Source: Chamaesiphon sp. (lineage in GTDB: Bacteria > Cyanobacteriota > Cyanobacteriia > Cyanobacteriales > Chamaesiphonaceae). From it: a stretch of 64,000 nucleotides of DNA. The stretch spans positions 1-64,000 of the forward strand of contig CBDFFH010000020.1 in the NCBI GenBank assembly GCA_965246715.1, in the 5' to 3' direction. The notes beneath the pieces were generated by a model that was not told the origin of the DNA, did no database searches, and was given only the letters and a program-made list of their open reading frames with translations. The position numbers and the translations under genes were made by a program. Numbering within the stretch: position 1 is the first letter of the stretch; every line of letters begins with the position of its first letter. Shown piece by piece: positions 1 to 64,000 of this stretch.

Positions 1-55
1 GATCGGAAATAGTAGTTCTGGCTTCTCCCCAGGACGACAGACTTGTTTGACTGGT

Positions 56-372
56 TTAGGACGTGCGAACATCGGGGTCTTCTGCTGGAGGTAAGGGCGA
101 ACGGTAGGGGAGATTGGCACGGATGTAGCGAGGTGGTTTGAACCATAACCCGACAAATTGCCACACGCCTTGAGGGTGAGGGCGATCCAAGTGCCATCGA
201 CGACGACAACAGCGAGGGCGAATATTTGCCAGCCCAGATTGAAGATCTGGATTAAAAATAGATACAGCAGTAAGTCCAAGCCCAATGCAATGATAAATAC
301 ATCGGCAGGGATTCCGGCAATCCCCGGCTTCCGGCTGAGAATGCGGTTGACTCTGATTGGTTCGCGATCCAT
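56..372 (-). pseudogene. Small membrane protein, VirB3-like conjugation protein, one apparent frameshift near 172-176
   Basis: ATG at 372 reads MDREPIRVNRILSRKPGIAGIP...two hydrophobic segments...WIALT; the C-terminus (PQGVWQFVGLWFKPPRYIRANLPYRSPL) lies in the frame of ORF 56..445. Follows a pilin-like gene. Confidence 0.45.
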
Positions 373-628
373 TTTGGAAGGGTAAAGGTAAAAGGGTAAA
401 GCGGCTCGCGCCCGTCGGGTTTCCCGACGCGAAAAGCGGATGCAATCGCGCTGAGGTCTCCTCAGCGTGCGTTGCACCAAGCAGCGAGACAAGACAGGGG
501 AAAGGATGGGTTTACTGATAGCGGTTGGCGGATATGAAGGGCACGCCATAGCCTAATACCTTTACCCTTTACCCCTTCCCCTTTCCCCCACTCCACCAGG
601 ATGTTTACATCTAGTGCAAGATGTAAGA

Positions 629-1241
629 TCAGGCTGCCCCGAAAATCATCCCCATCACCGCATCGATCGCGATGACGACAGCAATTATGTACGATTGGGG
701 CTTGGATGACTTCTTGCAGTTCGGCGCGTTCTCTGGTTTTGTCGTAAGCATCTTTAATGCCGAAGATAAAGGCAATGGCAAATGCGACTTTGATGAAGTT
801 AATTACAAAGGTTGCAAAGCCAGCTAGCGCGGCATTAGTAACACCTAACCCCGTTCCGCTGAGTAAGTTGGTAATTGCTGTCGTTCCTGAAGGCGTGATA
901 ATTAAGGCATGAGCGGGATCTGTCATGCAGGTAATTAGGAATAAGCTACCTAAAATTGAGATTCCAGCAACCAGTAATGACAAATGTTGAGGTGGCCCTT
1001 GATGCGGCGAAAGTTATACCAAAGTTTCTCCTGCCGTGCGGTTGGAAAAGATCGAATAGGTGCCGAGAATACCCGTCCACGCCAGCGTAACCAGTAACGA
1101 ACTAGTCCCGAATTTGAACATCCAATCAGCCGCGATGCCAACTGTTACGATCGACAGCCAAAAATCGATGGAAAATGAGTAATAGATACGATCGAGTAAG
1201 CTAGATTTAGGGTTATGTTTGTGGTGATTATATTTAGTCAT
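629..1241 (-). pseudogene. Pilin/VirB2-like membrane protein, apparently split by several indels
   Basis: Pieces 1014..1241, 950..1141 and 462..983 join into one hydrophobic protein with a PAHA cleavage-like motif; a frame change near 690 gives a hydrophobic tail IIAVVIAIDAVMGMIFGAA* ending at 629. Confidence 0.4.
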
Positions 1242-1465
1242 GATGATGCTCGCGCTCGGTTTTTTGGATCTAGCGAATAGTTGTTTTTATATGTAAGGGT
1301 AAAAAGCTAATTTACCGGAGGGCGGGCGGAAAGCCCCCCGACTTCAGTTAACACACCCATATAAATAATCATACACAACAACAACAAGGATACCATAGGT
1401 ATCCCTTTAAAATACTCAATCAATATAGTCACATACCTTTTTGGAAAACGTGTATAATGTAGACT

Positions 1466-2575
1466 ATGTTAGTTCAAAAAGGTCAAGTATCCAACTCTAA
1501 TCGTCCAATCTGGCTGGTGCTAGATGATAGCTACCAGCCTATCGAACCCATTCTGGCGTACCTACGCTATCTCGACAGCTTAGAGAAATCGCCCAATACA
1601 GTCAGATCCTATGCCTATAACCTCAAACTTTACTGGGAGTTCTTGAATGATCAACATCTCAACTGGGAGGATGTCAATTTAGAACAGTTGGCAGACTTCA
1701 TCCACTGGCTCCGAAATGCTCAACCAGCGGGTGTAATCTCCATTCAGCCTCAAGTATCCAAGCGAACGGAGAAGACCATCAACCACGCTCTAAATACTGT
1801 CTCGATGTTCTATGAGTTTCACCTGCGAATAGGGGATGTTAAGGAGGTTAAAACTCATACCTACCAAGTACAACCAGGGCGGAAATTTAGACCATTCCTG
1901 CACCACATCAGCAAAGGGAGAGAAGTCAAAACCCGATTGCTGAAAATTAAAGAACCAAAGACTTTCCCTGGCTGCTTAACTGCCGAGCAGGTCAAACAAC
2001 TCATTGCGGGTTGCTATCGAATTAGAGATAAGTTCCTCATCTGTTTGCTGTATGAAACTGGAATGCGGATAGGAGAGTTGTTAGGACTGCGCCATGAGGA
2101 TATTCGCTCTCAGGGTGTGAATGAGATTCATGTTGTACCCAGACTAGATAACATTAATAGCAGCCGTGCTAAGGCAGGAGAACAGCGGGTAATTCATGTA
2201 TCAAAGGAGCTACTAAAACTTTATTCAAGTTACTTAATTGAGGAATATCCAGAAGATGTAGATTGTGATTACGTCTTCGTCAATTGTTGGGATGGAGAAA
2301 TAGGACAAGCAATGCGTTATAGCTCTGTAGAAGGGTTATTTCAGCGGTTAGAGAAGAAGACTGGTATCAAAGCAAACCCGCACCTATTCAGGCATACTCA
2401 CGCCACTGAGTTAATTAGGTCTGGGTGGGACATGTCATATGTTCAAAAAAGGTTAGGTCACAGTAACATCCAGACCACGATTAATACTTATGTTCATTTA
2501 ACTGAACAAGATCTACGAACAGAGTATGACAAATATTTAGAGACTAGGGAGAATAAGCATGAACCCCAAGATTAG
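1466..2575 (+). CDS. tnpA: Tyrosine recombinase, Tn554 TnpA-like
   Basis: N-terminal SAM-like domain (SPNTVRSYAYNL); catalytic motifs ETGMRIGE, HLFRHTHAT, LGHSNIQTTINTY. Confidence 0.9.
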   Translation: MLVQKGQVSNSNRPIWLVLDDSYQPIEPILAYLRYLDSLEKSPNTVRSYAYNLKLYWEFLNDQHLNWEDVNLEQLADFIHWLRNAQPAGVISIQPQVSKRTEKTINHALNTVSMFYEFHLRIGDVKEVKTHTYQVQPGRKFRPFLHHISKGREVKTRLLKIKEPKTFPGCLTAEQVKQLIAGCYRIRDKFLICLLYETGMRIGELLGLRHEDIRSQGVNEIHVVPRLDNINSSRAKAGEQRVIHVSKELLKLYSSYLIEEYPEDVDCDYVFVNCWDGEIGQAMRYSSVEGLFQRLEKKTGIKANPHLFRHTHATELIRSGWDMSYVQKRLGHSNIQTTINTYVHLTEQDLRTEYDKYLETRENKHEPQD

Positions 2576-4142
2576 ACAGGAAGAACAAGAGCAGGTTGAG
2601 CTTAAATTAGTTCAGCCGACTCAGATTAATTGCCCTAGATGCGGAGGTGATAATTATTCCAAAAGGTGTCCAACAAAGGCTGGTACTCAACAATATTACT
2701 GTAAAGTTTGCAAGATTAAATTTATTCAGTTTTCTGACAAAAATTTGCTCAGAAGTGATGACGTGTGGTTTGCAGAGGATCTAGGCTTAAATATTCATCC
2801 TCATAGGCAAAATCATGGGACTAAATTTAACTTTCAACAGATCAGGCAAGAATGGTTAAAAAAAGTTGTTAAAAAATTTATTAGGTATAAGGCTAGTATT
2901 CAACTAAGCTTTGATACCCTGCAAACATATTTGACAGACTTAAATCATTTTTCATTATTTTTGATGAAAAATTATTCTATCAATCGGGCTGAAGATATAG
3001 ATCGTTCTGTTATCATAAAATACTTAGAATACAGTAGTCAAAACAAATTAACTCCAAAGACTCAAGGTTCTCGTATTTCTACGTTAGCATCCTTACTTGA
3101 AACTGGGGCTGCAAATAATTGGTTTGCACTGGAGCCTTATTTAATTAGAAAAGAAGACTACCCCAAGCGAATTAAAGCCTTACCTCGTTACATCCCTGAT
3201 GATGTAATTCATCAATTAAACCAACATCTAGATAGCTTACCTGAGTCAGTAATGCGAATGGTATTAGTTATTCAAGAGTGTGGTTTAAGGATAGGTGAGC
3301 TATGTCAATTATCATTAGATTGTCTCAAGCAAGATGCTAAGGGTGGGTGGTTTATCCAGTTTATGCGTTGGAAGATGAAATTTGAAACGACTCTTCCAAT
3401 ATCCATTGAACTTGCTGAAGTTATAAAAGAACAGCAATCATATATTCAAGAAAGCTTAGGCAAAGATTATCCATATCTTTTTTGTGCTAATAAAAATGGT
3501 GGGTTTAGTCATGAATTCACTCCCAATCCTAAAGTAATGGGATGCAAGCCGTTTATCAACTATGTAAAACGACTAGCAGACGAATTTGATGTCTGTGACA
3601 GTACTGGTAAGCGTTGGAATTTCCAAACTCATCAGTTTCGTCATACAGTTGGTACAAAGATGATTAATAACGGTGTACCACAGCACATCGTCCAACGTTA
3701 TCTAGGTCATGATTCACCCCACATGACCTCAGTATATGCTCATATTCATGATGCAACCCTTAGAAAGCAGATCGACAAATATTTAGATACTAAAGTTATC
3801 AATATTAATGGTGAGGTGGTTGAATCAATTACGTCAGAATTAGATACAGATTCTAAGCTCCAGTGGATGAAGAAAAAAGTCTTAGCAGAAACTTTACCTA
3901 ATGGTTATTGCGGCTTACCCGCTCAACTAACTTGTAGTAAAGGCAATGCCTGTCTAACCTGTAGCGACTTCCGCACTACTGTAGAATTTATCGACCAGCA
4001 TAAGCAGCAACTAGAAAGAACTAATCAAGTATTAGAAGTAGTTCAAGCCAATGGTTGGGAGCGACAAATACAAGTCAACCAAGATGTTAAAACCAGTCTA
4101 GAAAAAATCATTACTACTCTGGAGGCAAATCAAGATGCCTAA
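2559..4142 (+). CDS. tnpB: Tyrosine recombinase, Tn554 TnpB-like, with N-terminal zinc ribbon
   Basis: CPRC...CKVC ribbon; ECGLRIGE, HQFRHTVGT, LGHDSPHMTSVY; Cys-rich C-terminal LPNGYC...CLTC motif; overlaps tnpA. Confidence 0.9.
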   Translation: MNPKIRQEEQEQVELKLVQPTQINCPRCGGDNYSKRCPTKAGTQQYYCKVCKIKFIQFSDKNLLRSDDVWFAEDLGLNIHPHRQNHGTKFNFQQIRQEWLKKVVKKFIRYKASIQLSFDTLQTYLTDLNHFSLFLMKNYSINRAEDIDRSVIIKYLEYSSQNKLTPKTQGSRISTLASLLETGAANNWFALEPYLIRKEDYPKRIKALPRYIPDDVIHQLNQHLDSLPESVMRMVLVIQECGLRIGELCQLSLDCLKQDAKGGWFIQFMRWKMKFETTLPISIELAEVIKEQQSYIQESLGKDYPYLFCANKNGGFSHEFTPNPKVMGCKPFINYVKRLADEFDVCDSTGKRWNFQTHQFRHTVGTKMINNGVPQHIVQRYLGHDSPHMTSVYAHIHDATLRKQIDKYLDTKVININGEVVESITSELDTDSKLQWMKKKVLAETLPNGYCGLPAQLTCSKGNACLTCSDFRTTVEFIDQHKQQLERTNQVLEVVQANGWERQIQVNQDVKTSLEKIITTLEANQDA

Positions 4143-5001
4143 AGAAGATGGCAAGGATATCAGAATAGCGGCTCTTAAAAATGCTGCGGTGGCAAAACAA
4201 CAACGAGCCGCTGAGGGGTTAGATAAAGCTATCAATAAACTCATCAAGAGTAATGAGCCGATGAGCTTTGCTAATGTAGCGAGAGAAGCTGGTGTATCAA
4301 TCAGTTACTTGTATAAGTACCCAGAGGTTAAAGCAAGAGTTTTAGAGCTAAGACAACAGCAACAACAGGTAGGTAAACCAAATAAAATACAAACTGCTTC
4401 TGATGCTTCTAAAGCTGTAATTATTAATGAGTTGAGAGAGAGAATTAAGAAACTTGAAGCAGATCTAACTGGACTACGCAAAGCAAATGAGGGGATGGCG
4501 GGAAGACTTTACCAACTCCATGATATGCAAGTCATGGTGGAAAGACTCAAGGCAGAGAATGAAGACCTAAAAAAACGAGTAGCTGAACAGGTGAAAACAT
4601 CTGATGATCTAGACCCTAACTCAATATCTGGCAGCAATGTTACATCGATTACTCAGAGATCTAAATCATCTGTCAGTGATGCAATCAAAGCCGAACTGGA
4701 GCAATTAAATATTCCACTTAACAGTACCCTGACTAAAAGAATTAAAGCCGTGACAGAGGAACGAGTTCTAGCTGCTATCACTGCCCTCAAAGATCAACTA
4801 ACTAAAGGTGAGGTTACTAATCCTGGCGGTTGGTTATCAACTGCGATTCAAGATGGGTGGACAGTGGCAGAACCAATTAGCTCATCTCAACCACCACAAA
4901 GAGAGATATTCACCGTGTCAGTCGAACTACAACCGACGACAAAATTAGTCTCCTTGGACAAGCTAAAAACATTAAACAATATTTTCCAGAACGATGATTG
5001 A
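4135..5001 (+). CDS. TnpC-like (DUF6262-type) HTH/coiled-coil protein with an extra C-terminal domain
   Basis: SFANVAREAGVSISYLY HTH then coiled coil, third gene after two recombinases; extra C-terminal region containing NPGGWLSTAIQDGW. Confidence 0.75.
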   Translation: MPKEDGKDIRIAALKNAAVAKQQRAAEGLDKAINKLIKSNEPMSFANVAREAGVSISYLYKYPEVKARVLELRQQQQQVGKPNKIQTASDASKAVIINELRERIKKLEADLTGLRKANEGMAGRLYQLHDMQVMVERLKAENEDLKKRVAEQVKTSDDLDPNSISGSNVTSITQRSKSSVSDAIKAELEQLNIPLNSTLTKRIKAVTEERVLAAITALKDQLTKGEVTNPGGWLSTAIQDGWTVAEPISSSQPPQREIFTVSVELQPTTKLVSLDKLKTLNNIFQNDD

Positions 5002-6301
5002 TAAGTTACCGCCACTGAATATTGAAGTTGAAGAAAACATTTTAGGTGGAGTTCTATTAGATCCTCATGCCATCTTGCGAGTTGTAGATATTCTCAGTCC
5101 TGAAGCTTTCTATATTGAATCGCATCAAGTCATCTATCAAGCGATATTAGACCTTTACGCACAGCAAAAGCCAACGGATATGTTGGCTGTTAGCAGTTGG
5201 CTCAAAGACCATAAGCTGTTAAAGAAGACAGGTGGGGAAGCTAAATTAGTTCAACTGTTAGAACGGACGGTTAGTGCTGTTAACATCGACCATTTAGCAC
5301 GTCTCGTTCAGGAGAAGTACCAACGTCGTCAACTAATTGCCACTACTCAATCGATTACCGATCTGGCTTATGATACTGCCACTCCAATCGATTCAGTGAT
5401 GGAACAAGCGGAGGAAAAGATATTCAACATCAGTACCAATAAAGCAGATCGCTTTAAACCAGAAACTATTGAAAGTTGTCTGATTGATGTGTTCAATCAA
5501 ATTAGTCAAGATTCACCACCTCTATACCCGACCGGATTAAGAGATCTAGATGGAATGATTGGGGGCTTAGTCAAGCAAGATCTGATTGTGATTGGTGCCA
5601 GGGCTTCGATGGGTAAAACTTGGCTGGGGTGTTATCTGGCTAATTATATTGCGACTACTCAACAGCAGCCTGTGGTCTTCTTCAGTGCGGAGATGTCTAA
5701 GTCTCAATTAACTAAGCGGTTCTTGGCGATGCACTCTGGTATTGACTCTCAGCGGTTAATTAGGAATGAAGTCTATGAGCATGAATACGAGGCTTTAATA
5801 GCTGGGTTGGAAAAGCTAAAGCAATCACCGTTAATTATTGACGATACTCCCGCCAGCATTCAAAATCCTTCACGGATGCGCTCTGTACTGCGACGGGTTA
5901 AGTCCGAGCGCGGTGGGTTGGGCTTGGTGGTGATGGATTACATTCAAAAGTTGGGAGATAGAGCCGCAGGTAATCGAGCGCAAGCAGTGGGTAAACTCTC
6001 TGGAGCATTTAAGGATATTGCCAAGGAGTTTGATGTCCCTTTCGTGGCTTTGGCACAGGTTAATAGGGGTGTAGAGAGTCAGTCTAACAAGCGTCCTGGG
6101 ATGGCTGATATTAAAGATAGCGGCGATATTGAACAAGACATGGATGTTGGACTGTTACTGTATCGAGAGGAGTACTATGACGCTCAGACGGCGGCTAGGG
6201 GGTTGATGGAGATTAATGTGGCTAAGAATCGGAATGGTGCTACCGGAACTTGTCAGGTAGCATTTGAGCCTACTGTGGGTAGTTTCAGTAACAAGGGGTA
6301 G
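4994..6301 (+). CDS. dnaB: Replicative DNA helicase DnaB
   Basis: N-terminal PPLNIEVEENILGGVLL; Walker A GARASMGKT; FSAEMS, MDYIQ, LAQVNR, DIKDSGDIEQD, AKNRNGATG motifs. Confidence 0.95.
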   Translation: MIDKLPPLNIEVEENILGGVLLDPHAILRVVDILSPEAFYIESHQVIYQAILDLYAQQKPTDMLAVSSWLKDHKLLKKTGGEAKLVQLLERTVSAVNIDHLARLVQEKYQRRQLIATTQSITDLAYDTATPIDSVMEQAEEKIFNISTNKADRFKPETIESCLIDVFNQISQDSPPLYPTGLRDLDGMIGGLVKQDLIVIGARASMGKTWLGCYLANYIATTQQQPVVFFSAEMSKSQLTKRFLAMHSGIDSQRLIRNEVYEHEYEALIAGLEKLKQSPLIIDDTPASIQNPSRMRSVLRRVKSERGGLGLVVMDYIQKLGDRAAGNRAQAVGKLSGAFKDIAKEFDVPFVALAQVNRGVESQSNKRPGMADIKDSGDIEQDMDVGLLLYREEYYDAQTAARGLMEINVAKNRNGATGTCQVAFEPTVGSFSNKG

Positions 6302-6491
6302 CCCCGTGCCATAATTAGATTGTCACCTCTCCACGCTGTAGAATTCATTCACAACGTCAAACTATTGATAGTTAATCATTGTAGACGTTATGGGTGAGAT
6401 AACTTCAGGCGTGGGGATGAACGCTGTCGCGGCTTTAGCCGCCTTGGAACGATTCCGCTGCTTTCGCAGCAGTATGCGCTAAAGATAGCAC

Positions 6492-6601
6492 TAGTACTGG
6501 GCGGCTAAAATAGGGTTACTATTTGTTCGGGGGTTGGTAATTGGTAGTTGGCAGTTAGCAGTCTCGTTAAATAGTGTCCTCATTTACGCCGTTGAGTACT
6601 A
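6492..6601. mobile_element. ~110 bp MITE-like element
   Basis: Imperfect terminal inverted repeats AGTACTGGGCGGCTAAAATAGGGTTACTATT / AATAGTGTCCTCATTTACGCCGTTGAGTACT, TA at both ends, no ORF. Confidence 0.55.
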
Positions 6602-6657
6602 GTACTTATCACATTTTATCTAAATTTTTCTGGATAAAATTACGCTAACATAGCTTT

Positions 6658-7884
6658 ATGATAGTTAGAGAAGCCAAGCTAAAACACGGTACAGCAAAGC
6701 AATATTCTGCCATTGATGAAGCCATCCGAACAGCCCAGTTCATTCGGAACAAAGCCGTTCGCTATTGGATGGACAATCAAGGTACGAGTAAAGCCGATTT
6801 GTACAGCATTTGCAAGGACTTGGCTAAAGAGTTTGGCTTTGCTAAAAAGCTTAACTCTGCTGCTCGTCAGGCTAGTGCTGAACGTGCTTGGGCTGCTATC
6901 TCTAGTTTCTATGCTCGATGCAAAAAAGGCATAGGCAAGAAAGGTTTTCCTAGGTTTAAAAAACATTGTCGCTCTGTTGAGTATAAAGTTTCGGGCTGGA
7001 AACTATCGGATGATTGCAAATCAATTGCATTCACAGATGGTTTTGAAATCGGAACATTGTCAATATTTTGCAACAATGAAACACAGGAAGACTTGCACAG
7101 GCTAAAAATTAATCGTGTGCGGATCGTGCGGAGAGCAGACGGGTATTATGCCCAATTCTGTTTTGATGCCGATCGTAAAGAGCAAGGGAAATATTCAGGC
7201 AATGTTGTCGGATTGGATCTAGGGCTGAAGTTTTTCACCAAAGACCAAAATGATAATGCTGTGATATATCCGCAGTTCTTGAGAAAAGCCGAAAAGCAAC
7301 TCCAGAAAACTCAACGCCGATTAAGTAAGAAATTTGTAAAAGGTGCTAAACCTCAATCAAACAACTACCACAAGGCACGGAAACGACTAGGAAGAGTTCA
7401 TCTCAAAATTCAACGCCAGCGGAAAGATTGGGCGATTAAGCAAGCCCGAAACGTAGTGATATCTAACGATGTCGTGGTGTATGAAAATTTGCAGATTGCG
7501 AACATGGTCAAAAATCATCATTTGGCTAAGTCTATTTCGGATGCTGGTTGGTATCAGTACACTCAATGGTTAGACTACTACGGCAAGATTTGGGATAAGG
7601 CAGTTGTGGCAGTATCGCCTAACTACACCTCCCAAGATTGCTCTAATTGCGGTCATCGAGTGAAAAAGTCTCTTAGTACTAGAACTCACTCATGTCCTAG
7701 TTGCAAAATTGAGATTTGTCGCGACACGAATGCGGCTTTGAATATCTTGCATAAAGGATCGAACATTCTTGGTATTGAGTGGAACAAAAACGGTACCTCT
7801 GGGCAAGAGGAATCCGCCGAGCAAGCTCCCTTCGGGAAGGCTTCGCCAACGGAAAAAGCCTGGGGAGAAGACCACCGCTGCTGA
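6658..7884 (+). CDS. tnpB: RNA-guided endonuclease TnpB (IS200/IS605 family)
   Basis: RuvC-I GLDLGL, RuvC-II VVYENL, zinc finger CSNC...CPSC, RuvC-III RDTNAALNI. Confidence 0.95.
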   Translation: MIVREAKLKHGTAKQYSAIDEAIRTAQFIRNKAVRYWMDNQGTSKADLYSICKDLAKEFGFAKKLNSAARQASAERAWAAISSFYARCKKGIGKKGFPRFKKHCRSVEYKVSGWKLSDDCKSIAFTDGFEIGTLSIFCNNETQEDLHRLKINRVRIVRRADGYYAQFCFDADRKEQGKYSGNVVGLDLGLKFFTKDQNDNAVIYPQFLRKAEKQLQKTQRRLSKKFVKGAKPQSNNYHKARKRLGRVHLKIQRQRKDWAIKQARNVVISNDVVVYENLQIANMVKNHHLAKSISDAGWYQYTQWLDYYGKIWDKAVVAVSPNYTSQDCSNCGHRVKKSLSTRTHSCPSCKIEICRDTNAALNILHKGSNILGIEWNKNGTSGQEESAEQAPFGKASPTEKAWGEDHRC

Positions 7885-8018
7885 TGAGAAGCAATTTAAT
7901 TCAGTAAGTGGACTTCGATGAGCTAGGAATAAGAATCCCCTGCTTTAACAAATCGAACTGCTTGCGGTGAGAGAGTGAAAGTATGGGGAGCATGTCAAGA
8001 AAATATTAGTTCGCCCTG
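7800..8018 (+). ncRNA. Putative TnpB omega/reRNA (scaffold to 7998, guide from flank)
   Basis: Inferred from the known overlap of the reRNA with the tnpB 3' end and right end; 5' boundary is a guess. Confidence 0.5.
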
Positions 8019-8483
8019 CTGGTGAAGCTGCCACATTGGAGGCTGAGTATCGATCGTCAATGGCATGACTATGGCTGGTTTAAGTAGTTGGATATTCAGA
8101 TAATCGGGTGTGTAATTATGTCCCTCAAAGATCCAACTGGCGATCGTGTAAGCATGTGAGTCGATATATCTACGCTTGACAGGCACGAGATAGGTGCAGT
8201 TACCAGCATCGAATACCCAGTAATTTCCGCGACGATTGGCTTGGGCTAGAATGACATTCTTGGCTTCAATTCCCCAATTAGAATAGATCGAGTCTTTAGT
8301 GACACTCGCCATCCTAATTTGATATTCGATCGCAAATTTAGTGGAATTCTGAGAATATGCTGCAACTATTTCTTGCTGTGTTTGAGTTGATAACGACCTC
8401 TGGAGCGAAATTAGATCTGACTCAATTGGAACGTGCCCTAGTGAGGAATTGCAGCTTGGATAAGCAGACTGTGGTTGTGACAT
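7995..8483 (-). CDS. Hypothetical protein
   Basis: 162 aa ORF; stop codon supplied by the IS right end; C-terminal LLKPAIV...WQLHQQGELIF. Confidence 0.65.
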   Translation of the reverse strand: MSQPQSAYPSCNSSLGHVPIESDLISLQRSLSTQTQQEIVAAYSQNSTKFAIEYQIRMASVTKDSIYSNWGIEAKNVILAQANRRGNYWVFDAGNCTYLVPVKRRYIDSHAYTIASWIFEGHNYTPDYLNIQLLKPAIVMPLTIDTQPPMWQLHQQGELIFS

Positions 8484-8597
8484 CTAGATCTAGACGATCG
8501 ATTGGTAATAATACAGGCACGCTTGTCTGGGCTTATCGATATCGTCTCAACATAACTGTGCTAGCTAATAAATGAGATGCGCTATCCGGCTGAGATT

Positions 8598-9206
8598 TTA
8601 TAAAAAAATCGAACAGATTTTCTTCGCTTGATGCTGCGATCCCAACTCTCGATGTTCCTTTGCTGTCAATGGCCGACAATTATTCATCAGTTGAGGATTG
8701 CGATCGCTTATTTGTTTGGCTAATTTACCTGCCTGTGTCTGCGTCCAAGCCGGAGTGGGACTCTGCTTGGTAATGACTGTGTTGTACCCCAATAATCCCA
8801 AGATCGCCAAGGTCAAACCCAATAGCAGCCAAGAATGCCAGCTCTGAGCGGGAGCCGCGACACGTCCGGCATCGATGAACCTTTTTTCCAGCGAGGTTAA
8901 TTGATGTCGAACGGTGCTCATGTGGGCTTGCTGGATGGCTAGAGTCTCTAGTAATGGTTTGCTCACTAGCTCGAATTGAGTCTCTAATTTTTTCCCAGCC
9001 AAATCTAGGGATTGAGTCACCGCTTGAGGAATGGCATCTTTAATTTGTTCGATCCGATCGAGCATTCCAGTTACATCGCGGATCGGATCGTCTGCTTGAA
9101 TTTGATAGTTGGCAAACGATCGATTTAAGGCTAACTTGCTGATGGCATGGTTGAGAGCGGTGGTTTGTTCCATCTTGCGTGTAGCGGGTGGGTAAATAAG
9201 TCCCAT
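8598..9206 (-). CDS. Hypothetical single-pass membrane protein
   Basis: Coiled coil then TM segment WLLLGLTLAILGLLGY; co-oriented with transfer-like genes. Confidence 0.65.
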   Translation of the reverse strand: MGLIYPPATRKMEQTTALNHAISKLALNRSFANYQIQADDPIRDVTGMLDRIEQIKDAIPQAVTQSLDLAGKKLETQFELVSKPLLETLAIQQAHMSTVRHQLTSLEKRFIDAGRVAAPAQSWHSWLLLGLTLAILGLLGYNTVITKQSPTPAWTQTQAGKLAKQISDRNPQLMNNCRPLTAKEHRELGSQHQAKKICSIFL

Positions 9207-9340
9207 CTAAACACTCGACCTGCGATTACGCCTTGAGTCAAATTACTCGATTGTCGATCCGATTCTCTTCGAGTTGTAGGCTTAGATCGATCTTGGACTT
9301 GAGATGACAGCTAAACGCTGATGCTACGATCTAGCAGATC

Positions 9341-9376
9341 GCCAAGTTGTGGGACAACGTTGTCCCACAACTTGGC
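9341..9376. repeat. 36-bp perfect palindrome, parS-like core GTGGGACAACGTTGTCCCAC
   Basis: Same core flanks parAB at 56169-56194 and 58310-58349. Confidence 0.8.
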
Positions 9377-9468
9377 TAGACTATTTTTTCGTTAAATCTG
9401 TAGAAGAGCTTGAAAAATTCAGTGCAAAACCAATTTTTCGATACAATTAAGTCTCTACGATACTCCAA

Positions 9469-10263
9469 TTGTTAATGTCAGATAAATTACCCGAACAAGG
9501 CGATCTCATCATCACCGCTGATAATTATATTTCGATCGGTAATCGACAATCTCAAATCGGGAACGATCGAGGTGCTTTAGCGGCTTACGATCGAGCCGTG
9601 CGTCAAGCTCCTGACTATGCTAGAGCCTATAACTATCGCGGTTCGTTTAGGTATGCGAAATTGCGAGATATTCAGGGTGCGCTGGTCGATTTTGACTCAG
9701 CCGTGCGCTGCGACCCCGATTACGCGATCGCCTATGCCAATCGCGGCTTGCTTAGGTATCAGCAATTGGGTGACATTCCTGGAGCCTTAGCCGATCTCAA
9801 CTTGTCGATCGTCCTCAACCCCCGCGATGCCTCGGTGTATAACACTCGTGGGTTGATTAAATACGCCGAGCTGGAGGATATTGAATATGCTTTGGCAGAT
9901 TACGATCTGGCGATCGAGATCGACCCGAATTTTGCTGCTGCTTATAACTGTCGCGGACTACTAAAAAATGTCAAACTGATGGATATTGCTGGAGCCTTAG
10001 CCGATTACGATCGGGCGATCTCACTCGATCCTCATCTATCAGAGGCGTTCTATAATCGCGGTACGCTCAAGCATCGAGAACTGGGCGATCCGATCGGGGC
10101 GTTGGCTGATTATGACCGAGCCATCGAGATCGATCCTTATCTGGCATCTGCTTATTTCGTGCGGAGTCTGCTCAAGCGGGATCTTTTAAACGACTTGCTA
10201 GGATCTGCGAACGACTACGAGCGGGCGATCGATCTAAATCCTAAGATTATGGAAGATAGCTAA
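9469..10263 (+). CDS. Tetratricopeptide repeat protein
   Basis: Repeated AYxNRG...GALADYDRAIxxDP units. Confidence 0.9.
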   Translation: MLMSDKLPEQGDLIITADNYISIGNRQSQIGNDRGALAAYDRAVRQAPDYARAYNYRGSFRYAKLRDIQGALVDFDSAVRCDPDYAIAYANRGLLRYQQLGDIPGALADLNLSIVLNPRDASVYNTRGLIKYAELEDIEYALADYDLAIEIDPNFAAAYNCRGLLKNVKLMDIAGALADYDRAISLDPHLSEAFYNRGTLKHRELGDPIGALADYDRAIEIDPYLASAYFVRSLLKRDLLNDLLGSANDYERAIDLNPKIMEDS

Positions 10264-10341
10264 AAAAATCAAGCCTTTCAACGTGATTTTCTGCTTTCCG
10301 CCTATTGAAGGTTGTGCTGGTGGATCGGTCGAGGTATCTTC

Positions 10342-10802
10342 AGTTCCACGTAATTACGTGGAACTATACAAATAACCTGAAATTGTTTCTGAATATAGGT
10401 TTCTGGCGATTAATTCTTTCTTTCTTTCTTTGACTTTTGACTGGTGCCAACTATCGCTAGTAGTTTATCTGCTGATTTAGTTCCACGTAATTACGTGGAA
10501 CTATTGAAATGAGCTAAAACTGTTGACAAACAACACTTTCACCGAAATTCTCTTTCGAGAATAGCCAGCACTCGATCGGATATGCTAAGACTATAATTCT
10601 TACTGAGTAAGGATTTAAAGCTAGTGTTTAGTTCCACGTAATTACGTGGAACTAAACACTAGCTAAAACTGTTGCTCAAAGCCATTTAAAGCACAATTCT
10701 AGTCTAGAAATTGAATGAGATCGATCGGGTATGTTAAAGCTGAAATGCTTATTTAGCAAAGACTACAAGTTAAAATTTGGTTCCACGTAATTACGTGGAA
10801 CC
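10342..10802. repeat. Array of four 22-bp palindromes GTTCCACGTAATTACGTGGAAC
   Basis: Cores start at 10343, 10480, 10631, 10780 (spacing 137, 151, 149 bp). Confidence 0.95.
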
Positions 10803-11087
10803 GCGCAAATAACTTATAATCAGCTCTAGCTGTGCATTTCCGGCAATTAAGACCTTAACCGCTGCCACCTGTTCTGGTGCAACAGAGACGGTGCGGGATT
10901 TATATTTTCCATCTGCTTGCTTCTCCTTGTATGTTAGTTGCCAAAACCAATGCTCGACATTTTGGGGATCTCGATCTCCAGGGACGAGGGGATATTCTTT
11001 GGTTTGTCCGTTCTGTAACTGTTTTTTCTTGGTGCGTTGATAGAGAGTTCCGCTTCGACCGGGTACTCGATCGCCACGAATTTTCAT
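10791..11087 (-). CDS. Small basic hypothetical protein, possibly DNA-binding, ending in the fourth palindrome
   Basis: 98 aa, Lys/Arg-rich, YPLVPGDRDPQNVEHWFWQLTY motif; stop TAA is in the palindrome centre. Confidence 0.65.
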   Translation of the reverse strand: MKIRGDRVPGRSGTLYQRTKKKQLQNGQTKEYPLVPGDRDPQNVEHWFWQLTYKEKQADGKYKSRTVSVAPEQVAAVKVLIAGNAQLELIISYLRGST

Positions 11088-11201
11088 TTATAATAAAAGA
11101 GAAATTATTAATTGATTTATGAGTGGTGATTAAGCGATCTCCACTCTATTTATTTTATCAGAAATTAAGCTAAGGCTCTATAGTGTTAGTCTTTGAAATA
11201 T

Positions 11202-12616
11202 GGTTCTACCGAACTTACTATGCTAAATCAAGGATTGAAATGCCATGCTAGCAAACTTCTGATCTGAAAATTCTCAAAATTTCTAAACCCATATCCCATT
11301 CTTTTTATTAGCTTGAGTTTATTGTTAATTCCTTCGACGACTCCTTGAGTTGTTCTATTATCAAAATAGGCAATTATTTCACCAATCCATCTTTTAATAG
11401 TTCCACAACTCTTGGGGAATTTCCCACAAGCATTCTTGAGCCAGTCACACAAGCTTATTAGCCCATTTCCCCAATCTGTTTTTGATTCAAATATATCTCT
11501 AAATAACTCTTTTGTTTTGTGCATTGCTGCTAATTCTGGAAAAACGTCTCCAATCTCTTTCAACTTCTCTTTTTGCAATTCATTCAAATCCGCTTCGTTT
11601 TTGAGTATTGCATATTTACTGTGAGTTAATGCTGCTAATTTCTTGTTCTTTTCATCTTTGTTCTTCACCCTCTCAGCCTCTCTTTTGATTTTAATTCTCT
11701 CTCGATCTAACTCTTCATTTATCTGTTTCATTACATGAAATCTGTCTCCAACCACTTCAGCATTTGGTATCAATTCATTTACCAGACTTTTGTATGATGA
11801 AAATAGATCGATACTTACTTCTGTAATTTGGTTCAAAACCTCCGAACCCCAAGACTTCAAGCACTCACCAATACATTCTTGAGTCCTTTTTGGTAAGATG
11901 GCTATTAACTCTCTTTTTTCTAGATCTACTAACACCGCACAATAGTTTTTTTGCCCTTTAACAAAGGCAATTTCATCAATTCCTAGTCTGGTTAAATTCT
12001 CTGGCTTTTTTTGCACTAGATTTACCCCAGCTTTTTTGATTATTGTCTCCACTTCTTGCTCACTTAATCCATTTCTTTTGGCAACACTTTTAATATCACT
12101 AGCTAGACTCTCTTCGACAATCTTCTGCTTCATTCGCTCGGTGAAATGACTTCTCTTTTTGATGAAATTTAATTCCTCACTGAATTTTCGACCACAACTC
12201 ATACACTTGAATTGACGACGATTAATTTTAAGGTAAACATCATGTTCACCGAATGGTAGATCTCTCACTGTTAATTGGTGATTCTCATGAAGTTTATTAC
12301 TTTCAGTTCCACAATGAGGACACACTGCTTTTAATTGCTGATTTTCTAGATAAATAAAATAACCGATTTCATCTAAGATCTTATAAGCAGTGACGGTCAT
12401 TCCGTCGATATTAAGAATTTCATTAATGGTTTTTAGTTGCGATTTGGATGACATAATGCAATTCAAGCTTATTTGTTGCCAGAAATCAAGATCTTACTAT
12501 TCTATAATAAAATCTGTCATTTATGCTGCACCAAGCTTCCATAACTCAAAATTATCAATTTTGTCAATTAAACTTGATTCTTATCCACTACTTAGCATAG
12601 CAAGTTCGGTAGAGCC
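11202..12616 (-). mobile_element. ISL3-family insertion sequence, 1415 bp
   Basis: TIRs GGTTCTACCGAACTTACTATGCTAA / TTAGCATAGCAAGTTCGGTAGAGCC; 8-bp TSD TGAAATAT (11194-11201, 12617-12624). Confidence 0.95.
11228..12466 (-). CDS. ISL3-family transposase
   Basis: CPHC...CMSC zinc finger, GIDEIAF, DRFHV, EGINNKLKLIKRMGYGFRNF. Confidence 0.95.
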   Translation of the reverse strand: MNCIMSSKSQLKTINEILNIDGMTVTAYKILDEIGYFIYLENQQLKAVCPHCGTESNKLHENHQLTVRDLPFGEHDVYLKINRRQFKCMSCGRKFSEELNFIKKRSHFTERMKQKIVEESLASDIKSVAKRNGLSEQEVETIIKKAGVNLVQKKPENLTRLGIDEIAFVKGQKNYCAVLVDLEKRELIAILPKRTQECIGECLKSWGSEVLNQITEVSIDLFSSYKSLVNELIPNAEVVGDRFHVMKQINEELDRERIKIKREAERVKNKDEKNKKLAALTHSKYAILKNEADLNELQKEKLKEIGDVFPELAAMHKTKELFRDIFESKTDWGNGLISLCDWLKNACGKFPKSCGTIKRWIGEIIAYFDNRTTQGVVEGINNKLKLIKRMGYGFRNFENFQIRSLLAWHFNP

Positions 12617-13028
12617 TGAAATATTAGCGATCGCAACTTTGATAAATATATTTATCGATAGATATTCAACTTTAGATGTAATCTGAATCGCTCGATCTTT
12701 ATTTGCGAAAAATCACCCCAGCAGCGATGAAATCCTCAACTGAGATTGCTAATTTACCATCTACCTCGATCGTCTGAAAATCACTAACCCTTCTGCCTTT
12801 CCTGACTCGCTCTCGATGGTTGCTAATTAGTCGCTCCGAACGATCGATATCATCATCGCGATCTCCTTGACTCTACTGTTGGGATCGCCAATCCCAGTCT
12901 GTAGATCTAAGTTCGCGAGCCGATTTCAACCATTAGATTTCTCGCACCATATCCAACCGTTGGCGTAGCCTACCGGAGGTAATCGATCGAGCATTGCCGC
13001 TGTTTCTTACGATCGCAACACATTCTTG

Positions 13029-13934
13029 CTACAACATGCGAAATTGCTTGGGTGAAATCCCCGTATGTCTCTGAAAATGCTTGGCAAAGTGACTGGGATT
13101 GGCAAACCCACACGCAAGCGCAATATCGAGCATCGTGCATTCTTTGTGCTTGAGTAATTGCTTCGCTCGCTCGACTCGCTGCTGAATCAAGTAGGCATGA
13201 GGAGTCATTCCCGTTGATTGCTTAAATAATCGACAAAAGTAGTATTGGCTGATTCCTAGTTCATCTGAAATTGCTGCTAATGATACATTCTCGCTCAGGT
13301 GAACATTCATATATTCAAGGGCTTGCTTCAGTTTGTACTTGCATAAGCCATCTTCATATTCTGGTAGAACATACTTGCGCGTTGAGTAATTTCTCAACAG
13401 ATGAGCTGCTAGAGCCGTTGCCATTGACTCTGCATAGAACCAACTATTCGTTGCATCTGTTTCTAATACTGTTTTCAGGGTGAGGACAATCTGATAAACT
13501 AACGGATCGGGCATTGATAGCGTTGGCTTCAGTTCTACTCGCTCTGGATTTGCGGATTCATAAGCAGCATGAGCTAGAAATGTCGGATCGAGATAGCAAT
13601 GAGTCGTTTCTGCTGCCTGACTCGCCCGCACTCTTAGTGATGTATGAGCAGGCATCACCTCAATGTAGCCGATTTCATTTGGAGCGTGCTGCAACAGATA
13701 CCGCTTTCCGTTAGCAACCATCTCCACTTCTGTGGGCTGTTTCCAAGATGGCACAGAGATGAAGTGCTGAAGATTTGTTGTTTCAGGAATTTCTATTGCA
13801 GGTAGTTGATAGTGTGCGATCTGAATATTTTTCCATCCTGCTTGTTGACTGGAATGAATGCGTGAACGTGGAATAAACGCTGGAGTTGAATCTGGTTGAG
13901 AATAATCGATCTCTAAAGGTTTTGCTGTTGGCAT
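13029..13934 (-). CDS. AraC-family transcriptional regulator
   Basis: C-terminal double HTH: FCRLFKQSTGMTPHAY...IALACGFANPSHFAKHF. Confidence 0.95.
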   Translation of the reverse strand: MPTAKPLEIDYSQPDSTPAFIPRSRIHSSQQAGWKNIQIAHYQLPAIEIPETTNLQHFISVPSWKQPTEVEMVANGKRYLLQHAPNEIGYIEVMPAHTSLRVRASQAAETTHCYLDPTFLAHAAYESANPERVELKPTLSMPDPLVYQIVLTLKTVLETDATNSWFYAESMATALAAHLLRNYSTRKYVLPEYEDGLCKYKLKQALEYMNVHLSENVSLAAISDELGISQYYFCRLFKQSTGMTPHAYLIQQRVERAKQLLKHKECTMLDIALACGFANPSHFAKHFQRHTGISPKQFRML

Positions 13935-14053
13935 TTGGCTCTTGTCCTTCTAATATCTACCATAATTTTATAGTACCGATCTCTAGATCTATTATTTTTT
14001 AGCCGAACGCGCTTTTCTCACCCCCAAGGGTGGTCGAACTAGCGGAATGTGGG

Positions 14054-14959
14054 CTATAACATGCGAAATTGCTTGGGTGAAATCCCCGTATGTTTGTGAA
14101 AATGCTTGGCAAAGTGACTGGGATTGGCAAACCCACACGCGAGTGCAATATCGATGATACTGCTTTCTTTGTGCTTGAGTAATTGCTTGGCTCGCTCGAC
14201 TCGCTGCTGAATCAAATACGCATGAGGAGTCATGCTAGTGGATTGCTTAAATAATCGACAGAAGTGAAATTGGCTGATCTGCACTTCATCTGAAAGGGTG
14301 GCTAATGACACGTTCTCACTCAGATGAGCATTGATGTATTCCAGGGCTTGCTTGAGTTTGTACTTGGGTAAGCCATCTTGGTATTCTGGGAGAATGTGCT
14401 GGCGGGTCGAGTAGTTTCTCAACAGATGAGCTGCTAAAGCTGTTGCCATTGACTCTGCATAGAAGCAGCTATTTGTTGCATCAGTTTCTAATACAGTTTT
14501 CAGAGCTAAGACAATTTGACAGACTAGCGGATCGGGCATTGCTAGCGTTGGCTTCAGTTCTACTCGCTCTGGATTTGCGGATTCATAAGCAGCATGAGCT
14601 AGAAATGTAGGATCGAGATAGCAGTGAGTTGCTTCCCCTCCTTGACTCGACCACACTTTAAACGGGACATCAGCCGGAAGCATTTCAAAAAGACCCTTGT
14701 CCTGTCGATCGTGTTGAGATTGATACCGCTTGCCATCAACGATCCGATCTACTTCAGTTAATTGATTCCAAGATGGCAACGAAATGAGGTGCTGAAGACT
14801 GATTATTTCAGGAAAGTCCATTGCCAGCAAGTGATAGTGTGCCAGATGAATATGTTTCCATCCTGCCTGCTGGCTGGAGTGAATCAATGGGGGCGGAGAA
14901 AACATTGATGTTGAATCTTGTTGAGAATAATCGATCTCTACAGATTTTGCTGATGGCAT
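14054..14959 (-). CDS. AraC-family transcriptional regulator (tandem paralogue)
   Basis: Same length and near-identical HTH half as 13029..13934; divergent N-terminal sensing domain. Confidence 0.95.
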   Translation of the reverse strand: MPSAKSVEIDYSQQDSTSMFSPPPLIHSSQQAGWKHIHLAHYHLLAMDFPEIISLQHLISLPSWNQLTEVDRIVDGKRYQSQHDRQDKGLFEMLPADVPFKVWSSQGGEATHCYLDPTFLAHAAYESANPERVELKPTLAMPDPLVCQIVLALKTVLETDATNSCFYAESMATALAAHLLRNYSTRQHILPEYQDGLPKYKLKQALEYINAHLSENVSLATLSDEVQISQFHFCRLFKQSTSMTPHAYLIQQRVERAKQLLKHKESSIIDIALACGFANPSHFAKHFHKHTGISPKQFRML

Positions 14960-15383
14960 TCGGAGCTTGTCCTGCTAATATCTACCATAATTTTATAATA
15001 TTGATTTCTAGATATTGGTGCAGGATGTGACACAAACCTGACTTTTTGAAAAAGTTGGATTTGTATCACCAGTTACCTCGATCCAGTTCGATTTGCCCGT
15101 GGCACCTCTACACTATCGGATGAATCGATCGACGGATCGAGCAGCCTGAAAAAGCCGATCTGCTCGGAGTGAGTATTTAAAACATCAGCACCAACTAACT
15201 TGATATTTCTTTACAAGATATTGAGAAAATAACTTACTTTTTATCACTTTTACTTACTGCTGACTTGGATAGACAAATGCTACTTTTCTTAGTATCGAGA
15301 TTTTTGGGCACTGTACTTACAAGCGCATCTGTGACTTCAAGCGTAACTTCAGGCATTTTGACCCAGCAGTTTCGGATAATTTA

Positions 15384-15416
15384 GCAAGAACGTGTTCCGA
15401 TCGCAAGAACGTGTTC
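15384..15416 (+). promoter_or_regulatory. Tandem direct repeat GCAAGAACGTGTTC x2, probable AraC operator
   Basis: Copies at 15384-15397 and 15403-15416; a similar pair follows the stop of AraC 13029 on the minus strand (13003-13029). Confidence 0.55.
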
Positions 15417-15490
15417 GATTCAAACTGGCAGAGGCGACTAAAGTGATGACATTATTCGGCGAAGATTAATTACTATCGGCTAGCAAAACT

Positions 15491-16153
15491 ATGAATGGCA
15501 ACTTGCCCCTTTTTCTAGTGATTGAAGATCATCCCGAAGTCTGTCAAAATAACTGTGAATTTTTGCGGACGATCGCCCCTGAGTGTAGCTGCATTAGTGT
15601 AGATACGCCGGAAAAAGGTGCCGAACAACTCAAACAGGCAATACCCGATTTGGTAGTGGTCGATTTACAGTTTGGGATAATTGGGGGCGCACAGTCAGCA
15701 AAGCCTGGTTTGGCACTTTTACAACAGATCTTTGAATACTACCCCACGGTAAATATCCTCGTTTATACGAGCGAACCAAATTGTTTGAGGCAAGCGATCC
15801 CGCAGATTGGTAAACACCAAGGGGGTTTTGTAGTTGTCAATAAAATGGAAAGACGCAGTGCTTTTCTAGAGGGAGTTCGCAGTGCTTTAGATGGGCAACT
15901 TAAAGTTCATCGAGAACTGATGAAAGACATGCCATTGACTCAGCAGGATTTAGAAATTCTAGATTTATTATGCAACCATGCTCTCACCGACCAAGCGATC
16001 GCGCAACGGTTGCACGTATCGATTAAAACGGCTCAAAACTACGTGCAGCGACTCAAGACTAAGTTGAACGTAGAGCACGAGGACGGGCAAAATGTAAATC
16101 CCCGTGTGGCTGTTTGCATGGCAGCGATCGGACGGAAGTTGCTCGTTTGTTAA
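15491..16153 (+). CDS. NarL/LuxR-type response regulator
   Basis: Receiver (IEDHP, VVVDLQ, VYTS, NK) plus C-terminal HTH (LTDQAIAQRLHVSIKTAQNY). Confidence 0.9.
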   Translation: MNGNLPLFLVIEDHPEVCQNNCEFLRTIAPECSCISVDTPEKGAEQLKQAIPDLVVVDLQFGIIGGAQSAKPGLALLQQIFEYYPTVNILVYTSEPNCLRQAIPQIGKHQGGFVVVNKMERRSAFLEGVRSALDGQLKVHRELMKDMPLTQQDLEILDLLCNHALTDQAIAQRLHVSIKTAQNYVQRLKTKLNVEHEDGQNVNPRVAVCMAAIGRKLLVC

Positions 16154-16178
16154 AACCGGATTTGGGATGATTTGAGTT

Positions 16179-18281
16179 TTAGATGTCATTAGCAGTAGCT
16201 GCCAATTTCCACTCAAGTCTTACCTGCATTCCACCAGCAGCTAAAGGCAATCTTGCCCAGTCTCCATCTGGTAGTTCGGCGGCAATAGTAGCCATGAGTT
16301 TAGTCCCGTAGCCCCCAGAGCGCGCTCGCCTAGTGGTGGCTTCTGGAACCAGTGGCTCGGTGGCATCATTTTCGACAATTAAGGTACATCGGTTTCCCGA
16401 CTGAGATAAGCTCACTGTCACTCGCCGCGCCGTTCCATTTGGCGGTTGAGCGTGAGAGATGATATTGGCGATCGCTTCTTTAAAAAAGCGGAAAATATCT
16501 TCGCGGGCATCGATCCAGTTACTATCTTCAGGTTCTCGTAGCGGTTGCAAGTAACTTTTAACTTCGAGCGTTAGTTCGCCAGTAGTAATTAATTGTTGCA
16601 GCAGTAACTCAATTCCTTTGTCCAATCCGGCTTGCAATTGGGGAGTAATTTCCAGTTTCTCAGCCAGGGTGCGAGTATTGCGTAACTGGTCGCGCAAATC
16701 TCGCCCGACACCTTCTAAGCGATCTAATAAAGGGTCGGGATTGAGAATTGGATGTTTGAGGGCTAAAAGTTCGATCCCATCCATCACTAGCTTAAGTTCT
16801 TGCAAAGGGCCGTCATGAATGTCGGAGGCTACCCGATGCAGTAGCTTCCGCGCCTGCAAGAGAACTGCTTGGCGTTCGGCTAGTGCTTGTCGCTGCTTGG
16901 TTAGCTGCTGTTGTTTTTGCCACAGTAGCAAACAGGTAGCTACCGATCCCCCCGTTCCCAGCCAAGTTAAAATTGGTGCGGCTAGCGGTACGATCGATCC
17001 TTTTTGAAACAATAGTATACTCAATCCCATGTAAACTCCGATCGCTCCCAGAGCCAGCCCAATTCTGGCATAAATGTCCCGATATTTAGTTTGAGTTACG
17101 GACAATGACGCTAAGAAGCTAAAAAAGACGGCACCGAGAGTGGAAATCGTCCAATTCAACCAATCAGGTGAAGCTCTCAAAAAAGAATCGGTCATCAGAT
17201 TGCCAATTAAATTAGCTTGCACCTCTGCTACCGACAGGCGATCGCCAAAAGGAGAAACCATCCCTGTTGAGGCTAGATATTCTGGGGGTAAATCGATCGC
17301 TACCAATTTGTTATGAATTTTTTGATCTGCTAATTTAGTTAGCGGAACGCTACATCGATCTAACTGAGTTTGAGTGAGCAGGCAAAGAGATGAGATATTG
17401 AGGCGAGGAAAAGTCCCAGCAGAACCGTAGAACTTAATCCCGATAGTAGTTGGATAGATGCAGGTAATGTCTCGACAATTTTTGGGCTTGGTGCGTTGGC
17501 GGAGCCTCTCTGTTCGCGGAGCGTCTGCCTCAGCAGAAAGAGAATCGATAGCACTAGTTTTGCCGATCGAACGAGCGGAAAACTTTTCCCAGGCTAGCAG
17601 GGCAACTGACTTTAATTGATGGGTTTGCTGCCAGTTTTCTACATAAACAAAGTTACCAGCTAAATGAGCTTGACGAGCCGGACTGGTTAAATTCGAGAGG
17701 TCAGTTTCATACTCAAAAAATCCATCTACTCGTTCTGGAACTACTAAAGGTTGAATTTTTTGGTTGTCGAATGGCAAAAGATGATAATAGAGCGATAATG
17801 CCGAAGGAACCGAGCTAGTGGTTTTTTTTGTATAAGTAACTAAGACGATGCGATCGGGGTATTTCTCGATTAACTTTTTGAAAGGGTTTTCCAAACTGCT
17901 ATCGAGCGGTCGTCTTAAGGAATAAGGCAAATTGATCGCGACAACTTTAGCTTTGGCGGCAATCAGGCGAGCGACTAAATCGGTGTAGAAAGCGTGTTCT
18001 GGTTTAGCAATAGCGCGATCGATCGTAACTAATAAAATTTCCTGGGGTGGAGCTTCAACTTGGTGCAGCCGCGTCTGACTATCTTGAATTAAGAGTTCTA
18101 ATTTTTGAACGACAGGTACTCGGTTACAGATCGTCCCCAACAGCAGACTCCAGACTAGACCCAAGCTCATGCCTGCGATTTGTCTACGGTGGAGAATTTT
18201 TAATCTTTTTGCCATCACTTTTGGATCTGGAGGCGATAGAAGACGATTTGCTGGGGATAGTACTGCTGCAAATTCACGCAC
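16179..18281 (-). CDS. CHASE2-domain sensor histidine kinase (HisKA_3-type)
   Basis: N-terminal TM, CHASE2-like region (EILLVTID...AEVQANLI), three TMs, H-box ASDIHDGPLQ, KEAIANIISHA, GGYGTKLM; true start may be MAKRLK. Confidence 0.85.
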   Translation of the reverse strand: MREFAAVLSPANRLLSPPDPKVMAKRLKILHRRQIAGMSLGLVWSLLLGTICNRVPVVQKLELLIQDSQTRLHQVEAPPQEILLVTIDRAIAKPEHAFYTDLVARLIAAKAKVVAINLPYSLRRPLDSSLENPFKKLIEKYPDRIVLVTYTKKTTSSVPSALSLYYHLLPFDNQKIQPLVVPERVDGFFEYETDLSNLTSPARQAHLAGNFVYVENWQQTHQLKSVALLAWEKFSARSIGKTSAIDSLSAEADAPRTERLRQRTKPKNCRDITCIYPTTIGIKFYGSAGTFPRLNISSLCLLTQTQLDRCSVPLTKLADQKIHNKLVAIDLPPEYLASTGMVSPFGDRLSVAEVQANLIGNLMTDSFLRASPDWLNWTISTLGAVFFSFLASLSVTQTKYRDIYARIGLALGAIGVYMGLSILLFQKGSIVPLAAPILTWLGTGGSVATCLLLWQKQQQLTKQRQALAERQAVLLQARKLLHRVASDIHDGPLQELKLVMDGIELLALKHPILNPDPLLDRLEGVGRDLRDQLRNTRTLAEKLEITPQLQAGLDKGIELLLQQLITTGELTLEVKSYLQPLREPEDSNWIDAREDIFRFFKEAIANIISHAQPPNGTARRVTVSLSQSGNRCTLIVENDATEPLVPEATTRRARSGGYGTKLMATIAAELPDGDWARLPLAAGGMQVRLEWKLAATANDI

Positions 18282-18562
18282 AAATCTTCGTCACATTCTT
18301 CGATTTGCCAGTTACCAGTAGGAGTTTGAATCGCTCCATTCAAACGAGGATTTCTCAATATTTTACCTGCTAATGGTGGGCCAGAAAGCGATCGCACCTG
18401 TTCGCCCTCTATTTCTAAACGTAATTTCACCGAACCTCCTTGTCCGACTCCACTAATCACCCGTCCATTACCTGCCCAGATTTGGCTGGCATTGGCTGGA
18501 AAGCTTAAGAGACTTAAGATCAAGCAGGTTTGACCGAGTGGGTGGGAGGAAAACAGACCCAT
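18215..18562 (-). CDS. Small secreted protein upstream of the kinase
   Basis: AGGAGG RBS, signal peptide ending PANA. Confidence 0.7.
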   Translation of the reverse strand: MGLFSSHPLGQTCLILSLLSFPANASQIWAGNGRVISGVGQGGSVKLRLEIEGEQVRSLSGPPLAGKILRNPRLNGAIQTPTGNWQIEECDEDLCVNLQQYYPQQIVFYRLQIQK

Positions 18563-18620
18563 TAATTAAATCCTCCTGAAATAGTCAATTAGGGAGATTA
18601 GCGATCGCCCCTTAGTAATA

Positions 18621-18765
18621 GGGAAGCATTTTCTACTTTAGCTGATGTGGCGATCGAAAAACTTGCGCGAACCCGCAAGTTTATGTGCGTGAATTCCTCT
18701 ATCTTTAGCCAGAAGAAGCATGAACAATACATATATCAACCAATTCAAGCAAATGACTAGAGCTT
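18621..18765 (+). promoter_or_regulatory. Conserved upstream element, copy 1
   Basis: GATGTGGCGATCGAAAAACTTGCGCGAACCCGCAAGTTTATGTGCGTGAATTCCTCTATCTTTAGC...; near-identical copies at 24872 (+) and 35359 (-). Confidence 0.8.
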
Positions 18766-18882
18766 TTGTATCTAACACTTAAGCGATCGAGCTTGTGTCA
18801 TCACTTAATTAATAGCAAGTCAATTTGTATCGAGCATACATTGAGATTTAGTAACTTTTCTAAATCACTAAGGAGCAACCCC

Positions 18883-19329
18883 ATGTACAAAATCATTAGA
18901 GCAACACTTTTGGCTACTTTTGTTACCTTGCTAGGGTCTTGCCCAGCAAACATTTTTTTAATTCCCTCTGCGTCAGCCCAATCTGGGATAGATAGTATCG
19001 CTGATATGGCTTTGAAGATTAGATCGGGCAGAACTTTCACAGTGACCTTTGACCAAGTAGGTAACAAATTTGACGATTCTCCCTGGGGAGGAACGACAGA
19101 CCCTATGGGTACGTTGAAAGCTGGAGAAACTTACGAAGTTAAATATTTTGATGGTAAATACACAACTCGCGGCCTTAACGAGGGTTCGGGAAAGGTGATG
19201 ACTGCGACCTACGGTGGTGCAAAGCCTGAAGAAGGAAAAATTTCACTCTGGGGGCGTATATACACTTTCAATGCTTGGGGATCTGTCACCGATCCTGAGT
19301 TTGGAGTAGTAGGAACTCTCCGGTTCTAA
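18883..19329 (+). CDS. Secreted hypothetical protein, paralogue of 33775..34239
   Basis: AGGAG RBS, signal peptide ending SASA; shared TDPMGTLKAGETY and ISLWGR motifs. Confidence 0.8.
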   Translation: MYKIIRATLLATFVTLLGSCPANIFLIPSASAQSGIDSIADMALKIRSGRTFTVTFDQVGNKFDDSPWGGTTDPMGTLKAGETYEVKYFDGKYTTRGLNEGSGKVMTATYGGAKPEEGKISLWGRIYTFNAWGSVTDPEFGVVGTLRF

Positions 19330-19495
19330 TTGTAGAACAGTATTTTTCTGTGTGCATCAGCTAAGCGATCGCTCCTTGGTAATAGGGAGACATTTTCCAC
19401 TTAAAAACTTGCAGGTTATTGCAAGTTCTTCAAAAAGCTTACGTAAATCTATCAAAAAGACGGGCATTAGGATTGTTATAGATAAAACGAATGAT

Positions 19496-20563
19496 ATGAG
19501 ATTTTTAAATTGTAGCTTTCTATTCGCAATATTATCTTTAATAAGTGCCGTGGTTCCAGTGCAAGCTGTCAATGCACCACCTAAAGAATTAACTGCTTTT
19601 TGTTCTACCACTCGCAATGAATATGTCGAAAACGTCAGAAAAAGATACGAGAGCCAAGAATACAAAGGTGAAGGTGGTGCAGGTGCTGGAATTGGTGATG
19701 GAGGATTATTCAAGTTGGGGGGAAAGGGCAGTTACGACTGGAAGCGAACTTGGGATAATTTTGATAGCAATAAAAAGCAAGAATATACAAATAAAAACTG
19801 CGATGAAGTATTAAAACAGTGGGGTGCAGTTTCAATTGCAGAAATTCAAGCAGATGCTGAAAAAGCGATTAAGCGTATGCAGCTTGAAGGCGATAAATAT
19901 AGTGAAGATACAAAAAGAATTGTTGCTGGATTTAACTTGGAGGCAATAAATATCGATGCTACAACTCGCATAAGAATTGAAGAGTTGCAACAAGCAGGTA
20001 GAACTGAAGAAGCAAAAATTCTTTCAGAGGCTCTGCAACGAAAGATAGAAGTTCAAGAGAAAGGAATGACCGATAGAGTCAGAATTGAAACTGATGCTCT
20101 TATCGCTATGAATAAGGCTAATAACACAGTGGAATTAAAGAAAGCTGAGTTAAATGCTGCCGTTGCTAGTAGTCAAAGTTTTAATCAATTAATGGGTACT
20201 GGTATTCAGGGTTTGGTCACATATTTTGGAAGCAGAGCTGAAGTCGAAAAAGAAAAAATTAAGGCTGATGTTAGAATTAGAGAAATTGAAGCTCAAATAA
20301 AAATCGAGGAAATCAAAGCAAGAAATAACATAGATCCCAATTTATCGCTAATTCAAAGTTGGGAGCTAACTCCTACCTCATGCACTTCTGGAGGGCAGGT
20401 AGTAACTATCATGATTGACAGTAAACAGTACTGTGTTAATTCTCATCCCGATTTAACTGCTAGAAGCTATCAATATAATCGTTCAACAAATCAGTTAGAA
20501 ATTTTATCATCACAACCTATTCTCAATCCTAAGCCTACTTCTCAGTCTGGGTCAGGCTTATAG
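19496..20563 (+). CDS. Secreted coiled-coil hypothetical protein
   Basis: Signal peptide from MRFLN ending PVQA; Gly-rich segment; long charged helical region. Confidence 0.75.
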   Translation: MRFLNCSFLFAILSLISAVVPVQAVNAPPKELTAFCSTTRNEYVENVRKRYESQEYKGEGGAGAGIGDGGLFKLGGKGSYDWKRTWDNFDSNKKQEYTNKNCDEVLKQWGAVSIAEIQADAEKAIKRMQLEGDKYSEDTKRIVAGFNLEAINIDATTRIRIEELQQAGRTEEAKILSEALQRKIEVQEKGMTDRVRIETDALIAMNKANNTVELKKAELNAAVASSQSFNQLMGTGIQGLVTYFGSRAEVEKEKIKADVRIREIEAQIKIEEIKARNNIDPNLSLIQSWELTPTSCTSGGQVVTIMIDSKQYCVNSHPDLTARSYQYNRSTNQLEILSSQPILNPKPTSQSGSGL

Positions 20564-20594
20564 TTTTTTGTTAATAAATCTCAAGGAGTAACCT

Positions 20595-21260
20595 ATGAAA
20601 TTTAAATCTACTGCTCACTTTTTAGTTGCTGCTTTGGCTCTATCTAGTACTTGTACTATTGCATCTACAGTTCAAGCTAAACCTCCAGTAAGTAATAGTG
20701 GTGATAGTGACGTTTCTGTACCAGTAGTATCTACAAATGGTGGCACTAAATTTAGTTGCGTTCCTCAAAGTGATGGGAGTATCGCTACCGTTGGGCAACG
20801 CCCTGGTGGGCAACCAATTCCTCTAATTATTTGGACTCAAGAGGGTTCTAGCTACTTTGGAGGAAAATACACACCTCAGAATCGCTGCAATATTGTTACA
20901 CCCAAATTGAACGCAGCTATTGCTGCTAGCGGTGGTAGTTTAAAAAATGTTCTATTAGCTAACGGTCAGGTGAAGAAAGAAACCGTAGTCTGCGTCATTT
21001 CTGCTACACAGAGTGGTTGTAATTCAGCAAATGTTCTTTTTACCCTCAAACCGCAGAATGCACAACGCGCAGGTGAAATTCTCTCGCAGATAATGCAAAT
21101 TAGTCGTGAGGGTGCTAGCGGTGGCGTGATTCGTGAGACAAGCGGTCGTGTTCAGGTCAATTTAGGAGATTGGGAAGAGTTAACTATGGGTGTTGCTTCC
21201 AGTGAGCCTGTGAATTCTGAAAATCCTGTGATTCCTAAAAAAACCCGTGATTCCAGATAA
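20595..21260 (+). CDS. COP23-domain secreted protein
   Basis: KFSC...PLIIW...YTPQNRCNIVT...VVC...LFTLKP motifs; signal peptide; AGGAG RBS. Confidence 0.85.
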   Translation: MKFKSTAHFLVAALALSSTCTIASTVQAKPPVSNSGDSDVSVPVVSTNGGTKFSCVPQSDGSIATVGQRPGGQPIPLIIWTQEGSSYFGGKYTPQNRCNIVTPKLNAAIAASGGSLKNVLLANGQVKKETVVCVISATQSGCNSANVLFTLKPQNAQRAGEILSQIMQISREGASGGVIRETSGRVQVNLGDWEELTMGVASSEPVNSENPVIPKKTRDSR

Positions 21261-21318
21261 TGGTGGGGGTCTGTAATTACTGAAAGTGTAAAGATGCATA
21301 ATTACCCTTCGAGATCGC

Positions 21319-22243
21319 TTGGGGTATATGTATCTCTACATCTATTTAAAGTTAATTACTAATACAATAACCGTGGTTTATTCCATACATTACAGGTCTT
21401 TTTTAGCATTGTTTATTACCAGCATCCTGAGTGGGTTATCTTCTTATTCATCCGTTCAATCTGGATCTCTATCTGAGGATAATGTTAATAATTCAATGCA
21501 GCCATTCGCTCGCCATTCTGAAGTTGGAGTGTCCTTACTAGAAATTGCCAAGCGGGTAACTGTGAGAATTTTAACTAAGTCAGGTACTGGTTCAGGAGTA
21601 ATCATTAAGCGCGACGGGCAGACTTATACAGCACTGACAAACCATCATGTAGTGGCTGACAGTCCAAAAAAGGGTTATCAGGTAATTACTTGTGATGGGC
21701 AACTCTATCAAGCAAGGGGAGTAAGTCAAGCTAATTTTGGTTCATTAGATTTAGCACTGGTAGAGTTTACCAGTAAATCTAGATTATCAAGTAGTGGTAT
21801 TTGGTAAATCACAAATTTTTGCTGATGGGCAAATAGTTTACTCAGCAGGTTTTCCGGCATGGAATTTTAGTTTTGATAGAGACACAATAACTCAATTTGA
21901 AGAAACTCGTAATTTGGGAATAAAAGTTTTTAAACTTACAACGGGAAACTTAAAGGTTCAACTCAATAAAACGCTTGTTGGCGGTTATAAAATTGGTTAT
22001 ACAAATAATGTTGTGCAAGGAATGAGCGGAGGCCCGGTTTTAAATCAAAACGGAGAATTAATAGCAATTAATGGGTTGTTAAAATATCCTTTTCAAGGTA
22101 TTAACGCTTTCACTTTTACTGATGGTACTGTCCCTGACCAGCAGCTTTCTCAGCAAATTGAAGCTTTGAGTTGGGCAATTCCTGTAACTAATATTTATAG
22201 ATTGCTAACAAAACAAAAAATATTAAATGAATTTGGTTTGTGA
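21319..22243 (+). pseudogene. Trypsin-like serine protease split by a frameshift near 21780
   Basis: GSGVII, LTNHHVV and DLALVEF in 21319..21807; GMSGGPVLN in 21794..22243. Confidence 0.8.
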
Positions 22244-22284
22244 TTAGAGTTTGTTTTTATCTATAGTTTTATTGCAAAAAAAAC

Positions 22285-23281
22285 ATGAGTTTATCTAATG
22301 ATTTAATCAATAAGATTAGTTCGATGATAGTTGGTACAGCACTAGTGGTAGTAATGGTTGTTACGCTACCAACATCTGCTTATGCAGCCAGTAGTCAAGA
22401 AGTTGCTCAAATTGCTAAAAAAACTACAGTCCAAATCAACAATGTCGGTAGTCCTTCTCCTGGAGGTTCAGGAGTAATTATTGCTAAAGAAGGCAATACT
22501 TACACTGTTTTAACTGCCAATCATGTCGTGTGTGATGCTTTAGATAGACCAGGCGCGATTGTTTGTTCTAGCGATATTACTTACTCAATTCGCACTTCTA
22601 CGGGAAGAGAGTATCCTGTTAAAGATATTAAAGTTTTACAAAAAAGTAAAGATGATGCGGATTTAGCAGTAGTCACATTTGAAGCAACAGAAGATTATCC
22701 AGTTGTGACTTTAGCTAATTCTGACCAATTGAAAGTTACTCAAGATATTTATTTAGCTGGTTTTCCTGCTACTTTTCAAAAGTCTGGAGTAGCTAGAGAG
22801 TTTAATCTCCCAAAAGGCTCAATAATTTCCTTTCAAAACAATGCTTTAAATGGTTATAGCTTAGTGCATAATGCTCTAAGTCTTAAGGGAATGAGTGGGG
22901 GGCCTGTACTTGATAGCAGTGGTCGAGTAATAGCAATTCATGGACTAGCTGATGGGATATCTGGAGGAAAGTCTGGGTTTAATGCTGCAATTCCAATTAA
23001 CACGTTTATATCAATATGGTCTCAAATTCCAGGTGCGACAAAATTAGCGATAGAGAATAAATCTCAATATGGAAATTTCCCAGATTGGGTTTGTTGGAAA
23101 TTGGACAAATGAGTGTACGAAGCTATTTAGCGAGCAAGCCTGTTTGTGTACGGCTCAAAAGGTGACATCTAGTTTTACTTATGAGGAAGTTTTGGAAATA
23201 AACCAAGTTGTTCGAGGGGGATATAAACCACCACAGAAGATTGTGGATCTTTACAGATCTTGTGGTGTCAATCCTTTTTAG
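22285..23281 (+). CDS. Trypsin-like serine protease, probably continuing (frameshift near 23087) into a Cys-rich C-terminal domain
   Basis: LTANHVV, DLAVV, GMSGGP; removing one G in TGGGTTT joins it to ORF 23069..23281 (ECTK...CLCTA...RSC). Confidence 0.75.
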
Positions 23282-23361
23282 GATAAATTAAAGTTACTAA
23301 AGTACTTTCATTTTTAGTTGAATCACATCTGAAGTTTGTAGTTTTTAGGGGAATCGAAGAT

Positions 23362-24789
23362 ATGCGTTTATATTCCAATAAATTCAATAATTATCCCTCT
23401 AGGATATTGGGTACAGTAGTAGTGGCAGTAATAGTAGTTACTCTACCAATATCTGCTTATGCAGCCAGTAGTCAAGAAGTTGCCCAAATTGCTAAAAAAA
23501 CTACAGTCCAAATCAATAATGTCGGTAGTCCTTCTCCTGGAGGTTCAGGAGTAATTATTGCTAAAGAAGGCAATACTTACACTGTTTTAACTGCCAATCA
23601 TGTCGTGTGTGATGCTTTAGATAGACCAGGCGCGATTGTTTGTTCTAGCGATATTACTTACTCAGTTCGCACTTCTACGGGAAAAGAGTATCCTATCAAA
23701 GAAACTAAAGTTTTACAAAAAAGTAAAAATGATACGGATTTAGCAGTAGTCACATTTGAAGCAACAGAAGATTATCCAGTTGTGACTCTAGGGAATTCTG
23801 ACCAAGCGGAAATCGCCGCAGATATTTTTGTTGCTGGTTTTCCGGCAATATTTGGAAAATCAGGGACAGCCAGAGACTTTACTTTTACTAAAGGGTTGGT
23901 AGTTTCTCATACTAGTAGTGCCATCAATGGTTATAGTTTGATTTACGATGCCAGAACCATGACGGGTAATAGCGGAGGTCCAGTATTTGATGTGGCTGGA
24001 AGACTTGTAGCAATTCATGGACTCGCAGATACTTCCACACAGAGTAAATCAGAAACAGGAAATTCAATACCACAGAAATCAGGTTTCAATGCAGGGGTTC
24101 CAATTAATACCTTTTTGGCGATGCGATCGCAAATCTCCAGTATCAGTTCAATTAAGCAAGACAATACTTCCACAGGAGTAAATTCTTCTATTCGTTTGAG
24201 TAAGCCTCAGTCTGCCAGAGATTTTTATGCAAGAGGTCTAACGAAGATAGAGCAAAGTAGTACTAGGGCAGATCGAGGTGCAATAGAAGATTTCAATCAA
24301 GCAATTCGGCTTGACCCTAACTTTGATGAAGCCTATTTACAATTAGGAAGTGCTTACCATAACCGTGGCTTACAGGGTAAAGATGCTAACAGTTCTTTGA
24401 ATGCTTATAAAGTAGCAATTGAAAATTATAGTAAAGCACTTCGTATTAACCCTGACTTTTTTGCAGCTTATCTACAACGGGTAAAAATTTATGGTGAAAT
24501 TAACGAGATTTTTGCTCGTACAAAAACTGATGCTACAACTATAAATGAGAATATTCAAGCAGCCTTTGAAGATATTAATCAATTACTGCGAATCGATCCA
24601 AATTCTCCTTATGCATATCGTGAACAGGGAGCTTTCCGCTTCGAGCAAAAGGATTATCAGGGAGCATTTGTGTCTTATCAAAAAGCTGTTGAAAACTTTG
24701 AAAGAAGAAAAATTACAGGTCATGCTTATGATAATAGCCGAACCCTGCTTGATTTTCTTAAACGTTATCATGATAAGCTAGGGCTTTAG
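23362..24789 (+). CDS. Trypsin-like serine protease with C-terminal TPRs
   Basis: LTANHVV, DLAVV, GNSGGP followed by AIEDFNQAIRLDP-type TPRs. Confidence 0.9.
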   Translation: MRLYSNKFNNYPSRILGTVVVAVIVVTLPISAYAASSQEVAQIAKKTTVQINNVGSPSPGGSGVIIAKEGNTYTVLTANHVVCDALDRPGAIVCSSDITYSVRTSTGKEYPIKETKVLQKSKNDTDLAVVTFEATEDYPVVTLGNSDQAEIAADIFVAGFPAIFGKSGTARDFTFTKGLVVSHTSSAINGYSLIYDARTMTGNSGGPVFDVAGRLVAIHGLADTSTQSKSETGNSIPQKSGFNAGVPINTFLAMRSQISSISSIKQDNTSTGVNSSIRLSKPQSARDFYARGLTKIEQSSTRADRGAIEDFNQAIRLDPNFDEAYLQLGSAYHNRGLQGKDANSSLNAYKVAIENYSKALRINPDFFAAYLQRVKIYGEINEIFARTKTDATTINENIQAAFEDINQLLRIDPNSPYAYREQGAFRFEQKDYQGAFVSYQKAVENFERRKITGHAYDNSRTLLDFLKRYHDKLGL

Positions 24790-24871
24790 ATGTAGATATA
24801 GGCTTAATAAGTTAGGGTACTAAAAAAGTAGAAGGCGTAGAAGTAGGGTAAACACATTTAAATTTGATTAG

Positions 24872-24996
24872 GATGTGGCGATCGAAAAAGTTGCGCGAAC
24901 CCGCAATTTTATGTGCGTGAATTTCTCTATCTTTAGCCAGAAGAAAAATGAACAATATATATGTCAACCGATTCAAATAGTTGATTACTAGCTTGA
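24872..24996 (+). promoter_or_regulatory. Conserved upstream element, copy 2
   Basis: Near-identical to 18644-18765; precedes the VMO-I gene. Confidence 0.8.
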
Positions 24997-25037
24997 CTGA
25001 TAGTATGACAGTATTTGAATATGAGAGAGATCCAAAA

Positions 25038-25661
25038 ATGCAAAAAACACTATTTTTTTTGAGCTTAACTTCGACCACATTTTTCATTAGTATTATTGGT
25101 AATCAGAATATTTTAAGCCAGGATATTCGTAAGGATCTTATAGGGATAAAATATGGTGGCACAGGAACTACTTGGGGTAGCTGGTCTAATCCGGTTTATT
25201 GTCCACCTGGAACCTGGGCTGGTGGATATTCGATGCGAGTAGAGCCAAGTAGACCAAAGAATGACGATACAGCCATGAATGCAATCGCGTTATATTGCTA
25301 CAATCGAACTGGTTCTCTAGTTCAACGCATTTCTCCACATCCAGGATATTGGGGATACTGGGGTGAAGCTGTAAGCTGTTCAAAAAATAATTTCTTTACC
25401 CATTTTCGGCTAAAAGGAGAGGGTACTCTACCACCAGGCGGAGATGATACATCTGTTAATTCTGTTGCATTCAGATGTAGTAACGGTGCAACTCTTGAAG
25501 GGGGCAACGGAGGTCCTTTTGGAAACTGGTGGGAGTGGCAATTTCCTCCTAATAATAATTCTGCCATTTGTGGGGTTAAAGCAAGAACTGAATCGCCGCA
25601 AGGTAACGGGGATGATACTGCACTTAATAGTCTTGAGTTTTCTTTTTGTACTATAAAATAG
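25038..25661 (+). CDS. Secreted VMO-I (vitelline membrane outer layer protein I) beta-prism family protein
   Basis: Three repeats with (W/F)GxW...DDT(A/S)xN...C pattern; signal peptide from MQKTL. Confidence 0.85.
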   Translation: MQKTLFFLSLTSTTFFISIIGNQNILSQDIRKDLIGIKYGGTGTTWGSWSNPVYCPPGTWAGGYSMRVEPSRPKNDDTAMNAIALYCYNRTGSLVQRISPHPGYWGYWGEAVSCSKNNFFTHFRLKGEGTLPPGGDDTSVNSVAFRCSNGATLEGGNGGPFGNWWEWQFPPNNNSAICGVKARTESPQGNGDDTALNSLEFSFCTIK

Positions 25662-25759
25662 GTCAATCGGAAAAAACTACGATTGAGTCGGTATCTACAA
25701 GTTTATCTTTTAGTGTTTGTCTGGAGACTATTCACGTACAAACAAGATCTTTTGCATAG

Positions 25760-27354
25760 GGTTCTACCGAACTTACTATGCTAAATCAAGGATTGAAATG
25801 CCATGCTAGCAAACTTCTGATCTGAAAATTCTCAAAATTTCTAAACCCATATCCCATTCTTTTTATTAGCTTGAGTTTATTGTTAATTCCTTCGACGACT
25901 CCTTGAGTTGTTCTATTATCAAAATAGGCAATTATTTCAGGTTCTACCGAACTTACTATGCTAAATCAAGGATTGAAATGCCATGCTAGCAAACTTCTGA
26001 TCTGAAAATTCTCAAAATTTCTAAACCCATATCCCATTCTTTTTATTAGCTTGAGTTTATTGTTAATTCCTTCGACGACTCCTTGAGTTGTTCTATTATC
26101 AAAATAGGCAATTATTTCACCAATCCATCTTTTAATAGTTCCACAACTCTTGGGGAATTTCCCACAAGCATTCTTGAGCCAGTCACACAAGCTTATTAGC
26201 CCATTTCCCCAATCTGTTTTTGATTCAAATATATCTCTAAATAACTCTTTTGTTTTGTGCATTGCTGCTAATTCTGGAAAAACGTCTCCAATCTCTTTCA
26301 ACTTCTCTTTTTGCAATTCATTCAAATCCGCTTCGTTTTTGAGTATTGCATATTTACTGTGAGTTAATGCTGCTAATTTCTTGTTCTTTTCATCTTTGTT
26401 CTTCACCCTCTCAGCCTCTCTTTTGATTTTAATTCTCTCTCGATCTAACTCTTCATTTATCTGTTTCATTACATGAAATCTGTCTCCAACCACTTCAGCA
26501 TTTGGTATCAATTCATTTACCAGACTTTTGTATGATGAAAATAGATCGATACTTACTTCTGTAATTTGGTTCAAAACCTCCGAACCCCAAGACTTCAAGC
26601 ACTCACCAATACATTCTTGAGTCCTTTTTGGTAAGATGGCTATTAACTCTCTTTTTTCTAGATCTACTAACACCGCACAATAGTTTTTTTGCCCTTTAAC
26701 AAAGGCAATTTCATCAATTCCTAGTCTGGTTAAATTCTCTGGCTTTTTTTGCACTAGATTTACCCCAGCTTTTTTGATTATTGTCTCCACTTCTTGCTCA
26801 CTTAATCCATTTCTTTTGGCAACACTTTTAATATCACTAGCTAGACTCTCTTCGACAATCTTCTGCTTCATTCGCTCGGTGAAATGACTTCTCTTTTTGA
26901 TGAAATTTAATTCCTCACTGAATTTTCGACCACAACTCATACACTTGAATTGACGACGATTAATTTTAAGGTAAACATCATGTTCACCGAATGGTAGATC
27001 TCTCACTGTTAATTGGTGATTCTCATGAAGTTTATTACTTTCAGTTCCACAATGAGGACACACTGCTTTTAATTGCTGATTTTCTAGATAAATAAAATAA
27101 CCGATTTCATCTAAGATCTTATAAGCAGTGACGGTCATTCCGTCGATATTAAGAATTTCATTAATGGTTTTTAGTTGCGATTTGGATGACATAATGCAAT
27201 TCAAGCTTATTTGTTGCCAGAAATCAAGATCTTACTATTCTATAATAAAATCTGTCATTTATGCTGCACCAAGCTTCCATAACTCAAAATTATCAATTTT
27301 GTCAATTAAACTTGATTCTTATCCACTACTTAGCATAGCAAGTTCGGTAGAGCC
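25760..27354 (-). mobile_element. ISL3 copy (25940-27354) preceded by a 180-bp duplicate of its end (25760-25939)
   Basis: Same sequence as 11202-12616; 8-bp TSD TTGCATAG (25752-25759, 27355-27362) flanks the whole compound structure. Confidence 0.95.
25966..27204 (-). CDS. ISL3-family transposase (identical protein to 11228..12466)
   Basis: Identical translation in the ORF track. Confidence 0.95.
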   Translation of the reverse strand: MNCIMSSKSQLKTINEILNIDGMTVTAYKILDEIGYFIYLENQQLKAVCPHCGTESNKLHENHQLTVRDLPFGEHDVYLKINRRQFKCMSCGRKFSEELNFIKKRSHFTERMKQKIVEESLASDIKSVAKRNGLSEQEVETIIKKAGVNLVQKKPENLTRLGIDEIAFVKGQKNYCAVLVDLEKRELIAILPKRTQECIGECLKSWGSEVLNQITEVSIDLFSSYKSLVNELIPNAEVVGDRFHVMKQINEELDRERIKIKREAERVKNKDEKNKKLAALTHSKYAILKNEADLNELQKEKLKEIGDVFPELAAMHKTKELFRDIFESKTDWGNGLISLCDWLKNACGKFPKSCGTIKRWIGEIIAYFDNRTTQGVVEGINNKLKLIKRMGYGFRNFENFQIRSLLAWHFNP

Positions 27355-27408
27355 TTGCATAGTGCCTATCTTTAAACAAAGAAATTACACTCCTGCCATC
27401 GCACCCTC

Positions 27409-28737
27409 ATGAAAAATCGTCGTAATTCTCTATTCTGCCTCAGCGCATTTTCTCTTAGTTTGCTCTTAATTATCAACCCATTAGGAATAAGTAGACTCAC
27501 TGTAAAAAAAGTCAACGCTCAACCAAAACCTCGACCTTATGTTGTTTTTGTTAATGGTCAAGGAAACTGTTGTACATGGGGCATGACAGCTTTACAAGAA
27601 AGATTGGAAAGGGATCTTGAAATTACACGAAATGATATGCGATTTGTTCCCTATAGCAATTTTAGGGATGGAGGTCAAAGTGGGGGTGGTAATCGATCTG
27701 ATTGGTCAAGTGTAGATACACAATTTTTGAGGGATGGTGCAGATTTTATCAACAATCAGCTTGATAGAAATCGTCCTTTGATTTTGATTGGGCACAGTTT
27801 TGGAGGAGATTCCATTTTAAGCCTTATCCTTCGTATAAACCGACGAATTCAGTTTGTTGCAGTCATCGATCCTGTAGCGGCTGGTGCACTTCGCGGCCCG
27901 ATTGTTCAAAATCGTCCAGTCCCTTCAAAGGTTGAGTATTTCTTCAATAGATGGCAAGAAAATTATCCTTGGCCTATTGACTTTAAACGAAGCGGGCAAG
28001 TTTTTAGTTGTGAGGCAAGTAGCCAGGGAAGAAGAAATTGCGATCAAGATTCACAAAATATAGCTAGGAATGCAGACTCCTCCCCAATAACACAGGAGTG
28101 CGGATGGCTCGAAACAACTTGTCCTGGTTATCTTGCTCCGAATCCATTCAGACGAGATCATCCTGGGGGTAGAAAAGGGACAAAACAAGTAAGAGTTGGT
28201 CATCAGGAGCTTCCACAAGATGCCTATCTTCAACAAACTCTTGGAGATAAAATCATCGCCCAAAGTGGCAGTTGGGTATCTGTAGGTGAGGTACATAATC
28301 CTGTTACAGCTACGATCGATCCAAACTCGCGCCCTACTGAATTTGACCGTTGTATGAAACGCACTGGTAATTCTAGCTTCTGTCTCAATGGCAGGAATCC
28401 AAATCTAGTGGAAATTCAGGGTAGCTTAGGCGCAGGTTTTCCAACTTTGAATGATGGCCGCCTCTACAAAGAACATTCGTTTACTGGACCTGCGGGTGAG
28501 CAAGTTACTATTACTCTGTCAAGCTCTGAGTTTGACACTTATCTAATCCTGCTTGATTCACAGGGTAACAAGATCGGTGAAAACAATGATGCTCGCCGAG
28601 AGACGACTGATTCACAGTTAACTATTACCTTACCTAATAGCGGAACCTATCGAATACTTGTCAAGGCTAATAACAGCACTGGGCGGGGGCAGTATACACT
28701 GAGCATTCTCGATGGTACTCGCCTTTTGTTTGACTGA
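27409..28737 (+). CDS. Secreted alpha/beta-hydrolase-fold protein with C-terminal PPC domain
   Basis: Signal peptide; nucleophile elbow LIGHSFGG; C-terminal GEQVTITLSSSEFDTYLILLD...NND...LPNSGTYRI. Confidence 0.8.
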   Translation: MKNRRNSLFCLSAFSLSLLLIINPLGISRLTVKKVNAQPKPRPYVVFVNGQGNCCTWGMTALQERLERDLEITRNDMRFVPYSNFRDGGQSGGGNRSDWSSVDTQFLRDGADFINNQLDRNRPLILIGHSFGGDSILSLILRINRRIQFVAVIDPVAAGALRGPIVQNRPVPSKVEYFFNRWQENYPWPIDFKRSGQVFSCEASSQGRRNCDQDSQNIARNADSSPITQECGWLETTCPGYLAPNPFRRDHPGGRKGTKQVRVGHQELPQDAYLQQTLGDKIIAQSGSWVSVGEVHNPVTATIDPNSRPTEFDRCMKRTGNSSFCLNGRNPNLVEIQGSLGAGFPTLNDGRLYKEHSFTGPAGEQVTITLSSSEFDTYLILLDSQGNKIGENNDARRETTDSQLTITLPNSGTYRILVKANNSTGRGQYTLSILDGTRLLFD

Positions 28738-29157
28738 TCTCTTGCTTGGGGTAGTTGATTAGATTCAGTAGGATGGGTACTGCCCACCAGCTAGATTTCA
28801 GGCATAATCTGTACTTTACATCCTCGATCGATGTCCGATAAATTTGAAACCCAGATCGCCGACTGGATAATTTAATATTGTGAGATTGGGGTCTCGATCG
28901 ATGAATCTAGACAGTAGAGCGAGATTCGCGAGCGACCGAACCGATACACCAGATGTTCGATAAATTTACATTACTTTACAACCTACAAAAATATTTAGTT
29001 ACTTTTTCCTACTGATGCCTCCATCCCGATCGAGTCACAATGAAATCTAAATCGATCGGTCATTGTGCTACAAAGATTATCTGCGTCCAGTGAGTGGAAA
29101 CGTTAGACCGACCGTTAGGCAAAGATATTAACAATTAGTAGCAAGGAGTAAAAATTT

Positions 29158-29418
29158 ATGAAAACCAAATTTCTTGTGTGTATTGGAGTTTTAAGTGTTA
29201 TTGTTTTGCTAATTTCTTCTTTGATTCCAACACCTGCAAAAAATTGCTCTGGTTGGAGGGGGAGTAAAATGTGTAGATGGCAAGAGTATCGCACGCACTG
29301 TAAAACACCAACAGGGAAAGGTTGTTCTGCTCAATATCGCGAATGCCAAGAATTCTACAGTTCAGGTAGAGAAATATCGAATGGGCAGCAATGCGGTGAT
29401 TGGCAGAAAAGATTATAG
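29158..29418 (+). CDS. Small secreted six-cysteine peptide
   Basis: AAGGAG RBS, hydrophobic signal peptide, six Cys in a ~58 aa mature region. Confidence 0.7.
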   Translation: MKTKFLVCIGVLSVIVLLISSLIPTPAKNCSGWRGSKMCRWQEYRTHCKTPTGKGCSAQYRECQEFYSSGREISNGQQCGDWQKRL

Positions 29419-29661
29419 GGTGAAGTCGTCCCAGTTAGCTCGGCAAGTTTGAAATTCAGTCGATCGTTCAACACTTCTGCAATGAATCATTATCATCTAG
29501 TCTTTTTGGTTATCGCTAGTTCGATCGCGAATCGTGCCGTCAAATCATCAAACTGTCGCAGGATGGAAAAGTAGGTACGTCTAGCTCGATCGCTTCAACG
29601 ACACTAATGTGTCTTCACGACAAATAAAAAATCACTGTACAAAAGCAAACGCAGAAGTAAG

Positions 29662-31812
29662 ATGAGCAAAAATAACAGCTTCACCGAATGGTATCTGCAA
29701 AAAGATTCCGTGTCTGCTCAAACGAGAAGAACGATCGATCTATTGCTAAAATGCGCTGATACCGAAGACTACCAACTCGCAGATGCTAAACTTAGCAGTC
29801 TCACCGAACTCGACCTCAGCCACAGTCAAATCAGCGATTTAGAACCGCTGGCGGGGTTGACAAACTTAACTTCTCTCACACTCACCGCGAATTATATTAG
29901 TGATGTGCAGCCGCTAGCAGCGTTGAGTAACTTGACGCACCTCCACATTAGCTACAATCACATCAGTGATATCCAGCCACTAGCAGAGTTGAATAACTTG
30001 ATTCATCTCGATCTCACCTCAAATCAAATCAGTGACGCACAGCAGTTAGGAGCGTTAAGTAATAACTTGACAGCTCTCTACCTCAACGACAATTACATCA
30101 GTGACCTAAAGCCCCTGGCACGGTTGACTAACCTGTCACATCTCCACCTTTGGCAGAATCAAATCAGCGATCTAGAGCCGCTAGTCGCATTGACTAACTT
30201 AACCGATCTCCACCTTGAAAGTAATCAAATTAGTGACGTAGAGCCGCTAGCCGCATTGACTAACTTGACTCGCCTCTTTCTTGAGTGTAATCAAATCAGT
30301 GATGTCCGATCGCTCTCAGGGTTGAGTAATTTGACCCAACTCCAGATTAGCAACAATCAGATCGGTGATTTACATTTGGTGGGGTTGAGTAACTTAACTT
30401 TGCTTGGCGTTCGGAACAATCAACTCATTACTATCCATCTAGTGGGGCTGAGTAACTTAAATTGGCTCAGTCTTGCCTATAATCAAATCAGTGCGATACA
30501 TCTAGAGGGTTTGAATAACTTGACCGATCTCTATCTTTGTGAGAATCAAATCAGCGATCTAAAGCCGTTGGCAGGGTTGATTAACTTGACCGATCTCTAC
30601 CTCGATAGTAATCAAATCAGCGATCTAGAACCTCTAGCAGGGTTAATTAATTTGGACGATCTCCATCTCGAAGGTAATCAAATCAGCAATCTAGGGCCGC
30701 TGGCAGGTCTGATTAACTTAAGTAGGCTAAGACTCCAGAGCAATCAAATCAGTGACCTAAAGCCGCTAGCAGGTTTGATTAACTTGACCGATCTCTACCT
30801 CGATAGTAATCAAATCAGCGATTTAGAGCCGCTAGTCCCATTAACTAACCTGACCGATCTCTACCTCGATGAGAATCAAATCAGCGATCTAAAGTCGTTA
30901 GCAGAGTTGATTAACTTGACTGAACTCTACCTTAGTGAGAATCAAATCAGCGATCTAAAGCCGTTAGCAGAGTTGATTAAATTGAGGTTGCTCCATCTCA
31001 ATAGTAATCAAATTAGCGATCTAACGCCATTGGCAGGATTGATTGATTTGGATCGTCTTATCCTGAACGAGAATCAAATCAGCGATCTAACGCCATTGGC
31101 AGGATTGATTGATTTGGATCGTCTCATCCTGAACGAGAATCAAATCAGCGATGTATGGCCATTGGCAGGATTGATTGATTTGTGGCACCTTCATCTCGAT
31201 AGTAATCAAATTAGCGATCTAACGCCATTGGCAGGATTGATTAACTTGACTGATCTCAGCCTCGATAGTAATCAAATTAGCGATATAACGCCGCTAGCAG
31301 GGTTGATAGACTTGAAGGATCTCTACCTCTATCGTAATCAAATCAGCGATCTAACGCCGCTAGCAGGTTTGATTAACCTGAGAAATATCAATCTAGACAA
31401 TAATCAAATTAGCGATCTAGAGCCGTTGGCGGGGTCGATCGATTTGTCCCGTCTTGACCTTGAGAACAATCAAATCGTTGATGTAGAGCCACTGGCAGCA
31501 TTGACTAACTTGACTTGGCTGAGTCTGAGCGGCAATCAACTCATTGCTATAGAGCCATTAGCAGCATTGACTAACTTGGCTCACCTCGACCTTAATCGGA
31601 ATCAAATCAGTGATGTGGCACCGTTGGCAGGATTAAAGAACTTAAATGAACTCGAACTTGACAACAATCAACTCAGTGACTCACAGTTGACAGCAGCATT
31701 GAGTAACTTGAATGAAGTCGAGCTTAACAACGATCGAAATAGTGAAGAGTCAGTCGCAGCCTTAACTAACTCCACTGAACTCTGGCTCCAACAAATAATC
31801 AAATCAGTGTAA
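29662..31812 (+). CDS. Internalin-like leucine-rich repeat protein
   Basis: About 30 tandem 22-aa repeats LxxLxLxxNQISDLxPLAGL. Confidence 0.95.
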   Translation: MSKNNSFTEWYLQKDSVSAQTRRTIDLLLKCADTEDYQLADAKLSSLTELDLSHSQISDLEPLAGLTNLTSLTLTANYISDVQPLAALSNLTHLHISYNHISDIQPLAELNNLIHLDLTSNQISDAQQLGALSNNLTALYLNDNYISDLKPLARLTNLSHLHLWQNQISDLEPLVALTNLTDLHLESNQISDVEPLAALTNLTRLFLECNQISDVRSLSGLSNLTQLQISNNQIGDLHLVGLSNLTLLGVRNNQLITIHLVGLSNLNWLSLAYNQISAIHLEGLNNLTDLYLCENQISDLKPLAGLINLTDLYLDSNQISDLEPLAGLINLDDLHLEGNQISNLGPLAGLINLSRLRLQSNQISDLKPLAGLINLTDLYLDSNQISDLEPLVPLTNLTDLYLDENQISDLKSLAELINLTELYLSENQISDLKPLAELIKLRLLHLNSNQISDLTPLAGLIDLDRLILNENQISDLTPLAGLIDLDRLILNENQISDVWPLAGLIDLWHLHLDSNQISDLTPLAGLINLTDLSLDSNQISDITPLAGLIDLKDLYLYRNQISDLTPLAGLINLRNINLDNNQISDLEPLAGSIDLSRLDLENNQIVDVEPLAALTNLTWLSLSGNQLIAIEPLAALTNLAHLDLNRNQISDVAPLAGLKNLNELELDNNQLSDSQLTAALSNLNEVELNNDRNSEESVAALTNSTELWLQQIIKSV

Positions 31813-32207
31813 AACTTATGTTATTTGGCAATCCTTCACCTCAAATCCATAAATTCTCGATCTTGGTAGGAACAATTCGTCGAAATCAGATCCAGAGCCA
31901 TATTACTGGATCGCCGATCTTCGTCTCCCTCAAAGGCAGTAACGGGCGATCGTTTTAAAACCACTGCCACCATTTGCGGGGTTTGACTCGAACAGATACT
32001 GCCTCAGAATATGGAAAAATCGGCTCTGATGTCGGCGCATCAATGGGATAGGACTGACACAAAGCCACAGTACAATTAGGAGGTTCGCCGTTTAAATAGA
32101 CCTCCATATATTTGCAGTCAATTGTGCTGGGATTTATGTATGACTTTTCGGTTCCCTAGCTGCGCTGTTATTTGTGGACTCTAAAAGTCGTGGATTTAAG
32201 CGGTTTA

Positions 32208-33104
32208 CTAAATCGCACCTAATTCTCGGAGTTTATCGATCGTTATCTGGAATCTTGAAGTGTCTTTTTGTTCTTGAAATATGCGAGCGGCTTGCCGAAA
32301 GTCTTGAATCGCCCCTGTTTTGTCTTTTATTTTCTCCAATTTTAATAAACCGCGAGCGGCGTAAGCCTGAGCATGTTTAGGATCTAACTCTAGTGCCTTA
32401 TTGTAGTCAGCTAATGCTCCTAACACATCATTAAGCTTGGTGTGTTTCAACAATGCACGACCCACATAAGCCTCGACATGTTTAGGATTTAATTCGAGTA
32501 CCTTATTGTAATCAGCTAATGCTCCCAACGCATCATTAAGCTTTCTGTATTTTAACATACCACGAAACATATAAGCCTCGACATGTTTAGGATTTAATTC
32601 GAGTACCTTATTGTAATCAGCTAATGCTCCAGAGCTATCATTAAACTGGGTCTGTTTTAACAGACCACGACTCACATAAGCCTCGACATGTTTAGGATTT
32701 AATTCGAGTGCCTTATTGTAATCAGCTAATGCTCCCAATGTATTATTAAACTTGATGTGTTTCAAAACACCGCGATTAGCATAAGCCTGAGCATTTTTAG
32801 AATCTAACTCGATCGCCTTGTTGTAGTCATCTAACGCTCCCAATGCATCATTAAGATTAAAGTGCTTGAAAGAACCCCGTTCTAGGTAAGCTAAAGCATT
32901 TCTAGGATTTTGCTTTATTACTCGATCGAATTCAGCTAACTTAGCTACATCCGTAAGCTTATCTTCCTTTTTAATATTAGTAGCTTGAGCTATTTTCACT
33001 TTATCGTTGGCGGAGCCTCTCCACTGGAGAATCGACTGAGATAATGCAAAATTAGTATGAAATATGAGCGCACACGTACATCCCAGAATCAGTAAATATT
33101 TCAT
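32208..33104 (-). CDS. Secreted TPR protein
   Basis: Signal peptide; repeated GALADYNKxLELNPKHVEAY units. Confidence 0.9.
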   Translation of the reverse strand: MKYLLILGCTCALIFHTNFALSQSILQWRGSANDKVKIAQATNIKKEDKLTDVAKLAEFDRVIKQNPRNALAYLERGSFKHFNLNDALGALDDYNKAIELDSKNAQAYANRGVLKHIKFNNTLGALADYNKALELNPKHVEAYVSRGLLKQTQFNDSSGALADYNKVLELNPKHVEAYMFRGMLKYRKLNDALGALADYNKVLELNPKHVEAYVGRALLKHTKLNDVLGALADYNKALELDPKHAQAYAARGLLKLEKIKDKTGAIQDFRQAARIFQEQKDTSRFQITIDKLRELGAI

Positions 33105-33123
33105 AATTGGTGATAGCTTTACG

Positions 33124-33648
33124 CTATTTATTTTGTATATTCTCTAATCTAACTCTAGCCTCACCATTTTCTGTGAGATCCACAAGCTCCAGCACTATTG
33201 CCTCAATGCCAATGTGCTGATTATAACTACGTAATCCGGGTCGTTCAAATTTATCGGACATCGATCGAGGATTTACAGTATAGGCTGCAAATCTAGATAT
33301 ATAAACATTTGCCGATTCAATTACATAACATTTTGGGTATTCTTCAATATATTTAATTTTTATTTTGTATATTTTTTTATCTTTATCTTCGTGAGCTTTG
33401 TAATCGTGCATTGATAATACGAGCGAACGAACCAATTCACGGGATCTATGAGTAAATACTACTACATGCTCACCTGGTTTTAGCGTAAATGAGTCTGTTA
33501 TTTTAAATCGATTTATATTTGAAAAATTTAATAAATTAAGTTCGTTTTTTATAGGATTACAAAATGGTGAAACTGCTTTGGATTCGATCGGGGAAAACAA
33601 TATTAAATTAACGATCGCTAAAATTGACAATTGGATGGTTGTCTTCAT
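33124..33648 (-). CDS. Secreted hypothetical protein
   Basis: Signal peptide ending ESKA; in operon with neighbours. Confidence 0.65.
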   Translation of the reverse strand: MKTTIQLSILAIVNLILFSPIESKAVSPFCNPIKNELNLLNFSNINRFKITDSFTLKPGEHVVVFTHRSRELVRSLVLSMHDYKAHEDKDKKIYKIKIKYIEEYPKCYVIESANVYISRFAAYTVNPRSMSDKFERPGLRSYNQHIGIEAIVLELVDLTENGEARVRLENIQNK

Positions 33649-33774
33649 AAGTAGATCTTCGATTTGAGCTAAATGATTTCAAAAGATTGCTAAGTAGGTA
33701 GTAGGTAGAGGTAATTATCTATTAAATGGATTATGTCTGAAACGTAGCTAGCGGACAGTGCCCACCCTACTTTA

Positions 33775-34239
33775 CTAAAAGTGAAGAGTTCCTACAAGAC
33801 CAAATTGACGATCGTATACATTTGAACTTCCATCAAAAGTGTACACGCGACCCCAGAGTGAAATTTCTCCTCTGTCAGGATTGGCGTTAGCATAAGTGGC
33901 ACTAATCACCGATCTTGACTGCTCATTAAAACCACGAGTTGTGTACTTACCATTAGAATATGTGACTTGATAAGTTTCGCCAGCTTTCAACGTTCCCATT
34001 GGATCTGTGTTGCCTGTCCAACCAGAATCATCAAATTTGCGACCTACTTTGTCAAAGCTAACTGTGAAATTTTTGCCTGATTTAATGTGGTTAATGGTAC
34101 TGACACCACCTATACTATCGATCAGACAAGGCTCTACCAAACAAGCCTGGACTGACTTTGATCCGATAAAAATTATCCCTGCAAAGATCGAGGTGATGGC
34201 TATTACTCTCTTCATTCTGCCCAACATTTTTTCCTCCAA
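33775..34239 (-). CDS. Secreted hypothetical protein, paralogue of 18883..19329
   Basis: Shared FTVxFDxVGxKFDDSxWxGxTDPMGTLKAGETY...FGxVGTLxF. Confidence 0.8.
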   Translation of the reverse strand: MEEKMLGRMKRVIAITSIFAGIIFIGSKSVQACLVEPCLIDSIGGVSTINHIKSGKNFTVSFDKVGRKFDDSGWTGNTDPMGTLKAGETYQVTYSNGKYTTRGFNEQSRSVISATYANANPDRGEISLWGRVYTFDGSSNVYDRQFGLVGTLHF

Positions 34240-34290
34240 ATGCGGTGAATTTTAATGATATTGTTGGATGAAAATTTTTAAAACATTTTT

Positions 34291-34405
34291 GGGCGTTGCT
34301 GAATCCAAGTATGATAACTACTTCCTTCTATCCTCAAAAACCTTGGTAGGGGCAATTCATGAATTGCCCCTACCAAGGTTTTCATACCTTAAATCAGCAA
34401 CGCCC
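34291..34405. mobile_element. 115-bp MITE-like element containing a REP-like hairpin
   Basis: Ends GGGCGTTGCTGA / TCAGCAACGCCC, ATTTTT on both sides; internal palindrome AACCTTGGTAGGGGCAATTCATGAATTGCCCCTACCAAGGTT. Confidence 0.7.
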
Positions 34406-34547
34406 ATTTTTGCATTTTTTAGATAACATCATCTTGTCTTCCTAGTTGTACATGTATTCGAGCGATCGTATAACTCGTTGATTTACTGACAAGAGCGATC
34501 GCTTCCTCGGATTGGCGAATTTAGTGCGACCGCTGTTCCTATTAAAC

Positions 34548-35129
34548 TTAGCTACAAGCTTGAGTCGCTGCGTCTTCACTGACATCAGTACGCACATCTT
34601 GTGTTTGCCAACCAGCAAATCCTTCTTGTGGAATAGAACTACACCTTGGAAAACCAGTACGAGTACAAACTAGTTTTCGAGTGTACAATAACTGGCGCAT
34701 ACAATTAGCAACAGCTTCTGGCGAACGAGTCGGTTTAGTTTGGACTGGTACTAATATCACTCCAGGGTTTGAGGATGGTGCATCGCGAGCGATCGCACAA
34801 GCCTGAATTGCTGTTTCTTCGCTAGTTTGAGTACGTTGGGAATTGGAGTTCGAGGTTGCGGGTGTGTAAAGTAAAGAGTTAAAACAGCTTTGCACAGACT
34901 GTGACTCTTGTTCGGTTTTTACTCCCCCACAAACTTTACTAGCAGTTTGTTCGCTAATTTGAGTTCGTTGGGAATTGGAGTTAGAGGTTGCGGGTGTGTA
35001 AAGTAAAGAGTTAATGCAGTCGCTAGTAGGTGTTCCAGCAAAAGCGGCTGGGCTGGTTATTAGGTTTGCAGCTACGGAATTGAGTAGAGTTAATGATAGG
35101 AGGACAAACTTTGTTGTTTTCATTTCCAA
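34548..35129 (-). CDS. Secreted Cys-containing repeat protein
   Basis: Signal peptide ending AAFA; CxNSLLYTPATSNSNSQRTQxSExTA twice plus a degenerate third copy. Confidence 0.75.
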   Translation of the reverse strand: MEMKTTKFVLLSLTLLNSVAANLITSPAAFAGTPTSDCINSLLYTPATSNSNSQRTQISEQTASKVCGGVKTEQESQSVQSCFNSLLYTPATSNSNSQRTQTSEETAIQACAIARDAPSSNPGVILVPVQTKPTRSPEAVANCMRQLLYTRKLVCTRTGFPRCSSIPQEGFAGWQTQDVRTDVSEDAATQACS

Positions 35130-35214
35130 AAAGGTGTTAGTGGCTTTTGCTTGCCCTAACTCAAGTGATAACCCAAGGTCGATCGCTTATGTCATCGCTT
35201 AAGCGTTGGATAGA

Positions 35215-35359
35215 CAAGCTATAGTTATCTACTTAAATTGGTTGATACATGTATTCTTCTTTCTTCTTCCTGCTAAAGATAGAGGAATTCACGCACATAA
35301 AATTGCGGGTTCGCGCAAGTTTTCGATCGCCACATCAGCTAAAATGGAAAATGCTTCCC
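35215..35359 (-). promoter_or_regulatory. Conserved upstream element, copy 3 (inverted)
   Basis: Reverse complement matches 18621-18765 including the GGGAAGCATTTTC start. Confidence 0.8.
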
Positions 35360-35403
35360 CGTTACTTGGTATTAGTCTTTATTTATTGGTGCAAGATGTG
35401 AGC

Positions 35404-35811
35404 TTATTCTTTATTTTTCTTCCAATAATCAACTACTAATTGGAGGAAAGCACGAACATCCCGTTCGTTTTGCTGCAAATCAAGAATATCACATACATTT
35501 TGCGTTGGCTTCTGTAACTCCTGTGTGATTTCTTCTATTAATAAAGGAATGTCACCCGCTCTTTGTTCGAGAAATTGTTCGGCTATTCGTTGGTAAGCAT
35601 CTTGCGGATAGCGTTCAAAGATAATACCATACAAAACGATACCGATCGGACTGAGCCAACGGTCGCAAAGCCCTTGACCGAGCTTCTGAGCAAAATGGCG
35701 TGAACAACTCGGACATTCGTAGAATGTAATCTCTTGAGTGGATGTGGATATAACTCTCAACTGTACGGTTTCGCAACGCAGACAATTTTGTCGAGATCGA
35801 GCATTCTTCAT
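35404..35811 (-). CDS. Hypothetical protein with N-terminal zinc ribbon
   Basis: CLRC...CPSC. Confidence 0.6.
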   Translation of the reverse strand: MKNARSRQNCLRCETVQLRVISTSTQEITFYECPSCSRHFAQKLGQGLCDRWLSPIGIVLYGIIFERYPQDAYQRIAEQFLEQRAGDIPLLIEEITQELQKPTQNVCDILDLQQNERDVRAFLQLVVDYWKKNKE

Positions 35812-36189
35812 CTTAATTTTGAGGCACTAGTAGTGTGTCAAGGCGTTGCTGGATTGAGGTACGATCGAAAGCGATCGACAATAATCATACGGCAGGCTTT
35901 GCCAACGCCAACAAATCGACAGCCTGTTTCTATACTTATGATGCGATCGCCGAATGGACAGAGAAATATGGTGATGGTAATTTAAAAGCTAATTTTAGAT
36001 CTAATGAATATGGTGTGTTCATATTATATTCGGATTCAATTCATCTTGTTTACTAAAAATCGCACCAATAGGAGATAAATTTTAAGCTGATAGATTTTAA
36101 AGAGATCGATCTTACTCCCATTATTCACTTATTAGTGAGTAGCGATCGAGTTGGCTTCGCCTGATGAGAGTGAAGTTTATCACAAAAAA

Positions 36190-36537
36190 ATGTCCGCCAT
36201 CAATGAAATTCTCCTGCCAGTATTGCTGTTTGTTGTCTACTTTTCTCTTGCAATTCAATTTCTGCCACAACTTCCAACTGCGATGGTCTCTGACCTACCA
36301 CAGGTCGAAGAGCAAGTAAATCCGGTGGTAGAGATTATCCAAGCTAACGATCTCGTAAATGCTGTAATTAGTCGCGATTGGTTAGAAACTCAATCTCTAG
36401 CCAACCTCAAAGCGATCTCGGCTGAACTCTGCATTACTCCTAATGGTGATAAGCGATCGAAACTTACTTGGATTGATGCGATCGCTTCTACCACTCCCGA
36501 AAATACCGTGCTAGCAGTTAATCTTTGCTACGCCTAA
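36190..36537 (+). CDS. Hypothetical membrane-anchored protein
   Basis: N-terminal hydrophobic helix; C-terminal SLANLKAISAEL...KLTWIDAI resembling a small helical nucleic-acid-binding motif. Confidence 0.55.
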   Translation: MSAINEILLPVLLFVVYFSLAIQFLPQLPTAMVSDLPQVEEQVNPVVEIIQANDLVNAVISRDWLETQSLANLKAISAELCITPNGDKRSKLTWIDAIASTTPENTVLAVNLCYA

Positions 36538-36627
36538 TGAAAGTGAAATCGATCTTTATTCGTTTAAAGGTTGGCTTTGCTGCGCTTTGTATTCACGAAA
36601 ATTATTCACCCATCTCAGGAAAATTCT

Positions 36628-37075
36628 ATGTTTGTTACTCTTTCTGGTCGTACTGGTCGCGCTACTTCTACTGCTGATGTTCCTCGTAAAGATGGTACTG
36701 GTTACTTTCAAATCTCTGACACAGCCTTAGCTGTCAAAGTTACCGAAGATGCCACCGATTGGTATCAGTTAAAATTCGTCGGCGATGCACTAGTCAAAGC
36801 TGCTAGTTTCCTCACTAAAGGCTGTCTTATTTGGGAGCATCCCACTTTTTATTAGTTGTTTGTAGAATAAAGTATCAAGAACCAGTCATCAGGCTATTCA
36901 GCGATCGTACTTATTTTATCTTTGAGAATTTTAAAAAGTGGGATGCTCCCGTCTTATTTCCGTTACAGGCGATCTGACATTCGAGTCTTGGACTAACGAA
37001 GACGGCGTACTCAAAGCTAAACCTGTCGTTACTATTTCAGAAATTCAAATACCTCCTAGATCTCAAGTTATTTAG
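36628..37075 (+). pseudogene. ssb: Single-stranded DNA-binding protein interrupted by a MITE
   Basis: Removing 36833-36950 plus one TSD gives ...TDWYQLKFVGDALVKAASFLTKGCLISVTGDLTFESWTNEDGVLKAKPVVTISEIQ..., an SSB OB-fold pattern. Confidence 0.85.
36833..36950. mobile_element. 118-bp MITE
   Basis: TIR GGGAGCATCCCACTTTTTA / TAAAAAGTGGGATGCTCCC; 9-bp TSD GTCTTATTT (36824-36832, 36951-36959). Confidence 0.92.
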
Positions 37076-37214
37076 TTCTGCTTATACGGGAGTAGCAGGG
37101 TGGGGGAGTATGGGAGTATGGGAGTAAGTAATAAACACACCCCAACATCCTCACTTCCCCACCCCGCTTCGCTTTGTAATATTGAAAATTATTCACCTCA
37201 CTCGGAGAACTTCC

Positions 37215-37658
37215 ATGCGTACTTTCACTGCTAACTTCTTTATCCTCTCCGCTCAAATCGGCGATACAACCATTGCTGGTACTGCCATCGATGGCGATAT
37301 TAAAGTTAACTTTGCCGTTGCTGCTACTGATGTCAATCAACGCTTATTCGTACCAGAATCTAACTTGGTTGTAGCTGGTAAATTCCGCTTAGGTAAAGAG
37401 CTTGCCACCATTGGTGTATGGATTTCCAAGATTATTGCTGTCGTGTCTATTCCAGCACCCGTATCTGCTGAAGTTGAAGTACTCGCACTCGAACCAGTCG
37501 AATCAACAATTATTGATGATGCTAAATCGATCGCTGTAGAACTCGCTCCTGTAACTGAAGTTACTGAAACGAGCGTTCCACTTACACCCGCACAAAAACG
37601 TGCTGCTACTATTGCGGCAAATAAAGTTAAAGCTGAATCTGCGATCGCCACTTGCTAA
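37215..37658 (+). CDS. Hypothetical protein
   Basis: GGAG RBS, ATG at 37215, preceded by the repeated GCTTCGCT motif. Confidence 0.6.
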   Translation: MRTFTANFFILSAQIGDTTIAGTAIDGDIKVNFAVAATDVNQRLFVPESNLVVAGKFRLGKELATIGVWISKIIAVVSIPAPVSAEVEVLALEPVESTIIDDAKSIAVELAPVTEVTETSVPLTPAQKRAATIAANKVKAESAIATC

Positions 37659-37816
37659 ATCTCCATTGCTTGCTAGTAATTACTAGCAAGCAATTTATTT
37701 ATGTGCTTCGCTTAGTAATTATGAGAAATAGCAAGAGTTAGTTTGCTGCTAACTCTTGCTATTTTTGTCAATAAAAAAGGTCGCAAAACGACCAAAATTA
37801 TAATTAACGAAATTCC

Positions 37817-38248
37817 ATGTTAACTCAGCCACCTTCTCTCGAACAAGCTTTCACCTTCACTGACTTGCTCCCAGGCTTAGTTATCTGTAACGCACCTGCT
37901 GAAGATCCTCACGGGTGGGGTAATGCCCACGCAGATGAACCCGCATTCTTAGTTTATCTGGGATACAACATCCCCCAGGAGCGAGATGAGTGGATCGCTC
38001 GATTACGCTTGATTTGGGGCATCTGTGGTGAGATTGTCTACCGTCCGAGCCAACGTGTTTCAGGTTACTGGCACGAGATTAAGATTCGGGAAATGCAGCG
38101 TCATTCAGATCCGGCTGTGTTCGATCTCGACTATTTGAGTGAGTCAATGAGTTATGGGTTGGACTTTCTGGTTCACATGCGACAGCAAGAATTAGAAGCC
38201 ACTGCTTATGAGGAAATGGCAACATCACGGTTGTTAACATCACGCTGA
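37817..38248 (+). CDS. Hypothetical protein
   Basis: 143 aa ORF in co-oriented cluster. Confidence 0.6.
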   Translation: MLTQPPSLEQAFTFTDLLPGLVICNAPAEDPHGWGNAHADEPAFLVYLGYNIPQERDEWIARLRLIWGICGEIVYRPSQRVSGYWHEIKIREMQRHSDPAVFDLDYLSESMSYGLDFLVHMRQQELEATAYEEMATSRLLTSR

Positions 38249-38428
38249 TTCACTATCTTTTCGCTGCAATTAAATCCCTAGCACCAATAAAATTGGTGCT
38301 TTTTCATCCCAATTACTGCTGGAACTCCACCGCTTCGCTTGGTAATAGCGAACGCTGGTACCTCTAGCCTCAACTAATCCCATCAGTCTCAACAATTGGT
38401 GTTTTCATTCACATTATCTAGGAAATTC

Positions 38429-39469
38429 ATGACCACTACTACTAGTCGATATCTCACCGATGCACTACCAGCTACCGATTTCTCCTATCCTTACGCCCAA
38501 GCGTTGCGCGGCGAAAATCCCGCCCAATATGGATATTTTGTGCCTCTGAGTCAAGCTGAGAAGGCTGGCTGGAAGAACCTCGAAGGTACCGAAATGACCG
38601 AGTACGCTTACAACAGTGGACAAACCGAGGTGGGGATCTTGCTCCAGAAACCTCGAATGATCCTCACTCCCATCTGTCAACTGGGGGCATTCGATCGCCA
38701 AGCCAGTCAAACCGAGCAAACTCTAGTCGTACTGGGTGAATGGGATCGTGCCAAGCACGGTAACGATCCTAACGCTGGTAACTTCCAAATCTTCTTGGTG
38801 ATGTTTATGGATGCTAACAAGCAGCCACTCCATGATATTCCACTCCGACTGTTCGCCAAGGGTTCTCACCAAGCGACTTTATCGATCGAGTGGCAGAAAT
38901 TTTGCACCTCAGTAGCGCGTTGTCAAGCAGAAGCAAACAAGACTTTATTCCGCCCTAAGAATGAAGTTTTCAATGCCCTGTGCATCTTTGCGCCGATTAT
39001 CATTCGCAAATCTGTCGGCGATAAAGTCAAATCCCCTGCCTGTTATATCGATGGCTACGTCCATCCAACTGTTCTGAACTGGCAGGATTTCTATATGGGC
39101 ACTGACGAACGGCTTGCCGATGCCATTATCGATATTCTCAACCCTCGATCGCGCTCATTGCTCTCACCGCCCACTGCTGGGACGATTATGCTGGCACCTG
39201 CCATAGAATCAGATCCCCAAATCCTTCAGCCCGCGCCAGCGGTAGTAACTGCTGCTTCTACTCCCCTAGTAGAGGATAACAGCAATGCGATCGATGTAGC
39301 TTCATCCCCCGTGGCTGAAGAATCAGCACCCGCACCAACTATTCCCACCACTCCGGTTGTGACTAAGACTAAACCAGCACCCGCACCGGAGTATATCGAT
39401 CCGCCTGAGTTTGAGGACGATGATGAATTTGAAGACGATAAGGTTCCAGAGGATGAGATTCCCTTTTAG
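38429..39469 (+). CDS. Cyanobacterial plasmid protein, DUF5895-like, with acidic SSB-like tail
   Basis: YPYAQALRG...YGYFVP...AGW, LHDIPLRL motifs; C-terminus EDDKVPEDEIPF. Confidence 0.6.
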   Translation: MTTTTSRYLTDALPATDFSYPYAQALRGENPAQYGYFVPLSQAEKAGWKNLEGTEMTEYAYNSGQTEVGILLQKPRMILTPICQLGAFDRQASQTEQTLVVLGEWDRAKHGNDPNAGNFQIFLVMFMDANKQPLHDIPLRLFAKGSHQATLSIEWQKFCTSVARCQAEANKTLFRPKNEVFNALCIFAPIIIRKSVGDKVKSPACYIDGYVHPTVLNWQDFYMGTDERLADAIIDILNPRSRSLLSPPTAGTIMLAPAIESDPQILQPAPAVVTAASTPLVEDNSNAIDVASSPVAEESAPAPTIPTTPVVTKTKPAPAPEYIDPPEFEDDDEFEDDKVPEDEIPF

Positions 39470-39472
39470 CCA

Positions 39473-40339
39473 ATGCCCCAACCAGTCGTTCTCGCCGACT
39501 ATAAGGATGCTTTGACACCTTACCGCAGCTACCGAGAACGTTATTACTGTCCTGTTTGCAACGGGCACAATCTTACTTTTTCTACCACAGGTGCCTGGAT
39601 GTGTTGGAACGAGCCTACCAGAGAGCATAGGGTTGAGATTATGGCTCGACTAGTACCAAACTTTAAACAGTTCGCCCGTAGAGTCAAGTCAGAACCTTGT
39701 CCTGTCATCATCCCCCGCATCCATCCCGCTCGACTCCACTTTCCTTTGATGAAAGATGAGCATTTGGCTGAAACGATTCCCCAAAGGGGACGCTTCGCGA
39801 ACGGGGGGCGAACAGTTTATTGGTATTCCGACAAGCAAAGGGTGGTGCGGATCGATTATCGCACGGACAAAGTAATTTTTCCTCAATCCTTCAATGGTAA
39901 GGAGTGGCTCGATGGTGCTGGCTCAAATCCTTGGATACCCTACGGATTATCCAGGTTGCTCCCATATCCAGGCAAGATTAACCTCGTCCTAGTTGTGGAG
40001 GGTCAAAAGTCTGTTGAGATTGCCCACAGTCGCGGCATCCCAGCTTTTTGTTTGGAATCTGGTGACTATTCCAATCGAACTGCTTTCGATAAGCTCCGAG
40101 TGGTTAAAGAGCGGTTGGGGCGAGTTTTGTTGGTGGTGCTACCAGATTACGATCTCGCTGGTACTTATAAAGCAGAGCGGATCGTCCATACCGCTCGTTA
40201 TTTCTCATTGCCAACATTGTTACTCGATCCTCTGCAAATTGAGTCGAATCTGAAAGTTGCTGATGATATCGAGCAAATGCCGAGTCTCGATGCCGATCGA
40301 TTCATGGAAATTGTCAAACGAATGCTTTCTCTGCCTTAA
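39473..40339 (+). CDS. Primase-like protein (zinc finger plus TOPRIM)
   Basis: YYCPVCNGHNL...CWN; VVEGQKS; LPDYDLAG. Confidence 0.7.
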   Translation: MPQPVVLADYKDALTPYRSYRERYYCPVCNGHNLTFSTTGAWMCWNEPTREHRVEIMARLVPNFKQFARRVKSEPCPVIIPRIHPARLHFPLMKDEHLAETIPQRGRFANGGRTVYWYSDKQRVVRIDYRTDKVIFPQSFNGKEWLDGAGSNPWIPYGLSRLLPYPGKINLVLVVEGQKSVEIAHSRGIPAFCLESGDYSNRTAFDKLRVVKERLGRVLLVVLPDYDLAGTYKAERIVHTARYFSLPTLLLDPLQIESNLKVADDIEQMPSLDADRFMEIVKRMLSLP

Positions 40340-40672
40340 ACAAGAAGAAAGCAAGTCTGTAGACCCGCCTTCTTATTGTTTGCGAGCGATTTTGTCTTTA
40401 CCAAAATTACTCACTTATCCAATTATTTACAAGGATTTTAAAAATTACATGAATGCTCTTATTATACCAGTTCCGGTTGCTGAAAATCTCAGTGGAGTAA
40501 CTGAATTTTCTAGTCTTGCCGATGAAGAACAACAGCTAGCACACCAAGAACAGTTAATGCTCGATCAGGAGATTTATTACCAAGATTCTCCGTACTAATC
40601 GCTTTGGATATGTGCTGCAAAGCTTGTATCGGCTTTGCAGATTTTTGTCAACTACTACCACATTGTAAAATC

Positions 40673-41381
40673 ATGAAAACTGGACGCACGATTGTCGAAT
40701 TAGCTCAAGAATTATTAGACCAGCAGGAAACCAAACGAGATTTCCATGCCAGCACCAAAAGTTTGACAATGGTGCCTAGTGGAAAATTTCAATTGGAAAC
40801 AACCAGCGGTTTAGAATTAATGCCAGCTACTAGTTATGCTCATGCACAGATGGCATCTAAGCTCAGTATTCCGAAAGTTTATTACGATCGAATGATGAAG
40901 CAGTCTCCAGATCTTTTGGCGGAAAATGTCAACCACTGGTTGGATGAACGGCAAGATGAAACGAGTCTCATTCGTACTCTGCGCGGTCAACTGCGGGCAT
41001 TTTTGAGTAGTCGATATCGGATTGTTGATAATCATGACATTCTCGCAATGGTACTACCAGAACTCAGTGAGATGGGTAGTGGGATTAAAATTGCAAGTTG
41101 CCAAGTAACCGACGAAAGAATGTATCTCAAGGTCATAAACACAGATATCGAAGCGGCAATTGCTGTCGGCGATCCAGTTCAAGCTGGCTTTATTTTGAGT
41201 AATGGTGAAATCGGGAATAGTTCGATTTCTGTTGAACCATTTATCATGAGGCTTGTGTGTACTAATGGTCTAATTCTCAAAGATAAGAAGCAACGCAAAA
41301 ATCATGCCGGACGTAGTGCTGAAAATAGCGATTTATATGCCATTGATACTATTCAAGCGATCGATGATGCTTTCAAGCTAA
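40673..41381 (+). pseudogene. DUF932-like protein truncated by IS5
   Basis: RAFLSSRYRIVDNHD, LSNGEIG...RLVCTNGLI motifs; frame runs into the IS end. Confidence 0.7.
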
Positions 41382-42287
41382 GAGGATGTTTGAAAAGTCA
41401 GTTGGTAAAAAAGCTCACTCGGTATAGACTACAGATAGATAATGAGTAGTGCTAAGTGAGCAGAATGAGTAAAGCATATCCTAGTAACCTGACCACAGAC
41501 CAATTTGAATTAATTAGTGGGATGATTCCAGCACCAAAGCCAGGTGGTCGTCCACGAGAGGTGGAGATCGCAGAGGTAATCAACGCAATCTTCTATCTAC
41601 TGTGTGAAGGATGTCGTTGGCGAGCGTTACCAGGAGATTTCCCAGCATGGCAGACGGTATATACTTATTTTCGAGACTGGCGCAAGGATGGAACATGGGT
41701 CAAAATCCACGATCGGTTGAGAGCATGGGTAAGAATAGAACAAGAGCGTCAACCCAGCCCATCAGAGGCTGCAATCGATAGCCAAAGTGTCAAAAGTGCC
41801 GCAATGGTCAGTGAGGCAGTTGGTTATGATGCAGGTAAGCAAATCAAGGGCAGAAAGCGGTTTGTGACAGTAGACACACTCGGCTTAGTCTTACGGGTAT
41901 GGGTGACAGCAGCCAATATCACTGAACGAGATGGTGGCATCCAAGTGTTGAAAAAAGTCAAACAAATGGGTCAATCGGTATCTCGACTGCATACAATTTG
42001 GGTGGATGGTGGTTTTAGTGGTGAGAATTTTCTGCACTTGGTAATGGATGTCTGTCATTGGCTGGTGCAGGTCGTGCTGCGACCAAAAGAACATAAAGGA
42101 TTTGTGCTATTACCTAAGCGTTGGGTTGTCGAACGTACCTTTGGTTGGTTAATGAACTGTCGGCGATTGACCAGAGATTATGAGAAACTACCTGAAACAT
42201 CCGAGACATTTATTTATCTGGTGATGATCCGTATAATGGTGCGGCGTTTAGCATAAAATTTGACCAGAAACTTTTCAAACATCCTCT
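41381..42287 (+). mobile_element. IS5-family (IS1031-like) insertion sequence
   Basis: TIR AGAGGATGTTTGAAAAGT / ACTTTTCAAACATCCTCT around a transposase ORF. Confidence 0.9.
41456..42256 (+). CDS. IS5-family transposase
   Basis: YPSNLT, GCRWRALPGDFPAWQTVY, IDSQSVK, VDTLG, RWVVERTFGW. Confidence 0.95.
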   Translation: MSRMSKAYPSNLTTDQFELISGMIPAPKPGGRPREVEIAEVINAIFYLLCEGCRWRALPGDFPAWQTVYTYFRDWRKDGTWVKIHDRLRAWVRIEQERQPSPSEAAIDSQSVKSAAMVSEAVGYDAGKQIKGRKRFVTVDTLGLVLRVWVTAANITERDGGIQVLKKVKQMGQSVSRLHTIWVDGGFSGENFLHLVMDVCHWLVQVVLRPKEHKGFVLLPKRWVVERTFGWLMNCRRLTRDYEKLPETSETFIYLVMIRIMVRRLA

Positions 42288-42609
42288 TAAGGATATCCCA
42301 TGTTAACTAGACTAATTGCTGCTCGTCAACACTTTATTTGTTTGCTAAATGGAGAATTTGAGAACCGAAAATTTTCGATTGGTGAGGCACTGATAGAAGT
42401 CTATTATGAATTCTTTGCTCTGTAACGAATTTCGAGGCTGTTTGTCACGAAATCTAATCCAAATCCACACTTTTAATGATTATTACCAGTCGCCGATCGT
42501 AATTGGTATTTTGTGGTGAGATCGATTAGTTATGCTACTACCCTGTCGGTAAATTATTTAACTCCCACTCAAAGTTAATTCGAGTGGGAGTTCTATTGAA
42601 ATATTTAGT

Positions 42610-43161
42610 ATGGATTTATCAATTTTACCAGATGACCAGTTACTCCAATTAATTGAAGCTGTAACCAAAGAAGTTGCCAGACGTGCGATCGCTATTCAAG
42701 CTGCTACTGAAAAATATTGGCAAGATACGAAGGAAGAGATTCTGAATCATCCTAATAATGTTGCCTCTCAACCTAGAGCTGACTCACCCACTAGCACTAG
42801 TGATGACCTGACTAAAGCAACAGTAGCTAGGTTGCTTAAAACTGCTGATTTCTTTAGGAATTATCAACATCATGCTTTTTCAGTAAATGTTTGGGAGAAG
42901 CAAGGAGATATCCGTCTATATCTCCAAGAAAGTTTCAAAGCTGATGGTTGGAAATTTGTTTACTATCACACGGGAAATAGATATCAAATTCCAGAGACAG
43001 TTAATGCCCCAGACCTCGATTCAGCTAGTATCTGTGCGTTCAGAAGTCTGGCGAGGATGCTCTGTAACGAGCTGCCATCAGGTTTTAAATGCTATGCCAA
43101 TGACGATATCAAACATCCGATTAATCCTACCCTATTACAACAATATCGGAGTCAAATATGA
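42610..43161 (+). CDS. Hypothetical protein
   Basis: 183 aa ORF overlapping the vWA gene start. Confidence 0.6.
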   Translation: MDLSILPDDQLLQLIEAVTKEVARRAIAIQAATEKYWQDTKEEILNHPNNVASQPRADSPTSTSDDLTKATVARLLKTADFFRNYQHHAFSVNVWEKQGDIRLYLQESFKADGWKFVYYHTGNRYQIPETVNAPDLDSASICAFRSLARMLCNELPSGFKCYANDDIKHPINPTLLQQYRSQI

Positions 43162-43748
43162 GCGGTTTAATTAACCCACTAGCAGCGATTATTCAACAAG
43201 CATCCAGATTACCGGATACAGGTATGGCTGCTAATTATCACCAGCGGATTGGGACTGGAAATCCCGATATTTGGTGCTTGCTACTAGATACTTCAGGATC
43301 GATGGATGCTGAGTGCAAAGGCAAAGAACGTCGGATTGATGTGCTACGAAAAGCTGTGGAAGGTCTAGATTGGCGTAACTACAAGCTATTTACCTTTGAC
43401 TCTGTAGTTGCTGAAATCACTAGTCCCGACGGTTTATGGCGATGTGGTGGCAGTACTGCTTTAGATCTAGCACTCGATCGAATTGTTGCCCTCAAACCAG
43501 CTCGTACCGTGGTGATTTCTGATGGTGAGCCGAATAGCGAACCAGAGGCGATCTCCTCTGCGAAGCGATTAACTGGCACCATTTCTACGATCCACATTGG
43601 TGACGATCGAGATCGGGATGCGATCGCGTTTATGCGAAAACTGGCGGAGCTAGGCTGTGGCAGTACCTACATCCAGGATCTCGGTCGAGGTCATGTGGAA
43701 CTAAGTGCCACTATCGATCGATTGATGCTGCCACCTTCAAGATCTTGA
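43158..43748 (+). CDS. von Willebrand factor A domain protein
   Basis: MIDAS LLDTSGSM, GGSTAL, VISDGEP. Confidence 0.85.
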   Translation: MSGLINPLAAIIQQASRLPDTGMAANYHQRIGTGNPDIWCLLLDTSGSMDAECKGKERRIDVLRKAVEGLDWRNYKLFTFDSVVAEITSPDGLWRCGGSTALDLALDRIVALKPARTVVISDGEPNSEPEAISSAKRLTGTISTIHIGDDRDRDAIAFMRKLAELGCGSTYIQDLGRGHVELSATIDRLMLPPSRS

Positions 43749-43828
43749 GATCCCAGATTGATGAGCACAGTAACACTTAATACCTAGTCAGCGATCGATT
43801 GCTGGCTTTTTTGTACCTATTCATATTT

Positions 43829-44176
43829 ATGAGTCGAAAAAAACATCGTTGTCAGGGACAAATTAGCCTGTTTCCAACTCCATCCTTGCCCGAACGCAGC
43901 ATTCTAGAACAATGCCTGTATCAGTCCTTACATAGCACGGCAGGAGCCAAAGAGCGGTGGGAGGAAATCAGAGCATTGCAACCCACCGATGTCGAAGTAA
44001 AACGTGCAATTGCCTACGAATTCGGTATTTATGGCGGTAGTACTTATCCACAAATGCACGCCCATGCGGGTGGGGCGAATCCAAAATTTTGGATGGACGA
44101 TGTAAATCTATGCAATCCACCAACTCTAACGGGGCAACCACTTATCGATTTAGTTAGAGAAATACTAGATTTATGA
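43829..44176 (+). CDS. Hypothetical protein
   Basis: ORF from MSRKKH following a hairpin/T-tract motif. Confidence 0.55.
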   Translation: MSRKKHRCQGQISLFPTPSLPERSILEQCLYQSLHSTAGAKERWEEIRALQPTDVEVKRAIAYEFGIYGGSTYPQMHAHAGGANPKFWMDDVNLCNPPTLTGQPLIDLVREILDL

Positions 44177-44247
44177 GAAACAAAAATATCTTAATTACCC
44201 AGTCATGCAATTAGAATTTTTTCCTAAACTAAAAGTAGAAATTAAAT

Positions 44248-44526
44248 ATGTACGAATCAGAAAATAAGAAAGTACAAGAAATCGTTCGGATCGTCCAAAT
44301 ACAAGGTTGTACGATCGAGGGCAAGAAAATTACTCTAAATGACTTAGATCGCCTTTGCCAAGATCTCAATCGATCGGATAAAGCAGAAATTGCAGATTTA
44401 GTAGGGAGTATTATGGGCGAACTAGAACATCTGTATAGCGAACGACAATACTTAAATGACAGTATTAAGCCTTTGGAGGCTACTAAAGAGAAATTAGCGC
44501 AAATAATAAATCTCAAATTAGATTGA
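44248..44526 (+). CDS. Hypothetical coiled-coil protein
   Basis: 92 aa ORF. Confidence 0.5.
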   Translation: MYESENKKVQEIVRIVQIQGCTIEGKKITLNDLDRLCQDLNRSDKAEIADLVGSIMGELEHLYSERQYLNDSIKPLEATKEKLAQIINLKLD

Positions 44527-44686
44527 AGATAATCAGTGTCAATTCAGCCTCTCTCGATCTATTTTAAGCTAAACTTACCGCCTTCCTAATGGAGGCCGCA
44601 GGAATTATCTAAAACTAAAGTCAAATCGAATTTCGCCAGCAATTAGTAATAGTTGCTGGCTTTTTTGTGTCCATTTATCGCTAAAT

Positions 44687-47600
44687 ATGATGATTACTCA
44701 AGCTCAAACTCAAACTCAAGTAGCTGTCACCGAATTAGCCGCTAAATTAATTGCTGGTAACAGGTTGACTCAAGATGTTGTCATCGAATTGATGAGCGAT
44801 ATCTGTGGTGGTGGCGCAGCAATGGGACGGTGGAATTGGAAGCAAGCTACCGATTTAATTGAAGCAGCAATGGTTAGTTCGATCCTCACGGGCAGTTTTA
44901 CCACGATCGAGGATTTCATGGATCTTCAGGCTCTAGTTCCTCACCACCAGATCCGCTCGGAGGAACAGATCCAGTTGCAACAGTTCTCAACTCCCCTCTC
45001 ACTCGCCTGGATTGTCGCGCGACTGGCTCAAATCAAGGAAAGCGACATCCTGCACGAACCGAGTGCGGGGACGGGGATTTTGGTGGCGGCGACGATTAGC
45101 CGACTCAATGGCGCATTCCCTCACAAAATTGTCCTCAACGAGATTTCTAAGTCTCGCAATGCCTTACTCCACGAACTATTCCCTACCTGTGGCTCGATTT
45201 ACGCTGTGGATGCAGAGCATCTCAATGATGTGCTGCCCCAAGGAGAACAGCCAACCTTGATTGTGATGAACCCGCCTTTTAGTGCCTCAGTTGGCAGAAG
45301 CAAGCGAAATCCCGACGCTTGCCTCAAACACCTGAGATCGGCTCTATTGAGACTACAACCCAATGGCAGACTGGTGGCAATCGTCGCTCATTGGCTCTCC
45401 CCTGAAAAGTACCCCGAATACTTTGCCAGCCTCCCCGCTCAATTACAACTGAGTTTATTTGTAGATGGCAGTCACTATCGCTATCACGGTACCTCGATGG
45501 ATGTCCGCATTTTGGTGTTCGATAAGATTACCAAGGTAGAACCGATTAGATCGATCGATCTCAAGTTCTCAGTTACTGCCAAAGAACTGGCAAGTTTGGC
45601 AATGGAAGCCACACCGAGCCGTCAGACTGTCAAATATTGGGAGCGGGAGGAACTATTGATGGCTGCTGCCGCTGCTGCCCCCAACCCCTTTGTCGAACTG
45701 CCCTTATTCCAACTGGGATTGCAACCACAGTTAACCATCATCCCCGTTATCGATTCCCTTGCAGATCCGCGCCCAGAAAAGATCGTGCAGGTAAATAAGC
45801 CTGAACCTGTTGTCGAGATCGCGTTAGATGGATTTGGTGAATTGGCGCGATTAACTTATCAACCCGCCGTCAAACAAGAAGTCGAGACAATTGATGCCGT
45901 ATATACACCGTATCAAGCCAGTGCAATTCATATCCCTGGCGCGGCACCACATCCTACCCCCCTGGCAGAATCGATCGCAATGGCGGCGATTAAGGCTCCC
46001 TATCCTACTGTCCAACCACTGCTGCCCAAGCGGATTCTAGCGGCAGGATTAGCCTCACACCCACAACTGGAAGCTCTAATCTACGTTTGCGAGGCACATA
46101 GTAAATTTCTGGATACCCGTTGGTACATCGCCGAGAATAAACAGATTGCTGTCGCCAATCCCGACAATCCCGACGGCAAATATCACCGCCAAGCAGCCAG
46201 TATCGGCGATTCTACGGGCGTAGGCAAGGGCGTGGAGGCGGCTTTGATTATCCTTGCCAACTGGTGTGAGGGGCGCAAGAGAGCGATTTGGGTGAGTAAA
46301 AATGAAGCTCTCCTTGAAGATGCTCGGCGTGATTGGCAACGGTTGGGCGGTAGTTCCCATCAAGTCGTTCCCTTATCGAAATTCAAGCAGGGCGAATCTA
46401 TCTGCTTGTCTGAAGGCATCCTATTCGTGACTTATGGAGGGTTGCGGAGTCCGGCTAAGGGCAGTAAGAAATCCAGAGTAGACCAGATTATTGACTGGGT
46501 GGGTGAGGATTGGGATGGGGCAATCTGTTTCGATGAGGCGCACATGCTGGGAAATGCGGCTGGTGACGATGGAGAACGAGGACAAACCAAAGCTTCCGCT
46601 CAAGCGTTGGCTGGTACCCAATTAATTAACCATTTAGCCAATGCTAGAGTCACTTATCTGAGTGCGACGGGTGCGGCTAAGGTTTCGAGCCTCAGCTATT
46701 ACCAGCGGATGGGATTATGGCAGACTAAAGCTTTCCCCTTTGCCTCCAGAGCGGCGTTTATCAGTGAGATGGAAGCATCCGGTACATCTGCCCTGGAGTT
46801 AGTCGCTCAAGATCTCAAGCGATTGGGGATCTATGTCGCCAGGACGCTGAGTTTTGAGGGGGTGAAGTTTGAAACTGTCGTTCATAAACTAACGCCAGCA
46901 CAGCGAGAAATTTGGGATACCTATGCCCACGCCTTTGTCTATATCCACCACCAAATCGATGAAGTTCTCCGATCGATCGGGTTGGAAAATGAGAGCGGTA
47001 AATGTACCAACGGCAGAGCTAAAGCAGCGGTTAGCAGTCAATTCGAGTCTGCCAAACAACGCTTTTTTAATGCCCTATTATGCGCTGCTAAAACTGACAC
47101 TTTAATCGAATGGATCGAACGGGACTTGGCTGAAGGTCGCTCTTGTGTGATTCAAATTGTCTCGACGAATGAGGCTCTAATGAATCGCAAGTTAGCCGAT
47201 ATTCCCACCAGTCAGTGGGGAGATATGCGGGCTGTCGATTTCACCCCCAGAGAAAATATCATCGACTATTTGATGAACTCCTTCCCCATCAACCTCTATC
47301 AAACCTATGTAGACGACAGCGGCGCGACTAAAAGCGAATTGATGACCGACCCCGAAGGTAATCCCATTGTCTCCCAAGAGGCACTAGCACTGCGAGATGG
47401 ACTGATCGAGCGGATGTCGGTACTCCCCCCTGTGAACGGACTGTTAGACCAGATCAACTGGCATTTTGGTCATCACCAGGTTGCAGAAATTACTGGGCGC
47501 AGTCAGCGGATTATCCTGGAAGACGGACGGTATCAACTAGCTCAACGTCCTGGCGCGAGCAATCTTGCCGAAACTGCTGCGTTCCAATCTGGCGAGAAAC

Positions 47601-49015
47601 GAGTGCTGATTTTCTCCGCTGCGGGGGGTACCGGACGCAGTTATCACGCCGATCTCGCTTGTGCCAACCAACAATTGCGCCGCCACTATCTAGTCGAGGC
47701 TGGCTTCGAGCCGATAGTTGCTTGCCAGGGGGTCGGCAGATCGCACCGCAGCAATCAAGCCCAACCGCCAGAAATCGTCTTGCTCACCAGCGATGTCAAG
47801 GGAGAATTGCGGTTTACAGCGACGATTGCCAGCCGTCTCAGTTCCCTGGGTGCCATTACTAAGGGGCAGCGCAACACGGGGAATAATGGGCTATTTCGCG
47901 GCATTCTCGACTTCACCAGCCCCTATGCTAAGTCAGCCCTGGCAGAGTTCTTTGCCGACATGAACGCTCAAGGAATCGATGGGATTTCACCAGCAGAATT
48001 TGCCGAATATACCGGACTCAAACTCCTGAATAAGGACGGGAATTTATCCGACAATCTGCCCAAGATGAACACCTTCCTCAATCGGCTCTTAGCTCTCAAA
48101 ATCGACCTCCAAAATCGGTTATTCGCCGACTTCGAGCAACGGATTCTGGAGCGGATCGCCCAAGCTAAAGCCAATGGCACATTCGAGCGTGGCGTACAGA
48201 CAATTTGGGCGGAGGGTGGATTTGAGGTAGTCGATACCCAATTATTGAGTACCCACTCTTCTGGCGGTGAAACGATCTGCTATGCAATTGACAAACTGAA
48301 TAAACCGAAGCAGATCTCGGTCGAACGCGCCCAACAAGCCGCTCTCCAATCTGGTTTCCGCTATTACCGTCATATTAAAAATGGTAATTTAGCGATCGCT
48401 CACATTACCGACCAGCATACCCACCGTGGCAATATTGTCGATATAGTCACTCTCTACCACCCAGTTCATGCCAAAACCTATCAACGACTGGATAAACCGG
48501 ATTTCGATAAGGTCTGGATGCCCGAAATTCCTAACGGTCAATATTGGCGACAGTGGCAGCAACTGATCGATTTGGCACCTGAGTTCGATCGAGAACGGAT
48601 CTATCTGTGCTGTGGATTGTTGCTGCCAATCTGGGGACAATTGCCAGGAAGTCCGCGTGTCTATCGACTCCAGACTAACGATGGTCGGTTGCTGCTCGGA
48701 CGAGAAATCGACAAGCTGAAAATCGATAAGGTGTATCGAGATTTTGGGATTGCTGGTGAGTCTAAACTGACTGCTGACGAAATCTTCCAACTAGTTTGGG
48801 AACGCAATGAGGTGACATCGGCGGGACAGTGGCAGTTACAGCGGAACTACTATAAGGGGGAAGATCGGTTGGAAGTAGTGGCTGTTTATGGTAGCGATAA
48901 AATCGATTGGCTCAAGGCTTTGGGCTGTTTTACAGAGATTATCAACTATCGGACTAAGGTGTTTATTCCGGTAGATACTGCGATCGAAATTATCGCCAAG
49001 CTCATCGCAATTTAA
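44687..49015 (+). CDS. Strawberry-notch-family methyltransferase/helicase
   Basis: QQFSTP, EPSAGTG and MNPPF methylase motifs; GDSTGVGKG, FDEAH, YLSATG; AGGTGRSYHAD, GRSHRSNQ helicase C-terminal motifs. Confidence 0.92.
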   Translation: MMITQAQTQTQVAVTELAAKLIAGNRLTQDVVIELMSDICGGGAAMGRWNWKQATDLIEAAMVSSILTGSFTTIEDFMDLQALVPHHQIRSEEQIQLQQFSTPLSLAWIVARLAQIKESDILHEPSAGTGILVAATISRLNGAFPHKIVLNEISKSRNALLHELFPTCGSIYAVDAEHLNDVLPQGEQPTLIVMNPPFSASVGRSKRNPDACLKHLRSALLRLQPNGRLVAIVAHWLSPEKYPEYFASLPAQLQLSLFVDGSHYRYHGTSMDVRILVFDKITKVEPIRSIDLKFSVTAKELASLAMEATPSRQTVKYWEREELLMAAAAAAPNPFVELPLFQLGLQPQLTIIPVIDSLADPRPEKIVQVNKPEPVVEIALDGFGELARLTYQPAVKQEVETIDAVYTPYQASAIHIPGAAPHPTPLAESIAMAAIKAPYPTVQPLLPKRILAAGLASHPQLEALIYVCEAHSKFLDTRWYIAENKQIAVANPDNPDGKYHRQAASIGDSTGVGKGVEAALIILANWCEGRKRAIWVSKNEALLEDARRDWQRLGGSSHQVVPLSKFKQGESICLSEGILFVTYGGLRSPAKGSKKSRVDQIIDWVGEDWDGAICFDEAHMLGNAAGDDGERGQTKASAQALAGTQLINHLANARVTYLSATGAAKVSSLSYYQRMGLWQTKAFPFASRAAFISEMEASGTSALELVAQDLKRLGIYVARTLSFEGVKFETVVHKLTPAQREIWDTYAHAFVYIHHQIDEVLRSIGLENESGKCTNGRAKAAVSSQFESAKQRFFNALLCAAKTDTLIEWIERDLAEGRSCVIQIVSTNEALMNRKLADIPTSQWGDMRAVDFTPRENIIDYLMNSFPINLYQTYVDDSGATKSELMTDPEGNPIVSQEALALRDGLIERMSVLPPVNGLLDQINWHFGHHQVAEITGRSQRIILEDGRYQLAQRPGASNLAETAAFQSGEKRVLIFSAAGGTGRSYHADLACANQQLRRHYLVEAGFEPIVACQGVGRSHRSNQAQPPEIVLLTSDVKGELRFTATIASRLSSLGAITKGQRNTGNNGLFRGILDFTSPYAKSALAEFFADMNAQGIDGISPAEFAEYTGLKLLNKDGNLSDNLPKMNTFLNRLLALKIDLQNRLFADFEQRILERIAQAKANGTFERGVQTIWAEGGFEVVDTQLLSTHSSGGETICYAIDKLNKPKQISVERAQQAALQSGFRYYRHIKNGNLAIAHITDQHTHRGNIVDIVTLYHPVHAKTYQRLDKPDFDKVWMPEIPNGQYWRQWQQLIDLAPEFDRERIYLCCGLLLPIWGQLPGSPRVYRLQTNDGRLLLGREIDKLKIDKVYRDFGIAGESKLTADEIFQLVWERNEVTSAGQWQLQRNYYKGEDRLEVVAVYGSDKIDWLKALGCFTEIINYRTKVFIPVDTAIEIIAKLIAI

Positions 49016-49927
49016 CAATATGCCCACGCTTGTTCGCAAGTTACGAGCAAGCGTCCCCACTTCTAAAAAAATATGATGTCTAGTTGCAGATTCTATCACC
49101 GATTTAATTCAAGAGGTGGACAGCATTGAGTAATAACCAAAAAGTAGATAGTGCTTCAATTCGGATATTTTGCGGGGTGGAAACTTTACCATATACAAGA
49201 GATCGCCGCGTAACTCTCAAAGGGAGTTTTGCCCGATCTGATTCAGAACATTGCCATCTTTTCTATTTACGAAATTGTTGGGGGAGAAAACGTACTTTCT
49301 TTTGGGCGGATCGCAAGCTGGGGATTGCCTACGACAAACATCAAAACTACTTTGTATTGATTGAATGATTTGAAGGCGGTATGAATTTTATGTATAAGCT
49401 CCGATTATTAAGGATGCTAAAACGATCGATATCAATCTCGAAGCTTGCATGTTGTCTTTATTTAATTAGGACAAATAGCCGAACCGATCTAACCGAGCTA
49501 GAGGATAAACTTAAATCGTAAAAAGTTAAAATCTATCTCTATTGAAGTGTGTATGTTTAATAAAGATTCGGCTAAAGTTAGCTTTCCGTGGGTGGCATTT
49601 TTAAGTCAGCCGATAGCTCATCCCACGGCTACATTAATCGTCAATCCAGCTAGATTTAAAAAGCTATACCATATCTGGCTATTAGAAAATTGTTTCAGGC
49701 ACGATCCAACAGCAAGAAGATTTACTAATAAATAAGTGTTGTTTGAGATCCGAAAGTAATTACTGCTGAGAAGAAAATGCTATAATGGGAGTGTGCGAAA
49801 TTTTAAATGTTAACGTTAGCTCATATTTAAGTAAAGACTCTTATCGTCTCGCCCATCATTTGATTCTCTCGATTTGATGCTAATAGCAATATGGGTTAGT
49901 AGTTAAAATCGTATTGGTGAATTTATC

Positions 49928-50332
49928 ATGAAAATCAAAGAGCTTGTTTTAGATAAAATAAATCAAAGTGAGTATGATGTTTTCATGCGTAAAGACTTTT
50001 TATCGATCGGTAGCGATCGACAAGTAGGCATAGTCCTAAAAGAGTTGTGTCAGGATCGAAAATTAATCAAGATCGGTCGAGGTTTATATGCTAAGACCGC
50101 AATTGCTTCCGAACCTCCTCTTGTTGGAGAAGTATACATTCGGATTGGTATAATTCAGGCTGCACGACAAGCCTTGGAGCGATTGGGTTATCAAGTCGTT
50201 CCCACTAGTGCGGGGAACGATCGCAACGATGGAGTGACAACTCAAGTTCCGACGGGTCGAAAAATAGGGATTAAGGGTGGTAAACCAACCCGAAAAATTG
50301 GGAATAAAATTACCTACAAATATGTCAATTAG
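49928..50332 (+). CDS. Winged-HTH protein, DUF6088/AbiEi-antitoxin-like
   Basis: VFMRKDF...QVGIVLKEL...KLIKIGRGLYAK...TTQVP. Confidence 0.65.
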   Translation: MKIKELVLDKINQSEYDVFMRKDFLSIGSDRQVGIVLKELCQDRKLIKIGRGLYAKTAIASEPPLVGEVYIRIGIIQAARQALERLGYQVVPTSAGNDRNDGVTTQVPTGRKIGIKGGKPTRKIGNKITYKYVN

Positions 50333-50738
50333 CATTGTATCAATACAAACATTAATTAGGCTAATAGAGATGTTAGAAACGAGATCTAAAGATCTAAAAA
50401 CTCGCGATCGAATGTTTGCCAGCTAAGTCGATAGTTCGCAATAATTATTAAGTTCATCTACCGGAAGCGATCGGATCGAGTCTAGATACAGAGTATAGCC
50501 ACCACACGATCGGGGAAAATTATCCCAAATCGACTCCTGCAATCAATTAGATTCTCTTGCAGAGAGGCTGCGCCAACGGTACATCTGTTACATACCAAGA
50601 GATTCTAGACTTCTCGATCGATTATTGAGCTTGGTTATATTCAATTAAAATATAGTCATAGCCGACAACCTAGAGCCATGCCTATACAGTGAGACACAAT
50701 TGCTCTTTATCTAACACTAGACAAATGAGAGATTCATC

Positions 50739-51338
50739 ATGACTTACACCCCAACCAAAACCCTGACCTTTGCAGACTTCCTCACTCAATACCAAAATAA
50801 CCCCCGCTATGAACTGGCTGACGGAGAAATAATCGACATGGAACCCACAGGACCCCACGAAACCGTCAGCGGTAAACTCGCCATCAAAATCGGCATCGCC
50901 ATCACCCAACACCCCTGGTTTATTCCCCGTAACTGTCTGATTCGCCCCTTCATCGACACAGCCACCGCCCGTCGCCCCGATATTATCGTTTTAGATGAAA
51001 CACAGATCGTCAACGAACCATACTGGGAAAAAGAACCCGTTATTACATTAGGTCGATCGATTAAACTTGTAGTTGAGGTAGTTAGCACCAACTGGGAAAC
51101 AGACTATGCCCGCAAAGTTGAAGAATACGCCCTGCTCGGAATTCCCGAATATTGGATCGTCGATTATCGCGGGTTAGGCGGCGTTGCCTTTATCGGTAAA
51201 CCAAAACAACCCACCTTCACAGTCTGCCAACTCAACGGCGAAGAATACAGCCAACAGCAATATCGCTTAGGGCAACCTATTACCTCCAGCCTCCTGCCAA
51301 ATCTCCAGCTTTGTCTCGATGAAATTCTCCCCCGCTAG
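50739..51338 (+). CDS. Uma2-family endonuclease
   Basis: RYELADG, RRPDIIV, LVVEVVSTNW, EYALLGIPEYWIVD. Confidence 0.9.
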   Translation: MTYTPTKTLTFADFLTQYQNNPRYELADGEIIDMEPTGPHETVSGKLAIKIGIAITQHPWFIPRNCLIRPFIDTATARRPDIIVLDETQIVNEPYWEKEPVITLGRSIKLVVEVVSTNWETDYARKVEEYALLGIPEYWIVDYRGLGGVAFIGKPKQPTFTVCQLNGEEYSQQQYRLGQPITSSLLPNLQLCLDEILPR

Positions 51339-52363
51339 ATCGTCTCGATCTTAACAATTTCACCTTCAACCGCCAAACCAGCGGCTTCACTAGTTTCAAC
51401 CACCTCTATCGCAGCTTCCACATCAGCAACTTCAGCAGCAACAACCACTTCAGGAATATAGTCGGGATGGTACGGAATCAGTCCCGTACTACCTAAAGCT
51501 TGTGTCGCCTCCTTCAACCACTTCTTGAGCCGTCGATTGGTAGAAAAGGGAATCCAGTCAGAATCGATCGCTTCCCCAAAAGGGATATACTCACTCAGGA
51601 TCTTATTCTTGTCTTCTGGGGCTACTTCCATCTCAGGGAAAAAGATCGACTGGAAGCCATATTTATCCAGAATCGTCCGAACTTTACCATCCTCGTCGAA
51701 TCCATGCTTCCAGCGGATATTCGTCGGCGCACCCAGATTTTTGACTAGAACGTGGGGGATTTTACCCTGAGTACTCTCGACTGACTCGACAAACAAATCG
51801 ATCGATTCTGGCGTACCGTTTGTGATGAAGAAAAAGACGATATCGATCGTATTATCGGGATCTTCGAGCATCCCCACCACATCATTCTGCTCCAGCCAAC
51901 GGTTGACATAACTTGCCACCTGGGACGGCATCACGATTAGAACATCCTGCGTCCTCGCGATGTCCAAGATTTTATCCGCGTGAAAGTAGCTATCCGCATT
52001 ACCTGAAAAGGTAATCTGCTCCTGGAGGACAAAATCTGCCGCTTTGGGCTTGGTAGCCGTCGAACTTTTATCCTTGCGCGAGACAGTTGCAGACTCCACC
52101 TCACTCATCACAGGGTTTGAGTTCCGAAATCCGCGATACATTTCCTGGCGATAGGTTAAGCCGACATTGGGTGTAGAAGCATCGGCATCGATGAGGAAAA
52201 ATCGTCGATCTGCGGCGGTGAGTAGCTCTGCTATTGCCAGTCCGACTGTAGTTTTGCCCATGCCGCCTTTTTCACTAATCGCGACCCAGATCGTCGTTCT
52301 GGCTGGAGTCAGATCGGTTTCGTTCTCTCCTGCTGGAGCTGTTTTAACTGCTTTTTTGACCAC
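51335..52363 (-). CDS. P-loop NTPase, ParA/TraL-like mobilisation accessory protein
   Basis: Deviant Walker A SEKGGMGKTT, LIDAD; last gene of the operon divergent from mobC. Confidence 0.7.
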   Translation of the reverse strand: MVKKAVKTAPAGENETDLTPARTTIWVAISEKGGMGKTTVGLAIAELLTAADRRFFLIDADASTPNVGLTYRQEMYRGFRNSNPVMSEVESATVSRKDKSSTATKPKAADFVLQEQITFSGNADSYFHADKILDIARTQDVLIVMPSQVASYVNRWLEQNDVVGMLEDPDNTIDIVFFFITNGTPESIDLFVESVESTQGKIPHVLVKNLGAPTNIRWKHGFDEDGKVRTILDKYGFQSIFFPEMEVAPEDKNKILSEYIPFGEAIDSDWIPFSTNRRLKKWLKEATQALGSTGLIPYHPDYIPEVVVAAEVADVEAAIEVVETSEAAGLAVEGEIVKIETI

Positions 52364-52368
52364 GATAA

Positions 52369-53532
52369 TTATTTCGCCTCTACGGTTGATTTAGTTCTAG
52401 ATTTGCTGATTTTTGGTTGGGGTTTGGACATCAAATACTGCCACAGACAGTAGACATCTGCCATCCGCGACTGACATTCTGGTGGTACATCTAACTCTGG
52501 TAAGTTAAAGCCAGTGTTGCTGTAATAGATTGCTGCTTTGCCATTGAGCTGTGGACGCGGTGGTAGTTTCTCATCGAAGTAAGACACCAACTCATCCTTG
52601 AGGACATCAGCCGTTCCCCCCGAAATCATCATTTCCTCGATGTCTGTCGGTAGATGTTCGTTGAGCCAGTCGAAGACCATATTGCAATAAGTCTCGTTGG
52701 TAGATTCCAGTACCTCAATTAAATGATCGAGTTCCTGTGCGGCGGCTCGCTCGTCTTGTCGGCGCAGAATCGGCTTGAGAGCTGTCGCATCCTGCGCGAA
52801 CCAGTATTTAGCCATTGCCCCAGTTAATGTCTCTAACTTGTACCCAGCAGTGCGCTTGACCACCTCTTTCACCCAGTTGCTAAAACCCAAGTCACAACTA
52901 GCGAAGTGGGTAATTACGCCATTCTTAGTCACGTAACAAGTCAGATTGCGATGACCTGCCATCAACATTCCCACTGACGATCTCAGACTGGCTGGATGCC
53001 GATCTCGATACAACTCCAGAATCCCCGCACCTTCTGGATGAAAGCAAGATTCCACCAAATTCACATTCATCTTGCCCTGGGGAGCCTCAAAGTCTGGCAG
53101 AAATTCCACCAGTTGTTGTTTCAACAATTCCCGATCCATCAGCTCTCCAGGCGGCAACAAACACCCGATCGATAGATCGAAATTATGCCCCAATCCAAAC
53201 CGCTGGGCTAGAATCGCAACAACTGCCAAAATCTTGTAGGCGGCAGATTCGGTTTTCAGCGGTTTGAACCGTTGCAAAGCTCCAAATCGCTGTGCCAGAT
53301 CGCCAACGGCATAGTAATTGTCATTGACACCAACAAAGCAATAATCGACTGTCGCAGTTGCCGCTCCCGTCCCCAGACTGTAGTTCGCTCCATTCTCCAA
53401 AGATCCCCGATTGACAGCGATTAATTCTGGGGACATCACCACCGCGCTCATCGCGCCGTCGCAAACCCCCACGATCTTAATTAAACTCGAACCCAGATCG
53501 ATCGCCGCAGATAATCTCTTGCGTTTAGCCAT
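52369..53532 (-). CDS. ParM/StbA-like actin-family ATPase
   Basis: AIDLGSSLIK, YYAVG, HPEGAG, MAGHRN, ISGGTA. Confidence 0.85.
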   Translation of the reverse strand: MAKRKRLSAAIDLGSSLIKIVGVCDGAMSAVVMSPELIAVNRGSLENGANYSLGTGAATATVDYCFVGVNDNYYAVGDLAQRFGALQRFKPLKTESAAYKILAVVAILAQRFGLGHNFDLSIGCLLPPGELMDRELLKQQLVEFLPDFEAPQGKMNVNLVESCFHPEGAGILELYRDRHPASLRSSVGMLMAGHRNLTCYVTKNGVITHFASCDLGFSNWVKEVVKRTAGYKLETLTGAMAKYWFAQDATALKPILRRQDERAAAQELDHLIEVLESTNETYCNMVFDWLNEHLPTDIEEMMISGGTADVLKDELVSYFDEKLPPRPQLNGKAAIYYSNTGFNLPELDVPPECQSRMADVYCLWQYLMSKPQPKISKSRTKSTVEAK

Positions 53533-53561
53533 GTTTACTCACCGATATATTCGATCGACAC

Positions 53562-54095
53562 CTACTTATTCATCCCCAAGACCGAAAAGTCAAAAGATGA
53601 TGGCGGCTGTACCCACACCTCCTCATCGTCATCGCGTTCGCGAAGCGTCCCCTGTGGGGAATCGACTGAAGCCGAGTCTACGAACTGAACCTGTGGATTC
53701 GTCAATGGTTGTGACATCGGTAATAACCCAAAACTCATCAAACATTCAGGCGATAAGTTAATCCCATCTTTAACTCTGTGGTAATTAACCAAGAATCTCA
53801 TCTGAGCGGATAACGTATTGAGCGATTCGAGTAGTGCTAACTCAATGTCTTGCTGCGAACTACTGGGATGTTCGGATCGAGCCTGAGAAGCATAAAAGCC
53901 ATAGAGTGCCTTGAGAATTGTTGGCTTACTCTTGCCGATTCTTTTGAGAAACTCGGCAATTAGTACCTGATTGAAATCACTTTGGATGATGTCGAATTTA
54001 AACATGTCAGATTTGGTGGAGCGATCGGCATCATGATAATATATCTCGCTCGACACCAATCTTACGACCGCCAATCCCCCCAAAAGCACCCTCAA
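53562..54095 (-). CDS. Hypothetical protein upstream of ParM (possible adaptor)
   Basis: Operon position; start uncertain. Confidence 0.55.
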   Translation of the reverse strand: MRVLLGGLAVVRLVSSEIYYHDADRSTKSDMFKFDIIQSDFNQVLIAEFLKRIGKSKPTILKALYGFYASQARSEHPSSSQQDIELALLESLNTLSAQMRFLVNYHRVKDGINLSPECLMSFGLLPMSQPLTNPQVQFVDSASVDSPQGTLRERDDDEEVWVQPPSSFDFSVLGMNK

Positions 54096-54552
54096 AACAC
54101 CTCTAAATCCCCCCTATTCGGGGTGCTAACTCCAGCTAGATGACCGATTACACCCCTATTTATCCCCCCTGCTGCACCCCTAAAACACCCCAATTTAGCT
54201 GGATTATTAACCGCAACCTAATTCAAAACCGCTAAATTACCCCAGAATTTACCCGCAATTTAACCGATCCGAATCTATCAGTGAAAGCATAGAATTGAGT
54301 GCAGCCTGGAGTTAGTGGTGGAGAGGAGTAGCCAGCTATGTTAGTGCCCGTACAATTGCCTGTGGCAATTTAGAATCGGTGCAGTCTGGGTATGGATTTT
54401 CGCCCTTGCCCACTCCTCGTTTTTGAGACTAATTGATGATTTGACACATCTCACTTAGTCCTGAAAAATCCATGAATTCCATAATACTTTGCGTATCTGC
54501 ACCCGTAGTGAACGATCTGGCGATTTATAAGTAAAAGTAGCTATGAGCAGTT

Positions 54553-54954
54553 GTGAGTAATCTAGAGAAACAGACAAAGGTAAAGACTTCCGATCGGAAA
54601 ACTAATCGCATCGAATTGCGAGTTGGAAGCCAGGATTTACAAATTATCGAAGCCAATGCCAAGCAAGTAGGTTTGAACCGTTCCCAGTTTCTAATATCCA
54701 GAGGTAAAAAGCAAACTTATCCGATCGCTCGGCATCTTCCAACTCCGAATTACGCTCCGTTAATGTTAAATCTCCGCGAACTCAAGTCGCAGGGTAACGA
54801 TCTCCAACAGATCGGTAGAGCTATGAATCGCGCTCTGCTAGATGGAACATCTGTTGATGTCTATCCCCAGCAACTACAGCAGCTAATCGCAGATAACCAG
54901 CAAGCCATCCAGGCAATTCTTATCGCACTCACCCAAAGTCATGACGATCGCTAA
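54553..54954 (+). CDS. mobC: MobC-like relaxosome accessory protein
   Basis: RHH-like RIELRV...GLNRSQF and ELKSQGNDLQQIGRAMN; overlaps relaxase start. Confidence 0.85.
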   Translation: MSNLEKQTKVKTSDRKTNRIELRVGSQDLQIIEANAKQVGLNRSQFLISRGKKQTYPIARHLPTPNYAPLMLNLRELKSQGNDLQQIGRAMNRALLDGTSVDVYPQQLQQLIADNQQAIQAILIALTQSHDDR

Positions 54955-56128
54955 TATCACTAAAGGTAAAGGCTTTGGGGGTCTAATGGGCTATTTGCTA
55001 GACCCAGATAAAAAACCTCGCGTCATTAGTAGTTGTGTTGCTAGTTCCACGCCTGCCGACTTAGCGCGGGAGTTCCGACTGGTAGCTAATCTCCGTCCTA
55101 GTGTAACTAAACCCGTTCGTCACTTCTCAATTTCATTTGCCCCAGCGGATGGTCGGGTTGACGATGTTATCAAAGAAGCAGTTGCCTTTCGAGTTCTCGA
55201 TGGATTGGGCTACGAAGACTGTCAATTTATTGCGATCGATCACGACCGCGATGACCCCGGACACGATTACGCTCACGACCACGACCATATTCATGTTGTG
55301 ACCAATGCCGTAACGGTTTTGGGTGAATATGTCAAAGATAGTTTTGACAGGTATAAGATTCAAACGATCCTCAGAGAATTAGAGCGGGATTTTGGATTGC
55401 AGAAAATAACATCATCCTGGGAAATCAAACATCAAAAAGCTCAAGGGATGCACCTCAATACGGATATCGCTCGGCTGGTCAGTACTTCGCTCCAAGATTG
55501 CCCAAATCTCCAAACTTGGCTCGATCGCTTGGCGGAGTCTAATATTGATGTGCGCTTTAATATTAGTAATAACGATTGCATCAAGGGTGTGACTTTTCTC
55601 CAAGACGATCGAGTTTATAAGGGTGGAGATATTGGCTCGAAGTGGTCGGTAGTGAGCCAGCGAATACCGATTACCCATCGCGATCTTGCCTTAATGCAAG
55701 TGGCTAATATCAAGAGTCAGGAAAAGCCCGTGCGGTTGGATAAGCTGGAGCGAGCAATGTTCGATCGGGCTGTGGAGATGGCTTTGATGAAATTAGGACA
55801 TAGTAACAAGTTTAAGAACTCTCGTGCAGATATTAAATTAGCTGAAGACACCTTGACGGTGATGCGAATGCGACCCCATCGGTTAATGTTCGAGGCGACT
55901 CAGACAAATAATGGTCGCTGGGAACCAGTGGGCTTCCCCCATATCGAGCGCACAGATGTAAAGCAACTCGAACGTTTTAATGGGGTGGATTCCACAAAGT
56001 TTGAAACTCCTATTGAGGATAAAGCTTTAGATATAGCAGATGAATTTATTAGAGTTGCTGCTTGTGTTGTCAGCGATCTAGACCAAGAGGAAGATGAATA
56101 CTTTGAGGAAGAAGGTTTGTCTTTTTAG
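54941..56128 (+). CDS. Relaxase (MOBP-type)
   Basis: GKGFGGLMGYL, PVRHFSISF, HDHDHIHVVTN HUH motif. Confidence 0.9.
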   Translation: MTIANITKGKGFGGLMGYLLDPDKKPRVISSCVASSTPADLAREFRLVANLRPSVTKPVRHFSISFAPADGRVDDVIKEAVAFRVLDGLGYEDCQFIAIDHDRDDPGHDYAHDHDHIHVVTNAVTVLGEYVKDSFDRYKIQTILRELERDFGLQKITSSWEIKHQKAQGMHLNTDIARLVSTSLQDCPNLQTWLDRLAESNIDVRFNISNNDCIKGVTFLQDDRVYKGGDIGSKWSVVSQRIPITHRDLALMQVANIKSQEKPVRLDKLERAMFDRAVEMALMKLGHSNKFKNSRADIKLAEDTLTVMRMRPHRLMFEATQTNNGRWEPVGFPHIERTDVKQLERFNGVDSTKFETPIEDKALDIADEFIRVAACVVSDLDQEEDEYFEEEGLSF

Positions 56129-56168
56129 CGATCGCTAACAGATTTGCACTTTATATGGTTCAATCTAT

Positions 56169-56194
56169 CGTGTGGGACAACGTTGTCCCACACG
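56169..56194. repeat. parS-like palindrome upstream of parA
   Basis: CGTGTGGGACAACGTTGTCCCACACG. Confidence 0.8.
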
Positions 56195-56221
56195 CTTGCG
56201 TAAAGTTCGCATATCTACCAC

Positions 56222-57106
56222 ATGACCTTACCGCAAAAAAGTAGCCAGTCCAAAGTGGCTCAAAGACAAATTCGGATTTGTATTGCCAGTAATGCTGGCG
56301 GATCTGGTAAAACAACTGCTGCCGTTCATTTAGCATACGCGATCGCTGCCAAAGGATTTAAGGTGACGATTATCGAATTAGATATCTCTAGTTCCTTGAG
56401 TACCTTCACTGGATTGTCCATGAATCCAGAACCACAAGACTCGATCGCGACGGTATTCGAGCCTGATTTTGCTGGAAATTACCCGCTCAAACCAGTCTGG
56501 GCAGAAAAAACTGACAAAATTACCGCCATTCAGGGCGGTGAAGCGATCGAGCGAGTAATTCGCGAGATTCCCCTCAATCCACGCGGACATTATTTATTAC
56601 AAGATCGGCTTGAAGATTATCCCCTAGCTGCCGATGTCATTCTATTTGATACCCCAGCTACCTTAGAACCAATGGGGGTCGTTGCCTTGGCTGCTAGCAC
56701 CCACGTTCTATCGCCAATTAAGCCAGAAAATAAGGATGCTGAAGGCTTTGCTGGTTTTATCCGGTGGTATTTTAGGCAATTATCAGAATTAAGACTGCGC
56801 CCCAAGCCAGAAATATTAGGATTCGTCCCCAATCGAGTAGACTGGGCTGAAACCTCCATGCACCGGAATTTTCTGGGACTGAATAAACAGGGTAAGCTCC
56901 GCACTGATATCGATCTGAGCGATACCTTGCCAGTACTAATCGAAGAAATGGGGATTCATTGCTTCCCCGCGATTCGTCAGTCTAATTACTATCTCAATGC
57001 GTCTTTAGAAAGATTGCCGCTTCAGCTTTACCGCCCTGGCTGTGATGCTGCCAAAGATTTCGACCCGATTACCGACAAAATTGTAGAATTATTAACCGAG
57101 GCATAA
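56222..57106 (+). CDS. parA: ParA-family partition ATPase
   Basis: NAGGSGKTT, ILFDTPATL, GFVPNR. Confidence 0.92.
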   Translation: MTLPQKSSQSKVAQRQIRICIASNAGGSGKTTAAVHLAYAIAAKGFKVTIIELDISSSLSTFTGLSMNPEPQDSIATVFEPDFAGNYPLKPVWAEKTDKITAIQGGEAIERVIREIPLNPRGHYLLQDRLEDYPLAADVILFDTPATLEPMGVVALAASTHVLSPIKPENKDAEGFAGFIRWYFRQLSELRLRPKPEILGFVPNRVDWAETSMHRNFLGLNKQGKLRTDIDLSDTLPVLIEEMGIHCFPAIRQSNYYLNASLERLPLQLYRPGCDAAKDFDPITDKIVELLTEA

Positions 57107-57111
57107 AATTT

Positions 57112-58305
57112 ATGGCTGCTCAAACTAAAAAGCTCGGCGGATTGCGCGATTCTTTTCAGGGTGCTAGAGAATATCAACAAATTGAGGGCTTACAATCCGA
57201 GGTAGAGGATCTCAAAGCTGAAGTTGCTAGGCTCAAGTCGCAGGAACTTAATAGTGTCCAGCAGTCTCAACTTGAAGGGCAAATTGCCGAACTAACCGCA
57301 CAACTAGCGGCTCGATCCGGAATTCATCGGATTTCGGTCGGTAAAATCGATCGCGATGAAGCTCAACCACGAACCGTATTTCCCCCAGCAATCGTTCAAG
57401 AAAGAGCTGAAAGTCTTCGTACTAAGGGTCAGCTCACACCGATTATCGTTATCCCCACGGGCGATCGATATAAGTTGTTTGAAGGTGAATTGCGCTGGCG
57501 AGGTGCTCAAAAACTAGGTTGGGAGGAGTTGGAAGCCGTGTTTTTAACGGCCGCAGCATCTCTAAATGCTACTGAGATCTTCGAGCGGCAGGTAGTTACC
57601 AGCATTCAATCCCAACGTCTGCACGATCTGGATATCGCCGAAGCAATAATTAAATTGACCGTCGATCGTTATCCCAACTGGGCTAGCCGAGAAACTGAGA
57701 TTCCGAAGGCTCTTCATGCCGCTCTGCGTCAGATGGAGAGAGAGGGTAACGCTCCAGATTTTAATACTCTCAAAATAGCCGATCCCCAGACTCAACAATT
57801 ATGGCTCGATAGTCTAAAAAACAAAGATGAGGAGAAACAGATTTTCCAGACGATCTTGGGCTTACAACTTCATCCCGCTAGTATTAATAAGCATATTCTT
57901 CCCCTCTTAAAAGTGTCAGATGATGTGAAAGCGGCGATCAGAGAGTACGGACTCGAAGGTAGCAAGGCAAAGCAAATTGACAGGCTTACCCCTGAATATC
58001 TGGGACAGTCAGATGAAGATGCCTTGAAAATTAGAGCCGAGGTAATTCAACAAATAACTGAAGATAAATTATCTTTAATTGAAACCAAAATGTTAATTGA
58101 AGATACGATCGATACTCATGTCCCCACTCCTGTAATTAAACCAGATCGAGTCGTTCAAGTGACTGGGAAAGTCAATAAGTTGTTAGCAGATATTAATACT
58201 GCCCAAGAACTAGCCGATCTCGAACGCGCACTCAAGGAAATCCAAAAAGCTCTTAAACTCAAGCGTTCCGAGCTTCAACCGCCATCTCAATCGCCTTCAG
58301 CATAG
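57112..58305 (+). CDS. parB: ParB-family partition protein
   Basis: QPRTVF, GQLTPIIV, EGELRWRGA. Confidence 0.9.
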   Translation: MAAQTKKLGGLRDSFQGAREYQQIEGLQSEVEDLKAEVARLKSQELNSVQQSQLEGQIAELTAQLAARSGIHRISVGKIDRDEAQPRTVFPPAIVQERAESLRTKGQLTPIIVIPTGDRYKLFEGELRWRGAQKLGWEELEAVFLTAAASLNATEIFERQVVTSIQSQRLHDLDIAEAIIKLTVDRYPNWASRETEIPKALHAALRQMEREGNAPDFNTLKIADPQTQQLWLDSLKNKDEEKQIFQTILGLQLHPASINKHILPLLKVSDDVKAAIREYGLEGSKAKQIDRLTPEYLGQSDEDALKIRAEVIQQITEDKLSLIETKMLIEDTIDTHVPTPVIKPDRVVQVTGKVNKLLADINTAQELADLERALKEIQKALKLKRSELQPPSQSPSA

Positions 58306-58309
58306 ATCG

Positions 58310-58349
58310 TTAAATACCTGTGGGACAACGTTGTCCCACAGGTATTTAA
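58310..58349. repeat. 40-bp parS-like palindrome downstream of parB
   Basis: TTAAATACCTGTGGGACAACGTTGTCCCACAGGTATTTAA. Confidence 0.8.
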
Positions 58350-58413
58350 TGCGCGATAGAGCGGGTCTTTTGGTTCTATTTTCTCCTAAACTTCTGTTGT
58401 AAAGCAGGTATCT

Positions 58414-58836
58414 CTAGTAGACAAATCTAGTTCCAGTTGTCGATGCAATATCAGTGGTAATTGTGGCAATCGATCGATTAAATCGGCAAGTGTTAACTGC
58501 CAATTTTGCTTGTTCTGGCGAGATCTGCCGCACTTTTGGTAATTTTAACTTCAGCGATAATTGCCCTGGTGTCGGTTGAGGACGATGGCGGTGCATTCGT
58601 AAATGACACCCGCTGCACAAGCAGACGAGATTAAACGTGTCATTCTGAGCGGGATTCCCATCTAGATGGTGGACTTGCGCCGATAGCTTGCGTCTGAGTG
58701 AGAGATCGAGATGTCGATAACTATTATGTGGAGGCAAACACTTCAAGCCACAGCGGTTACAACGATAACCTGCTGCTTGCTTGACTGTGGTGGCAATGTC
58801 CGTCCAATTGTCGGGATATTCTAGAGTTAACGGCAT
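58414..58836 (-). CDS. HNH endonuclease
   Basis: CNRC...VHHLDGNPAQN...NLVCLCSGCHLRMH. Confidence 0.85.
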   Translation of the reverse strand: MPLTLEYPDNWTDIATTVKQAAGYRCNRCGLKCLPPHNSYRHLDLSLRRKLSAQVHHLDGNPAQNDTFNLVCLCSGCHLRMHRHRPQPTPGQLSLKLKLPKVRQISPEQAKLAVNTCRFNRSIATITTDIASTTGTRFVY

Positions 58837-58842
58837 GGTTAC

Positions 58843-59960
58843 TTATTTAATCGATCTAAACCGAGTCATTAAAGCCGATCGATTACTATAATCCAACTTA
58901 ATCTTATCAAACCGTTCGCTAAATTCAGCCAACCGTCCCCGATCTACTGCCAAATCCCGCAGATCTTTGAGTAAAGCCGTAGCTTCATCGTAAGGCTTGG
59001 CTTGCTTTAATTCAATCAGTTCCACTACCTTCTTCCAAGTTTGAGCTTCCCTTGATGCCAGTGCGTCCAATTCTTTAACGCGCTGTTTTCTCGCCCGCTC
59101 CCGTTCTCGATCCTCCTCTGCCGATTTGACAGCATCGGCAATCGATCGGAGTTCCGATAATCGTCGCTGTCCTGCCGTAAATTGAGGAGCAGATTTATCC
59201 TTACCAGCTAATTCCTTCAAGCGATTAATCAATTGCAGATCGACATGCGGTTCGCGCCGAACGAGTTTGAGTAAGAATTTTTGTCGTTCGGCTGCTGAGA
59301 GCAATGAAAGTAAATCTTCTAGTGGTACTTCTGAAGCCGCTTGCTGCTGTAAACTTGCCTGTGCCGCAGCCGCCACCAACTCAGGATCGAGTTCTACCAG
59401 TTCGATAAATGCCTTCAGTGACGGCGAAAGTTCGCTTAGATTAGCCGGAATCGGTGGCTCGATCGGATCTTCATCCAGCACATGTCCCGCCAGCTCAGGA
59501 GCCATCTTCAACCAAACCAGATACAACAAGCGTAAATCTCCCCCCAACAGCTCTTCCCGCAATGGCAGCAATTGAGACATCCAGCCTTCACCTTCTACCC
59601 ATCCCGATACTCCCTCTTCTTGGTGAATTTCCAGATCCAGAACGATATATTTAGAAGTTTCGGTAATCGTTATCGTATTGCGGAGAGCGTAGGTTTGAAA
59701 TAACTTGCGGATCGACGATCGCTTTTGGAAATCGAAATATCAACCGCCAAGTGCCCCAGTTGGCGATGTAAAACATCATGTCGAAGTATTTAGTCTAATA
59801 CCTCTTCTGGCTTGTGGCGAAAGTCCCCATAGTTATAGAGAAAAATTGCCTGAGTTGAGGAGAGTTTAACCCGACTGGAGAGTTCTTTTACCTCTGCTTG
59901 TTCCTTTGGTGTCAACGGACGATCGATCGCCTGAAATTCGTAATATTGATATTCACTCAT
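58843..59960 (-). pseudogene. Conserved hypothetical protein with frameshifted 5' part
   Basis: ATG at 59960 reads MSEYQYYEFQAIDRPLT...YGDFR; frame breaks near 59795 and 59700 before joining ORF 58843..59580. Confidence 0.7.
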
Positions 59961-60242
59961 CTCATCAAGGGGAAGGGAGAAGGGGTAAAGGGTAAACGGA
60001 GAGACGATCCGATTCAGTCGATTGCCAGAATTGGAAGACCTAATCTAGCAGGTAAGCGCGTGTATCTTTTGCCAACTTGGTTTTGTCTGACCGCCAACCC
60101 GTTGGCGAAGCCTCTCGTAAGAGAATCGCCTTATTCGATCCTACGACGATCTAGCAACCCAAACAAGTCCACTTCAGAATAGGTCGCATTGTTTATAGTT
60201 CTAGCTATATGATTAGATTTATTCAGCTAGAACTAGAGATGA

Positions 60243-60947
60243 TTGCCAATGCCAATCCGAATGTGTGCCTATGGCTTTAGCTGCGCGTCCATGATGATGG
60301 AACCAGGACTGACAGCCGAAGATTGCCCCAATAGAGACATTTGCGGCACGATTCGCCAACTAACCGAAGCAGAGCGAGTCGAGCTGCATTACGCCAGAAT
60401 CGAAAACAACGTGCGGACGATCGACACCATGATGACGAACGGGCGCAGATGCCGCTCTCTATTTACTATCAACTCGCGCTTGTCCCCAAACGCCCTGCAT
60501 CCCTGGGCGTAACGGAAACACTCGCTCGACTGCGCTCGACGCTCTCACAGCTCGAAGAAACGATCGCTCAATTAAGTAGTGAAGATTGTTATATTGCCCC
60601 CATCGGCGTGGAAGCTCACCGCTATCTGGTCAAACGACCCTACGGAGTCTATCAATACAATAAATTGACTTCTAGAGAAGCCATCTTTCCACCCCAGGAG
60701 CGAGAAGAACTCGGTAAAAGTAATTCACCTATCGTCAGACTACGACAGTCGAAATTTTGAGGGGAGAGCCGGAATCGAGCGCAGAAACAGATTACTCGCG
60801 ATCCGTACAGCAATCGACACGGCTGAAGCTCTTTTAAATCGAGCGATCGAAGCTGCTGCTAATCCACCAGTAAGCGATGTGGTGGCTGAAAAAATCGCCC
60901 GCATTCCACCCGAAACTGGGGATGCAGTCGTTGGCGAGACGATCTGA
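60243..60947 (+). pseudogene. Hypothetical protein split across three frames
   Basis: 60243..60512, 60341..60760 (HRYLVKRPYGVYQYNKL) and a third frame (KVIHLS...GIERRNRL) ending near 60947. Confidence 0.5.
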
Positions 60948-61239
60948 CTAGCATTCGAGTCTTTATAGTTCTAGCTAAATAAATATACTATTACAGCTAG
61001 AACTATAAAAAATGTACCTCTACAGAACCGTATCGCCACCTGAGACGAGCGAAATTGAGGCGATCGACAGCCAACAAAATTCAAAGACGATCGGCTCGCG
61101 GATGAAAATCGGGACAATAACACTCCAAGGGCACTCCAGACGGAAGACCCAATGGATAGATGGCGCACAAGTACCGCCCAATAGAGCAGAGTGAGAGGCA
61201 CATTTCAAGCATTGCTGAGTTTGAGTCTCAATTCTCAAT

Positions 61240-62101
61240 TTAGTTTGCCTGAGATTTAGCCACAATTGCCCGCGCAATCGCCAATCTTTTACCCCTACCC
61301 TCCAGCCACTGGGCATATTCGACAGCATGTGTCGATAGGAAATCTTCGATCCGCACGAGCGCATACATCTTCATCGGCGCGTAATAACGCCCGTGAGGAT
61401 TGTCAAGTAATAAATCCGGCTCACCAATCCGCGCCAGCCAACCATCAGAAATTAGGTAAATCGATTGTAAATTAGCTTTACTGATATATTTAGGCTGTAC
61501 GGGTTGAGTGTCCTCAGCGCGGTACAATAACCGCCAGCGACACTCGCCATCGGGATGGCTAGCGCGAAAATAAACGGCTGCTGGTTTGGCTCCATGCTTG
61601 AGTTCGAGCTTTTTACTCTCAATTTCCCACAGCGTTTTCAAACCTTGACGATGATTTTTATCCCAAGACACGATCGGATAAAAGTTTGGCTCGCACTCTT
61701 CAAACTCAGTACGCGCAAATAACAGATCGCAATTGGGATCGCCGAGCGGATCGCGACGTGCGGCAATCGGCTTGGTTGACTGCTTCAATTGAAGGTTAGA
61801 GCGCAATGCGGTGTCGATTGAGATTGCGTCCTGCCAGTTTATAACCTTCCTTTGGGTCTCTTGCATGGCGAGGAAACCTCGCCGCAAAGACTCCGCTACA
61901 AGCCCCTGGAACTACAGGTAATCCCAAACACTTAGCTCGTGGTTTTTTCAGCCACGAGCGATCGCAACATTGGCATTCCCAACCGCTTTCAGTTTTCACT
62001 AATTGATGCGCTCGATCTGGATCTTGCCAGGAGCTTTCGATTAGTTGGCGGGAGCGATTGTTGGTCGAGATTGTATCCTCACTCATCTGTGCCATCCGCA
62101 A
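61240..62101 (-). pseudogene. Hypothetical protein, probably one gene split near 61870
   Basis: Overlapping ORFs 61796..62101 (zinc-finger-like WECQCC) and 61240..61887. Confidence 0.45.
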
Positions 62102-62332
62102 TACTGTGACTTGCTATCCATATTTTATGCAACAATGGGGCGAAGAAATCTCGAAGAAAAGCGCGTCGTCTCACGACGAGCGCACAGGCTACGTGCTACT
62201 GGAGCGATTGTCATACCCATCCCGATTTGGTTGTTAGTCTATCCCTCTTAGTTCTAGCTAAGTAGGCTTAATGTTTTAGCTAGAACTATTGACAACGAGT
62301 GAAATTACTTTTAGTGCCGCTAGTCAAGAACC

Positions 62333-62554
62333 TCAGCGGGGAGCGAGAACATCTCCACTGTAGAATCGTTCGTCATTCGCTACTTTATACCACCACGTTC
62401 GATCGTCGAAATCATACCATCGAGCCACAATACTCGTCGCTTTCTCTCGCTCGTTCCAATGCAGATTGACAGATTCGTAAAGAACGAATTTTGGAGCGGG
62501 AATATTAACTGTTTCCCCCTCGGTTAAACTATTTTCATTTACACGATCTGTCAT
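62333..62554 (-). CDS. Small hypothetical protein
   Basis: PKF...V...IVARWYD...WWYKV SH3-like pattern. Confidence 0.55.
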   Translation of the reverse strand: MTDRVNENSLTEGETVNIPAPKFVLYESVNLHWNEREKATSIVARWYDFDDRTWWYKVANDERFYSGDVLAPR

Positions 62555-62581
62555 TTTTTAAGTTTAGTAAGTAATTAAAAG

Positions 62582-63232
62582 CTAGTGAATTGTAACTAAC
62601 AGCCCGTCAAGCGAATAAAAATCAACAGCAATATCTAGCCGCTCGTCTAACTGCCGCCATACCCTACATTCAGTATCCCCCAGCAGTAGCCCCAACCACA
62701 CATCTACCAAAGCTAAATCTGCCCGTTCCAGCAGCTTTGAGAGTGATATTTCCCCATCATGTTCAGCGATCGTATCCCGAATCCGTCGCGACCATCGATC
62801 GATATCTTCGCTATGAGCCACATCCATAGCCGCTTGTAGCTGCTGGCATAGCTCCAACGCAGTACTTTTACTCACAGCAGCAACAGTTGAAACCGCTTGC
62901 CGCCCTGGTGGATAGTAATTATCGCTTGTCTCCACCAAATCCCCTAGATCCCACTCCATCCGACCTAGCACCAGCTCGTCGAAAATCGCTCGCTCGTATT
63001 GTGGCTCGACTAATTCCCCCGCAAATAAAGATGGCTGGTGCTGCCACTCATCGAGTAGTTTAATTGCCCGATCGCGATAGCAACCCGCCCAAACGACCAA
63101 AGCATCGCCAGCGGGTTCTAAATCCAGCGAACCAATCCAATTGCTCAAATCGATTGTGTTGGCTGCGACAGGAGCTGCGACCACCCGATCCAGAAATGTC
63201 CAGATGGTGAGTTGTTCGGGTTCAATAGTCAC
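62582..63232 (-). CDS. Hypothetical protein
   Basis: 216 aa ORF overlapping its upstream neighbour. Confidence 0.6.
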   Translation of the reverse strand: MTIEPEQLTIWTFLDRVVAAPVAANTIDLSNWIGSLDLEPAGDALVVWAGCYRDRAIKLLDEWQHQPSLFAGELVEPQYERAIFDELVLGRMEWDLGDLVETSDNYYPPGRQAVSTVAAVSKSTALELCQQLQAAMDVAHSEDIDRWSRRIRDTIAEHDGEISLSKLLERADLALVDVWLGLLLGDTECRVWRQLDERLDIAVDFYSLDGLLVTIH

Positions 63233-63713
63233 GACAATCAGTTAACGGACAAAGAGTGCTGTCAAATTCCTTAATGACTCGAAATTTAGCAAGAGCAATA
63301 CCGTCGTGTTGGGCGGACAGTGCCAAGAGAATGTTGCGCCCCGTCTGCTTGAGTTGAGCCTCTGTCAGCCCCAGGCAATGAATCGCCTCAATTCGATCCG
63401 TTAGCACCGACCCATAGTAGAGCCGCGCCCCGATCGCATGGATGGTGTTATTCGACAGGTTTATCCACAGACACAATTCTGCCGCATAAACATTCGGGAC
63501 GATGGGTTGCGTCGGCTCGGTGGCGGAGCCTAGCCCCTGGCCAATCGCGGCATTTTGCCGCCGTTCCTTCCGCCGGATTGCGGTAGCCGCTTTAGTGCGA
63601 TGGTACGAACGCCTGTCGGGACAACGATTATCGTCCCAGCAGTTCTTCTGTCTTGCCTGAACTGCCGATAACTTAGAGCAAGCCGCGCAATTATGTGGCA
63701 GTTTCGTCGGCAT
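63222..63713 (-). CDS. Cys-rich hypothetical protein
   Basis: From MPTKLPHNCAAC...CWDDNRCPDRRSY; HCLGLT; CPLTDC. Confidence 0.6.
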   Translation of the reverse strand: MPTKLPHNCAACSKLSAVQARQKNCWDDNRCPDRRSYHRTKAATAIRRKERRQNAAIGQGLGSATEPTQPIVPNVYAAELCLWINLSNNTIHAIGARLYYGSVLTDRIEAIHCLGLTEAQLKQTGRNILLALSAQHDGIALAKFRVIKEFDSTLCPLTDCRDY

Positions 63714-64000
63714 CACCCTCACCCCGCCATTCAAACTCAATCCGTTTTTCTGCTTGGATAAATTTGATATCGAACAGATCGAAGACGACCTCTCGCCCCA
63801 ACAGCAGCGGCGTATCACCAATATCACTTAAAATCCAAGCTACAGGAGCCTTGAAAGTATGCCCAGCGATCGACATATCGACCATGCGATTTACATACTC
63901 AATATCTCCCCCCACCCCTTCTCCGATCTCGATCTTCTCGCCAAAAGAAACGGAGAAACCTAATTCTTCACCAAGAGTTTTACTAATCAAACCGATCTCT
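63691..64000 (-). CDS. Retropepsin-like aspartyl protease family protein, 5' end outside window
   Basis: IGEGVGG flap-like motif and PLLLGREVVF. Confidence 0.6.
   Translation of the reverse strand, partial: EIGLISKTLGEELGFSVSFGEKIEIGEGVGGDIEYVNRMVDMSIAGHTFKAPVAWILSDIGDTPLLLGREVVFDLFDIKFIQAEKRIEFEWRGEGDADETAT

Follow-up and report, generated by a model that had tools for sequence, protein, structure and literature searches.

The window analysed here, a stretch of 64,000 nucleotides from Chamaesiphon sp., contains a small gene that ends in an array of palindromes, and we propose, with a probability of roughly 0.45, that its 98-aa product is a sequence-specific DNA-binding protein with its own sites, used for plasmid maintenance. 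That each palindrome is bound by the protein as two half-sites is a part of this proposal that we regard as likely. The 262-kb contig whose first 64 kb form the window carries parA, parB, relaxase-like and transposase genes and is therefore probably a plasmid. The array is flanked by two convergent genes, and the relevant features are as follows.

10343..10364, no strand: palindrome copy 1, perfect over 24 bp (10342-10365)
10365..10479, minus strand: spacer u3, a decayed duplicate of the gene 3' end that reads ELIARNLYSETISGYLYSST-stop into copy 1 (z 5.7 against the gene-end profile)
10480..10501, no strand: palindrome copy 2, perfect over 26 bp (10478-10503)
10502..10630, no strand: spacer u2, homologous to u1, with a weak dyad near 10596-10614 and a CGATCG
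10631..10652, no strand: palindrome copy 3, perfect over 46 bp (10619-10664)
10653..10779, no strand: spacer u1, the first after the gene, whose counterpart in genome G301 follows the third palindrome
10780..10801, no strand: palindrome copy 4, perfect over 24 bp (10779-10802), with a gene-side arm that forms the final codons G-S-T and the stop
10791..11087, minus strand: 98-aa ORF of an undescribed cyanobacterial plasmid domain, basic (pI 9.9, 17 K+R, 9 D+E)
10939..10943, minus strand: TGGCA at codons 49-50, the insertion point of a three-recombinase element in homologous genes of G301, empty in the window
9341-9376, 56169-56194, 58310-58349 and G000:C20:228577, no strand: palindrome TGTGGGACAACGTTGTCCCACA, four copies, found on this contig only

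Four exact copies of GTTCCACGTAATTACGTGGAAC start at positions 10343, 10480, 10631 and 10780, with the spacing of 137, 151 and 149 bp that an earlier note on this DNA had claimed, and the number of copies expected by chance was 0 (100 shuffles). When up to 5 mismatches were allowed, no fifth copy was found across the 6.1-Mb genome. The 98-aa ORF (10791-11087, minus strand) is present as described, and its stop codon (TAA, 10793-10791) does lie within copy 4, not in the centre at which it had been placed but on the three positions immediately gene-side of it. The reported homology of spacers 2 and 3 (u2 and u1) was borne out by 78/129 identical positions, a score reached by 0/300 shuffles, and spacer 1 showed weak or no similarity to spacers 2 and 3 (3/300 and 47/300 shuffles). 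Both of the weaker dyads that had been quoted as flanking each core were found (10591 and 10740); they are not beside every core and instead sit in spacers 2 and 3, and the first alone is a fair dyad (7/8 bp). A CRISPR-like or structured RNA array was considered as a candidate but was not supported: the Rfam search of the array yielded nothing at the gathering score and microRNA hairpins alone below the threshold, and the spacers are related to one another and to the gene.

Other palindromes were also observed in the host genome (G000). A lone 30-bp perfect palindrome in the window (37665-37694) shares the GTAATTAC core of the array but has unrelated arms, and an ORF that ends at 37658 lies just before it. 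REP-like perfect palindromes with the core GGGGCAATTCATGAATTGCCCC are present at 34337-34382 of the window and at about 20 other places in this genome, with symmetric, copy-specific flanks of up to 58 bp. Symmetric extension of palindromes seems to be general in this genome.

To examine conservation of the gene together with its palindrome, we used a set of 37 loci, taken from metagenomes and the host genus such that each distinct place was represented once, from which one locus (L015) was excluded owing to a match that stops short of the C-terminus, although a site exists there (n = 36). A palindrome was centred between –5 and +60 bp from the stop codon at 35/36 loci, compared with 12/725 ordinary ORFs from four host contigs. 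A search for adjacent palindrome arrays in homologues was the check that the earlier note itself had suggested, and their presence agrees with its idea of a compact protein-plus-site module belonging to no named system. Two to five copies lie within 1 kb at 31/36 loci, and the copies in relatives are spaced about 120-240 bp apart. As judged from sequence, gene plus palindrome is a conserved module. The core GTAA-TTAC is constant across relatives, with a centre of 0 or 1 bp, and the arms vary by protein clade (GTTCCAC, GTTCCAA, GTTCCAT, TTCTAAA, TTAGGAT, TTAGGGT and others). On the protein tree, the 11 arm types required 10 changes, the minimum possible, among kin that are not independent; because of this non-independence, and because first arms in the main clade lie within coding sequence, the agreement between arm and clade shows linkage and not binding. 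Among the 97 distinct sites (at most one arm mismatch), 90 were symmetric, and a private change appeared on both arms in three single copies. At G000:C46:62100-62430 (L013, L015), a paralogue follows primase-like and helicase genes and is accompanied by a single site of its own, TTTTCCATGTAA-T-TTACATGGAAAA. A chimeric gene was observed at L065 (G307:C563), with the N-half of one clade, the C-half and sites of another and a switch near codon 50.

The model of the 98-aa protein predicts five strands followed by two C-terminal helices (pLDDT 85). No significant family was found in Pfam or NCBIfam, the best PHROGs match (E 0.009, to a family of unknown function) was not significant, and the PDB sequences contained no match. 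A Foldseek search of the model returned nothing at E 0.001, and the best VIA-align Z of 3.4 neither shows nor excludes a new fold; the fold comparison covered AP2/arm-binding, PC4 and HUH, and the PC4/Pur-alpha results were weak and were set aside. DUF6788 (PF20586), a language-model neighbour of the protein at 0.87-0.88, is alike in size, but its HMM was matched neither by the 98-aa protein nor by any of the aligned members (0/90, E 0.01), and it is therefore a lead only; DUF6788 had no match in 201 genomes and none in the controls either, a negative that is uninformative.

Close homologues (n = 50) are mostly 98 aa long, and the named ones indicate a Chamaesiphon-like cyanobacterial host. 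The gene is present in 15/39 genomes of the host's family, in one genus only. A wider profile led to 205 clusters, in most of which the domain forms the C-terminus of longer ORFs, and six proteins contain two domain stretches with motif-coded repeats between them. The residues Y32, R39, H46 and W47 are near-invariant. In longer family proteins, the domain is fused to or overlaps C5 methyltransferase sequences and sequences that we take, from their motifs, to be adenine-methyltransferase-like, ASCH-like and GIY-YIG-like. At L003-L007, L011 and in some plasmid records, the C5 methyltransferase ORF overlaps, in another frame, a long ORF ending in the domain, an arrangement that we take to resemble two-subunit methyltransferases. 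The family was matched by 31 plasmid records and 0 phage records, and no relative was found among viral contigs and phage records. The 98-aa protein belongs to an undescribed cyanobacterial plasmid domain, which often lies at the end of replication operons. Our search of the literature, with subscription papers and supplements outside its scope, found no description of the domain family or motif, and the passages of PMC10899382 on cyanobacterial plasmid replication contained no 'repeat', 'palindrom' or 'iteron'.

We further opened 15 plasmid records and inspected the neighbourhood of the domain. In five of these, the domain ORF lies directly after a replication gene, or one ORF away (DUF5906, primase/polymerase, CyRepA1 and, twice, dnaB), and in a sixth it follows a large ORF of apparently similar kind. 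Four other records place it after an HTH-type gene and a small unnamed ORF, and five showed no replication or HTH-type link.

In distant members, repeated motifs of 12-17 bp lie inside the gene or follow it; some form inverted pairs at a distance of 11-20 bp, some form direct repeats, and others stand alone. Each motif was chosen from the neighbourhood of its gene, and local matches are thus present by construction; the wider spread is not. The plasmids that carry the domain in distant relatives contain 11-44 scattered copies of a related 12-13-bp motif, which, exceptions aside, hardly occurs on chromosomes. For TTTCCYCTAAGAA, the domain's contig holds 22/25 of the genome-wide exact matches in G206, 29/30 in G035, 18/21 in G116 and 18/19 in G104, but only 5/11 in G208. 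The corresponding values for TCCCCYAGAACT are 21/22 in G501, 13/18 in G518 and 11/14 in G242, with 5/11 and 0/13 in further genomes, and those for TGGTGTAAGAC are 7/8 in both G131 and G192, with 3/3, 3/5 and 0/1 in further genomes. The values of 0/13 and 0/1 belong to G376 and G429, domain carriers that lack the tested motif on their own contig. Among individual plasmids, pANACY.03 has 44 motif sites, p1FD4 has 14, every one beside the domain, and Scytonema NIES-4073 plasmid4 has 16 in its 17-kb backbone and 0 in its Tn3 cargo. At least 10 matches to TTTCCYYTAAGAA were present in 4/301 genomes, three with the domain and the fourth (G032) without it. The domain was not detected beside motif-rich plasmid-like patches in G032, G152 (9 matches) and G107; these patches have backbone genes in common with motif-rich plasmids and may be relics. 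Since four motif-rich Nostocales-type contigs have three more genes of the same operon in common, the binder on such contigs is not pinned to the domain, and the stand-alone genes of the host genus are the better argument for the domain as binder. Of the dispersed motifs, 41/114 are inside ORFs, often coding FLEE, and 35/114 lie between –15 and +100 bp from a stop codon, compared with 11.9 expected, an enrichment that is inflated by the TAA within the motif, which can itself create a stop; near starts, 17 were observed and 12.0 expected.

Regarding the growth of the array, the outermost spacer u3 is a decayed copy of the gene 3' end, and gene end plus site also occur in tandem duplicate in unrelated clades. 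The candidate explanation that every spacer is the second half of the gene was rejected, as most first spacers fail to align to the gene; 15/117 flanks had a z over 3 against the gene-end profile, and these include two or three genes that the filter had missed. Mirroring of flanks site by site was also rejected, as same-site flanks were no more alike than other-site flanks. The order of units (P, palindrome) is gene-P-u1-P-u2-P-u3-P in the window and gene-P-u2'-P-u3'-P-u1' in G301, the gene of which is 98% identical; in the latter, a 79%-identical copy of the first 100 bp of u1 follows the third palindrome. The run X8, possibly from one strain with G301, shows the same joint, with 23 letters that fit both sides.

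Several islands lie between arrays. A 21-kb BREX island is located between two arrays of G301:C2 (L052/L072, 297.7-319.0 kb); its genes are BrxE, A, B, C, PglX, PglZ, BrxD and BrxHI, with brxC in two pieces and insertion sequences between. Past the island, 21 kb on, there is a gene-less array close to u2, u3 and the TPR flank of the window. A precise insertion of the island into u1 was not supported, as the sequence before this orphan array is not significantly u1-like (7/300 shuffles). In G321 and G301:C1, arrays also enclose a type IIG restriction/helicase island of 18-21 kb, which ends in a gene-end remnant. At L066, a photolyase-family gene lies between sites, beside an Xer-like recombinase; members of this recombinase family abut the array in L054, L066 and L069, and the homologue on the window contig is 174 kb away. 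At L048/L059, homology ends 50-60 bp beyond the outer sites, and a comparison with L082, a presumed empty site, revealed no junction. The reordered units and islands look like cassette traffic, although short-repeat slippage or homologous exchange would give the same result. At the TGGCA noted above, an element with three tyrosine recombinases, a TnpC-like gene and dnaB was observed in several paralogues (L073, L074, L075 and L077, in G301:C1), and the truncated database proteins P0043-P0050, P0056 and P0067 suggest the same insertion elsewhere. Because the gene is broken by insertions at several G301 loci, it is dispensable, at least there.

In the mechanism that we favor, the 98-aa protein would bind the four palindromes found where its own gene ends, forming a complex that would serve plasmid inheritance without a motor protein of its own. 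Each palindrome would represent two head-to-head half-sites (TTCCACGTAA), one per protein unit; we read it in this manner because the related half-sites of relatives have a 0-/1-bp centre, lie 11-20 bp apart, repeat directly or stand singly. The array may have grown by tandem duplication of gene end plus site, with the cores kept by selection; the cores are identical and the spacers have diverged. Because the gene comes after several unrelated replication systems, it would act in segregating or organising the plasmid, like StbA or KorB, and not in initiation; this is the weakest step of the proposal. On sequence grounds, the palindrome at the stop codon and its further copies, the arm types that follow the protein tree, the plasmid-borne family, the motif that marks the carrier contig, the replication genes before the domain, the proteins with two domain stretches, the basic protein and the confident model appear to favor binding and maintenance. 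On the other side, the co-variation of site and protein is partly forced by linkage; there are motif-rich patches without the domain and domain carriers without the motif; any of the three other operon genes of the Nostocales-type contigs could encode the binder; the fold searches linked the predicted structure to no known DNA-binding domain; a parA-parB pair with a palindrome of its own is already present on this contig; and the gene is dispensable in G301. No further half-site was found on the 262-kb contig, and the sites here are only local.

We considered whether other explanations account for these observations. The letters of GTTCCACGT are indeed half of the parS quoted in the earlier note, the setting is a plasmid near par genes at several loci, and at L067 a parA-like gene and its partner are flanked by sites of the array family. 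However, it is extremely improbable that the palindromes are parS sites of the host or plasmid ParB and the 98-aa ORF is incidental. The site accompanies the small gene at nearly all loci examined, homologous sites read GTTCCAA, GTTCCAT, TTCTAAA, TTAGGAT and so on, such that the parS-matching base varies, and canonical parS, in three spellings, had no match across the host genome. The array sites differ from parS in their 8-bp central insert and unconserved arms, and the 98-aa protein, having no Pfam/NCBIfam match, has no ParB/Spo0J match. Moreover, parA-parB (56222-58305; ParB, 57112-58305) are flanked by the different perfect palindrome TGTGGGACAACGTTGTCCCACA, which is likely the parS of this plasmid, and the likeness of the array arm to parS is coincidental. 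The sites might instead act on transcription, as RNA hairpins or as a roadblock formed by protein, so that transcripts are terminated or insulated where genes end, their own gene among them. The position of the array between convergent genes and the excess of dispersed motifs near stops are in line with this role, but given that the stop count is inflated by the motif itself, that no U-tract terminator was called at the palindromes and that no Rfam family reached the gathering score, we consider it very unlikely.

The reordered units and the islands bear on another explanation, in which the palindromes are crossover sites, as in integrons or Acinetobacter pdif, a plasmid tyrosine recombinase acts in trans, and the 98-aa protein is an accessory factor, such that units are shuffled and cargo such as defence islands is captured. 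Consistent with this, near-identical modules differ in unit order between the window and G301, with the agreeing X8 joint; the BREX and type IIG/helicase islands and the L066 photolyase-family gene lie between arrays or sites; an Xer-like recombinase is present at three loci; and 50/367 alignment ends are no more than 25 bp away from a site centre in each of the two partners, a proximity shared by about 1% of bases, although many of the 50 simply mark where the coding sequence ends. Nevertheless, the module has no recombinase, the nearest candidate on the window contig being the distant homologue, and its 0-/1-bp centres and half-sites 11-20 bp apart misfit the sites of tyrosine recombinases, which have a fixed 6-8-bp asymmetric spacer. 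The reordering could have arisen by slippage or by homologous exchange of the gene end with its decayed copy u3', homology at L048/L059 ends outside the outer sites, and the BREX island did not insert cleanly into u1; we therefore regard this explanation as unlikely. A role as address tag or selfish site amplifier, in which the domain binds or nicks the motif and promotes its copying through the plasmid while fused enzymes (DNA methyltransferases, ASCH, GIY-YIG) are tethered to DNA marked as self, seems similarly improbable. The mostly C-terminal position of the domain next to such partners, its near-invariant residues, motifs inside ORFs, tandem duplicates of gene end plus site in unrelated clades, and the both-arm private changes and 46-58-bp extensions, which point to hairpin-templated copying, are compatible with this role. 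In contrast, the window protein stands alone with undispersed sites, a nuclease fold was not matched, and parAB-linked and other host palindromes are likewise extended (26-40 bp), indicating that extension is generic. A combined possibility, which we hold as tentative and somewhat doubtful, is a self-addressing system, in which the domain would use tens of dispersed 12-13-bp sites to label its own plasmid and would bring methyltransferases and other enzymes to them, the sites of the host genus being head-to-head palindromes and exchange points of cassettes, including entire anti-phage islands.

With respect to known systems, plasmid maintenance by the 98-aa protein and its sites would be analogous in role to StbA and KorB. 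According to passages of 10.1101/2022.04.29.490116, StbA of R388 is a winged-helix protein that binds direct repeats of 9 bp, separated by 2 bp and located upstream of its own gene, represses promoters and segregates the plasmid without an NTPase partner. The StbA/stbS pair is similar to the present module in being a small plasmid protein with a cognate repeat cluster beside its gene, free of a motor and with more copies elsewhere on the plasmid. In contrast, the present model is beta-rich and not winged-helix, palindromes of 22 bp, at or after the stop codon and at intervals of about 150 bp, stand in place of the promoter-side direct repeats, and gene starts are not enriched for the family motif. 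KorB belongs to the ParB family and has ParA as a partner. Its operator OB is palindromic and has 12 copies on RK2, as stated in a passage of the same report (10.1101/2022.04.29.490116). In both cases, a palindromic or repeated site is distributed across a single plasmid and linked to a protein of that plasmid, whereas the 98-aa protein has no ParB match and its relatives have up to 44 sites, many in ORFs. The module is a member of neither system, as it differs in fold, site type and site position.

Acinetobacter pdif modules (PMC13141974, PMC6449649) are similar in their repeated sites, reordered units and accessory cargo between sites. The same holds for integron cassettes. Unlike those systems, the present one has no XerC/XerD-type bipartite site, an adjacent integrase is missing at most loci, the 0-1-bp centre is symmetric, and junctions are not always at a site. 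The iterated cyanobacterial motif HIP1 (GCGATCGC), for which a link to DNA methyltransferase is proposed in a passage of PMC4390886, is 8 bp long and genome-wide, whereas the motif here is 12-22 bp long and plasmid-restricted. Passages of PMC10899382 describe the maintenance of large cyanobacterial plasmids as little known, and the module is a candidate protein-site pair of <800 bp across many plasmid types, open to binding and stability tests. The plasmid-restricted motif also flags plasmid contigs, and if the sites also move defence islands, they would represent a new route for cassette traffic.

Mobile elements were also observed around the gene. The window contains two identical ISL3 transposases (11228-12466 and 25966-27204), the first of which is separated by about 140 bp from the upstream side of the 98-aa gene, whose promoter it may influence. 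The two tyrosine recombinases, DUF6262 gene and dnaB at 1466-6301 are arranged on a plan like that of the three-recombinase element and constitute a Tn554-like element.

Follow-up and report, generated by a model that had tools for sequence, protein, structure and literature searches.

What reads the non-coding element that recurs ahead of secreted-protein genes at this locus, and what does the repetition do for the cell? We analyzed a 64,000-nucleotide stretch of Chamaesiphon sp. DNA (the window). At a probability of roughly 0.8, judged from sequence comparisons, the element is the operator-promoter of the NarL-type regulator next to it, and its local copies would let an outside cue switch several secreted genes together.

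The initial annotation described three near-identical non-coding copies, each directly upstream of a gene with a signal peptide, with copy 1 divergent from the kinase operon and copies 1 and 3 inverted. All of this was borne out, although an internally deleted fourth copy had been missed:

18614..18819, + strand: element copy 1 (blastn, 18614-18787; homology with copy 3 extends to ~18819)
24872..24998, + strand: element copy 2 (blastn; without the 5' flank)
35150..35366, - strand: element copy 3 (blastn, 35194-35366; homology with copy 1 extends to ~35150)
19364..19430, + strand: degenerate copy 4 (5' flank and dyad ACTTGC-N8-GCAAGT; no third half-site)

Pairwise blastn identities were 87.9% over 174 nt (copies 1 and 3), 92.4% over 105 nt (copies 1 and 2) and 85.0% over 127 nt (copies 2 and 3), with E values from 1e-32 to 1e-56. 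The sequence TTGCGCGAACCCGCAA occurred three times in the 6,117,365-base genome, each time within the window, and a weight matrix trained on 14 loci from other genomes gave the window copies 40.5, 40.5 and 35.2 bits, with the genome's next-best site at 18.8. The genome-wide search proposed earlier thus returned no further full copies, which points to a local rather than a genome-wide regulon. All three full copies were non-coding, with the first half-site 114-220 bp 5' of the ATG of a gene that begins with an N-terminal hydrophobic, signal-like stretch. Copy 4 retained 39 nt at 87% identity to 18600-18638 ahead of gene 19496-20563; alignment and a dyad scan revealed its internal deletion, and its matrix score was below 14 bits.

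The dyad noted in the initial annotation was indeed conserved across copies, yet incomplete, as a third half-site follows it. The core consists of three 5-bp half-sites at 11 bp spacing, TTRCG-N6-CGCAM-N6-NTRCG, followed by a -35 position and, 17 bp further on, by a -10-like hexamer (AACAAT or AAGAAT). TATCTT, previously taken for the -10, occupies the -35 position. The parts are placed as follows:

18663-18667, 18674-18678 and 18686-18689, + strand: copy 1 half-sites
18700-18705 and 18723-18728, + strand: copy 1 -35 position and -10-like hexamer
18635-18640, - strand: possible reverse -10 of copy 1, TAAAGT
24891 onward, 24928-24933 and 24951-24956, + strand: copy 2 half-sites, -35 position and -10-like hexamer
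35318 onward, 35276-35281 and 35253-35258, - strand: copy 3 half-sites, -35 position and -10-like hexamer

Among 19 foreign primary copies, positions 0, 1, 3, 4, 11-14, 18, 23, 25 and 37 were invariant and the spacers variable. The A at +61 and the T at +65 of the -10 were unchanged in all 30 aligned copies, and the window copies lack the first T of this hexamer. The three-half-site core and the fixed -35/-10 positions are conserved from the Chamaesiphon genome to Nostocales. The -35 and -10 are poor sigma-70 matches, and no element copy passed a standard sigma-70 scan of 18500-19500. When the three copies in the window are compared, 2 of 43 operator/-35 columns vary and 11 of 43 columns in the downstream part do (Fisher p 0.014), the pattern that selection on copies 2 and 3 would produce.

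Copy 1 lies between a two-component pair and the first secreted cargo, and three neighboring genes are relevant here:

15491..16153, + strand: NarL/FixJ-family response regulator (Pfam Response_reg and GerE), predicted to bind the element
16179..18281, - strand: membrane sensor kinase, CHASE2 (17166-18119), HisKA_3-type and HATPase (Pfam); the true start is likely nearer 18212
18215..18562, - strand: orf115, encoding a small secreted protein with a beta-barrel fold (mature part 18218-18487); heads the kinase operon

The regulator gene is single-copy, with no close paralogue in the genome. Its phosphorylation site is intact (all 22 aligned sequences keep D58, E12-D13 and K118), its nearest PDB relatives are DevR, DesR, VraR and NarL, and it belongs to a distinct cyanobacterial subfamily that scored far under every NCBIfam equivalog cut-off. 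In the kinase we located hydrophobic segments at 34-52 and 378-438 and the H-box DIHDGP at H489, a motif present in 49 of 63 homologues; the HisKA_3 assignment is a weak Pfam match (E 0.004), and a LiaS/MctS-like region was recognised as well. The product of orf115 had no Pfam or NCBIfam match, and its relatives formed 67 clusters at 50% identity. Its model (pLDDT 95) is a 90-aa barrel resembling that of NHBA/fHbp-like proteins (Z 10.2, rmsd 2.3, 87 aligned). A Foldseek search of the PDB gave nothing at E<=0.001, and comparison with the Atlas gave unnamed clusters only, at 0.90 with low recognition, and no usable lead. We regard orf115 as a candidate accessory or ligand protein.

The association between element and kinase-regulator pair was then evident across genomes. 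A matrix match of at least 28 bits was found in 25 of 30 genome loci with the kinase and in 0 of 8 with the regulator alone; 14 of the 30 kinase loci had also trained the matrix, and the compared relatives (regulator 50-85% identical) are not independent. Held-out positive loci were L007, L018, L019, L026, L034 and L045-L050, together with metagenome loci L061, L062, L064 and L065. The five kinase loci below threshold were degenerate (L016, L054), disrupted upstream (L021, L024) or at a contig end (L023). In five genomes of genus g18, which lie outside the set from which the motif was derived, the element was on the regulator's side, ahead of an 88-aa signal-peptide gene; rearrangement has not separated it from the pair. 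L005, L007 and L011 likewise had a second copy in front of a secreted gene.

A strict pattern, written from loci that gave 3/4 of the foreign locus matches, was found in 7 of 401 genomes, 14 of which had the regulator. Five matches were at the locus, one was elsewhere in a regulator-bearing genome, and one was in the 387 regulator-negative genomes, 5' of a sister NarL gene with 32% identity. A reversed-pattern control on the same 401 genomes gave 0 matches. In 10 other regulator-bearing genomes, 11 of 12 pattern matches were at the locus. Matches in G020 and G205 were set aside, since their coding or unrelated context looked like chance. In the sister NarL clade, 6 of 30 loci, all close kin, had this box upstream of the sister gene itself, and no box was seen in the remaining 24 loci of this wider family. 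Element types A and B each occurred with one regulator clade, and the recognition helices differ between the clades; this pairing would also arise from linkage alone.

DNA similarity itself fades fast (blastn of copy 1 in 40 relatives gave 1 match), so the motif had to be found via the regulator's loci. The kinase was detected in 0 of 26 other genomes of the genus, and a plasmid collection contained a single relative only, at 32%.

The genes behind the copies are listed below:

18883..19329, + strand: first cargo of copy 1, secreted, no known family
19496-20563, + strand: secreted, unknown, downstream of copy 4
20595-21260, + strand: secreted, COP23
21319-22243, + strand: secreted, trypsin-like, frameshifted
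22285-23112, + strand: secreted, trypsin-like
23362-24789, + strand: secreted, trypsin-TPR
25038..25661, + strand: copy 2 cargo, VOMI-domain secreted protein (PF03762, E 1.5e-38; start 25005 or 25038)
34548-35123, - strand: first gene of copy 3 cargo, 47% to the element's cargo in Nostoc locus L026
33775-34239, - strand: copy 3 cargo, paralogue of 18883-19329
33124-33648, - strand: copy 3 cargo
32208-33104, - strand: copy 3 cargo, TPR

The cargo had been called unrelated, which holds in part: 18883-19329 and 33775-34239 are paralogues with 55% amino acid identity. Across loci, all 32 first genes behind the element passed a crude signal-peptide filter that 675 of 3169 long genome ORFs (21%) also passed, and these 32 fell into 17 unrelated BLAST clusters. 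Even strains 90-99% identical had different genes behind the element. For example, other sequence replaces 18883-19329 in close strains, and an X6 contig joins 34544 to 19426, which fits gene replacement in another strain. The element travels with the kinase-regulator pair, and the gene it faces always has a signal peptide but varies from genome to genome and from strain to strain. This comparison favors the earlier proposal that a portable promoter/operator, linked to the CHASE2 kinase/NarL pair, precedes secreted genes, and its regulon is best read as a small, local set of exchangeable secreted cargo.

By analogy with NarL/ComA-family biology, the CHASE2 kinase would sense an outside cue and phosphorylate the regulator at D58. 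Regulator dimers would then load onto the inverted repeat and third half-site just 5' of the -35, bringing RNA polymerase to a promoter that is weak by itself; through the local copies, a set of secreted-protein genes would be induced at the same time. More tentatively, copy 1 may also drive orf115 and the kinase in reverse, as feedback, from a start near 18628, and new cargo might enter the regulon when the element is duplicated along with neighboring DNA and when the gene behind it is replaced.

Other explanations were considered. The element could be a real promoter/operator that serves an alternative sigma factor or a different host-encoded factor and merely rides beside the cassette. Physical linkage alone would account for the co-occurrence, the -35 and -10 resemble sigma-70 sites poorly, and two same-genus MAGs (G019, G553) had an 87% element copy, in G553 ahead of a frameshifted gene, with no regulator or kinase found in assemblies fragmented into 520 and 420 contigs. 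We consider this unlikely, however, as a global factor would have dispersed copies and none were found, the element was absent where the regulator had no kinase nearby, it accompanied the pair through rearrangement, and the sister NarL clade had the same box upstream in the few closely related loci mentioned above. It is quite improbable that copy 1 alone is functional and that copies 2-4 are neutral relics of local duplication or a MITE. The island is a low-GC patchwork (39% vs ~46%) with IS elements, the paralogues at 18883 and 33775 reveal local duplication, and copy 4 has decayed; yet there were no terminal inverted repeats, no target-site duplications beyond 5-7 nt chance words and no copies at random sites among the three in the genome, the copy ends differ, the operator is better conserved than the tail, and second copies precede secreted genes in other genomes as well.

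The initial annotation had also raised two possibilities that fared poorly. The arms of copies 1 and 3 (174 nt, inverted) might permit inversion of ~16.5 kb and so choose the kinase-adjacent cargo, and one contig of run X3 passes from copy-1 sequence to a copy-3-type flank (18783 to 35187, opposite strands). However, no recombinase gene lies beside the arms, which at 88% identity are not homogenised, and inversion would change little because both contain a complete promoter. In addition, the source-like run X1 was collinear over 17495-22403 in the rows listed and had no such joint among the 15 of its 48 joints listed, and the X6 joint differs from an inversion product. These RNA runs are assembled contigs of other strains, in which rare orientations, starts and levels are not visible; a switch of this kind appears highly improbable. 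A structured leader RNA or riboswitch is hardly credible. The dyad could form a hairpin, and the covariation score exceeded 500 of 500 shuffles with 13 double-changed cells, but this signal came from three outer pairs only. The core pairs never compensated (G13-C24 broken in 7 of 30, U11-A26 in 4 of 30), RNAalifold gave no consensus pair, and folding z-scores were 0.23, 0.66 and -0.98. Rfam models over 18500-35500 had no match at the copies and three weak miRNA-like matches only, in an unrelated palindrome (34337-34382). Moreover, the predicted starts lie about 7 bp past the -10-like hexamers, near 18735, 24963 and 35246; the dyad is 5' of them and so would not be transcribed.

Several of these features are known from other systems. 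As in NarL/FixJ-family operators, an inverted repeat lies 5' of the -35 and is co-inherited with the regulator. The receiver plus GerE HTH, the HisKA_3-type kinase and the multi-half-site operator are shared with DevR/DosR, DesR, VraR and NarL systems, whereas the CHASE2 input and the gene for a small secreted barrel that precedes the kinase are not. In Bacillus subtilis, ComP is a HisKA_3 membrane kinase, and the RE2-RE3 gap of the ComA box is 6 bp. PMC4797271 gives this box as a TTGCGG-4-CCGCAA inverted repeat with a further half-site before the -35. Against that consensus, the element dyad matched at 11 of 12 positions, and the window copies matched 5/6 and 6/6 at its two half-sites and 4/6 at the third site; the RE3-RE4 direct repeat with its 5-nt spacer was not matched (1-2 of 6 at the RE4 position). 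ComA is a tetrahelical-HTH regulator, as is the regulator here. It was absent, however, from the 31 PDB matches of the regulator profile (E<=0.01; best DevR, DesR and VraR), which suggests that the regulator may not be a ComA orthologue. Unlike in ComQXPA, the sensor is CHASE2, and neither a comQ prenyltransferase nor a comX pheromone gene was seen among the 46 window ORFs scanned, none of them very short. The ComA regulon is spread over the chromosome, whereas that of the element is local with variable cargo.

In Staphylococcus agr, divergent promoters P2 and P3 place the regulator site between the sensor operon and the effector unit; AgrA is a LytTR-domain protein, and agr uses a cyclic peptide as signal and an RNA as effector. 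The layout here is similar, a single predicted regulator site separating the sensor operon from a divergent effector unit, with possible autoinduction, but the LytTR domain, cyclic peptide and RNA effector do not apply. Integron cassette arrays also have a fixed promoter with variable cargo behind it; in contrast, no integrase or attC-like site was present at the slot and the promoter itself is repeated. Full-text searches outside subscription papers and supplements found no description of the element or the kinase-regulator system. A further, speculative possibility, to which we give rather low odds, is that the locus is a mobile module for signalling between cells, native to cyanobacteria: a module-made secreted protein (orf115 or the first cargo) would be sensed by the CHASE2 kinase, the regulator would auto-amplify via the bidirectional ComA-like box, and the hypervariable slot would plug strain-own secreted proteins into a switch that senses density or neighbours. 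Such a system would be the counterpart of ComQXPA/agr in a Gram-negative phototroph, with a protein as pheromone.

For a CHASE2 kinase/NarL pair of cyanobacteria that had not been characterised, this analysis defines a candidate operator, promoter and set of outputs at the sequence level. To our knowledge, CHASE2 ligands are largely unknown; with these parts defined, a reporter could be built at once to find what the domain senses. That a box nearly identical to ComA's occurs in another phylum is also informative on DNA recognition by NarL-type HTHs. A fixed switch with a strain-variable slot for secreted genes is an unusual design, and it singles out 17 clusters of secreted proteins, most of them without annotation, as probable responses to a single external cue. 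If that cue is self-made, the system would amount to a signalling circuit native to cyanobacteria.

Searched with blastn across the 55 contigs of the window's genome, the three near-identical copies of the initial annotation were borne out at 85-92% identity to one another, and no further full copy was found. They are listed below with a deleted fourth copy.

18614-18787, + strand: element copy 1 (blastn)
19364-19430: element copy 4, internally deleted (sequence comparison and alignment)
24872-24998, + strand: element copy 2 (blastn), followed by a VOMI protein gene (Pfam)
35194-35366, - strand: element copy 3 (blastn)

The island holding these copies (18600-36000) had a GC content of 39.3%, as against about 46% for the genome. 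Its window neighbours, including a relaxase, ParA/ParB, an actin-like protein and integrases, are genes of plasmid or integrated-element type. HIP1 sites numbered 2,789, and all named relatives were Cyanobacteriota, which points to a cyanobacterial source. A run of consecutive genes at 1466-6301, encoding two tyrosine integrases, a DUF6262 protein and a DnaB helicase, resembles a recombinase-in-trio element, and a perfect 25-bp palindrome (TAGTTCCACGTAATTACGTGGAACTA core), occurring four times at ~137-150-bp spacing in 10339-10850, resembles a site for plasmid partition or replication. A tandem pair of AraC regulators (13029-14959; 87% identity over 300 nt) is divergent from the NarL gene. Two identical ISL3 elements lie at 11202-12616 and 25760-27355; the second has one end tandemly duplicated over 180 bp (25760-25939 = 25940-26119) and stands between the VOMI gene and more secreted genes. 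Small palindromic repeats between cargo genes (28767-28856, 33234-33283, 33700-33771 and 34290-34420), in contrast to the element studied here, are genome-wide and numerous on other contigs.

In 30 loci holding relatives of the NarL-type regulator (15491..16153), we compared the sequence on the divergent side of the kinase operon. A motif, TTRCG-N6-CGCAM-N6-NTRCG, was recognisable at 50-85% regulator identity; it consists of three half-sites with an 11-bp period and alternating orientation, followed 3' by N3-AT and by T-A at +37/+38. Farther on, positions +60 to +65 form an A....T hexamer, of which A61 and T65 were invariant in 30/30 aligned copies. Copies of the Nostocales type have TAATCT or TACTAT here, and those of the window AACAAT or AAGAAT. 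TATCTT, previously proposed as a -10-like hexamer, lies 17 bp from this A....T hexamer, and this spacing leads us to infer that TATCTT occupies the -35 position; a plain sigma-70 scan did not call the element promoter. The Nostocales type has two extra half-sites on the left and scores 16-18 bits on the reverse strand of the matrix described below, with orf115 (the first gene of the kinase operon) ~110 bp off, while several kinase-proximal copies of the window's type have a reverse TAAAGT/TATAGT 23 bp left of the dyad. These features hint that copy 1 may additionally serve the kinase operon.

By architecture the element appears ComA-promoter-like. PMC4797271 describes the ComA site as TTGCGG-4-CCGCAA, supplemented in the direction of the -35 by another half-site, RE3, and a degenerate RE4; the window copies (TTGCGC-GAAC-CCGCAA-N6-GTGCGT) match it at 11/12 positions in the dyad and 4/6 in the third site, and have no counterpart of RE4. 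The module is probably not a ComQXPA system: its sensor is a CHASE2 kinase, no comQ or comX was seen among the 46 window ORFs scanned, and ComA was missing among the regulator's PDB matches. A quorum-like reading of the module is unlikely. No published description of the module was found in the searched listings of open-access articles.

Training on 14 foreign loci gave a weight matrix, which was used to scan the window's genome and every non-duplicate locus, with 18 duplicate or own-window loci and those from L068 onward left out. The kinase was present in 30 of 38 genome-derived loci, and 25 of these 30 had a copy of at least 28 bits, compared with none of the eight regulator-alone loci. Among the five exceptions, two had degenerate dyads (L016, L054), two were interrupted ahead of the kinase (L021, L024) and the remaining one met a contig end (L023). 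Metagenome loci had a copy in 4/8 cases, the others being disrupted or cut at contig ends, and in five genomes of genus g18, outside the training set, the element lay on the regulator's side and headed an 88-aa signal-peptide gene. In a draw of 401 genomes from the phylum, the regulator was found in 14 and a strict pattern in 7; 5/7 matches were at the locus, although three of the four foreign ones had helped define the pattern. One match lay away from the locus (G205), and one, in the regulator-negative G232, lay 260 bp ahead of a sister NarL gene of 32% identity. The reversed pattern gave no matches. A looser pattern, searched through ten whole regulator-bearing genomes, matched at the locus in 11/12 cases, so the putative regulon is local. 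The comparison among genomes supports the proposed portable promoter tied to the CHASE2/NarL pair. Two fragmented MAGs, G019 and G553, speak against the link: each has an element copy of 87% identity (in G553 heading a frameshifted signal-peptide gene), and neither regulator nor kinase was found in them.

In the sister NarL clade (32% identity with the regulator of the window; L038:1480-1540; L068-L073), a box TTGCG-N6-CGCAA-N6-TTGCG, frequently accompanied by a fourth half-site, stands between the NarL gene and a divergent gene; it was kept in 6/30 loci, all close kin in genus g18. Frameshifts or stops in the regulator, kinase or orf115 of seven Nostocales loci (L018, L020, L026, L028, L031, L032 and L034) suggest frequent loss of the module there.

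A structured leader RNA, offered earlier as an alternative, would call for a conserved fold, but no consensus fold emerged, core pairs were disrupted without compensation and folding z-scores were near zero; covariation was confined to outer pairs and followed the clade split between element types A and B. Nor do the copies behave as a MITE: they are not dispersed in the genome, and terminal repeats and target duplications are both absent. The extra copies are also unlikely to be neutral leftovers: among the window copies 2/43 columns differ in the operator and -35 segment, versus 11/43 downstream (p 0.014). Against the suggested inversion of the island between copies 1 and 3, these arms are 88% alike, no recombinase neighbours them, and the source-like public run was collinear among the rows shown, which are contigs and blind to rare events.

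On the sensor side, the kinase combines a periplasmic CHASE2 domain with a HisKA_3-type H-box. The orf115 product is confidently predicted as a small all-beta barrel that resembles above all the C-terminal barrel of NHBA/fHbp (Z 10.2, rmsd 2.3, 87 aligned), a likeness of fold that implies no function; its family comprises 67 clusters at the 50% identity level. It lies upstream of the kinase in most loci, is missing from L008-L010, L025 and L065 and is stop-broken in L045-L049. Since these loci keep kinase, regulator and element, orf115 is more likely accessory than an obligate signal.

A crude and loose filter on hydropathy and charge passed the first ORF behind all 32 high-scoring copies, compared with 675 of the genome's 3,169 long ORFs, in agreement with a signal-peptide gene behind each copy. 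These ORFs formed 17 BLAST clusters (one reverse and two shifted matches removed), mostly without a Pfam family. The genes that directly follow copies 1 and 3 likewise have none, and further downstream the island carries COP23, trypsin-like and TPR genes. The trypsin-like gene at 21319-22243 is frameshift-split (21319-21807 and 21794-22243). The cargo is diverse as claimed, but not wholly unrelated: 18883-19329 and 33775-34239 show 55% identity, which gives copies 1 and 3 a common history of local duplication. Nor is cargo confined to one element type: 47% identity links the gene that follows copy 3 to the one behind the element of Nostoc locus L026; L005 and L027 have another cargo gene in common, and L005, L007 and L011 have second copies ahead of additional secreted genes. 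In one regulator subclade (L008:13488-16500, L009, L011, L065) the element is followed by a small helical secreted protein and a DUF1800-DUF1501 pair. At L016:1900-4243, with only a degenerate dyad, five consecutive small signal-peptide genes are divergent from the orf115-kinase-regulator operon.

In four studies, public contigs from close relatives, mostly 90-99% alike, span the kinase, orf115 and the element and lose the match at ~18800-18860. Behind the element they end in six different ways, and some of these ends may belong to non-proximal copies; in one contig of run X6 the cargo of copy 3 immediately precedes 19426. The slot behind the promoter therefore varies even among strains, and cargo exchange by recombination at the element repeats, the remnant copy included, is plausible. 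Judged from sequence, we consider it probable (roughly 80%) that this conserved element is a genuine operator-promoter, apparently not described before, belonging to a cyanobacterial CHASE2/NarL module of patchy distribution, whose local regulon would consist of exchangeable secreted genes.
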